38,525 nt of DNA from Clostridia bacterium (GTDB lineage Bacteria; Bacillota; Clostridia; Oscillospirales; Acutalibacteraceae): contig JAFYJR010000047.1 of the NCBI GenBank assembly GCA_017538005.1, forward strand, positions 1-38,525, read 5' to 3'. The position numbers and the translations under genes are program-made. Under the pieces are notes generated by a model. That model was not told the origin of the DNA and searched no databases. It saw only the letters and a list, made by a program, of their open reading frames with translations. Within the stretch, counting starts at the first letter, position 1; every line of letters starts with the position of its first letter. Shown here in pieces: positions 1-38,525 of this stretch.

Positions 1-438
1 GCAGGTATCGAGCAGCTCAAGGCTGAATGCGAAAAGATGATCGGCAAAGACGTTTCTCTCAACATCATTGAGATCAAGCAGCCCGACCTCGACGCTCAGC
101 TTGTAGCGGAAGGTATCGCTGCTCAGCTCGAGAAGCGTGTATCCTACCGCCGTGCGCTCAAGCTCGCCATCGGCAGAACGATGAGACTCGGTGCCAAGGG
201 TATCAAAGCTCAGGTTTCCGGCCGTCTCGGCGGTGCTGAAATCGCCCGTTCAGAGAGCTACCATGAAGGTACAATCCCGCTTCAGACAATCCGTGCCGAC
301 ATCGACTACGGTTTTGCAGAGGCAGACACAACCTACGGCCGCATAGGCGTAAAGGTTTGGATTTACAAAGGTGAAGTCCTTCACGATTCCAGAAACAATA
401 AGGAAAAGAACTTTAAGAAGGAAGGGGGAGCCAAGTAA
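1..438 (+). CDS. rpsC: 30S ribosomal protein S3, C-terminal portion (5' end upstream of window)
   Basis: Frame 1 is open from base 1. Translation contains [21 protein letters not shown]...[22 protein letters not shown]...[22 protein letters not shown], typical of the S3 C-terminal domain. Lies directly before rplP. Confidence 0.93.
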
Positions 439-857
439 TGTTAATGCCAAAGAGAGTTAAGTACAGAAGGCAGCAGCGCGGCCGTCTTACAGGTAAAGCA
501 ACTCGCGGCAATACAGTAACTTACGGCGAGTACGGTCTTGTGGCACTTGAGCCCGCGTGGATCACGGCCAACCAGATCGAAGCAGCCCGTATTGCCATGA
601 CAAGATACATTAAGCGTGGCGGCCAGGTATGGATCAAGATCTTCCCTGACAAGCCGATCACCGAAAAACCCGCCGAGACCCGAATGGGTTCAGGTAAAGG
701 TTCCCCGGAATACTGGGTAGCAGTAGTAAAACCCGGCAGAGTAATGTTTGAAATCGCCGGTGTTGATGAGGAACTTGCCCGTGAGGCCATGCGTCTTGCC
801 AGCAACAAACTCCCCATCAAGTGCAAATTTGTTAAGAAAGAGGACGGTGAACAGTAA
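438..857 (+). CDS. rplP: 50S ribosomal protein L16
   Basis: [16 protein letters not shown]... N-terminus and length (139 aa) typical of L16. ATG overlaps the rpsC stop (TAATG). Confidence 0.95.
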
Positions 858-1060
858 TGAAAGCAGCAGAACTTAAAAAACTGTCCGCCGCTGAGCTTGA
901 TGCCAAGCTCCTTGAGCTTAAAGACGAACTTTTCAAACTTCGTTTCCAGCAGGCTATAAATCAGCTCGACAACCCGATGCGCATCAAGGCCGTAAAGAAA
1001 GACATCGCGCGCGTTAAAACTGTTATCCGCGATGTAGAACTCCACGGCACTGAGCAGTAA
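857..1060 (+). CDS. rpmC: 50S ribosomal protein L29
   Basis: 67 aa. The LRKLSxxEL...ELFxLRFQ pattern is present ([26 protein letters not shown]). Overlaps the rplP stop. Canonical position. Confidence 0.93.
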
Positions 1061-1080
1061 GCGGCAGGAGGAAATAAGCT

Positions 1081-1335
1081 ATGGAAAGAAATTTAAGAAA
1101 AACTCAGGTCGGCATCGTATCATCAGATAAGATGGACAAGACTGTAGTAGTTACAGTTAAAGAGAGGGTCAGACATCCTCTTTACAAGAAGATCATAAAT
1201 CGTACGGTAAAAATCAAAGCACACGATGAAAAGAACGAGTGCCAGGTAGGCGACAAGGTTCTCATTATGGAAACCCGCCCCATCTCCAAGGATAAGCATT
1301 GGCGCGTAGTTGAAATCATCGAAAAGGCTAAGTAA
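1081..1335 (+). CDS. rpsQ: 30S ribosomal protein S17
   Basis: 84 aa. [29 protein letters not shown]...[27 protein letters not shown] is the S17 signature. SD GGAGG upstream. Confidence 0.94.
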
Positions 1336-1352
1336 TTAAGGAGGGAACCACT

Positions 1353-1721
1353 GTGGTACAGCAACAGAGTTACCTCAAGGTTGCCGACAACTCAGGCGCG
1401 AAGGAGATTATGTGCATTCGTGTGCTTGGAGGTACCGGCAGGAGGTACGCCAACATAGGCGACGTCATCGTAGCATCCGTTAAGAAGGCTGCTCCCGGCG
1501 GCGGAGTCAAGAAAGGCGAAGTAGTAAAAGCAGTAGTGGTAAGAACAAAGAAGGGCGTTCGTCGCGACGACGGCACCTATGTCCGCTTCGACGAGAACGC
1601 GGCAGTTCTTATCAAAGAAGATAAGACCCCTAGAGGAACCCGTATTTTCGGCCCCGTAGCTCGTGAGCTTCGTGAAAAGGAATTCACAAAGATTCTGAGC
1701 CTCGCTCCGGAAGTAATTTAA
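1353..1721 (+). CDS. rplN: 50S ribosomal protein L14
   Basis: GTG start after AGGAGGG. Translation [26 protein letters not shown]... is typical L14, 122 aa. Confidence 0.95.
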
Positions 1722-1738
1722 GGGAGGTGCAAGAGATA

Positions 1739-2062
1739 ATGAATAATAAAGTTCACGTTAAAACAGGTGATGAAGTTATCGTTATCAACGGTAAGTACCG
1801 CGGCCAGAAGGGCAAGGTACTCGAGGTTGCACCTTCAGAGGGCAAAATCATCGTTGAGGGTATCAACATCATCACAAAGCACGTAAAGCCCAAGAAGATG
1901 GGTGAGGCCGGCGGTCTCATCAAGGCTGAAAGTGCTCTTTATGCCGACAAGGTTCAGCTTGTATGCCCGAAGTGCGGCAAGGCCACAAGAGTCGGTCACG
2001 CAGTTGACAAGAACGGCAAAAAAGTCCGCGTATGCAAGAAGTGCAACGCGCAGTTTGAATAA
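1739..2062 (+). CDS. rplX: 50S ribosomal protein L24 (KOW domain plus C-terminal Cys4 zinc-ribbon form)
   Basis: [27 protein letters not shown] is a KOW motif. C-terminus has CPKC...CKKC. The track start at 1727 (GTG) sits inside the SD GGGAGG, so ATG 1739 is preferred. Confidence 0.9.
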
Positions 2063-2079
2063 GAAAGGAGCAAAACCTT

Positions 2080-2619
2080 ATGGCAAGACTTAAAGATATG
2101 TATACCAAAGAAGTTGCTCCTGCACTTATGAAGAAATTCGAGTACAAGAGCGTCATGGAAGTTCCGAAGCTTGAGAAAATCGTTATCAACGTAGGCTGCG
2201 GCGAAGCGAAGGACAACTCAAAAGTGGTTGATTCCATCATGAGCGACCTCGCCACAATAACAGGCCAGAAGCCCGTTATCTGCAAGGCGAAGAAGTCAGT
2301 CGCAAACTTCAAACTTCGTGAAGGCATGATTATCGGCGTAAAGGTAACACTTCGCGGCGAGCGCATGTACGAATTCCTCGACAGGTTCTTCAATCTCGCA
2401 CTTCCGCGAGTAAGAGACTTCAGAGGTATCAACCCCGACTCATTTGACGGTCGCGGTAACTACTCAATGGGCGTTAAGGAACAGCTCATCTTCCCCGAGA
2501 TAGAGTACGACAAGATCGACGCTATCCGCGGTATGGATATCTGTTTCGTAACAACCGCAAAGACAGACGAAGAAGCGAGAGAGCTCCTCACACTGATGGG
2601 CGCTCCGTTCGCAAGATAA
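2080..2619 (+). CDS. rplE: 50S ribosomal protein L5
   Basis: 179 aa, [39 protein letters not shown]..., canonical L5. spc-operon order. Confidence 0.95.
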
Positions 2620-2632
2620 GGAGGTATGACAC

Positions 2633-2818
2633 GTGGCTAAGACATCACTTAAGGTTAAGCAGGCTCGTCCGGCTAAGTATTCCACAAGAGAGTACAACCG
2701 TTGTAAAATCTGCGGCAGGCCGCATGCCTACCTCAGAAAGTACGGCGTATGCCGTATCTGTTTCAGAGAGCTTGCACACAAGGGTCAGATCCCCGGTGTT
2801 AAAAAGGCAAGCTGGTAA
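2633..2818 (+). CDS. rpsN: 30S ribosomal protein S14, short zinc-binding type Z
   Basis: 61 aa, GTG start, [38 protein letters not shown] with CxxC...CxxC. Confidence 0.94.
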
Positions 2819-2842
2819 TTTGAGCAATAGGAGGGAAAAGTT

Positions 2843-3241
2843 ATGCAGATCACAGATTCAGTAGCAGATATGCTCACAAGAATCAGAAACGCTAACAGAG
2901 CTAAGCACGATACAGTCAAAATTCCCGCATCCAACATGAAAAAGGCTATTGCTCAGATTCTTGTTGATGAAGGATACATCAAGAGCTTCTCCGTTGAAGA
3001 AGACGGAAAGCAGGGTATGATTGAAATCGTACTTAAGTATGGCGAAAACAAATCTCCGGTCATCACCGGACTGAAGAGAGTTTCAAAACCCGGTCTTCGC
3101 ATCTACACAGACTGCGAAAACATGCCTTCAGTCATGAAGGGTCTCGGTATTGCGATTCTTTCCACATCCAAGGGTATCATGACCGATAAAGAAGCACGCA
3201 AAGCCCATGTGGGCGGCGAAGTGCTCGCATTTATCTGGTAA
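2843..3241 (+). CDS. rpsH: 30S ribosomal protein S8
   Basis: 132 aa. The [21 protein letters not shown]-terminus is diagnostic of S8. Confidence 0.95.
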
Positions 3242-3256
3242 GGAGGAAACAGTAAC

Positions 3257-3796
3257 ATGTCACGTATAGGCAAAATGCCGATAGCGATTCCGGCCGGCGT
3301 AGAAGTAAAGCTCGACGGCACCACTGTTTCTGTTAAAGGCCCCAAGGGCGAACTTACCAGAACAGTGCATCCGAATATGAAGGTCGAGGTAAACGGCGCT
3401 GAGGTTACCGTTACCCGTCCGAACGACAACAAAGAGAACCGCTCACTTCACGGTCTCACCAGATCCCTCATAGCCAATATGGTAAAGGGTGTTACAGACG
3501 GTTTCACAAAGGAACTCGAAGTAAACGGTGTAGGTTACCGTGCATCAGTTGAAGGCAACAAGCTTGTTCTCAATGTCGGTTATTCACATCCTGTTGAGAT
3601 GCCTCTTCCCGACGGTATCAAGGCTGAAGTTAATGACAAAAAGATCACTATCTCCGGCATTGACAACCAGAAGGTCGGACAGTTCGCAGCAGAAGTTCGT
3701 GAGAAACGTCCTCCCGAGCCGTACAAGGGCAAGGGCATCAAGTATATGGACGAACACATTCGCCGTAAAGAAGGCAAAGCCGGTAAAGGCGCATAA
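3257..3796 (+). CDS. rplF: 50S ribosomal protein L6
   Basis: 179 aa, [33 protein letters not shown]..., canonical L6. Confidence 0.95.
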
Positions 3797-3820
3797 TAAG
3801 GGAAGGAGTGTAATAGTTTT

Positions 3821-4180
3821 ATGGTTAATAAGGCAGATACAAATAAAGCTCGTCTTAAGCGTCATAAGAGAGTACGCGGAAAAGTTTCCGGTACAGCTGC
3901 ACGCCCGCGTCTTTGCGTTTACCGCTCACTTGACAACATCTACGCGCAGGTTATTGACGATGTAGCAGGTGTAACCCTTTGCAGCGCTTCCTCAAACGAG
4001 AAGAGCTTCAAGAAATACGGCGGAAACAAGGACGCTGCAAGAGAAGTCGGTAAGACACTTGCTGAGCGCGCTCTTAAGAAAAACATCGAAGAAGTTGTTT
4101 TTGATCGTGGCGGTTATGTTTATCATGGCCGTGTGGCTGAACTTGCTGAAGGCGCCCGTGAAGGCGGCCTCAAGTTCTGA
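3821..4180 (+). CDS. rplR: 50S ribosomal protein L18
   Basis: 119 aa. [34 protein letters not shown]...[24 protein letters not shown] pattern. Confidence 0.94.
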
Positions 4181-4203
4181 TTAATGGTAAGGAGGAAAAA
4201 CTT

Positions 4204-4707
4204 TTGGCTACAAAAATAGATGCTTCTAATTTAGAGTTACAAGAGAGAGTCATTACCATTAACCGTGTATCAAAGACAGTTAAAGGTGGACGTATCTACA
4301 AATTCGCGGCTCTTGTAGTTGTCGGTGACGGCAACGGCATCGTAGGCTTCGGCATAGGTAAGTCCGGCGAAGTTCCGGATGCCATCCGCAAGGGTATCGA
4401 AGACGCGAAGAAGAATCTTATGAAAGTATCTCTCAAGGGTACAACAATCCCTCATGAGATTATCGGCAAGTACGGCGCAGGCGTTGTACTGCTTAAGCCC
4501 GCGGCACCCGGTACCGGCGTTATCGCCGGCGGTCCCGTTCGTGCGGTTGTTGAGACCGTAGGTATCAAGGACATCCGTTCAAAGGCTCTCCGTTCAAACA
4601 ACCCGTGCAATGTAGTCCGCGCAACTCTTGACGGACTTTCAAAGCTCAGAAACGTTGACGAAGTAGCCGCCATCCGCGGTAAGACAGAAAAAGAGATTTT
4701 AGGTTAA
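4204..4707 (+). CDS. rpsE: 30S ribosomal protein S5
   Basis: TTG start after [49 protein letters not shown] is the S5 dsRBD signature. Confidence 0.94.
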
Positions 4708-4721
4708 GGAGGGTGGCATAA

Positions 4722-4910
4722 ATGGCTAAGACAGAAACTGTTGAAATCAAGCTCACACGGAGCCTTATCGGCAGCAAGAAAGACCAGATTGCTACCGCAA
4801 ACTCCCTCGGTCTCCGCAAAATAGGCGACAAGGCCACACAACCTGACAATCCTCAGACCCAGGGTAAGATCAAGAAGATTTCTCATCTTATCACGGTCAC
4901 AAAGGCTTAA
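4722..4910 (+). CDS. rpmD: 50S ribosomal protein L30
   Basis: 62 aa. IKLTRSLIGSKKDQIATANSLGLRKIGD fits L30. Canonical position between rpsE and rplO. Confidence 0.9.
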   Translation: MAKTETVEIKLTRSLIGSKKDQIATANSLGLRKIGDKATQPDNPQTQGKIKKISHLITVTKA

Positions 4911-4929
4911 AGAAAGGTAGGACGACTTT

Positions 4930-5373
4930 ATGAAATTACATGAACTCACACCTGCCGCAGGTTCCAAAAAGGACGTAAAACGCATAGGCAGAGGTCCGGC
5001 ATCCGGCCAGGGTAAAACCGCCGGCAAGGGCCACAAGGGCCAGAAAGCCCGTGCGGGTAAGGGCATGCGCGCCGGTTTTGAAGGCGGCCAGATGCCACTC
5101 CAGAGAAGACTCCCGAAGAGGGGCTTCAACAACATTTTCGCCAAGGAAATCGTAACTGTTAATGTTTCCGACCTTGAGAAATGCTTCAAGAACGGTGATA
5201 CGGTTGATGCCGCAGCACTCATCGAAGCCGGTCTCATCAAGAAGGAAAAGGACGGCGTAAAAGTACTTGGCAACGGCGAGCTCAAGAAAAAGCTCACGGT
5301 TAAGGTCAATGCTTATTCAGAGGCTGCAAAGGCAAAAATAGAAGCAGCCGGCGGAAAGGCAGAGGTGGTTTAA
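4930..5373 (+). CDS. rplO: 50S ribosomal protein L15
   Basis: 147 aa, [43 protein letters not shown]..., typical L15. Confidence 0.94.
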
Positions 5374-5374
5374 A

Positions 5375-6700
5375 ATGCTGCAAACTCTTGCTAATGCTTT
5401 TAAAGTACCTGACCTTCGTAAAAAGATGCTCTATACGGCACTCATCCTGCTTCTGTTCAGACTCGGTGCTGCAATTCCGGTCCCGTTTACGGCGGCTGCG
5501 GGCGGTATCATTCAGGATACCAACGGTTCAAACTTCATGAACTACCTCAGCATGATGACCGGTGACGCGTTCAACTACGGTACACTTTTCGCAATGTCGA
5601 TAACACCGTACATCAACTCGTCGATTATCATCCAGCTTCTGACAGTAGCAATTCCGGCACTCGAGAACCTCGCCAAAGAGGGTGAAGAGGGCAAGAAAAA
5701 GATAAGCTTCATCACCAGAATCGGTGCTGTAATTATCGCAGTAATGCAGTCCGCTGCATACTTCTTCTTCCTTCGCTCCGGCGGATTTATCGCGAAAGCC
5801 GCTGACGGTTCCGCTTTCACAGGCGCCTCCGCCACACTTCAGGCTCTTGTAATAATCCTTGTTCTCTCAGCCGGCGCATGTCTGCTCATGTGGATGGGTG
5901 AGTCCATCAACAGAAAGGGCATAGGCAACGGTATCTCAATGATACTTTTCGCCGGTATCGTATCGCGTATTCCGACAACGATCACTTACATCATCGGATA
6001 CTTCTCATACGGCGGACTCTACTATCTCTTTGCTCCGATAGCCCTGATCATCATGATCGGCCTCGTAGTATTTATAGTATGGGTTGACGGTTCCGAGAGA
6101 AAACTTCCGGTGGCTTATGCAAAGCGCGTTGTAGGTCGTAAGATGTACGGCGGCCAGAACACCCACATGCCGATTAAAGTCAACATGTCCGGTGTTATGC
6201 CCATAATCTTCGCAAGCTCAATTCTTTCTCTTCCCCCGACACTTCAGATGTTCTTCGGCAAGAGAATAGAAGAGGGCAGCGGACTCGACAAATTCTTCCA
6301 TTTGTTCGATTCCACAAACTGGTTCTACGGTTTGATCTACTTCATCTTCATCATCCTGTTCGCTTATTTCTATGCGACCATTCAGTATAATCCCATAGAA
6401 ATGGCAAACAACCTGAGAAAGAACAGCGGTTCAATCCCCGGAATCAGACCCGGTAAACCGACATCCGATTACATTGCAAAAGTTCTTTCAAGAATTACAT
6501 TGCTCGGCGCTCTTCTCATAAGCGTTGTCGCAATTCTCCCGATCGTTTTCTCACAGATTACGAGACTTTGCTGTCCGGCACCGATGAACCTTTCACTCGG
6601 CGGCACATCCGTAATCATCTTGGTCGGCGTAGCTCTTGAAACTGTTCGTCAGCTTGAATCTCAGATGATGATGCGTCATTATAAGGGATTCCTTGACTAA
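5375..6700 (+). CDS. secY: Preprotein translocase subunit SecY
   Basis: 441 aa polytopic membrane protein. PDLRKKMLYT..ILLLFRLGAAIPVP, ITPYINSSIIIQLL and GESINRKGIGNGISMILFAGI motifs. Position after rplO. Confidence 0.95.
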   Translation: MLQTLANAFKVPDLRKKMLYTALILLLFRLGAAIPVPFTAAAGGIIQDTNGSNFMNYLSMMTGDAFNYGTLFAMSITPYINSSIIIQLLTVAIPALENLAKEGEEGKKKISFITRIGAVIIAVMQSAAYFFFLRSGGFIAKAADGSAFTGASATLQALVIILVLSAGACLLMWMGESINRKGIGNGISMILFAGIVSRIPTTITYIIGYFSYGGLYYLFAPIALIIMIGLVVFIVWVDGSERKLPVAYAKRVVGRKMYGGQNTHMPIKVNMSGVMPIIFASSILSLPPTLQMFFGKRIEEGSGLDKFFHLFDSTNWFYGLIYFIFIILFAYFYATIQYNPIEMANNLRKNSGSIPGIRPGKPTSDYIAKVLSRITLLGALLISVVAILPIVFSQITRLCCPAPMNLSLGGTSVIILVGVALETVRQLESQMMMRHYKGFLD

Positions 6701-6714
6701 TGGAGGGACTTTAA

Positions 6715-7347
6715 ATGAATATAATCTTTCTCGGCGCTCCGGGCGCAGGCAAAGGTACACAGGCAGAGATAGTTGCCGAAAAGTACAACATCCCCACAAT
6801 TTCAACGGGTAACATTATCCGCGAGGCTTTGAAGAACGGCACAGAGATGGGCCTTAAAGCAAAAGCTTTCATCGAAGCCGGACAGCTTGTTCCCGACGAA
6901 GTTGTTATAGGTATAATCAAGGAAAGACTCGCAAAGGGTGACTGTGACGACGGTTTCATCCTTGACGGTTTTCCGAGAACAATCCCTCAGGCTGAAGCTC
7001 TTGATGCCATGGGTATCAACATCGATAAAGTTGTCGAGATTGATGTTCCCGATGAGGCTATCTCAGAGCGTATGACAGGACGCAGGGTCTGCCCTGATTG
7101 CGGCGCATCCTACCACATTGTCAACAAGCAGCCTAAGGCAGAGGGCATCTGTGACAGCTGCGGCGCGCAGCTTGTTCAGCGCAAGGATGATGCGCCGGAG
7201 ACAGTCGCAGACCGCCTCAAGGTTTACCATGATCAGACAGAGCCTTTAAAGGGCTACTATGATTCAAAGGGTAAACTGAGCACAGTTGAAGGCATAGGTG
7301 CGGTCGCTGAAATTACCGCACGCGTGCTGAAGGCTTTAGAGGACTGA
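6715..7347 (+). CDS. adk: Adenylate kinase (zinc-lid form)
   Basis: MNIIFLGAPGAGKGTQAE P-loop. LID with CPDC...CDSC. 210 aa. Confidence 0.95.
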   Translation: MNIIFLGAPGAGKGTQAEIVAEKYNIPTISTGNIIREALKNGTEMGLKAKAFIEAGQLVPDEVVIGIIKERLAKGDCDDGFILDGFPRTIPQAEALDAMGINIDKVVEIDVPDEAISERMTGRRVCPDCGASYHIVNKQPKAEGICDSCGAQLVQRKDDAPETVADRLKVYHDQTEPLKGYYDSKGKLSTVEGIGAVAEITARVLKALED

Positions 7348-7350
7348 TAC

Positions 7351-8100
7351 ATGATAGTGCTCAAGACTTCAAAGGAGCTGGAACTCATGCGCGTCGCGTG
7401 CAGGATTTCAGCCGAGGCACTACAGGTTGCGGGGGAGGCAGTAAAATCCGGTATCTCCACGTGGGAAATCGACAAAATTGCCCATGACTATATTGTCCGT
7501 CAGGGAGCGGAACCCAACTTCCTGGGACTCTATGGTTTCCCCGGCACCGCATGTATTTCCGTAAACGACGAGGTCATTCATGGAATTCCGAGTAAGACCA
7601 GGATTTTGAAAGAAGGCGACATAGTCTCAATAGACCTTGGAGCCAAAATCAACGGTTTTAACGGAGATAACGCTGCCACATTTGCCGTAGGCACGATAAG
7701 TGACGAGGCAAGGCGTTTGCTTGATACAACGAGGGAATCTCTCACCGAGGGTATCAGGGCGGCTGTCGCCGGTGGCAGAGTAGGTGACATAGGTCACGCG
7801 GTACAGGAGTACTGCGAAAGCCGCGGATACGGTGTCGTTCGTGAATACGAAGGACACGGTGTCGGCACCAAACTCCATGAGGACCCCGGCGTACCAAATT
7901 TCGGTACTGCCGGCAGAGGCATAAGACTGTTGCCCGGCATGACAATTGCGATAGAGCCCATGATAAATCAGGGCACCTACAAGGTTAAGCAGTTGGATGA
8001 CGGTTGGACAGTCAAGACGGCGGACGGTGCACTATCCGCCCACTTCGAACACACAATAGCCATCACGGACAACGGTCCCGTGATTCTGACAAAAGTGTAG
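7351..8100 (+). CDS. map: Type I methionine aminopeptidase
   Basis: 249 aa. Pita-bread motifs [43 protein letters not shown]. Confidence 0.94.
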
Positions 8101-8116
8101 AATTGGAGGTAAATTT

Positions 8117-8335
8117 ATGTCAAAGCAGGACATGATCGAAATAGAAGGTGTCGTTGTAGAAGCTCTTCCGAACGCGACATTTAAGGTTGAACTCGAAAAC
8201 GGTCACCAGATTTTGGCTCACATCTCCGGAAAACTCCGTATGAACTACATACGCATTCTTCCGGGCGATAAGGTTACTGTAGAAATGTCGCCGTACGACC
8301 TCACAAAGGGCCGTATCACATGGCGATCCAAGTAA
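8117..8335 (+). CDS. infA: Translation initiation factor IF-1
   Basis: 72 aa, [70 protein letters not shown], near-invariant IF-1 sequence. Confidence 0.96.
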
Positions 8336-8357
8336 TGACAATTAGGAGGTAACACAA

Positions 8358-8471
8358 ATGAAAGTCAGACCTTCTGTAAAGAAAATGTGCGACAAGTGCA
8401 AGATAATCAAGCGTAACGGCAAGGTTATGGTTATCTGCGAGAACCCGAAGCACAAACAACGCCAGGGCTGA
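8358..8471 (+). CDS. rpmJ: 50S ribosomal protein L36 (zinc-binding form)
   Basis: Not in the ORF track (37 aa). ATG 8358 follows AGGAGG. Translation [37 protein letters not shown] ends at TGA 8469-8471. Canonical position between infA and rpsM. Confidence 0.93.
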
Positions 8472-8504
8472 TTTCAGCTCTGAACCATTAATGGAGGTAA
8501 AAAA

Positions 8505-8873
8505 ATGGCTCGTATTTCAGGTGTAGATTTACCGAGAGATAAGAGAATTGAAGTTGCCCTCACCTACATTTACGGTATCGGTCAGAAGACAGCAAACGAT
8601 ATCATTGCTGCCACAGGCGTAAATCCCGACACACGTGTCAAGGATTTGACTGAAGACGACGTAGCAAAGCTGCGTGAGTACATTGACCACAATCTTAAAG
8701 TAGAAGGTGACCTCAGAAGAGAGACAGCTCTTGAAATCAAGAGACTCGTTGAAATCGGTTGCTATCGCGGCGTTCGTCACAGAAAGGGACTTCCCGTAAG
8801 AGGTCAGCGTTCAAAGACAAACGCTCGTACACGCAAGGGTCCGAAGAGAACCGTTGCAAACAAGAAGAAGTAA
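8505..8873 (+). CDS. rpsM: 30S ribosomal protein S13
   Basis: 122 aa, [26 protein letters not shown]...[27 protein letters not shown]. Confidence 0.95.
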
Positions 8874-8889
8874 TTAGGGAGGGGTACAA

Positions 8890-9294
8890 TTGGCTACAAA
8901 AGGTGCTAAGAAAGGCACAACTACTCGTAGACGTCGCGACCGCAAGAATATTGACCGCGGTGCGGCACATATCCAATCCACTTTCAACAATACTATAGTC
9001 ACAATTACCGATACACAGGGTAACGCGGTGTCATGGGCATCCGCAGGCGAGATGGGCTTCAGAGGATCCAAGAAGTCCACACCGTTTGCAGCTCAGACTG
9101 CTGCCGAGGTAGCCGCGAAGGCTGCCGTTGACCACGGTATGAAAACTGTTGAAGTATATGTAAAAGGCCCCGGCGCCGGTCGTGAAGCCGCAATCCGCGC
9201 ACTTCAGACAGCAGGTCTTGAAGTTACATCCATCAAGGACGTTACTCCGATCCCGCACAACGGCTGCCGTCCGCCCAAGAGAAGACGTGTATAA
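8890..9294 (+). CDS. rpsK: 30S ribosomal protein S11
   Basis: TTG start after [38 protein letters not shown]+GS+KSTPFAAQ and [19 protein letters not shown] motifs. Confidence 0.94.
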
Positions 9295-9310
9295 TCAGGA
9301 GGAAATGTAA

Positions 9311-9931
9311 ATGTCAAGATACACAGGTGCAGTTTGTAAACAGTGCCGCCGTGAGGGCAAGAAGCTTTTCCTCAAGGGCGACAGATGCTATACAGGCAAA
9401 TGCGCATTAGAACGTCGTTCATACGCTCCCGGTCAGCATGGCCAGGGCAGAAAGAAGACTTCCGAATACGGTATCCAGCTCCGCACAAAGCAGCAGGCAA
9501 GAAGATACTACGGTATTCAGGAAAGCCAGTTCCACAAGTACTTCCTCATGGCTGAAAAGATGGAAGGCATGACAGGTGAGAACTTACTTAAACTCTGCGA
9601 AAGCCGCCTTGACAATGTAGTTTACCTGCTTGGTTTCGCCAGCTCTCGTCAGCAGGCCCGCCAGCTCGTAACACACGGTCATTTCAAGGTAAACGGCAAG
9701 AAGTGCAACATTCCGTCGTATCTTCTTTGCGCAGGTGACACAATATCAATCAAGGAGAAAAGTGCCGATACTGAAAGCTTTAAGGTTATTCTTGAAGCCA
9801 ACGGTTCAAGACCGGTACCAACATGGCTCTCTAAGGACAACACCTCCGGTAAGGTTGTTAATCTTCCTGACCGTGAACAGATTGGTGTTCCCGTTGAAGA
9901 GCACTACATCGTTGAGTACTATTCCAAATAA
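9311..9931 (+). CDS. rpsD: 30S ribosomal protein S4
   Basis: 206 aa, [42 protein letters not shown] and an S4 RNA-binding domain ([22 protein letters not shown]). Confidence 0.95.
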
Positions 9932-9988
9932 TGCCGCATAATTAAAACTTAATATTGCGACATCTCATTATCTTAAGGAGGGTTTTGA

Positions 9989-10933
9989 ATGATAAGTATC
10001 GAAAAGCCGAATGTTGAGTGCATCGACACAGGCGACACTTATGGCAAGTTTACTCTGGAACCGCTTGAGAGAGGTTTTGGTACAACGGTTGGCAACAGCC
10101 TTCGTCGCGTCCTTCTTTCATCTCTTCCGGGTTATGCTATAACATCCGTAAAGATTGATGGCGTTCTTCATGAGTTCACAACCATCAAGGGTGTCAAGGA
10201 AGACATCACAGAGATAGTTTTGAATCTGAAGAGCGTAATCCTCAAGATAAATGGCGATGGCCCCAAGACAATGTACATTGAGGCTTCAGGCGCAGGCGAG
10301 GTTACCGCGGGTGACATCAAGGGTGACTCAGACGTTGAGATTTTAAACCCCGAACTTCACATAGCGAGCCTTGACAAGGGCGCAAAGCTTTCAATGGAAT
10401 TGACTGCAGACGTCGGCAGAGGTTATGTTTCGGCTGAGAGAAACAAGCTCGAAATGCAGCCGCCGATTGGCGTAATTGCTATAGATTCAATCTATACACC
10501 TGTACTGAAGGTCAACTATACCGTTGAGAATACCCGTGTAGGTCAGCGTATCGACTTTGATAAGCTCACACTCGAGGTATGGACGAACGGTACGATTTCC
10601 GCGAAGGAAGCCGTATCGCTCGGCGCCAAGATCCTCAACGATCACCTCAAGTTGTTCATCGATCTGTCTGAAAATGAATTCATGACAGACGTACTCGTTG
10701 AAAAGGACGACAACTCAAGAGAGAAAGTCCTCGAGATGACCATTGAAGAACTTGATTTGTCTGTTCGTTCTTTCAATTGCTTGAAGAGAGCAGGCATCAA
10801 CACGGTAGAAGACCTTACGAACAGATCAGAAGACGATATGATGAAGGTCCGCAACCTCGGCAAGAAGTCTCTTGACGAAGTTATCGCGAAACTCGATTCA
10901 CTCGGCTTCACACTTCGTAAAGAAGAAGAATAA
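9989..10933 (+). CDS. rpoA: DNA-directed RNA polymerase subunit alpha
   Basis: 314 aa. [31 protein letters not shown]-terminal domain. C-terminal domain has [25 protein letters not shown]. Confidence 0.95.
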
Positions 10934-10951
10934 GGGAAGGAGTGTTTTTAA

Positions 10952-11293
10952 ATGCCAGGCACAAGAAAACTCGGCAGAGCAAGCGATCATCGCAAGGCAA
11001 TGCTTCGCGGTATGGTCACTTATTTGCTCGAGACCGGCAAACTTGAAACCACCGTTACCCGCGCTAAAGAAGTCCGCTCCATGACGGAGAAGATGATAAC
11101 TCTCTCCAAGGATGCGACTCTTGCAAACAAGAGACAGGTTTTGGCCTATGTCACAAAAGAGGACGTAGCAAAGAAACTCTTTGACGAAATCGGTCCGAAG
11201 TATAAGGACGTAAACGGCGGTTACTGCCGTATTATCAAGACAGGCCCGCGCCGCGGCGACGCAGCCGAGATGTGCATCATAGAGCTCGTCTGA
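10952..11293 (+). CDS. rplQ: 50S ribosomal protein L17
   Basis: 113 aa. [20 protein letters not shown]...G+LETTV.RAKEVR...EKMITL and GGY.RI.K.GPRRGD.A.M. Last gene of the alpha operon. Confidence 0.94.
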
Positions 11294-11320
11294 TAAACGG
11301 TAACACACATAAAAAGAGAA

Positions 11321-11353
11321 CCCTGAGAGGCAAAACCTCTCAGGGTCTTTTTA
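11321..11353 (+). terminator. Rho-independent terminator of the ribosomal (alpha) operon
   Basis: Perfect 10-bp stem CCCTGAGAGG (11321-11330) / CCTCTCAGGG (11336-11345), loop CAAAA, followed by TCTTTTTAT. Confidence 0.85.
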
Positions 11354-11355
11354 TA

Positions 11356-11384
11356 TTGATAATATTATAGAGATGTGCTAAAAT
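11356..11384 (+). promoter_or_regulatory. Sigma-A-type promoter with extended -10
   Basis: -35 TTGATA (11356-11361), 17-nt spacer, TGcTAAAAT (11376-11384). Placed just after the terminator and about 200 nt before the tup operon. Confidence 0.6.
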
Positions 11385-11390
11385 TTATGC

Positions 11391-11521
11391 GTAAAACTGA
11401 AGATGACCATATGGTTTCGAGCAAAATAACCTAAGCTTTTGTATGGTTTTTTGCTAGGGTTTTGTCGGAAACGACAGGGCCTCCCGTTTTGGAAAGGAAT
11501 CATTCGATGACACGTATATTC
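11391..11521 (+). promoter_or_regulatory. Candidate Moco/Tuco (molybdenum/tungsten cofactor) riboswitch aptamer
   Basis: About 200-nt structured leader before a tungstate/molybdate transport plus Moco biosynthesis operon. Nested helices: AGCAAAA 11420-11426 / TTTTGCT 11449-11455, and AACC 11428-11431 / GGTT 11445-11448. GAAA-tetraloop hairpin TGTCG-GAAA-CGACA (11463-11476). This is followed by GGGCCUCCC (11477-11485), then GUUUU, then GGAAAGG (11491-11497). From memory that resembles the conserved core of the Moco RNA motif (Rfam RF01055). Not verified with a covariance model. Confidence 0.5.
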
Positions 11522-11558
11522 GGTGAATCCATATCCATATGGGTTCACCTTTTGTTTT
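11522..11558 (+). terminator. Leader terminator (putative riboswitch expression platform)
   Basis: GGTGAATCCATAT (11522-11534) pairs with ATATGGGTTCACC (11537-11549) with one G-U, followed by TTTTGTTTTG. CCATATGG (11535-11542) in its 3' arm is identical to, and self-complementary with, CCATATGG at 11407-11414, a possible antiterminator pairing. Confidence 0.7.
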
Positions 11559-11591
11559 GCAAAAACTTTTAGCTAAAAGGAGATGTTCACT

Positions 11592-12623
11592 ATGAACACA
11601 AGAAAGCTTGTTGCCATTCTCATGGCACTCGTAATGGTTCTCGGTCTTGCGGCCTGCGCAAAGGCTCCCGAAGCTCCGGCAGCGGACGACACAGGCAAGG
11701 ACGAGACTCCGGCCGTTACACTTAGTCTTGACATCCTCAAGGAAGAGGATGACGCCATGATTAACAACTATACCGTTATAGCTGTTAATGACAAGGCAGA
11801 CTGGAAAGACGCTGACGGAAACGCAGTTGCTGATGTTAAGATCAACACAGCAGGCGCTGACGCTTTCATCAACTGGCTTCTTTCTGAAGGTCTTGACCTC
11901 TGTGCCGCTTACGGCAAGGACACTTATGGTGTGCCTCTTTTCACACTTAAGGATGATGCTCCGAAGTCAACAGCGACTATAGAGAAGGCTACTGATGAGA
12001 CAAAGACAATCCGTCTTTCAACAACAACATCCGTAAACGACTCAGGTCTCCTCGGTTCAATCCTTCCCGTATTCGAAGAGAAGTACGGCTACAAGGTAGA
12101 GGTATTCTCAGCCGGTACAGGTAAGGCCATCGCCAATGCCCAGATGGGTAACGCTGATGTTATCCTTGTTCACGCAAAGGCTTCTGAGGAAGATTTTGTT
12201 GCTGCAGGTTATGCAAGAGTAGTTGACGGTTTCTCAGCTGAGAGACTTACATTTATGTACAACTATTTCGTACTTGTAGGTCCGAAGGATGACCCGATCG
12301 GTGTTAAGGAAGCAGCTGACGTTAAGACAGCTTTCGCTCTTATCGCTGAAAAGGGCGCTGCAGGCGAAGCCAAATTCGTATCCCGTGGCGATGAGTCCGG
12401 AACACACAAGGCTGAAATCAAGCTCTGGCCGGAAGATCTCGGTATCACAACTGATGCTGAGTCCTTCAAGGATTACACAGACTGGTACATTTCAGCTAAC
12501 GCAGGCATGGGCGCCTGCATCAAGATGGCTGACGAGATGGGCGCTTACATCCTCACAGATAAGGCTACATATCTCACAGCTGCAGGCAACTATGAGCAGT
12601 TCCTTGCTGATCTTGCCGCGTAA
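11592..12623 (+). CDS. tupA: Tungstate/molybdate ABC transporter substrate-binding lipoprotein, TupA-like, apparently circularly permuted
   Basis: Lipobox LGLAAC. TupA-type anion-binding signature RLSTTTSVNDSGLL...SAGTGKAI...ADVILVHA...FVSRGDESGTHK...YILTDKATYL. ATG 11592 is preferred over 11583, which abuts the SD AAAGGAG. The N-terminal 80 aa resemble the normal C-terminal segment of TupA (see findings). Confidence 0.75.
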   Translation: MNTRKLVAILMALVMVLGLAACAKAPEAPAADDTGKDETPAVTLSLDILKEEDDAMINNYTVIAVNDKADWKDADGNAVADVKINTAGADAFINWLLSEGLDLCAAYGKDTYGVPLFTLKDDAPKSTATIEKATDETKTIRLSTTTSVNDSGLLGSILPVFEEKYGYKVEVFSAGTGKAIANAQMGNADVILVHAKASEEDFVAAGYARVVDGFSAERLTFMYNYFVLVGPKDDPIGVKEAADVKTAFALIAEKGAAGEAKFVSRGDESGTHKAEIKLWPEDLGITTDAESFKDYTDWYISANAGMGACIKMADEMGAYILTDKATYLTAAGNYEQFLADLAA

Positions 12624-12631
12624 GGTAATTA

Positions 12632-13324
12632 ATGCAAAACATTTTTGTAAAAGCCATTGAGCTTATCGCGTCGCATGACCCTGAGCTCATAAGTATAGTT
12701 AAGATTACACTTAGAATGTGCTTTTCAAGCTCCCTTGTGGCACTCCTTTTAGGAGTGCCCTTTGGGGCTTTTTTGGCTTTAACCCGATTTCCCGGAAGAA
12801 GAGCGATAATAGTTTTAAACAGAACTTTGATGAGCATGCCGCCGGTTGTATGCGGTCTCATCTGCTATATCATGTTCTCGGGTGTGGGATCTCTTCGCGC
12901 GCTTGAACTTCTCTATACCGTAACCGGTATGGTAATAGCGCAGGTAATACTCATAACACCCATAGTCGCCGCAAACACGGAGACGTTTTTGTCCGGAATA
13001 GTTCCCGAACTTCGTGAGACCACAAAAGGTATGGGCCTCGGTTTTGGCAAGACGCTCGGCCTCACGATACTTGAAAGTAAATATCAGATAGTTTCGACCT
13101 ACCTTGTGGGATTTGCACGCTCGATAGCTGAGGTAGGTGCCGTATCAATGGTAGGTGGTGCCATTGTATACAAGACAAATGTCATGACCACCGCGATAAT
13201 GAACTATACAAGCAGAGGAAACTTCTCGAAGGCTATGGCCATAGGTATTATACTTATGACTCTCTCTCTGATTGTAAATATCATTGTTCATCTGATGTCC
13301 GAGAGGGTGGTGGATGACCGATGA
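12632..13324 (+). CDS. tupB: Tungstate/molybdate ABC transporter permease, TupB-like
   Basis: 230 aa with about 5 hydrophobic helices. MetI-type permease region (ETTKGMGLGFGKTLGLTILESKYQI). Lies directly between the binding protein and the ATPase. Confidence 0.75.
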   Translation: MQNIFVKAIELIASHDPELISIVKITLRMCFSSSLVALLLGVPFGAFLALTRFPGRRAIIVLNRTLMSMPPVVCGLICYIMFSGVGSLRALELLYTVTGMVIAQVILITPIVAANTETFLSGIVPELRETTKGMGLGFGKTLGLTILESKYQIVSTYLVGFARSIAEVGAVSMVGGAIVYKTNVMTTAIMNYTSRGNFSKAMAIGIILMTLSLIVNIIVHLMSERVVDDR

Positions 13325-13992
13325 AGATAACAAACATGAAAAAAACGTACGGCACAAAAGTCGCACTTGATATAGATGAACTCGAATTTGAAGACGGCAA
13401 GATTTACGCCATAGTCGGCGCGAACGGCAGCGGCAAGTCGACGCTTATACGCGCCATGGCGGGCACGATAAAAACGGACGACGGCAGGAAGGCTGATTTC
13501 GGCGGCAAAACACATTGTTATATGCCGCAGAAAAATCACGCCTTTAAGATGTCGACCGAAAAGAATGTACTGCTTGGCGCAAAGGGGGAAGACGCGAAAG
13601 GAAAAGCGAGCGCCCTGATGAAAGAGCTGAAGATAGATTCGCTGGCAAAGGCCAAGGCGCACAGGCTCTCCGGAGGAGAGACTGCCAAGATGGCTCTTTG
13701 CCGCACAATGCTCAGCGGAGCGCAGGTGCTGCTCCTGGATGAGCCTACAGCTGCAATGGACGTTGAGTCCACTTTGCTTGCAGAGGATATTATAAGAAGA
13801 TATAATAAAGACAACGGGGCGACAATAATCCTCATAACTCACTCGCTCAGCCAGGCAAAGCGCCTCGCGGATGAAATCATTTTCATGAAGGACGGTAAAA
13901 TCCTTGAAAAAGGCGAGACCGGTAAAATCCTGAGTAACCCCGAAAAAGCCGAGACAAAAGAATTCCTCGAATTTTTCAGTTCGGAGATATAG
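13321..13992 (+). CDS. tupC: ABC transporter ATP-binding protein, TupC-like (no C-terminal TOBE/Mop domain)
   Basis: Walker A GANGSGKST, signature LSGGETAKM, Walker B LLLDEPTAAMD, H-loop ITHS. 223 aa. ATGA overlap with tupB. Confidence 0.8.
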   Translation: MKITNMKKTYGTKVALDIDELEFEDGKIYAIVGANGSGKSTLIRAMAGTIKTDDGRKADFGGKTHCYMPQKNHAFKMSTEKNVLLGAKGEDAKGKASALMKELKIDSLAKAKAHRLSGGETAKMALCRTMLSGAQVLLLDEPTAAMDVESTLLAEDIIRRYNKDNGATIILITHSLSQAKRLADEIIFMKDGKILEKGETGKILSNPEKAETKEFLEFFSSEI

Positions 13993-14002
13993 CGGTTAAT
14001 GT

Positions 14003-14863
14003 ATGGAAAACAGAGAAATAGAATACTTTGACAACCTTTGGAATGAGTCCCATCCGAAAGACGGGATGAAACATACCAGGGAGACCTGGGACAGGCTTGC
14101 CGAAGGGTGGAATGATGACCCGGCAGAGGTCAGAAAGCAAAAGGATAAACAGTGTGACGATGTAACAGAGTTCTTTGTCGAAAGAGGAATTTTGACGAAG
14201 GACTCTGAAGTTGTCGATATAGGTTGCGGAGCGGGCACATATGCCGTCCGTTTTGCGCAAAAAGCGAAGTCGGTGACCTGTACCGACATATCCCCGAAAA
14301 TGCTTGATATCTGTAAAAAGACTGCTGATGAAGCAGGTATAAGCAATGTAAAATGCATCGAATGTGATTTTCTTGAATATGACGCTTCGGCCTGGGCAGA
14401 CAGATTTGATCTGGTGTTTACATCGCTCACACCTGCCATGAGCGGGGCGAAATCCGTTGAGAAAGTAAACGGGATCAGCAGGGGCTGGTGTTTCAACAAC
14501 AGTTTTGTCTACAGAAAAGACAACATCCGCAACGCGGTAATGAAGGATGTTTTCGGCAAAGAACCCACAAACAAGTGGGGCAACAGTTCGGTTTACTGTC
14601 TTTTCAACATACTCTGGCACATGGGCTTTTTGCCGGAACTTAAGTACTACAAGGAAATCATCGAATATGATTATGACCTCACTTACGATTTTGCGAAGGC
14701 TGTCGTTGTGAATATAATCAGGGACCGCGCGCCGACTGATGAAGAGGTAAAAAGAACTCTTGATTACCTCGAAAGGAATATGTCGGCGGACGGTAAAATT
14801 AAAAAAATAACCGAGTCACTTTACGGCTGGACATTTTGGAATGTTAAGGAGGGCAGAGCGTGA
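14003..14863 (+). CDS. Class I SAM-dependent methyltransferase, unknown substrate
   Basis: Motif I VVDIGCGAGTYAVRFA, acidic residue after beta-2 (CTDISPKM), motif post-I/II (ECDFLEY...FDLVFTS). 286 aa with a roughly 130-aa C-terminal extension. Its stop overlaps the moaA GTG start (GTGA). Confidence 0.8.
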   Translation: MENREIEYFDNLWNESHPKDGMKHTRETWDRLAEGWNDDPAEVRKQKDKQCDDVTEFFVERGILTKDSEVVDIGCGAGTYAVRFAQKAKSVTCTDISPKMLDICKKTADEAGISNVKCIECDFLEYDASAWADRFDLVFTSLTPAMSGAKSVEKVNGISRGWCFNNSFVYRKDNIRNAVMKDVFGKEPTNKWGNSSVYCLFNILWHMGFLPELKYYKEIIEYDYDLTYDFAKAVVVNIIRDRAPTDEEVKRTLDYLERNMSADGKIKKITESLYGWTFWNVKEGRA

Positions 14864-15840
14864 AGGACAGCTTCGGACGAAACATAGACTATCTTCGAAT
14901 ATCTGTCACAGACCGCTGTAATCTGCGCTGTGTCTACTGTATGCCGGAGGAGGGTGTCGAGCCCATCTCCCACGGCGATGTATTGTCATACGAAGAAACG
15001 ATAAGACTTGCGAGAATTTTCGCAAGTCTCGGCATAAAGGATATCAGGCTCACCGGAGGCGAGCCGCTTGTAAGAAAGGGTATTGAGAGCCTCATTGCCG
15101 ATATAAAAAAGATGCCCGGCATCGAGACCGTCAGCATAACCACGAACGGCATCCTCATACCGGAGAAGTTTGAGATGCTCAAAGCCGCGGGACTTGATGC
15201 CGTAAACATAAGCCTGGATACACTGAACAAAGAAAAGTTTGTAAAGATTACGAGACGGGAAGGTTTTGAGAAAGTAATCGAAGCCATAAAACTCTGTGAG
15301 GATCAGGGTATAAAAACCAAGGTTAACTGCGTCGCGATGAGAGGTGTAAATGACGACGAGTTTGCGTCAATTGCAAGTCTTGCGCTTGATCATAATATCT
15401 GCGTCAGGTTTATAGAATATATGCCCGTCGGCAAAAATGATTTCACGAAATGCGTTCCCACGGAAGAGATAAAAGAAAAGATTGAAGCAGTATACGGACC
15501 GCTTGAGAAGATAAATTCAGAAGGCTTCGGTCATGGTCCTGCGGTATACTATAAAGCGGAGGATTTCGTCGGAGCTATAGGCTTCATTTCTGCAATGACC
15601 TGCGCATTCTGTGAGTCCTGCAACCGTGTCCGACTTACGGCAGAGGGCTTTTTGAAGCTCTGCCTCCAGTATGACACGGGTGCTGATCTGCGCGGACCTT
15701 TAAGGGCAGGCGCGACAGATGAGGAAATAGCGAAAATCATTGAGGCGGCCGTCGCGCAAAAACCGAAGCAGCATACTTTCAACGATTACTTCGGCGCGGA
15801 CGACATTGATGACCGCGGTATGTCAAAGATAGGTGGATAG
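14860..15840 (+). CDS. moaA: GTP 3',8-cyclase MoaA (radical SAM)
   Basis: GTG start. YLRISVTDRCNLRCVYCMP radical-SAM CxxxCxxC cluster. C-terminal CAFCESCNRVRLTAEG auxiliary cluster. Ends in GG. Confidence 0.92.
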   Translation: MKDSFGRNIDYLRISVTDRCNLRCVYCMPEEGVEPISHGDVLSYEETIRLARIFASLGIKDIRLTGGEPLVRKGIESLIADIKKMPGIETVSITTNGILIPEKFEMLKAAGLDAVNISLDTLNKEKFVKITRREGFEKVIEAIKLCEDQGIKTKVNCVAMRGVNDDEFASIASLALDHNICVRFIEYMPVGKNDFTKCVPTEEIKEKIEAVYGPLEKINSEGFGHGPAVYYKAEDFVGAIGFISAMTCAFCESCNRVRLTAEGFLKLCLQYDTGADLRGPLRAGATDEEIAKIIEAAVAQKPKQHTFNDYFGADDIDDRGMSKIGG

Positions 15841-15841
15841 T

Positions 15842-16216
15842 ATGGTAGATTTAAATCAGTGGCTTCTTGAAGCCAAGGCCGACCCTTCAGCTGCGAAGTG
15901 CGGCATGTACCTGACACACAGCGGTGTTGTCAGGGAAACTGCAAAGGCGCAGGTGAGACAGGGTGTGGAGTCCGCGCCGGTAACGGGTATGTTCTTCTCC
16001 TATGACAAGGAGAAAGTCGATGCGGCGATAGAAGAGGCGTATACATTGCCCGGAATTTATTATATTCGTGTCTGGCTGGCAGAAGGTGAACTGTCTGTCG
16101 GCGATGACATTATGTATGTTCTGATAGGCGGCGATATCCGCCCGCATGTTATAGACGGCCTGCAGTTCCTGGTCGGTAAGATTAAGAGCGAATGTGTTAA
16201 GGAGATTGAAAGATGA
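15842..16216 (+). CDS. moaE: MoaE-like protein (molybdopterin synthase large subunit family), short form
   Basis: 124 aa. Aligns by eye with E. coli MoaE: THSGVVRE (GxVR), EGELSVGDDIMYVLIGGDIRPHV (IGEL.PGDEIV.V.V..HR), FLVGKIKSECVKEIE (DYLK....WKKE). ATG 15842 follows AGGTGGA. An alternative GTG lies at 15833. Confidence 0.6.
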   Translation: MVDLNQWLLEAKADPSAAKCGMYLTHSGVVRETAKAQVRQGVESAPVTGMFFSYDKEKVDAAIEEAYTLPGIYYIRVWLAEGELSVGDDIMYVLIGGDIRPHVIDGLQFLVGKIKSECVKEIER

Positions 16217-16719
16217 GTGAGCAGAAGATAATAAAGGCGGCAGTTTTGACTATGTCCGACAAGGGCTCAAAGGGTGAGCGCGAGGACCTGTCAGGTCCCG
16301 CGATAAAAGATTTCGTTGAGCCCTACGGCTATGAAGTAGTTGACTATAAAGTCATTCCTGATGACTTTGATGTGATAAGAAAAGAGATAAAGAGGATTGC
16401 CGATGAGGATGTGGCAAACGTCATATTCACGACGGGCGGCACGGGTTTCTCACAGCGCGATGTGACGCCCGAGGCCACAAAGTCCGTTTGCCACAGAGAT
16501 GTTCCGGGAATACCGGAGGCAATGCGCGCGGCATCAATGCAGATTACTAACAAAGCTATGCTTTCAAGAGCATACGCCGGCATAAGGAAGAACACTCTGG
16601 TAATAAATATGCCGGGTTCTCCCAAGGCGGTTGTTGAGAGCCTTGAAGTAATTATCGAGCCGCTTCGTCACGGCATTGAAATACTTATCGGTGACGCATC
16701 CGAATGCGCAAGGAAGTAA
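16213..16719 (+). CDS. moaB: MogA/MoaB-family molybdopterin adenylyltransferase
   Basis: 168 aa. AAVLTMSDKGSKGEREDLSGP...VIFTTGGTGFSQRDVTPEAT...GIRKNTLVINMPGSPKA, typical MoCF_biosynth domain. ATGA overlap with the upstream gene. Confidence 0.88.
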   Translation: MSEQKIIKAAVLTMSDKGSKGEREDLSGPAIKDFVEPYGYEVVDYKVIPDDFDVIRKEIKRIADEDVANVIFTTGGTGFSQRDVTPEATKSVCHRDVPGIPEAMRAASMQITNKAMLSRAYAGIRKNTLVINMPGSPKAVVESLEVIIEPLRHGIEILIGDASECARK

Positions 16720-16722
16720 AGT

Positions 16723-17940
16723 ATGTTAACTGTTAAAACTTCGAGTGAAGCTGAAAAGATAATAGCCGACACCTTCGGTGAAATCAGAACCGGAACTGAA
16801 GAAGTAACGCTTGCCTCTTCGGTCGGAAGAATTCTGGCTGTCGATATAGTTGCGACTGAAGATGTGCCGGGCTTTAACCGCTCAACCGTTGACGGCTATG
16901 CGGTGAAGGCCGCGGATACATTCGGCTGCTCTGATTCCATACCTGCAATACTTGATTTTGTCGGTGAAGTTTTAATGGGCGAGAGCCCGAAGTTTGAGAT
17001 TGGAAAGGACCAGTGCGCGTATGTGCCCACGGGCGGCGAGCTGCCGCAGGGCGCGGATGCCATGGTCATGCTTGAGTTTTCCGAGGACTACGGGGACGGC
17101 ACACGCGCCCTGTTAAAACCTTCTGCGCCGGGACAGCATGTCACTTTTGTGGGTGATGACGTAAAACGCGGCGCGGAGGTTTTAAAGGCAGGAACCTGCC
17201 TGGCGGCTCGCCATATCGGCGCCCTGGCCGCAATGGGATACTCTTCCGTTTCGGTGTACAAAAAACTGAAGGTTGCGGTTATCTCCACGGGCGACGAACT
17301 TGTTGATGTAACGGAAAGCCCTGTCGGCGCACAGGTAAGAGATATAAACAGTTATGAGATTTGTGCCGCCTTGGAAAAATTGGGTTGTGATTGCACAAGT
17401 TTCGGTATAGTTAAAGATGAGTTGCCGCTTTTAGAGAGTAAGGTAAAGGAAGCGGTGGACAATTTTGACATGCTTATCGTTTCCGGTGGCAGCTCAGTGG
17501 GTGTCAAGGATGCGACATTCAAAGTATATGACAAGCTCGGAGAGGTATTGTTTCATGGCATAGCGATAAAACCGGGTAAGCCTACAATCTGCGCAAGCAT
17601 AGAAGGCAAGCCGTGCTTCGGTTTGCCGGGACATCCTCTGGCCGCGTTTTATATTTTCAATCTCTTTGTAAAACCGCTTATACTGACAATGAGCGGAGCA
17701 TCAAAAGAGATGGTTCTGAAGAAGAGACTTCCTGTTACCCTCTCGATTCCGAGCAACCACGGAAGAGAGGAGTGCGTCGGGGTAAGGATAATTGATCGTG
17801 ACGGCAGGGAATATGCCGAGCCGGTTTACACCAAATCCGGACTTATAAGCACTCTGTCCGCTATCGACGGATTTGTCAGAATCGGCAGGGATGTGGAAGG
17901 AATCGGCGGCGGAGAAGAAGTTGAGGTGGAACTGTTTTGA
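16723..17940 (+). CDS. moeA: Molybdopterin molybdenum/tungsten transferase MoeA
   Basis: 405 aa. PGFNRSTVDGYAV, VAVISTGDELV, ISGGSSVG..D and [10 protein letters not shown] motifs of MoeA/gephyrin E. Confidence 0.9.
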   Translation: MLTVKTSSEAEKIIADTFGEIRTGTEEVTLASSVGRILAVDIVATEDVPGFNRSTVDGYAVKAADTFGCSDSIPAILDFVGEVLMGESPKFEIGKDQCAYVPTGGELPQGADAMVMLEFSEDYGDGTRALLKPSAPGQHVTFVGDDVKRGAEVLKAGTCLAARHIGALAAMGYSSVSVYKKLKVAVISTGDELVDVTESPVGAQVRDINSYEICAALEKLGCDCTSFGIVKDELPLLESKVKEAVDNFDMLIVSGGSSVGVKDATFKVYDKLGEVLFHGIAIKPGKPTICASIEGKPCFGLPGHPLAAFYIFNLFVKPLILTMSGASKEMVLKKRLPVTLSIPSNHGREECVGVRIIDRDGREYAEPVYTKSGLISTLSAIDGFVRIGRDVEGIGGGEEVEVELF

Positions 17941-19823
17941 AATATGAGTATCTGACAAACGAGGATCTGGCGGTTGCCGTTGAATCCTATATTGCTGTCT
18001 TAAAAAGCGGGGGCCTCGCTCCGAAAACAGAGACTGTTCCCGTCGCTGAGGCGGCAGGACGGATAACCGCGCACGCGGTTTATGCGCATATTTGCGCGCC
18101 TCATTACAATGCCTCCGCTATGGACGGCATTGCCCTTATGGCTTCGGTTACGTTCGGCGCGACGGAGACAACACCGGTACGCCTTACGGAGGATCAGTTC
18201 ATCCAGGTTGATACGGGCGACCCCATGCCCGAGATCACTGATGCCGTTGTAATGATCGAAGATGTCATACGTGACGGTGATGATGTTTTACTCTATACCG
18301 CGGCAGTACCTTGGCAGCATGTACGCCAGATAGGTGAGGATGTATGCGCGGGAGATATGATACTTCCGTCATACACGGAGATCACTCCGGCGGCACTCGG
18401 CGCCATGCTTGCGGGCGGTGTCCTTGAGGTTGATGTGGTAAAGGCGCCGGTCGTCGGTATAATACCGACGGGCGATGAAATCGTGCCGCCGTGCACCGAT
18501 CCCGCTCCCGGAGATATCATTGAGTTTAACTCAACAATATTCTCGGGTATACTTCAAAGCTGGGGAGCCGTTCCCAGGGTATATCCCATAGTCAAAGATA
18601 TAAAGGAAGATATCATCTCGGCGATGGAAAAAGCCGTTGCCGAGTGCGATGCCGTGCTTATAAACGCGGGCTCATCCGCAGGCAGAGACGACTACTCGTC
18701 TCTCGCCGTTTCGACGGTCGGCCGCGTCCTCTATCACGGCATCGCCATAAAACCCGGCAAGCCCGCCATATTGGGCTATGCTGACGCAAAACCCATCCTG
18801 GGCGTGCCGGGATATCCTGTCTCGGGTATCATAGTTCTTGATCAGATTTTCAGACCGGTCGTTGAAATAATGACCGGCAGAAATCTGCACAGGCAGACAG
18901 TTATAAAAGCATCTCTCGGCAGAGTGATGCTTTCGCCCCTGAAGTACAGGGAGTTTGTCAGGGCAAGAGTAGGCCTTGATGAAAACGGAAACTATATCGC
19001 CACACCTTTGAACAGGGGCGCGGGTGTTGTAACATCATTTGTCAAGGCAGACGGCATTATAGATATCCCTCAGGACTGCGAGGGCTATGAGGCGGGGGAT
19101 ACTGTCGATGTAACTCTCCTTCGCCCTAAGGCGGATATTGACAATACGCTGACCATAATCGGCAGTCACGACCCGCTTATTGATGAAGTCATCGATGTGC
19201 TGAAAATCGAAAACATCGATTCGGTTGTTTCTTCTTCACACGTCGGTTCCATGGGCGCGATAATGGCGATAAAGCGTGGGGAGGCCCAGATGGGCGCCAT
19301 CCACCTGCTTGATGAGGAGACCGGCGGATACAATGACTCCTACATTGCCAAGTACTTCCCAAACGGCGGTGTAAAGCTTGAAAAAGGTGTAAAGCGCGTT
19401 CAGGGAATAATGGTAGCGAAAGGAAATCCGAAGAACATCCGATCCTTTGCCGATCTGAAAAAAGAGGGCATCTCTTATGTCAATCGTCAGAAGGGAGCGG
19501 GCACCAGAATACTCTGCGACTTTCTTCTGAAGCAGAACGGTATGTCGCCGTCGGATCTCTACGGCTATGAGCGTGAGGAATTCACTCACACTTCCGTTGC
19601 CGCGCAGATTGCTTCCGGCACCGCTGACGCGGGCCTGGGCATTTACTCGGCCGCAAAAACATATGACCTTGATTTCATACCGGTGTGCAACGAGGAGTAT
19701 GACTTCCTTATAGACGAAAAGGCATTTTCTGATGAGAAGGTACAGAAGTTCCTGTCTGTACTTCACAGCGATGAGATAAAAGAGAGACTGAAGAGAATGG
19801 GAGGATATGAGACATGGGATTGA
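17937..19823 (+). CDS. Second MoeA paralogue fused to a C-terminal periplasmic-binding-protein-like (oxyanion-binding type) domain
   Basis: 628 aa. TTG start overlaps the moeA stop. The N-terminal 400 aa carry MoeA motifs ([42 protein letters not shown]). Residues from about 405 on (nt 19149-19823) look like the PBP-type domain found fused to MoeA and to molybdate/tungstate-responsive regulators (TIIGSHDP...[11 protein letters not shown]...[10 protein letters not shown]). Confidence 0.8.
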
Positions 19824-20281
19824 CGCATATTGATGAAAACGGCGCTGCGCGCATGGTTGATGTCGGCGACAAGGAATACACTCACAGAACGGCCAAAGCC
19901 CAGGCGGTCGTCACCATGAAGGCCGAGACGCTTGAGCTTATCAAAGAGGGTAATATCAAGAAGGGCGATGTATTCTCATGCGCCCGTATAGCCGGAATTA
20001 TGGCGGCAAAGAAGACTTTTGAAATAATCCCCATGTGTCATCCGCTGCCTCTTGAAAAGATTGCCGTGGATATTGAGGCAATAAATGATACACAGGTAAA
20101 AATAATCTCCACCGTGTCCTGTACGTACAAGACAGGGGTGGAGATGGAAGCTCTGACTGCGGCAAATGTGGCTGCTCTCACAATCTACGATATGTGTAAA
20201 GCGGTTGACCGCGGTATGGAAATTTCCGACTGTTTCCTTCTCTACAAAGACGGAGGAAAGTCAGGAGTTTTTGAAAGATAA
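19814..20281 (+). CDS. moaC: Cyclic pyranopterin monophosphate synthase MoaC
   Basis: 155 aa, [63 protein letters not shown]. 10-nt overlap with the upstream gene. Confidence 0.93.
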
Positions 20282-21877
20282 TTATTTGTAGAATGCCATG
20301 ACGGTGCCCGACGGACGAACAGTTACGTCGGACGCCGTTTCATTTTTGACGATGCAGGAGTCGACGCTTATCGTGGGTATGATGTAGGCGTTGTCGAGAA
20401 TATAGGTCTCGCAGTTTACGAGCGCCTCGGTCAGCTGGTCCTTGTTCTCAGCGCCGAAGGTGAGACTTACGAGCCTGTCATACTCGGGGTTTTTCAGGTT
20501 GATTATATTGTTTGTCGAATTTGAAGTGAAGTTCTTCAGGTATTCGCCCGCGAGAAAGTCCGAAGTGACTATCGTGGTGTAGGCAATGTCGTAGTTGCCC
20601 TTGTTTACCGCGGCGTCAAGTTCTGCCTGTGTGGGATAGGGTTCTATGGTAAGAGTCATCGCTACACCGAAGGTTTTCTGCCAACCCTGGATTATTGTCT
20701 TGACGGCATCCATGTCTTCCTCAAGGCATGCGAGAGTGATATCAAGAGAAATGTCATCAGGCACTTCCTGTTCCTCGTTTCTTGCTTTGAGAGCTTTATA
20801 AATCTCTTCCGCTTTCGCGGGATCATATTCCGGCGCGCGAAGGACATTCGCGTTTGCGCGGTAGGAGATGCCGGCCTGGAGGAGGCAGGCGGAAGGTATC
20901 AGGCCTTCGGCCCTTGATATGCCTTTGCCGACGAGGGCCTCGACATCTGTCGAGTGCGCAAACGCCACTCTAATGCTCTTGTAGGTATAGAGCTTTTCAT
21001 TTGCACAGTTGAAGCAGAAAGCTTTGATTGAATTCTTGTAATGTGTTGTCGTGTAGTCCTTGCCGATATCTTTCGCCTCTGCGGCAGAAACGGCTTTTAT
21101 GCTGAAGTTGCGTTCGACATCTTCAGAGGGGACGAAGAGCCTTACGGTTTCGGTAAGAGCTTTGAACGCGCCTTTGTAGTTCGGATTTTTCTTTAAAGTT
21201 ACTGCGCCTATGTCCTCGTCAAAGAGTCCGAGATAGTATGGACCGTTTGAGAGGATGAGACTTGTTGACAGACCATACCTTCCCTGTGTCTCGTTGAAGA
21301 AGACTTCCTTGCAGGGCATACATACCGGAAGCGCGAGAGCTGTCAGGAGACTTTCGTCGGGTTTCTTCAGTTCTATGACGAGTGTCACATCGTTCGTGGC
21401 ATAGGCGCGGTCTACGGCATCGAGCATATAGGCATAGGGTGCTTCGGTAATTTCATCCAGGGCGCGCATTATGCCGAAGGCGTAGTCTTCAGCAGTGACG
21501 CGGGTATCGAGGGCTTTGACGAAGTCCTCTCCGAGGGCTTCCTTCGCGCTCTTCGGGACATACCACTGAGCATCGTCGCGCAGGGCGAAAGTATATGTCA
21601 GACCGTCAGCCGAGACAGACCAGGCCTGCGCGGCGGCCTTCTGGATATTTCCTTCCGCGTCGATTCGGACGAGGCCTTCGAAACAGTTGTTGAGTATGGT
21701 TTCAAGATCCGTACCTACGGCTATCTGGGGGTCATAGCAGTTAGGGACGGATTTTATCTGGGCAACGATTGCAGTGGATTTGTTCTTTTTGCAACCGGTG
21801 AAATTTAAAATCATTATGAGGCAGAGGAAGAGTATAAGTCCGGATTTTCGGACACTGTGTTGTGTTATAATAACCAT
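20282..21877 (-). CDS. ABC transporter substrate-binding lipoprotein, family 5 (peptide/nickel/oligosaccharide type), orphan
   Basis: 531 aa. Signal peptide with lipobox LNFTGC. Family-5 features such as LKKNPNYKG. No permease or ATPase genes adjacent. Confidence 0.75.
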   Translation of the reverse strand: MVIITQHSVRKSGLILFLCLIMILNFTGCKKNKSTAIVAQIKSVPNCYDPQIAVGTDLETILNNCFEGLVRIDAEGNIQKAAAQAWSVSADGLTYTFALRDDAQWYVPKSAKEALGEDFVKALDTRVTAEDYAFGIMRALDEITEAPYAYMLDAVDRAYATNDVTLVIELKKPDESLLTALALPVCMPCKEVFFNETQGRYGLSTSLILSNGPYYLGLFDEDIGAVTLKKNPNYKGAFKALTETVRLFVPSEDVERNFSIKAVSAAEAKDIGKDYTTTHYKNSIKAFCFNCANEKLYTYKSIRVAFAHSTDVEALVGKGISRAEGLIPSACLLQAGISYRANANVLRAPEYDPAKAEEIYKALKARNEEQEVPDDISLDITLACLEEDMDAVKTIIQGWQKTFGVAMTLTIEPYPTQAELDAAVNKGNYDIAYTTIVTSDFLAGEYLKNFTSNSTNNIINLKNPEYDRLVSLTFGAENKDQLTEALVNCETYILDNAYIIPTISVDSCIVKNETASDVTVRPSGTVMAFYK

Positions 21878-21891
21878 GCCTCCTTTTTGTT

Positions 21892-21920
21892 TTTACATAT
21901 TTTATCATATATGCTAAAAT
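21892..21920 (+). promoter_or_regulatory. Promoter of rmuC (extended -10)
   Basis: -35 TTTACA (21892-21897), 17-nt spacer, TGcTAAAAT (21912-21920), 27 nt before ATG 21947. On the opposite strand TGaTAAAAT (complement of 21899-21907) could serve the divergent SBP gene. Confidence 0.5.
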
Positions 21921-21946
21921 AAATCCATCAAAGAAAGGGTGTTTTC

Positions 21947-23182
21947 ATGAATACGACGCTGATAACAATATTGCTTGTACTTATAGCAATTTTACTTATA
22001 GTATGCATAGTTCTGCTTATTCTGAACAGGAAGAAAATCGGCGAGATAGATCAGATTGACCAGGCCGCCGCCTTCCGTTCCGTCGAGGATAAAATACGCG
22101 ACGTCGGACGCGTCACATCCGAAGAATTCCACCGTTCGCGCGTGGAGGCCGCGGGCAACAAGGACGCGGTTGTAAAGCAGATTGCCGAGCTTCAGGAGAA
22201 GAATCTTGAGAGTCAGATGAATCTCGGTGACCGCATAAACCGTTCCCTCGGAGAGATAAGAGAGGGCAATGAGAAAAAGCTCGACGAGATGCGCCAGACA
22301 GTCGATGAAAAGCTGACAAAGACTTTAACCACGCGCCTTGACAGTTCATTCAAGACGGTTTCAGACCAGCTTGAAAATCTCTATAAGTCTCTCGGTGAGA
22401 TGAAGGAACTCTCTGCCGGTGTCACGACAAATGTCTCAAGTCTCAACCGTATCCTGACAAACGTCAAGGCCCGCGGAACCTGGGCAGAGGTCCAGCTCGA
22501 GTCCATACTCGATCAGACGATTCCCGGCATGTACGAGAAAAATGTCGCGACAAAACCCGGGTCGCTCGCCCGCGTGGAATTTGCCGTAAAGATACCCTCA
22601 GGTGAGGATTCCTCGAAGTTCGCGTACCTTCCCATCGACAGCAAATTCCCAATGGAAGATTACGCCCGTCTCTGCGAGGCGGCCGACGCGGCCGATGCCC
22701 CCGCGCTTGAGGCGGCCCGCAAGGCACTTGAAACCCGCGTGAAGGACGAGGCGAAACAGATAAACGCGTACATAAATGAACCCCTGACCACGCCGTTTGC
22801 CATTATGTACCTGGCTACCGAAGGCCTTTACGCCGAAGTCACTTCCTCAAAGAACGGACTTGCCGAAGAGATTCAGTCCAAGTACGGAATTATGGTGGCC
22901 GGTCCCACGACGATTACCGCTCTTTTAAACTCGCTTGCCATGGGCTTCCGCGCAATTGCCATAAATGAAAAAGCAAATGAAGTAAGAGAACTTCTCTCGG
23001 TCACAAAAGTCCAGTACGGAAAGTTTGAGGAGATTCTCGCCAAAGCGCAGAGCAAGATTACTGATGCCGGCAAGGCCCTCGGCGAGGCTCAGCACAGAAA
23101 TGAGATCATAAACAAAAAACTGAAAAATGTTGACGCTATCGATATGGGTGAGGCAGACGCCCTCCTGCAGATAGAAGAATAA
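21947..23182 (+). CDS. rmuC: DNA recombination protein RmuC
   Basis: 411 aa. N-terminal TM helix, long coiled-coil, C-terminal RmuC nuclease-like region (ARVEFAVKIP...YLPIDSKFPMEDY...MYLATEGLYAEV). Confidence 0.85.
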   Translation: MNTTLITILLVLIAILLIVCIVLLILNRKKIGEIDQIDQAAAFRSVEDKIRDVGRVTSEEFHRSRVEAAGNKDAVVKQIAELQEKNLESQMNLGDRINRSLGEIREGNEKKLDEMRQTVDEKLTKTLTTRLDSSFKTVSDQLENLYKSLGEMKELSAGVTTNVSSLNRILTNVKARGTWAEVQLESILDQTIPGMYEKNVATKPGSLARVEFAVKIPSGEDSSKFAYLPIDSKFPMEDYARLCEAADAADAPALEAARKALETRVKDEAKQINAYINEPLTTPFAIMYLATEGLYAEVTSSKNGLAEEIQSKYGIMVAGPTTITALLNSLAMGFRAIAINEKANEVRELLSVTKVQYGKFEEILAKAQSKITDAGKALGEAQHRNEIINKKLKNVDAIDMGEADALLQIEE

Positions 23183-23186
23183 AAAC

Positions 23187-23212
23187 GAGCCCTCGTCGGA
23201 GGGCTCTTTTTC
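23187..23212 (+). terminator. Rho-independent terminator after rmuC
   Basis: GAGCCCTC (23187-23194) / GAGGGCTC (23199-23206), loop GTCG, then TTTTTCTT. Confidence 0.8.
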
Positions 23213-23241
23213 TTGCAAGTATACTATTTAATGTGTATAAT
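23213..23241 (+). promoter_or_regulatory. Promoter of the GH3 gene
   Basis: -35 TTGCAA (23213-23218), 17-nt spacer, -10 TATAAT (23236-23241). Confidence 0.55.
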
Positions 23242-23278
23242 TTTTGTGTATGTTATTTTTCATTCGAGGAGAATGTTT

Positions 23279-25735
23279 ATGGATTATTACGAGATAGTAA
23301 AACACATGTCTCTCAGGGAACAGGCCCGCCTTGTAACAGGCGCGGATTTCTGGCACACATGGGCGCCGCTCAAGTACGGTATGCCCTCTGTCATGATGAG
23401 CGACGGCCCCAACGGTCTTCGCAAACAGGTTAAGGGAAAGACCATAACTTCCGTATGTTTCCCGTCCGTGACCGCGCTTGCGGCGTCATGGGACCGCAGT
23501 GTGCTCGCACAGGTAGGCGGCGCACTCGCTGATGACTGTAAAGCAAACCGCGTTTCTGTTCTTCTGGGCCCCGGCATAAATATTAAACGTTCACCTCTCT
23601 GCGGCAGAAACTTTGAGTATTATTCAGAGGATCCGGTACTTGCCGGTGAACTTGCCGCGTCTTACATCAATGCGGTTCAGGAAAAAGGTGTCGGCACATC
23701 CCTCAAGCACTTTGCCGCGAACAGCACAGAGAAGCGTCGTATGGTCTCAAACTCCCTTGTCGATGACCGCGCGCTTCGCGAGATTTATCTTCGCGGATTT
23801 GAGATAGCCGTAAAGAAGGCACAGCCCTGGACTGTCATGATGGCCTACAACAAACTGAACGGTACTTACTGCACCGAGAACATGTGGCTTATGGAACATG
23901 TCCTTCGCGGCGAGTGGGGCTTCAAGGGCCTCACCGTATCCGACTGGATGGCAGTTGATGACAGAGTCAAGAGTATTGAAAACGGACTTGATCTTGAGAT
24001 GCCCGGTACGGGATACGCAAATGTCCGCAAGATTGCCAAGGCATACAGACAGGGCAAGTTTGACCTGTCAAACTTAAATGTCGCCGCGTCAAAGATCGCC
24101 GAGCTCGTCACCAAGTCGGAACCGCTGCTGCGCGTTCCGGCGCCTGCACGCAACCTTGATGGCAATCATGAAGTCGCGCGCATTACTGCGGAGCAGTGCC
24201 CTGTCCTGTTGAAGAACAACGGCGCTCTTCCCATAATGCCGGGACAGACCATTGCCATTATCGGTCAGCGCGCAGATAAAATCATGTACCAGGGCGCAGG
24301 CAGCGCCGGCATAAACTCATACAAAGTTGTAAGTGTTATTGACGCTTTCAAAGCCGCGAACACACCGTATGTTTACGCGCAGGGATATGATATCAACATG
24401 CCCGCGGTAATCAATTCCAGATTCATCAATGAGGCGGTTGCCGCAGCCAAAGTCGTAACCACTCCGCTTGTCTTTGTAAGCTGTGACGAGATAGACGCGA
24501 CTGAAGGCGCTGACAGAGTCAGCATGGGTATACCGAAGTCACAGGTTGCCCTTATCGAAGCGGTCTGCAACGCAAACCCGAACACAGCGGTAATTCTCAC
24601 ATCGGGCAGCTGCGTTGAGATGCCGTGGGTAAACCTCCCCTCGGCAATCCTTCAGACCTATCTCCTCGGCGAGGCCCAGGGTACTGCTGTTCATGATATC
24701 ATCATGGGCAGAGTTTCACCGAGCGGAAAACTTCCCGAGACTTATCCGGTTCGCTTCGAGGATACGCCGTGTCCGGAAAACTACCAGACACAGGATGACA
24801 ACAACCTCATCTACAAAGAGAGTATCTACGTCGGATACCGTTACTACGAGAAGGCAAATGTTCCGGTACTTTTCCCCTTCGGACACGGCCTCTCATACAC
24901 GAGCTTCAGCTATTCGGACCTCGCGCTTTCGGCAAAGCGCATGACGCCGAACGATACGCTTACGCTTTCTTTCAACATTACAAACAACGGCGGCTATGCC
25001 GCTGCCGAGACAGCTCAGGTATATGTCGGTCTCAAGGACTCGCTCGTATACAGAGCAAAGAAGGAACTCAAGGAATTCGCGAAAGTATTCGTAAATCCCG
25101 GTCAGACCCAAACGGTGACTGTTGAACTCGACAGAAGCGCATTCGAGTACTATTCACCGACTCTTAAAGCCTGGGTTGTCGAACCCGGTGATTATGATAT
25201 TTATATCGGATCTTCTTCCGCCGATATTCGTCTTACGGCAATTGTCGAGATGGATTCAAGAGAAAACTCCGGTGAGATTAACTACGCCGAGGCAACCCCG
25301 AGGTACTGGAACGCCGACATAAAGAATGTCGACGAAGAGGACTTTGTGGACATCTTCGGTTCTTATCCTTCCGAGTTTGTACCGAAGAGGACGGACGACC
25401 GTGTGACGAGAGACAACTGTCTTGACGAACTTAAAGATCAGAAGAATGCCAAGAAGATTATCGGTCTTATGGAAACTGTTATCGGTACGGTTTGTCCGGA
25501 TCCGGCCCAGTATGCCATTATTTATAATTCGATAGCGACAATTCCGCTCAAGAGATTTACAGGTATCTCTCTCGGTGCTCTCTCTGACGCGACAATTGAC
25601 GGATTTGTTCACTACTTCAACACGGGTTCAGTCGCTGATATGCTCAAGGTTATCTCTTTCGGTATCCCTGATACGGCGCTCAACCTCATTGATCCGCTCG
25701 CAAGAAAGATAGCCGACAAGATGTCTACAAAATAA
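23279..25735 (+). CDS. Glycoside hydrolase family 3 beta-glucosidase/beta-xylosidase-like enzyme
   Basis: MSDGPNGLRKQ, KHFAANS.E..R and the nucleophile motif GFKGLTVSDWMA. Fn3-like domain (FPFGHGLSYTSFSYSDL). ATG 23279 is chosen because GAGGAG sits 7 nt upstream. The track start 23213 lies in the promoter. Confidence 0.88.
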   Translation: MDYYEIVKHMSLREQARLVTGADFWHTWAPLKYGMPSVMMSDGPNGLRKQVKGKTITSVCFPSVTALAASWDRSVLAQVGGALADDCKANRVSVLLGPGINIKRSPLCGRNFEYYSEDPVLAGELAASYINAVQEKGVGTSLKHFAANSTEKRRMVSNSLVDDRALREIYLRGFEIAVKKAQPWTVMMAYNKLNGTYCTENMWLMEHVLRGEWGFKGLTVSDWMAVDDRVKSIENGLDLEMPGTGYANVRKIAKAYRQGKFDLSNLNVAASKIAELVTKSEPLLRVPAPARNLDGNHEVARITAEQCPVLLKNNGALPIMPGQTIAIIGQRADKIMYQGAGSAGINSYKVVSVIDAFKAANTPYVYAQGYDINMPAVINSRFINEAVAAAKVVTTPLVFVSCDEIDATEGADRVSMGIPKSQVALIEAVCNANPNTAVILTSGSCVEMPWVNLPSAILQTYLLGEAQGTAVHDIIMGRVSPSGKLPETYPVRFEDTPCPENYQTQDDNNLIYKESIYVGYRYYEKANVPVLFPFGHGLSYTSFSYSDLALSAKRMTPNDTLTLSFNITNNGGYAAAETAQVYVGLKDSLVYRAKKELKEFAKVFVNPGQTQTVTVELDRSAFEYYSPTLKAWVVEPGDYDIYIGSSSADIRLTAIVEMDSRENSGEINYAEATPRYWNADIKNVDEEDFVDIFGSYPSEFVPKRTDDRVTRDNCLDELKDQKNAKKIIGLMETVIGTVCPDPAQYAIIYNSIATIPLKRFTGISLGALSDATIDGFVHYFNTGSVADMLKVISFGIPDTALNLIDPLARKIADKMSTK

Positions 25736-25750
25736 GACAAAAAAATAAAA

Positions 25751-25778
25751 CCCGCTCCGTTTTGGAGCGGGTTTTTTG
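25751..25778. terminator. Bidirectional rho-independent terminator between convergent genes
   Basis: CCCGCTCC (25751-25758) / GGAGCGGG (25764-25771), flanked by AAAAATAAAA upstream and TTTTTTG downstream. Confidence 0.85.
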
Positions 25779-25786
25779 TATTTGTT

Positions 25787-26998
25787 TTATTCGTCCAGTG
25801 CGTAAGCTGCCTCGAGAACTATCTTCATTGCGCTTTCAATCGCTTTTACATTTATGTTCTCTTCGTTGTCCATCTCCGTGCTGAAGTAGGCCGGATAGGT
25901 TTCTCCGAGGCTTGTTACGGTTGCGCAGGAATACTTGTTCTTTTTGAAAATTCTCATTGAACCGTTCTTTTTAATATACTTGGGAACAGTACTGAGAATT
26001 GTTACTTCCGCGTTTGAGGCGGCCGTGGCCAAAGCGTCGGTTGTGCCCTTGCCGGACGACAGCACGGTTATTGTGTCAGCGTTGAAAATTGAGTCAAGTG
26101 AAATGACTGTCGTCGCAACCGCCGCATCGTCTTCGGCATGGAATCTGCAATAGTCCCTGGCGCCCGCGCAGTCCGCGTTTTTGGCGCCTGTCAGGAGAAC
26201 ACAGAGCTCTGTGTTCTTCAGGCGCAGATCCATCTCGGACATATAGCGGAGGGCGCCTGCAGCTGTGTAACATCCTACAAGGTTATCCACAACACCGGGG
26301 AAGGAGGCACCTGCCTTGACGCTTCTTGAGAGCGCGAGGGGAATGAAGGCGAAGAGCGCAAGCGGAAAACTTATGTAGATAAACAACTTTGAAGCAAAGA
26401 ACTCAAGCTGGTCTTTCAGAATGAGAAAAGCAACAATGTCGAATACAAAGTATAATATGATGCCTATGAGTGTTATTGTCTTCAGAAGAACGACTTTTTT
26501 CGGGCTGAGATTACGCCTGAAAGGTGCATCGAGGTTTGCCTCTATTATTACACGCTTTTTTGCATCGCCTTCAGGCTTTCTTACGGCGTAGATATTCTGA
26601 CCGTCAACATTCTTTGAGGTTCCGCCGAAGACGCCGAAGAAACCGAGAAGAGAGAGGAAGGCCAGAACAAGGGCGACTATAAGGAGAACCTTTGAATAGT
26701 CGGGGAACATGCACGCGCAGATGGCTGCGGCGGCTGAAAGAATCATAAATATGAAGATGAGAAGATTTGAGAGGATGTAGGCTGCGCGGTCAGCGGAGAA
26801 GTTTTCCTCGTTTACCGTGTCACAGAAACCGGTGAGATCCTCTTTCAGTGTGTCCGCAAGTAATTTCTCATCAGGTCCGCAGGCCTGTCTTTTTGAGTTG
26901 TTGCCGGAAGTCGCGAAATTTTTCGCGGTTCTGGCGGCGTAGTTGCAGCATTCACGAAGTTTGCCCTCGTAGCGCTCGCTTGTTTCGGATGCTTTCAT
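25787..26998 (-). CDS. Multi-pass membrane protein resembling an M28-family metallopeptidase with degenerate active site
   Basis: 403 aa with own SD (GGAGG) 17 nt after the thiF-like stop. Four hydrophobic helices form two hairpins. The soluble segments follow the M28 motif order by eye: NIYAV...VIIEANLDA (cf GAHLDS), PGVVDNLVG (cf GAxDNASG), LLTGAKNADCAG (cf AEExGLxGS), ISLDS, YFSTEMD (cf YHTxxD). Confidence 0.55.
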   Translation of the reverse strand: MKASETSERYEGKLRECCNYAARTAKNFATSGNNSKRQACGPDEKLLADTLKEDLTGFCDTVNEENFSADRAAYILSNLLIFIFMILSAAAAICACMFPDYSKVLLIVALVLAFLSLLGFFGVFGGTSKNVDGQNIYAVRKPEGDAKKRVIIEANLDAPFRRNLSPKKVVLLKTITLIGIILYFVFDIVAFLILKDQLEFFASKLFIYISFPLALFAFIPLALSRSVKAGASFPGVVDNLVGCYTAAGALRYMSEMDLRLKNTELCVLLTGAKNADCAGARDYCRFHAEDDAAVATTVISLDSIFNADTITVLSSGKGTTDALATAASNAEVTILSTVPKYIKKNGSMRIFKKNKYSCATVTSLGETYPAYFSTEMDNEENINVKAIESAMKIVLEAAYALDE

Positions 26999-27015
26999 GA
27001 TAAAATACCTCCGGT

Positions 27016-27741
27016 TTATTTATGTTTTCCGCCGCAGACGGGACAGCCTTTTTTGAATTCCAGGGGAAGCTGTTCGAACTCCGCGAGCAGAGCATTGTAG
27101 TATAGAAGCTTGCCGGCAAGGGGTACTTCAAGACCCAGGAGATACTGGATTACCGAAGTGGCTTCGATGGAAGCTATGGTGCCGACTACGGATGAGAGGG
27201 AGCTGAATTTTTCTATGGGCGGCAGCTCCGTGCCGTAGAGACAGGCAAGGCAGGGTGTCTTGCCGGGTTCGATAAATACGGAGGTGCCGATAAATCCGTT
27301 GATTCCTCCGTCAACGAACGGCTTTTTAAGCTGCACGCAGGCCTCGTTGACTATCATTCTCGCCTGGACGCTGTCAACCGCGAGGGCGACGAGATCGTAT
27401 TGGCTGATAAGGTCTATGGCGTTGTCCGTTGAGATAGCCGTCGCGAGCGGAATAATCTGAATTCCGCTGTTGAACTGACGAAGTTTTTCCGCCGCGGACA
27501 CAACTTTGAGACCGCCTATGTCCTTCTCAAAGTGAATGAACTGGCGGTTGAGATTTGAGATATTTACAATATCGTTGTCGGCGATGCCTATGGTGCCCAC
27601 ACCTGCAGCCGCAAGGTGATAGAGAAGTGTGGTGCCGAGGCCTCCCGCTCCGATTACCAGAACACTTGCGTCTTCGAGTTTCTGCTGGCCGTCCTCGCCG
27701 AACTCCGGTATCATAATCTGTCGTGAATATCTGTCTGACAT
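27016..27741 (-). CDS. ThiF/MoeB/HesA-family E1-like adenylyltransferase
   Basis: RYSRQIMIPEFGEDGQQKL, Rossmann VLVIGAGGLGT, NLNRQ, and zinc CxxC pairs CLAC and CPVC. ATG 27741 (GGAGG 8 nt upstream) is preferred over the track's TTG at 27756. Confidence 0.88.
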   Translation of the reverse strand: MSDRYSRQIMIPEFGEDGQQKLEDASVLVIGAGGLGTTLLYHLAAAGVGTIGIADNDIVNISNLNRQFIHFEKDIGGLKVVSAAEKLRQFNSGIQIIPLATAISTDNAIDLISQYDLVALAVDSVQARMIVNEACVQLKKPFVDGGINGFIGTSVFIEPGKTPCLACLYGTELPPIEKFSSLSSVVGTIASIEATSVIQYLLGLEVPLAGKLLYYNALLAEFEQLPLEFKKGCPVCGGKHK

Positions 27742-27781
27742 TTGCCTGTCCTCCAAGGGAATTCCGTAAATAACAATGCCT

Positions 27782-27810
27782 ATTATAGCAATGCACCTAT
27801 TTAATGTCCA
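27782..27810 (-). promoter_or_regulatory. Promoter of the thiF-like operon (extended -10)
   Basis: Minus strand reads -35 TGGACA (27810-27805), 17-nt spacer, TGcTATAAT (27790-27782). Confidence 0.55.
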
Positions 27811-27833
27811 TATAAATATTTGACGAACTTTTA

Positions 27834-27862
27834 TTGCTAAAAATGTATATATAAGTTATAAT
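27834..27862 (+). promoter_or_regulatory. Promoter of the moaD-like/aor operon
   Basis: -35 TTGCTA (27834-27839), 17-nt spacer, -10 TATAAT (27857-27862). Back-to-back with the thiF-like promoter. Confidence 0.55.
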
Positions 27863-27908
27863 AATATGACTACATATGTCCATTAAATTTCGGAAAAGGA
27901 GCAACACA

Positions 27909-28142
27909 ATGAAAGTTGAATTTCACGGTCCCGGCGTCTGCGATTTCTCAAAGATGAATCCGGACGGAACCATTGATGTCCCGGAGGGAACAACCGTAAA
28001 GCAGTTTATAAAAATAGTGAAACTTCCGATAATATGGACAAAGGTATTTCCTTTTCTTGTAAATTATGAAAAGGTACCTTTGAACACAGTCCTTAAAGAC
28101 GGCGACATAGTAAGCGCATTCTCACCATCCGGTGGTGGTTAA
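27909..28142 (+). CDS. MoaD/ThiS-family ubiquitin-like sulfur-carrier protein (C-terminal GGG)
   Basis: 77 aa. Ends ...VNYEKVPLNTVLKDGDIVSAFSPSGGG-stop, the beta-grasp sulfur-carrier C-terminus. ATG 27909 has AAGGAG 7 nt upstream, whereas the track start 27876 has no SD. Confidence 0.75.
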   Translation: MKVEFHGPGVCDFSKMNPDGTIDVPEGTTVKQFIKIVKLPIIWTKVFPFLVNYEKVPLNTVLKDGDIVSAFSPSGGG

Positions 28143-28192
28143 ATACAGCGAACGATTTAGTTACGAATAAAAAAGAAAGTGGGAGATGAAAC

Positions 28193-30220
28193 ATGAAAGG
28201 ATATTGTGGAAAAATCCTCAAAGTAGACCTTACAAACAAGACATGTACAGACGTCTACATTGCGGATGAAATCTACGAAAACTTTCTCTCCGGCGCGGGA
28301 CTTGCTGCATGGTGGTGCTACAGGAATATCCCGGCCGAGTGCGACCCTATGGGTCCTGACAATGTCCTTTGCATTACTTCCGGTCTTTTGACGAGTACCG
28401 GTTCATGCATTACGGGACGTTGGATGGTCGTCACCAAATCGCCGTCGACCGGCGGTATCGGTGAGGCCAACTGCGGAGGTACTTTTGCTCCGTTTATCAA
28501 GGCATGCGGTTATGACATAATCGCATTCCACGGCGCATCAGACACCCCCGTATATCTTTACTGTGATAATAACGGTCCTGTTATCAAAGATGCTTCTCAT
28601 CTCTGGGGACAGGATGCTGCTGTCGCAGAAAGAATGATGGTCGAAGAGAACACGATTCCGGGCAAGAAAGTACCTCAGGCCTGCACAATAGGCTGGGCCG
28701 GCGAGAACAAGAGCTGGATGGCCGGCGTCTGCAACGACAACGGTCGTATTGCTGCGCGCCAGGGCGTCGGAGGTGTTATGGGCTCCAAGATGCTCAAGGG
28801 TCTTTGCTTTGCGGGTACAAAACCGGTTTCGGGTGAAAATCCGGCAGAGATCAGAAGACTTTCCAAGATGTGCGCAAGCCGTGTAAATAAGGCTTTCATG
28901 CCTCCGGAAATTCCGACAGGTCTTCTTAATGTCGCAAAATTCCTTCCCGAGATGCAGCTTTCTCCGGACGGAATCATGACAGGAGTTCTTATGGGTACAT
29001 GGGGCACCTGTGGTTCCTCACAGTTTGCAGGTCAGACAGGTGAGGCGCCGGTTAAGAACTGGGGCGGTTCCCAGAAAGAGGACTTCCACATCAAGGCTCT
29101 TTCCAGAACCGACGGTTCCAAGACCCTCAGACTCCAGACCAACCGTTATTACTGCTATTCATGCGTATACGGTTGCGGCGGCGAGCTTGATATTTCAAAG
29201 ATCAGATTTAATGATGAAGGTTACTCCAGAGTACATAAGCCCGAGTACGAGACTCAGTGGGTATTTACCGGCTTCCTCCTTAATGACGACAACGACTCGA
29301 TGCTCTACATTAACGAGTATGCAAACCGTGCCGGTATAGACACCATCTCTCTCGGCGGTACCGTAGGTATGGCCATAGAGGCATACGAGAACGGCCTTCT
29401 TAAAGAAGAAGACATCGGCTTCCCTCTTTCATGGGGTGACGCTGACAGCATTGTAAGACTCGTAAAGATGATTGTTCATCGCGAAGGCATAGGCGATATA
29501 CTCGCTGACGGTACAAAACGCGCAGTTGAAATCTTAGGTCCTGAGTTCGCAAAGTATGCTGTACAGGGCGGCGGCATGGAGCCTCCCATGCATGACTCCC
29601 GTCCCGACCCTCAGCAGGCAACACTTTACGCAATAGACGCCACACCTTCACGTCATACATCCGGCGGTTCGCTCTACTATGGCTGTATGCACCTCTGGAA
29701 GAAAGTTACCTGGGCGCCTCCGGCAGTTCTTGTCGGCGGTAAAGGCGGCGAGTGGGAGATCTCTGACGAAGAGGCTCTCAAAGTACTCGCATGCGCATAC
29801 TTCAAGCGTATCGTTGACGGTGTCGGCGGATGCTATTTCGGATTCCTTCTCGGTACCGGTATCTACCCGATCTTCGAGTGGACCGAAGCTGCGACAGGCT
29901 GGGGCGCTACACCCGATGACCTCATGTGGATAGGTAAACGCATCTACACCCTTCGCCACATGTTCAACATCAAGCAGGGTCTGGATCCCTGGTACTCACG
30001 TCCTCATCCCCGTATGGTAGGCGAGCCTCCGCTTAAGGTAGGTAAGGTAGCAGGCAAGACAGTTCCCATTGACGCCAAGATTATGCGCGTATGGAAGAAC
30101 TGCGGTTTCGATGAAAAGACAGGTTATCCTCTTCCTGAAACAGTTGAGGAACTCAACCTCAATTATTTCCTCGACAGCCCGATTGAAAACTTCATAAAGG
30201 AGGTACCGTGCAATGGCTAG
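28193..30220 (+). CDS. aor: Tungsten-dependent aldehyde:ferredoxin oxidoreductase family enzyme
   Basis: 675 aa. AOR N-terminal domain MKGYCGKILKVDLTNK..., GLAAWW, GRWMVVTKSPSTGGIGEANCGG. [4Fe-4S] motif CYSCVYGC (CxxCxxxC) plus a distal Cys (VGGCYFG). Confidence 0.9.
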   Translation: MKGYCGKILKVDLTNKTCTDVYIADEIYENFLSGAGLAAWWCYRNIPAECDPMGPDNVLCITSGLLTSTGSCITGRWMVVTKSPSTGGIGEANCGGTFAPFIKACGYDIIAFHGASDTPVYLYCDNNGPVIKDASHLWGQDAAVAERMMVEENTIPGKKVPQACTIGWAGENKSWMAGVCNDNGRIAARQGVGGVMGSKMLKGLCFAGTKPVSGENPAEIRRLSKMCASRVNKAFMPPEIPTGLLNVAKFLPEMQLSPDGIMTGVLMGTWGTCGSSQFAGQTGEAPVKNWGGSQKEDFHIKALSRTDGSKTLRLQTNRYYCYSCVYGCGGELDISKIRFNDEGYSRVHKPEYETQWVFTGFLLNDDNDSMLYINEYANRAGIDTISLGGTVGMAIEAYENGLLKEEDIGFPLSWGDADSIVRLVKMIVHREGIGDILADGTKRAVEILGPEFAKYAVQGGGMEPPMHDSRPDPQQATLYAIDATPSRHTSGGSLYYGCMHLWKKVTWAPPAVLVGGKGGEWEISDEEALKVLACAYFKRIVDGVGGCYFGFLLGTGIYPIFEWTEAATGWGATPDDLMWIGKRIYTLRHMFNIKQGLDPWYSRPHPRMVGEPPLKVGKVAGKTVPIDAKIMRVWKNCGFDEKTGYPLPETVEELNLNYFLDSPIENFIKEVPCNG

Positions 30221-30938
30221 CTATATACCTTTCATCAACTATGATCAGTGCTATGGCTGCAAGGCATGCCTTTACAATTGCCCGGTCAGCCTCTTTACGC
30301 TTTCGCATAAAGTTACACGCCGCGGTATGCTCCGTGAACTTCCTGCGACAACATACCTTGAGCGCTGCATAGGCTGCGGCGTGTGCGCACGCGCGTGCCC
30401 CGTTGAAGCCATAGACATGCTCAAGTGCCCTCCCGGCGAGGGTGAACCCGTATACATGGATTGGGACAAGCCCGTCTGGATTGACCCGAACACCTGCAAA
30501 GGCTGTACTGCCTGCGCGCGTGCCTGCCCGGCCAACGCAATTGTAAGCAAGGTCAAGCAACCTCACGTAATCGAGCAGGATAAGTGCATCCGCTGTGGCT
30601 GTTGTATCGAAAAGTGCAAGTTCAACAGCATTCACAACTCAGACGATCCCATTCCTGAGTATATCCCTCCGGTAGAGGAACCCAAGAAGGAAGAGGCCCC
30701 CAAGGCAGAAGCAAAAGCAGAAGCGCCCAAGGCCGCGCCTGCGCCTCAGGAGAAGATTGAAGGCAAATACAGCATCAATCCCGAGAAGTGCAAGGGCTGC
30801 ACCGCCTGCGCCCGCGTCTGCCCCGCTGAAGCAATCTCCGGCGAGGTCAAGCAGCCTCATGTCATAGACCAGGAGGCTTGCCTCGGCTGCGGCGCCTGCG
30901 CTGAAAAGTGCAAGTTTGACGCCATCTCTCAGAACTGA
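30213..30938 (+). CDS. Polyferredoxin with six [4Fe-4S] binding motifs (three 2x[4Fe-4S] modules), probable AOR electron-transfer subunit
   Basis: Six Cys motifs: CYGCKACLYNCP, CIGCGVCARACP, CKGCTACARACP, CIRCGCCIEKC, CKGCTACARVCP, CLGCGACAEKC. 8-nt overlap with aor (ATGGCTAG). Pro/Glu/Ala/Lys linker at aa 141-186. Confidence 0.9.
   Translation: MASYIPFINYDQCYGCKACLYNCPVSLFTLSHKVTRRGMLRELPATTYLERCIGCGVCARACPVEAIDMLKCPPGEGEPVYMDWDKPVWIDPNTCKGCTACARACPANAIVSKVKQPHVIEQDKCIRCGCCIEKCKFNSIHNSDDPIPEYIPPVEEPKKEEAPKAEAKAEAPKAAPAPQEKIEGKYSINPEKCKGCTACARVCPAEAISGEVKQPHVIDQEACLGCGACAEKCKFDAISQN
30495..30935 (+). repeat. Intragenic direct duplication of a 2x[4Fe-4S] module
   Basis: nt 30495-30632 (CKGCTACARACPANAIVSKVKQPHVIEQDKCIRCGCCIEKCKFNSI) and 30789-30935 (CKGCTACARVCPAEAISGEVKQPHVIDQEACLGCGACAEKCKFDAISQN) are clearly similar at protein and DNA level. 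They are separated by the low-complexity linker 30633-30770. Confidence 0.7.
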
Positions 30939-30958
30939 TTTAAAGGGAGGCGCGTGTA

Positions 30959-31354
30959 ATGAATCACTTCTTATCAGTCATTTCAGCAGTCATAAATGTC
31001 AATGTTTATTCAATAACCGTAAATGCCGATAATGTCGGCACGGTTGTTAAGTACAGACAACGGATTGACAGCGCTGAAATAAACAAACCTGAAGAAAATG
31101 AGACTGAAACAGAACCCGGCAAAGACTCGATTCTTACGCGTGTTGCCAAAGCTCTCTTGTCCGGCATTTCTGCTCATGTTGATGTGCATGTTTTCTCGGT
31201 TGAAGTCAATGGAAAAACAGTTGATGCGGTTTTGGAAACGGATGGTTTTTCCGTCACCAAACTTCCGGATCCCGCTGAAGACTCTGCTCCCGAACCCGTC
31301 AAAGTAACAAAGACCGAAAAGAAACCGGTCAAGAAAACTTCAACAAAGAAATAA
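30959..31354 (+). CDS. Hypothetical protein with internal duplication and lysine-rich tail
   Basis: 131 aa. Strong SD AGGGAGG 8 nt upstream. Same strand, 20 nt after the polyferredoxin and before the operon terminator. aa 4-31 and 66-93 are 12/28 identical. No family recognised. Confidence 0.65.
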   Translation: MNHFLSVISAVINVNVYSITVNADNVGTVVKYRQRIDSAEINKPEENETETEPGKDSILTRVAKALLSGISAHVDVHVFSVEVNGKTVDAVLETDGFSVTKLPDPAEDSAPEPVKVTKTEKKPVKKTSTKK

Positions 31355-31373
31355 CAGCAAAGAATAACAAAAA

Positions 31374-31413
31374 GACTCCCGAGCAACCGCTCGGGAGTCT
31401 CTTTATTTTTTTT
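31374..31413. terminator. Bidirectional rho-independent terminator
   Basis: 11-bp stem GACTCCCGAGC (31374-31384) / GCTCGGGAGTC (31389-31399), loop AACC, T-run TCTTTATTTTTTTT downstream and A-rich tract upstream. Lies between convergent operons. Confidence 0.88.
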
Positions 31414-31416
31414 GAT

Positions 31417-33000
31417 TTAAGCCATCTCTTTTTCTTTCTTGCTCAGGATATATGCTGCGCCGCAGAGGGCAGCTATGCTTATGGGATAGAAGGCAAGAGG
31501 AAGAGTGGTGTTGGTCGGGTAGTCGGTGGGAGCGATGACTTCGGGTTCTTCTACTGTGAAGTTTGCTGTGGCTTCACCGCCGTCGCTGAAGACTACCTTT
31601 AAGGTGTGGTCACCGGGTGAAAGCGTGCTTACAAAAGCTGCCGGGAAGGTTATTACCGTTGAGCCTTCGGTGGCCTTGTAATTTGATTTGTCGACTGCGG
31701 TTTCATCGATGAAAACTTTGCCTCCGTTTTTGAAGAGTGAGAAATCTGCATCGATGCGGAAGACGAGATCTTTGCCGCTGTTCGGATCAACACTCTGGCC
31801 TTTGCCCTCTGTTACATTGTATATTTCCGCGTTCGGTTTGAATGAGAAATAGAGGGTGAAATAGTCGGCGCCGAATGTGTTGTCAGGGCTGAGGACTATT
31901 TCCTCTGCGCCGGGGATGGTTATCTCAATGTCTTCGTTCGCCGCAAAAACAGCTGAATCAGAACTGAGGTTTACTTCTACACCGTATGTCTTGCCGGCTT
32001 CGAATTTGCCTTCGAAATACTCGTTTTCTTCGGGACCGTTTTCAGGGTCTGCCGGTATGCCGGTGAGGAAATAGGCGTTTGCCACTTCACAGGCTTTGCC
32101 GTTTACCGTGATTGTCGGAAGAAGGTCCGGGTAGTCCGCCGTTATTGTGTAGTCGGGAGCGAGTTCTATCTCCGTAGGGACAAACTTTACTTCATCCTTT
32201 ATTGTCGGAGGCGTGAATTTTAGCTCCGCTGTCTCTATTATTTCGGCCTCTTCCCAGCCGGCGTAAATCTCAACATCCTTTGTGAGCTTCTTGCCAAACT
32301 CATAGGCCTTTGTGCATTTCTTGTTTGCGTACCAGCCCGTGAAGTTGTAGCCGGCTCTTTCCGGATCAAACTCCGGTTTGGAGGATTCTGAACCTGAAGG
32401 TACTGTTATCTCTAATGTATAGTCCTCATCAGGGGAGTCCGGAATAACATGACAAATAATTGTGTTTGCTGTGTCACATTCCGTTGTGATGTAGAGTGTG
32501 AGCGAAAGGTTGTCGTTGTTTGGAGACAGCGTGTAGCCTTTGACATAGTAGGCGTCATCATTGACTGTAACTTTCAGTGAATCACTGAAGGTGTAGCCGG
32601 AATCCTTGTTCAGTGTTATGTTGAATGCTGCGATGTATTCCGTACCCTTTACAAAGCTGCCCTCGTAGAAGGTATAACCGTCATCTGCGAAGGGGCAGTC
32701 GTATGTGTCCGCACCTGTGACAACATAGGCATAGGCAGTGTCGTATTCTACTTCCCAGATTTCTTCAAAGTTGAAGTTTATGTAAGGTGTATTGGTCTGT
32801 TCGTTTACTTTGTACTGCTTGCCGTCCTCATCCTCGTATGTTACCTCGGAAACTTCCGTTTCTTCTCCGTCAACAGGCGGAAGAGTTAAGGTGACTTCAA
32901 ATTCGCTGATTGTGTTATCGTCAGCGGCGAATGCAGTAAGGGGCATGAGGGATACTGTGAGCATTACTGCCAGAAGACAGGCTAAAAGCTTCTTTTTCAT
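31417..33000 (-). CDS. Secreted cell-surface protein with Listeria-Bacteroides (InlB B-type) repeat and C-terminal hydrophobic anchor
   Basis: Signal peptide MKKKLLACLLAVMLTVSLMPLTAFA. GYNFTGWYANKKCTKAYEFGKKLTKDVEIYAGW matches the Flg_new/InlB-B repeat. C-terminal LPLAFYPISIAALCGAAYILSKKEKE is a hydrophobic helix plus basic tail with no clear LPxTG. Confidence 0.7.
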   Translation of the reverse strand: MKKKLLACLLAVMLTVSLMPLTAFAADDNTISEFEVTLTLPPVDGEETEVSEVTYEDEDGKQYKVNEQTNTPYINFNFEEIWEVEYDTAYAYVVTGADTYDCPFADDGYTFYEGSFVKGTEYIAAFNITLNKDSGYTFSDSLKVTVNDDAYYVKGYTLSPNNDNLSLTLYITTECDTANTIICHVIPDSPDEDYTLEITVPSGSESSKPEFDPERAGYNFTGWYANKKCTKAYEFGKKLTKDVEIYAGWEEAEIIETAELKFTPPTIKDEVKFVPTEIELAPDYTITADYPDLLPTITVNGKACEVANAYFLTGIPADPENGPEENEYFEGKFEAGKTYGVEVNLSSDSAVFAANEDIEITIPGAEEIVLSPDNTFGADYFTLYFSFKPNAEIYNVTEGKGQSVDPNSGKDLVFRIDADFSLFKNGGKVFIDETAVDKSNYKATEGSTVITFPAAFVSTLSPGDHTLKVVFSDGGEATANFTVEEPEVIAPTDYPTNTTLPLAFYPISIAALCGAAYILSKKEKEMA

Positions 33001-33038
33001 TTGTTTGCACCTCTTTTTGTTGTTTTGTGAGGTTTTAC

Positions 33039-34211
33039 TTAAAGTCTGGCGACGCCGGAGTCGCGGGCGGCTTTGGCGACGGCCTTCGCGACGGCGTCCT
33101 TGACGCGGGGGTCGAAGGCCGCGGGAAGAATGTAGTCTGCATTGAGCTCGTCAACTGAGACGAGGTCGGCGAGAGCGTGAGCCGCGGCAATCTTCATCTC
33201 GTCGTTTATGTCAGAAGCGCGAACGTCGAGAGCGCCGCGGAAGATGCCGGGGAAGGCGAGGACGTTGTTTACCTGGTTCGGATAGTCCGAACGGCCTGTG
33301 GAAACAACGGCTGCGCCGGCGGCTTTGGCTTCGTCGGGGAAGATTTCGGGTGTGGGATTTGCGCAGGCAAAGATAATCGGATCTTTGGCCATTGTCTTTA
33401 CCATATCCTGAGTGAGTGTGCCCGGAGCGGATACGCCGATAAATACGTCGGCGCCTTTTATTACTTCCGCGAGAGTGCCTTTCTCCTTATTTCTGTTTGT
33501 GATTTTGGCCATCTCTTCCTTTATCGGATTCAGGCCCTCGCGGCCTTCGTAGATGGCGCCTGTGCGGTCTGTCATTATTACATTGTTCAGACCGTTTGCT
33601 ATAAGAAGACGGATTATCGCTATACCCGCGGCACCTGCGCCGGAGGTTACGACTTTGATGTCATTGATGTCCTTGCCGACAAGTTTTAAAGCGTTCATGA
33701 GACCGGCGAGTGTGATGACGGCTGTGCCGTGCTGGTCGTCGTGGAAGATCGGAATGTCCGATACTTCCTTGAGTCTCTTTTCAATCTCAAAGCAGCGGGG
33801 CGCGGAGATGTCTTCAAGATTAACTCCGCCGAAGGAGCCGAGGAGAAGTTCGCATGTCTTTACTATCTCGTCAACATCCTTGGAGCGGATGCAGAGGGGT
33901 ACGGCGTCAACGCCGCCGAACTCCTTGAAGAGTACGCATTTGCCTTCCATGACGGGCATGCCCGCCTCGGGGCCTATGTCGCCGAGACCGAGGACGGCTG
34001 TGCCGTCTGTTATAACGGCGACAGTGTTCCAGCGGCGAGTGAGTTCATAGGACTTTTCGATATCCTTCTGAATCTCAAGGCAGGGCTGCGCAACGCCCGG
34101 AGTGTATGCGAGGGAGAGGGCTTCCTTTGAGTCAACTTTCGCGCGGGAGATGACTTCTATCTTGCCCTTCCATTCGTAGTGGAGTTTTAAGGATTCTTCT
34201 GCGTAGTTCAT
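33039..34211 (-). CDS. NAD(P)-dependent malic enzyme (short form, no PTA domain)
   Basis: 390 aa, SLKLHYEWKGKIEV, LSLAYTPGVAQPC, VITDGTAVLGLGDIGP.AGMPVMEGK, GAGAAG Rossmann. Confidence 0.9.
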   Translation of the reverse strand: MNYAEESLKLHYEWKGKIEVISRAKVDSKEALSLAYTPGVAQPCLEIQKDIEKSYELTRRWNTVAVITDGTAVLGLGDIGPEAGMPVMEGKCVLFKEFGGVDAVPLCIRSKDVDEIVKTCELLLGSFGGVNLEDISAPRCFEIEKRLKEVSDIPIFHDDQHGTAVITLAGLMNALKLVGKDINDIKVVTSGAGAAGIAIIRLLIANGLNNVIMTDRTGAIYEGREGLNPIKEEMAKITNRNKEKGTLAEVIKGADVFIGVSAPGTLTQDMVKTMAKDPIIFACANPTPEIFPDEAKAAGAAVVSTGRSDYPNQVNNVLAFPGIFRGALDVRASDINDEMKIAAAHALADLVSVDELNADYILPAAFDPRVKDAVAKAVAKAARDSGVARL

Positions 34212-34213
34212 GC

Positions 34214-35323
34214 TCAGTCCTCCCAGGGGAATTTGTAGTCAAGGTTGAACTGGTCACGGACTGCCATGAATTCCTTCTGAACGGGACCTGTGATCGGGAC
34301 ACCGTCAACAAGTCGCTGCTTGTATACTTCCCATTCTTTTTCGCCGGCGGAATAGATGCGATCCTGTCCGGGCTGCTTCTTCGAAGCGCGGACCTTGCGG
34401 ATGATTTCGCCGGCCTTCTTGCGGGCGAGGTCTTCGCCGAGGAAGTGGTTTGTGTCTATGGCAATGAAGAAGTGACCGAGATGATACGGACGGATGTTGC
34501 CGTTCTCATCCTTGCCGTCGAGGTCCTTTCCGTACCAGCCGTCCTGAAGGATGGAGGAGAGGAGTTCTATTACCATGGCGTAGCCGTAGCCCTTGTAGCC
34601 GCCGAGTTCCTCGCCGATACCGCCGAGGGTCGTGAGAGCGGCTGTGCCCTGTCTGATCTTCTTGAGGGCAACGCCTGCATCGCCTTCAACAGCGTTACCG
34701 TCTATGTCGATAACAGTGCCGGGATGTACATCTGCGCCTATGCGCTCGTAGTATTCAATCTTACCGTTCTGTGTGATTGAAGTCGCGCAGTCGATAACGA
34801 AGTCGAACTCCTCATCTGTAGGAATACCGATGGTGAGCGGGTTTGTACCGAACATGCCTTCAACACCGAACGTGGGAGCAACTGAAGGACGGGCATTTGT
34901 ACCGGTGATGCCTATGCAGCCCTGCTTCGTGGCCTGTGTGGCATAGTAACCGGCGATACCGTAGTGGCAGGAGTTGCGGACAGCAACCATACCCATACCG
35001 TATTTCTTGGCCTTGTCGATAGCCATCTGCATTGAGCGCTGGCCTATGACCTGACCCATGCCGTGGTGACCGTCAACAACTGCCGTTGTCTCTGTCTCTT
35101 TGATGATTTCAAAATCTGTCTTCGCAAACTGAATGCCTGCGTTGATGCGGTCAATGTAGACCGGCTTGAAACGGTTTACACCGTGTGAGTTGATACCGCG
35201 CTTGTCGGATTCGACAAGTACATCGGCAACTATTGCGGCCTCGTCAGCGGGCACGCCGATGGCCGTGAAGGCATCGGTCATAAAGTGACGGAGGGTTTCA
35301 AAATCCATATTGTTTCTGTCCAT
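34214..35323 (-). CDS. Ldh_2-family (malate/L-lactate/sulfolactate type-2) dehydrogenase
   Basis: 369 aa. DVLVESDKRGINSHGVNRF, GMGMVAVRNSCHYGIAGYY, GTNPLTIGIP, GGYKGYGYAMVIELL typical of the Ldh_2 family. Its 3' end carries the SD of the malic enzyme gene (2-nt gap). Confidence 0.85.
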   Translation of the reverse strand: MDRNNMDFETLRHFMTDAFTAIGVPADEAAIVADVLVESDKRGINSHGVNRFKPVYIDRINAGIQFAKTDFEIIKETETTAVVDGHHGMGQVIGQRSMQMAIDKAKKYGMGMVAVRNSCHYGIAGYYATQATKQGCIGITGTNARPSVAPTFGVEGMFGTNPLTIGIPTDEEFDFVIDCATSITQNGKIEYYERIGADVHPGTVIDIDGNAVEGDAGVALKKIRQGTAALTTLGGIGEELGGYKGYGYAMVIELLSSILQDGWYGKDLDGKDENGNIRPYHLGHFFIAIDTNHFLGEDLARKKAGEIIRKVRASKKQPGQDRIYSAGEKEWEVYKQRLVDGVPITGPVQKEFMAVRDQFNLDYKFPWED

Positions 35324-35333
35324 AATTTCCTCC

Positions 35334-36863
35334 TTATTCGGGATCTACCCAGCTCATTGCGCGTGTAACGGCCTTCTTCCAGCCCTTGTACATTGTCTCG
35401 CGTTTTTCGGCGTCCATGTCGGGCTTGAAGATCTTCGCTACCTGTCTGTTTTCTTCTATTTCGTCAGTGTCCTTCCATACGCCGCAGGCGAGACCCGCAA
35501 GGTAAGCGGCGCCGAGAGCGGTTGTCTCGACAACCTTCGGTCTGTTGACCTCGCAGTTTAAGAAGTCTGACTGAATCTGCATCATGATGTTGGAGACGGA
35601 AGCGCCGCCGTCAACACGGAGTGAGGAGATGGAGAGACCGGAGTCGTCTTCCATCGCTCTGATGAGGTCAACTACCTGGTATGCGAGAGCTTCGAGTACC
35701 GCTCTCGCGAAGTGGGCGCGGTTCGCGCCGCGGGTAAGACCTACTATGCAGCCGCGCGCGTACATATCCCAGTAGGGGGCGCCGAGGCCGGTGAAGGCGG
35801 GTACGATGTACACGCCGTTTGTGTCCGGAACGGACTCGGCGAGCTCATCGCAGCGCGCGGCGTTGTCGATGAGATGAATCTCATCGCGCAGCCACTGGAT
35901 AGTACAGCCAGCATTGAAGGCTGAGCCTTCAATTGCGTATGTTGTCTTGCCGTTTAATGACCAGGCAACGCCTGTTGTGAGCTGGTTCTTGGAATGAACG
36001 CGCTCAGAACCGGAGTTCATGAGAAGGAAGCAGCCTGTGCCGTATGTGGACTTGGCCATACCCTTGTTGAAGCAGGCCTGTCCGAAGAGGGCTGCGGGCT
36101 GGTCGCCGATGGCGCCTGAAACAGGTGTGCCGGCGAGAGTCTCAAGACCCGGGATATCCGGAGCCACATGACCGTAAACCATTGATGACGGTACGGGCTT
36201 CGGAAGGATGTTCATGGGGATACCTATCTCTTTGCAGAGGTATTCGTCCCACTCAAGTTTATCTACATCGAATATCATCGTTCTGGAAGCATTCGAGTAG
36301 TCTGTTACATGAACCGCCGACTCGGGGTGTGTGGCACCGCCTGTGAGGTTCCAGATGAGCCATGTCTCAACAGTACCGAAGAGGAGGTTGCCGGCGTCGG
36401 CGAGTTCCTTGGCGCCTTCAACATTATCAAGGAGCCATTTGATCTTTGTGGCTGAGAAGTAGGCGTCAATAAGGAGACCGGTGTGGTCGCGGACATATTT
36501 CTCGAGGCCGCGTGCCTTGAGGTCTTCACACATGGCCGCGGTTCTTCTGCATTGCCATACGGGAGCGTTGTAGATGGGGAGACCTGTGGTCTTGTCCCAC
36601 AAAATTGTGGTCTCGCGCTGGTTTGTGACACCTATGCAGGCGATGTCTTCAGCCGTGACCGCACCCTCGGAGAGGATGGTGGAGATGGACTGATACTCAG
36701 AATAGAGGATGTCCATCGGGTTGTGTTCTACCCAGCCTGCCTGAGGGTAATGCTGCTCAAATTCACGCTGTGACTTGGCGATGATATTGCCGTGCTTGTC
36801 GAATACAATGGCGCGGGAGCTTGTGGTACCCTGGTCGAGAGCCATTACATATTGGTTTGCCAT
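35334..36863 (-). CDS. glpK: Glycerol kinase
   Basis: 509 aa, YVMALDQGTTSSRAIVFDKHGNI, GVTNQRETTILWDK.TG.P, GDQPAALFGQ, canonical FGGY kinase. Confidence 0.94.
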   Translation of the reverse strand: MANQYVMALDQGTTSSRAIVFDKHGNIIAKSQREFEQHYPQAGWVEHNPMDILYSEYQSISTILSEGAVTAEDIACIGVTNQRETTILWDKTTGLPIYNAPVWQCRRTAAMCEDLKARGLEKYVRDHTGLLIDAYFSATKIKWLLDNVEGAKELADAGNLLFGTVETWLIWNLTGGATHPESAVHVTDYSNASRTMIFDVDKLEWDEYLCKEIGIPMNILPKPVPSSMVYGHVAPDIPGLETLAGTPVSGAIGDQPAALFGQACFNKGMAKSTYGTGCFLLMNSGSERVHSKNQLTTGVAWSLNGKTTYAIEGSAFNAGCTIQWLRDEIHLIDNAARCDELAESVPDTNGVYIVPAFTGLGAPYWDMYARGCIVGLTRGANRAHFARAVLEALAYQVVDLIRAMEDDSGLSISSLRVDGGASVSNIMMQIQSDFLNCEVNRPKVVETTALGAAYLAGLACGVWKDTDEIEENRQVAKIFKPDMDAEKRETMYKGWKKAVTRAMSWVDPE

Positions 36864-36875
36864 AGTGTGACCTCC

Positions 36876-38525
36876 TTATTCTTCTTCGCCGTAGAGTTTG
36901 ATAAGTTTCTGAAGGTGTGCGTAGCGGGCCTTCGCGTTCTCCTCTGCCTCCGTGAAGAGTGCTTCTGCGCGCTCGGGGAAGGAGCGGGTGAGAGCGCTGT
37001 ATCTTGCCTCGTTCATGAGGAAGGTGCGGTAGCCCTCTGTCTCCGGAACCTTGGAGTCAAGCGTGAACGGGTTCTTGCCCTCCGCCTTAAGCGCGGGATT
37101 GTAGCGGAACATGTTCCAGTAACCGCAGTCAACAGCCTTCTTCATCTCGGCCTGGCAGTTAACCATGCCGCCCTTGATGCTGTGCATCTCGCAGGGTGAG
37201 TAACCGATGATGAGTGAAGGTCCGTGGTATGCCTCTGCCTCTGCGATAGCTTTCAGTGTCTGGTTCTGGTCAGCACCCATGGCGACCTGAGCAACATAGA
37301 CATATCCGTAGGACATCGCGATTTCGGCGAGGCTCTTCTTGGCGATAGCCTTACCTGCCGCGGCAAACTGGGCAACCTGGCCTATCTGTGAGGCCTTGGA
37401 AGCCTGTCCGCCTGTGTTGGAATAAACTTCTGTATCAAATACGAAGACATTGACATCTTCGCCGGAAGCGAGTACGTGGTCGAGACCGCCGAAACCTATG
37501 TCGTAAGCCCAGCCGTCGCCGCCGAAGATCCAGATGGACTTCTTCTGGAGATACTGTTTCTTCGCGAGAATCTCTTTTGCGAGAGGTCCGTTGCAGCTTT
37601 CAAGAGCGGCAATGTAGTTCTTCGTGGCTTCCTTGTTGGCTTCGCCGTCGTACATTGTGTCGAGCCATGCCTGAGCGGCGGGTTTTACGCCTTCCTTGTC
37701 GCAGTTTTCGATAACTTCTCTTGTCTTTTCGGCAAGGAATTCGCGGATTGCGTTCTGGCCGAGGAACATGCCGTAGCCATGCTCTGCGTTATCCTCGAAA
37801 AGGGAGTTGGCCCATGCGGGACCGCGGCCCTCGGCATTCACCGTGTACGGTGATGTGCCCGCGGGACCGCCCCAGATTGAGGAACAGCCTGTGGCGTTGG
37901 AGATGTACATACGATCGCCGAAGAGCTGGGTTACGAGGCGGGCGTAAGCTGTTTCGGCACAGCCTGCGCATGAGCCTGAGAACTCAAGCAGCGGTTTTCT
38001 GAACTGTGAGGAGATGACGGAGAGTTTGTTTGTTGTCTCCGGCTTCTCTGTAACATGAGCTACGCAGTAGTCGAATGCCGCCTGCTGCTCATCCTGTGAT
38101 TCACGGGATACCATCTTGAGTGACTCTGTCGGGCAGACGCCTACGCAGACGCCGCATCCCATACAGTCAAGCGGGGAGATGGCAAGTGTGAATGTGTAGT
38201 CTGTGCCGTTGACCGGCTTCTCTGCAAACTTTGTAACCGCCGGGGCCTTTGCTTTCTCGTCAGCATCAAGAGCGAAAGGTCTGATGGTTGCGTGAGGGCA
38301 GACATATGCGCACTTGTTGCACTTGACGCAGGTCTCGTTGTTCCACTCGGGAACCATTACTGCGACGCCGCGCTTCTCATACGCTGACGCGCCCTGCTCG
38401 AACTGACCGTCCGCGTGGCTTGTGAAAGCCGAAGCGGGAATCTTGTAGCCGTCCATATGACCGACGGGTTCCATAATTTCCTTGACCTGTTTTACGAGAG
38501 CGTCAGGTCCTTCGAGAGCGGCGGC
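36876..38525 (-). CDS. nifJ: Pyruvate:ferredoxin (flavodoxin) oxidoreductase, C-terminal half (5' end beyond window)
   Basis: The frame stays open to base 38525, upstream of the track's Met at 38474. Ferredoxin domain CVKCNKCAYVCP / CMGCGVCVGVCP. TPP domain GGDGWAYDIGFGGLDHV...NVFVFDTEVYSNTGGQ. Confidence 0.92.
   Translation of the reverse strand, partial: AAALEGPDALVKQVKEIMEPVGHMDGYKIPASAFTSHADGQFEQGASAYEKRGVAVMVPEWNNETCVKCNKCAYVCPHATIRPFALDADEKAKAPAVTKFAEKPVNGTDYTFTLAISPLDCMGCGVCVGVCPTESLKMVSRESQDEQQAAFDYCVAHVTEKPETTNKLSVISSQFRKPLLEFSGSCAGCAETAYARLVTQLFGDRMYISNATGCSSIWGGPAGTSPYTVNAEGRGPAWANSLFEDNAEHGYGMFLGQNAIREFLAEKTREVIENCDKEGVKPAAQAWLDTMYDGEANKEATKNYIAALESCNGPLAKEILAKKQYLQKKSIWIFGGDGWAYDIGFGGLDHVLASGEDVNVFVFDTEVYSNTGGQASKASQIGQVAQFAAAGKAIAKKSLAEIAMSYGYVYVAQVAMGADQNQTLKAIAEAEAYHGPSLIIGYSPCEMHSIKGGMVNCQAEMKKAVDCGYWNMFRYNPALKAEGKNPFTLDSKVPETEGYRTFLMNEARYSALTRSFPERAEALFTEAEENAKARYAHLQKLIKLYGEEE

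Follow-up and report, generated by a model that had tools for sequence, protein, structure and literature searches.

A likely standard tungsten-enzyme cluster with a divergent E1, an M28-fold pseudo-peptidase and an orphan ORF in an Oscillospirales contig

The window analysed here is the whole contig JAFYJR010000047.1 (38,525 nt), and our statements on absent genes hold within it. Six ORFs singled out by an earlier sequence-only reading of this DNA form two divergent units (Table 1), and their coordinates are confirmed on the ORF list. The putative signals, that is the Shine-Dalgarno sequences, the back-to-back promoter-like sites and the terminators on both sides, are also present where that reading had placed them. 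The minus-strand promoter-like site matches the consensus at 11 of 12 positions and carries an extended TG, while the plus-strand site matches at 10 of 12. Both rank among the top three of 14 such sites in the region, as compared to 5.6 ± 2.2 sites in shuffled sequences.

Table 1. Features of the window discussed in the text.
Feature	Position	Strand	Basis
Moco/Tuco riboswitch aptamer lacking the P3 hairpin, 5' of the tungstate-transporter and moa operon	11403..11515	+	RF01055
tupABC-like tungstate ABC transporter	11583..13992	+	NCBIfam, Pfam
Pterin-cofactor operon: moaA, moaE-like, mog/moaB, moeA, moeA-PBP fusion, moaC	14860..20281	+	Pfam
Bidirectional intrinsic-terminator-like hairpin, end of minus-strand unit	25747..25775	.	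12-13 bp stem, T-runs on both strands
M28-fold pseudo-peptidase tethered to the membrane, 403 aa, M28 domain interrupted by two TM hairpins	25787..26998	-	Pfam, AF2, Foldseek
moeB/thiF-type E1-like adenylyltransferase, 241 aa, without rhodanese domain	27016..27741	-	Pfam ThiF
Divergent promoter-like sites	27810-27782 (-); 27834-27862 (+)	both	consensus score
moaD-like sulfur-carrier protein, beta-grasp fold, 77 aa	27909..28142	+	Pfam ThiS, ending GGG
AOR-family tungstopterin oxidoreductase, catalytic subunit, 675 aa	28193..30220	+	AFOR_N, AFOR_C
Polyferredoxin small subunit, six [4Fe-4S] motifs	30213..30938	+	six Fer4 stretches
orf131, orphan ORF with internal duplication	30959..31354	+	one homologue
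Bidirectional intrinsic-terminator-like hairpin, end of plus-strand unit	31366..31407	.	12-19 bp stem, T-runs on both strands

The E1 frame is listed as 27016-27756 (minus) and begins at a TTG, but translation probably starts from the ATG at 27741, which has GGAGGA 8 nt upstream and gives the same length as in homologues. The protein matches Pfam ThiF with 229 bits (5.4e-68), in agreement with its first description as a ThiF/MoeB-type adenylyltransferase, and its motifs (GAGGLG, NLNRQ, the Lys, the Asp and two CxxC) are intact. The carrier frame is listed as 27876-28142 (plus), with the real start at ATG 27909 behind a GGAG Shine-Dalgarno sequence. This start and a Pfam ThiS/MoaD match (31.8 bits, E 2.1e-07, cut-off 22.5) corroborate the claimed beta-grasp protein ending in SPSGGG, and no other small ORF in the window has a GG end.

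The AOR-family enzyme (AFOR_N 7.2e-59, AFOR_C 1.6e-78) has P. furiosus AOR (1aor, 5.5e-74) and Aromatoleum AorB (8c0z) as its nearest solved structures and contains a CxxCxxxC motif (CYSCVYGC). The polyferredoxin gene overlaps aor by 8 nt, as had been noted, and the count of six clusters holds as well: there are six CxxCxxCxxxC motifs in the window as against four in most relatives, the extra pair being a C-terminal two-cluster module behind a Lys/Ala/Pro-rich linker. Polyferredoxin subunits are known partners of AOR-family enzymes (AorA, Wor1S, WOR5/ASOR beta and BamC; PMC12096430). With Aromatoleum AorAB, P. furiosus WOR5/ASOR, gut-bacterial Wor1LS and Geobacter BamBC our system shares the AFOR_N/AFOR_C subunit and the overlapping gene for a multi-[4Fe-4S] small subunit, and the relatives of the window carry the typical four-cluster ferredoxin. 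In contrast to these enzymes, the ferredoxin in the window has six clusters, neither an FAD subunit (AorC) nor an HydABC-like module is encoded nearby, and the gene order is moaD-aor-fd, while in Aromatoleum aorA comes first. Spacing and consensus motifs predict that the carrier, aor and polyferredoxin genes form one operon, from which the E1 gene is transcribed divergently.

The remaining cofactor genes lie in an upstream tup-moa operon. Its riboswitch scores 65.1 bits against RF01055 (gathering score 36), with P3 (model positions ~58-73) deleted in the alignment. Riboswitch variants lacking P3 correlate with tungsten-cofactor metabolism (PMC2408646), and this tungsten-type element is predicted to control the operon. 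The best NCBIfam matches of the transporter are TupA (128 bits) and TupB (118 bits), both under the equivalog cut-offs, and its Pfam domains are PBP_like_2, BPD_transp_1 and ABC_tran. The moeA-PBP fusion meets the PRK14498 equivalog (711.6 bits, cut-off 534), while the moaE assignment is weak. The operon had been said to have a moaE-like gene and to lack moaD and moeB, and indeed a Pfam search of the operon found neither of the two, in line with the scan of the window for GG-ending ORFs. Since the main moa operon lacks both, the AOR-linked pair is probably the only moaD/moeB of the cell, as judged from the genes of the window.

Taken together, the moaD-like carrier, AOR and polyferredoxin with the divergent E1 are likely to represent a standard tungsten-enzyme cluster of a kind already published, with the M28-like protein and orf131 as passengers. 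A mobile MoaD-AOR neighbourhood, separate from the main Moco operon and often including MoeB and a 4Fe-4S ferredoxin, was described by Iyer, Burroughs and Aravind (2006, Genome Biol 7:R60, Table 1 row 3, PMC1779556). As in their "tungsten cofactor biosynthesis" neighbourhood, aor here has the MoaD-like gene as its strict neighbour, genes for a MoeB-type E1 and a 4Fe-4S ferredoxin are both nearby, and the cluster sits apart from the main pterin-cofactor operon. Like a mobile cassette, it is either there or missing as a block, while its flanks are conserved. The differences are that the main moa operon in the window itself lacks moaD and moeB, that the pyridine-disulfide oxidoreductase is missing and that the E1 is kept even in loci without the cassette. 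The simplest suggestion of the sequence-only reading, a sulfur-carrier pair placed beside its client AOR, is thus borne out by this published arrangement and by the gene content of the moa operon. The presence of MoaD-like genes in some bacterial aor operons, to which that reading also pointed, finds a match in the same survey and in Aromatoleum, where aorD and aorE are both MoaD-like (PMC6365974).

How firm is the assignment of the pair to the pterin cofactor? The top NCBIfam models for the E1 are MoeB, yet its scores against the MoeB, ThiF and SAMP-E1 models are close to each other and, because it falls under every equivalog cut-off, its sequence alone does not discriminate between MoeB, ThiF and a shared E1. 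The carrier matches the generic ThiS family and moaD_arch weakly, and in some AOR-less loci a thiamine pyrophosphokinase gene adjoins the thiF/M28-like pair. All this would fit a ThiF/ThiS pair for thiamine, or another thiocarboxylate pair, that merely adjoins aor. We consider this improbable, however. Across related loci the carrier gene always sits directly beside aor and is absent wherever aor is absent, and the C-terminal GG is kept in 17/17 distinct AOR-linked orthologues extracted from them. The arrangement fits the AOR-linked MoaD class of PMC1779556, the moa operon has moaE without moaD or moeB, and none of thiG, thiH, thiC and thiE was found within the window. The catalytic motifs of thiF also follow aor: they are canonical in all AOR-bearing loci but one (L043), while in clade B1, which lacks AOR, the ATP site is eroded (GASSIG, loss of the Arg of NLxRQ, Asp replaced by Asn).

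Returning to the tungsten-enzyme reading, family knowledge suggests the following sequence of events. The E1 would adenylate the C-terminal Gly-Gly of the carrier and a sulfur donor would then turn it into a thiocarboxylate, allowing the carrier and the MoaE-like subunit, whose gene lies 12 kb upstream, to convert cPMP into molybdopterin. Tungsten would be imported by the Tup-like transporter and inserted by MoeA, AOR would receive the W-bis-pterin cofactor, and the polyferredoxin would connect the [4Fe-4S] cluster of AOR to ferredoxin or another redox partner.

What is the M28-like protein then? It had been described as a four-TM pseudo-peptidase encoded 17 nt downstream of the E1 gene, and both the ORF list and the AlphaFold model (pLDDT 85.9, pTM 0.80; helices at 74-97, 99-120, 166-194 and 206-224) agree with this. 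Peptidase_M28 matches residues 234-397 (7.6e-07), and the best Foldseek matches of the model are M28 aminopeptidases (E 1e-8 to 1e-11, target-normalised TM-score 0.73-0.79). In the model, the protein appears to share the complete M28 alpha/beta fold with Aeromonas aminopeptidase (1AMP), S. griseus SGAP and B. subtilis BSAP, and it retains the equivalents of Asp117 and Asp179. It differs from these peptidases in having two TM hairpins within the domain and in its active site: His97 is changed to Asn, Glu151 to Lys and Glu152 to Asn, and His256 is lost. With the zinc ligands and the catalytic Glu replaced or lost, it cannot be a di-zinc peptidase, which supports the pseudo-peptidase call; the prediction for its soluble domain is a location in the cytoplasm and no catalytic activity. 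Similarly inactive M28 folds are known among pseudo-enzymes such as the transferrin receptor. The parent family, split by the same two TM hairpins, is broad (733 cluster representatives) and mostly catalytically intact, with the H-D-E-E-D/E-H zinc-site signature present in ~80 of 129 full-length representatives, and it appears to be uncharacterised; the protein in the window is a catalytically dead offshoot of it.

The compact arrangement of the six genes between two strong terminators and around divergent promoter-like sites, with the 17-nt gap on the minus strand and orf131 only 20 nt behind fd with a good Shine-Dalgarno sequence (GGGAGG, 8 nt upstream), had suggested a module dedicated to maturing AOR or docking it to the membrane. 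In such a module the E1 and the pseudo-peptidase would mature or tether AOR and the repeat protein would work with the polyferredoxin. The repeat in orf131 is real (residues 5-33 versus 66-94) and the gene is probably co-transcribed with those upstream, as its spacing suggests. However, orf131 has a single homologue (97% identity) among 5.8 billion proteins, tblastn found no match to it in ~40 related loci, and it lies inside a ~2.09-kb insertion that is missing from the nearest relatives, L001 and L010. It is a lineage-specific orphan carried by a strain-specific insertion and does not belong to the conserved cluster; its AF2 model (pLDDT 40) is uninformative. Nor does anything in the predicted cytoplasmic, dead domain of the M28-like protein tie it to AOR, and 16 species that lack aor, moaD and fd have conserved its gene. 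We hence give this proposal hardly any credence, the comparative data on orf131 and on the M28-like gene having largely refuted it.

For the M28-like gene, 34 related species loci have readable upstream DNA, and the cases linked to thiF come from one Oscillospirales (Acutalibacteraceae-type) lineage. In all 34 thiF lies upstream of the M28-like gene on the same strand. The fd-aor-moaD cassette, divergent from thiF, is carried by 16 GTDB species loci. A further 16 lack it as a block and have the FGGY kinase gene directly upstream of thiF. The M28-like gene stays beside thiF with or without the cassette, and its product is therefore no factor for the maturation or docking of AOR. Of the linkage to aor, thiF and moaD expected for both unknown proteins, only that of the M28-like gene to thiF was found, in this one lineage, and neither orf131 nor a connection of the M28-like gene to aor or moaD held up. 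Judged by gene order, the thiF/M28-like linkage appears to be lineage-specific and AOR-independent.

There is a possibility, though in our opinion an unlikely one, that the E1 and the membrane pseudo-M28 are a real two-gene functional module whose role does not depend on the tungsten enzyme. In this view the pseudo-peptidase could anchor the E1 to the membrane or serve as its adaptor or regulator, or it could do so for a second Ubl/sulfur-carrier pathway encoded elsewhere, and the E1 would also act as MoeB for the adjacent MoaD in AOR-bearing species. The constant same-strand order argues for this, as does the tight spacing. In many AOR-less species it lies between a 4-nt overlap and a 33-nt gap, and three AOR-bearing loci have distances of 17, 1 and -1 nt. 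The pair recurs in outgroup L046, with identities of 28% (M28-like) and 56% (thiF), and survives in clade B2, where downstream synteny is lost and GH3 is missing. Without AOR both genes are under purifying selection (omega 0.01-0.05 in B2 and 0.05-0.23 in B1), and the B1 thiF ORF is conserved at omega ~0.1 despite its eroded ATP site, which hints at a non-catalytic role. Simple drift would predict a looser and less lasting adjacency and, given the purifying selection, the label of a mere neighbour may understate a real functional link. On the other hand, the linked cases are confined to one family-level lineage in which the surrounding order FGGY ... GH3, SBP5 is also conserved, so that much of the linkage could be accounted for by inheritance alone. 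In 13 of the 16 AOR-bearing loci the pair is split by an unrelated surface-protein gene on the opposite strand, which places the M28-like gene outside the thiF operon in most of these relatives; four of five outgroup M28 homologues, three of the four degenerate, have no thiF nearby; and a literature search found no link between E1 enzymes and M28 proteins.

Bacterial operons combining an E1, a Ubl and a JAB peptidase, and CBASS systems of the Cap2/Cap3 type, likewise place an E1-like gene beside a peptidase-fold gene and a Gly-Gly-ending Ubl. In contrast to those, the window has no JAB/JAMM or E2 domain, its E1 resembles the PADLOC E1-E2 models by generic domain similarity only, its peptidase-fold protein is an inactive M28, and its Ubl travels with aor and not with the E1/M28-like pair. 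A functional E1/M28-like pair would in any case be compatible with the best explanation of the other four genes.

What looked like a six-gene system is four genes of a published cluster type together with their neighbours. ORF, Pfam and motif checks bear out the layout described by the sequence-only reading: all six open reading frames lie in the window where it had placed them, promoter-like sites face away from each other between the two divergent units, terminators flank the whole, and the moa operon lacks moaD and moeB. Both promoter-like sites are within the three best matches of the region, which holds 14 such sites versus 5.6 +/- 2.2 in shuffles, and the hairpins on both flanks are strong, bidirectional and terminator-like. 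The E1-like gene thiF most likely starts with the ATG at 27741, which has GGAGGA 8 nt upstream and gives a 241-aa protein, the same length as its homologues. It is divergent from the gene for the MoaD-like sulfur carrier (Ubl), which, with its start at 27909, has the 77 aa originally assigned to it. The carrier ends in SPSGGG, with the GG invariant in 17 orthologues, and in the 38.5-kb window the only small ORF with a Gly-Gly end is this one beside aor. The moaD-like gene is separated from aor by 50 nt, in an arrangement common to all 16/16 AOR-bearing species loci, and the polyferredoxin gene (fd) overlaps aor by 8 nt.

Positions of the features discussed, in the window unless a related genomic locus (L-number) is named
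Feature	Position	Strand	Remarks
Moco/Tuco riboswitch (RF01055)	11403-11515	+	65.1 bits (gathering score 36)
SAM-methyltransferase gene	14003-14863		between tupC-like gene and moaA
moa operon	14860-20281	+	moaA, weak moaE, mog, moeA, moeA-PBP fusion, moaC; without moaD, moeB
Tandem moeA paralogues	16723-19823	+	second fused to periplasmic-binding-protein-like (PBP_like) domain
M28-like gene	25787-26998	-	403 aa; Peptidase_M28 at residues 234-397 (Pfam E 7.6e-07)
thiF		-	beside M28-like gene; Pfam ThiF 5.4e-68, 229 bits
Promoter-like site	27810-27782	-	
Promoter-like site	27834-27862	+	
moaD-like gene	27909-28142	+	Pfam ThiS/MoaD 31.8 bits (cut-off 22.5)
aor	28193-30220	+	675 aa; AFOR_N 7.2e-59, AFOR_C 1.6e-78
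fd	30213-30938	+	241 aa; six Fer4 stretches
Insertion (vs nearest relatives)	~30945-33033		~2.09 kb
orf131	30959-31354	+	131 aa; no significant Pfam match
Surface-protein gene	31417-33000	-	527 aa; Listeria-Bacteroides repeat (Flg_new), C-terminal TM anchor
thiF-M28 gap genes	L001:6832-7743, L003:6971-7732, L012:8648-9553 and equivalents	-	
thiF orthologues, clade B1	L006-L008, L022, L028, L032, L034, L036, L038-L040; e.g. L006:7222-7998		
Thiamine pyrophosphokinase gene, clade B1	L006:9259-9966	-	directly downstream of M28-like gene, opposite strand
M28-like family member P0136 (catalytically intact example)	L050:1546-2805		family set P0122-P0270

In a probable mobile cluster apart from the main Moco operon, Iyer, Burroughs and Aravind (2006; PMC1779556) reported MoaD genes that are 'strictly adjacent' to genes for aldehyde ferredoxin oxidoreductase (AOR), often together with MoeB and a 4Fe-4S ferredoxin, and they proposed that the AOR-linked MoaDs make molybdopterin for the AOR tungsten cofactor. 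The aor operon of Aromatoleum likewise contains the MoaD-like genes aorD and aorE (PMC6365974). The window repeats the neighbourhood of Iyer et al.: the MoaD-like gene is directly beside aor, accompanied by a MoeB-type E1 and a 4Fe-4S ferredoxin, away from the main cofactor operon, since the moa operon lies 7.6 kb from the moaD-aor neighbourhood and is thus separate from the AOR cluster. The simplest reading offered from sequence, that the sulfur-carrier pair sits next to its client enzyme, is therefore right but not new, as both these published AOR-MoaD-MoeB neighbourhoods (PMC1779556) and the tungsten features upstream match. The idea of a six-gene maturation or membrane-docking module does not hold, with orf131 an orphan and the M28-like gene lacking conserved linkage to aor or moaD. 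Since the four-gene type is published and the rest are neighbours, it would be wrong to record the cluster as a new system for AOR maturation.

The tungsten features upstream begin with a Moco/Tuco riboswitch 68 nt ahead of the tupA-like gene; none belongs to the AOR operon itself. In the alignment of the riboswitch the P3 hairpin is deleted, and P3-less variants correlate almost perfectly with tungsten-cofactor (Tuco) metabolism, as opposed to Moco (Regulski et al., 2008; PMC2408646). The best NCBIfam matches of the transporter are TupA and TupB, both below the equivalog cut-offs, while the moeA-PBP fusion passes the PRK14498 equivalog with 711.6 bits. Taken by family membership, the genes most likely follow the textbook tungsten-cofactor mechanism: the E1 would adenylate the MoaD-like carrier, which, once thiocarboxylated, would make molybdopterin with MoaE; tungsten would be inserted by MoeA and the cofactor passed to AOR, with the polyferredoxin relaying electrons. 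This places a complete tungsten system (P3-less riboswitch, Tup-like transporter, moa genes, MoaD/MoeB pair, AOR and polyferredoxin) in an uncultured gut/rumen lineage of Acutalibacteraceae type, with the AOR cassette (the fd-aor-moaD block) and the moa genes missing at syntenic positions in sister clades, which helps to predict which gut/rumen Clostridia can detoxify or interconvert aldehydes and acids.

The AOR itself carries its CxxCxxxC [4Fe-4S] motif as CYSCVYGC in translation, and its nearest solved structures are P. furiosus AOR (1aor, 5.5e-74) and Aromatoleum AorB (8c0z). The context of a tup-like transporter and a P3-less riboswitch favours tungsten as its metal. AOR-family catalytic subunits are known to pair with polyferredoxin small subunits, as in AorA, Wor1S, WOR5/ASOR-beta and BamC (PMC12096430). 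The polyferredoxin of the window finds its best PDB sequence matches in FwdF, MvhB and HydB-type ferredoxin domains, and AorA and WOR5-beta are not among the matches listed at E <= 1e-8. It has six CxxCxxCxxxC motifs, as also found in L001, L010, L016 and L021, versus four in most orthologues. A recent internal duplication is suggested by the additional two-cluster module (residues ~186-241), which is very similar to residues ~88-143 and comes after a Lys/Ala/Pro-rich linker.

The gene that follows, orf131, is an orphan passenger and no conserved component of the cluster. Conserved linkage of its homologues had been put forward as a check, and none emerged: the protein has a single relative, at 97% identity, among 5.8 billion proteins, and tblastn finds nothing in ~40 related loci. 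The closest relatives of the window, L001 and L010, match its DNA as far as ~30944, where fd ends, and once more beginning at ~33034, where the malic-enzyme gene ends, with only ~55 nt between fd and the malic-enzyme gene in these two loci. Because the match breaks there, orf131 and the 527-aa surface-protein gene are placed on an insertion specific to the lineage of the window. A good SD, a genuine duplication within the ORF and the terminator that follows mean that orf131 may well be expressed; its single-sequence AlphaFold model (pLDDT 40.4) is uninformative.

The M28-like gene presents a different case. A scan of the species genomes in GTDB, with the alignment of the family as query, gave 36 loci, to which exact-protein look-ups added 8, with neighbours identified by tblastn with the window proteins. 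The 36 loci all come from gut/rumen MAGs of Oscillospirales type, for example Acutalibacteraceae and Candidatus Limimonas. Wherever a species locus has upstream DNA (34/34), thiF precedes the M28-like gene on the same strand. The cassette and thiF diverge as they do in the window in 16 species loci; in another 16, an FGGY kinase gene is directly upstream of thiF and the cassette is absent, and two loci are too short to be classed. Nine cassette-bearing loci have moa genes (moaC, moeA-PBP, moaE or moaA) near the flanking gene SBP5, while none are seen near SBP5 in cassette-less loci with downstream DNA. Nor is a hidden Ubl apparent, as no GG-ending ORF of 45-130 aa is found within +/-10 kb in 13 AOR-less loci. 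Five loci labelled Bacteroidaceae, Paludibacteraceae, Muribaculaceae or Phascolarctobacterium (L024, L027, L030, L031 and L033) show Clostridia-type FGGY-thiF-M28 synteny and 95-100% protein identity to one another, and are probably mislabelled or mis-binned MAGs.

Cassette-bearing loci do not usually keep thiF and the M28-like gene in contact: the two are 0.86-1.9 kb apart in 13/16 such species loci, and adjacent only in the window (17 nt), L020 (1 nt) and L043 (-1 nt). Among the 15 gaps examined (13 from distinct cassette-bearing loci, two from cassette-less ones), all 13 of the former are filled by an opposite-strand gene. Its product is secreted, with a signal peptide and a C-terminal (I/V)A(N/Q)TGD motif that is followed by a TM helix and then a Lys-rich tail, an end resembling a sortase sorting signal of a non-canonical kind; 12 of the 13 products resemble a sortase-type surface protein, unrelated to cofactors. 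The gap gene is not in the window, and its relocation to the insertion there is not supported, since neither the 527-aa surface protein nor the orf131 product has significant similarity to the gap surface-protein genes. In most cassette-less species little or nothing separates the pair, with spacings between a 4-nt overlap and a 33-nt gap. In the nearest outgroup (protein P0129, locus L046) an M28-like protein of 28% identity follows 10 nt after a thiF homologue of 56% identity, with GH3 downstream, while four other outgroups (24-30% identity) have unrelated neighbours; three of these are catalytically degenerate and one is intact. The gene thus shows robust linkage to thiF, within a single lineage, and no conserved linkage to aor or moaD. 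Of the synteny envisaged for homologues of this gene, the thiF part thus stands, within that lineage, and the aor/moaD part falls.

What is the M28-like protein then? Its alignment-based AlphaFold model (pLDDT 85.9, pTM 0.80) has four long helices, at residues 74-97, 99-120, 166-194 and 206-224. In Foldseek searches against the PDB it matches M28 aminopeptidases (BSAP, AAP and SGAP; including 1amp, 1xjo and 6hc6), glutaminyl cyclases and the transferrin receptor, at target-normalised TM-scores of 0.73-0.79 and identities of 9-12%. Model and matches together indicate that the M28 domain is complete and interrupted by two TM hairpins; the kinship is visible by fold comparison and Pfam only, as a profile search of the PDB by sequence gave nothing meaningful. 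All soluble parts are predicted to be cytoplasmic, an orientation that we infer from the lack of a signal peptide. In AAP numbering, the M28 site consists of the zinc ligands His97, Asp117, Glu152, Asp179 and His256 and the catalytic Glu151. A profile alignment (hhalign) to the 1AMP sequence, identical to the PDB entry, places the bridging ligand Asp117 at D238, while the catalytic base Glu151 falls on an invariant K273 and the ligand Glu152 on N274; by motif alignment, His97 becomes an invariant N155 (EANLDAP vs GGHLDS) and His256 a variable non-His position. With ligands and the catalytic glutamate replaced, a di-zinc site is not possible, and the label of pseudo-peptidase was justified.

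The protein is a dead branch of a large M28 family threaded by two TM hairpins. An exhaustive HMM search returned 733 representatives of clusters defined at 50% identity at E <= 1e-3 (371 at <= 1e-10, 74 at <= 1e-30), nearly all of ~400 aa and aligned over the full length. The H-D-E-E-D/E-H signature is complete in about two thirds of the full-length representatives (~80/129) and degenerate in assorted ways in ~45/129, including the clade of the window (N-D-K-N-D-x); several sub-lineages lost the zinc site independently. We found no published characterisation of this TM-split M28 architecture. The large, apparently uncharacterised family may be of interest to specialists, as may one of its dead branches, whose conserved pairing with an E1 outlasts the loss of the obvious client, though with partial decay.

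The E1 of the window fits the ThiF Rossmann pattern of GxGxxG, the Arg of NLxRQ, Lys, catalytic Asp and two CxxC zinc motifs, with GAGGLG, NLNRQ, GLKV, AVDSV, CLAC and CPVC all present. Its best NCBIfam matches are MoeB models (224 bits vs a cut-off of 449; 199 vs 266), ahead of ThiF TIGR02356 (190 vs 275), and it reaches no cut-off among the MoeB and ThiF models. The catalytic motifs are canonical in every cassette-bearing locus but L043 (NLNNQ). Among AOR-less loci they are intact in clade B2, while L026 has Asp changed to Asn and L037 and L041 have Arg changed to Asn. In the 11 loci of the AOR-less rumen/gut clade B1, the lineage most abundant in databases, GAGGLG has become GA(S/T)SIG, NLxRQ lacks its Arg and Asp is replaced by Asn, so the product may be a pseudo-E1. 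This correlation of an intact active site with the presence of the cassette supports a role of the E1 as MoeB.

The B1 ORF is nevertheless intact and in each case ends 0-4 nt before the M28-like gene, and pairwise Nei-Gojobori estimates of omega at unsaturated dS place both genes under purifying selection in both clades: 0.05-0.14 for thiF and 0.08-0.23 for the M28-like gene in B1, and 0.01-0.04 and 0.02-0.06, respectively, in B2. That the ORF is maintained with its ATP site eroded suggests a further role of the E1, possibly a non-catalytic one, for which the M28-like protein, as its ever-present neighbour, would be the obvious candidate partner. A persulfide relay to the rhodanese-less E1 via an invariant N-terminal Cys-Cys pair (RECCNYA) was not adopted, being pure speculation; at this position the outgroups read RE-x-(T/S)-N-(Y/F) and lack Cys, and CS stands there in the thiF-linked outgroup.

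We consider the M28-like protein best described as a membrane-tethered dead peptidase whose gene has long stood beside thiF in this lineage. A true functional partnership behind this proximity is a tentative idea, which we would sooner doubt than accept. A stronger version would make the E1 and the membrane pseudo-M28 an obligate, undescribed two-protein module, independent of tungsten-cofactor synthesis, in which a cytoplasm-facing dead-peptidase scaffold binds or regulates the E1, and in AOR-less rumen/gut lineages both partners would be pseudo-enzymes (the E1 having lost the Gly, Arg and Asp of its ATP site) kept by selection; this strikes us as quite improbable. A literature search for an association of ThiF/MoeB with M28 found nothing relevant. 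The combination of E1, peptidase and Ubl could also be read as a defence system, and the window E1 does show partial E1-domain similarity (<=57 bits) to anti-phage E1/E2/JAB systems (CBASS Cap2-like, 6A-MBL). PADLOC sees in this only generic E1 similarity, with no match for the M28-like protein, the Ubl or orf131, and the defence reading was rejected. In L006, a clade B1 locus, the M28-like gene is followed by a gene for thiamine pyrophosphokinase, a neighbour that may be a coincidence or may hint at a thiamine-salvage context for the thiF homologue.
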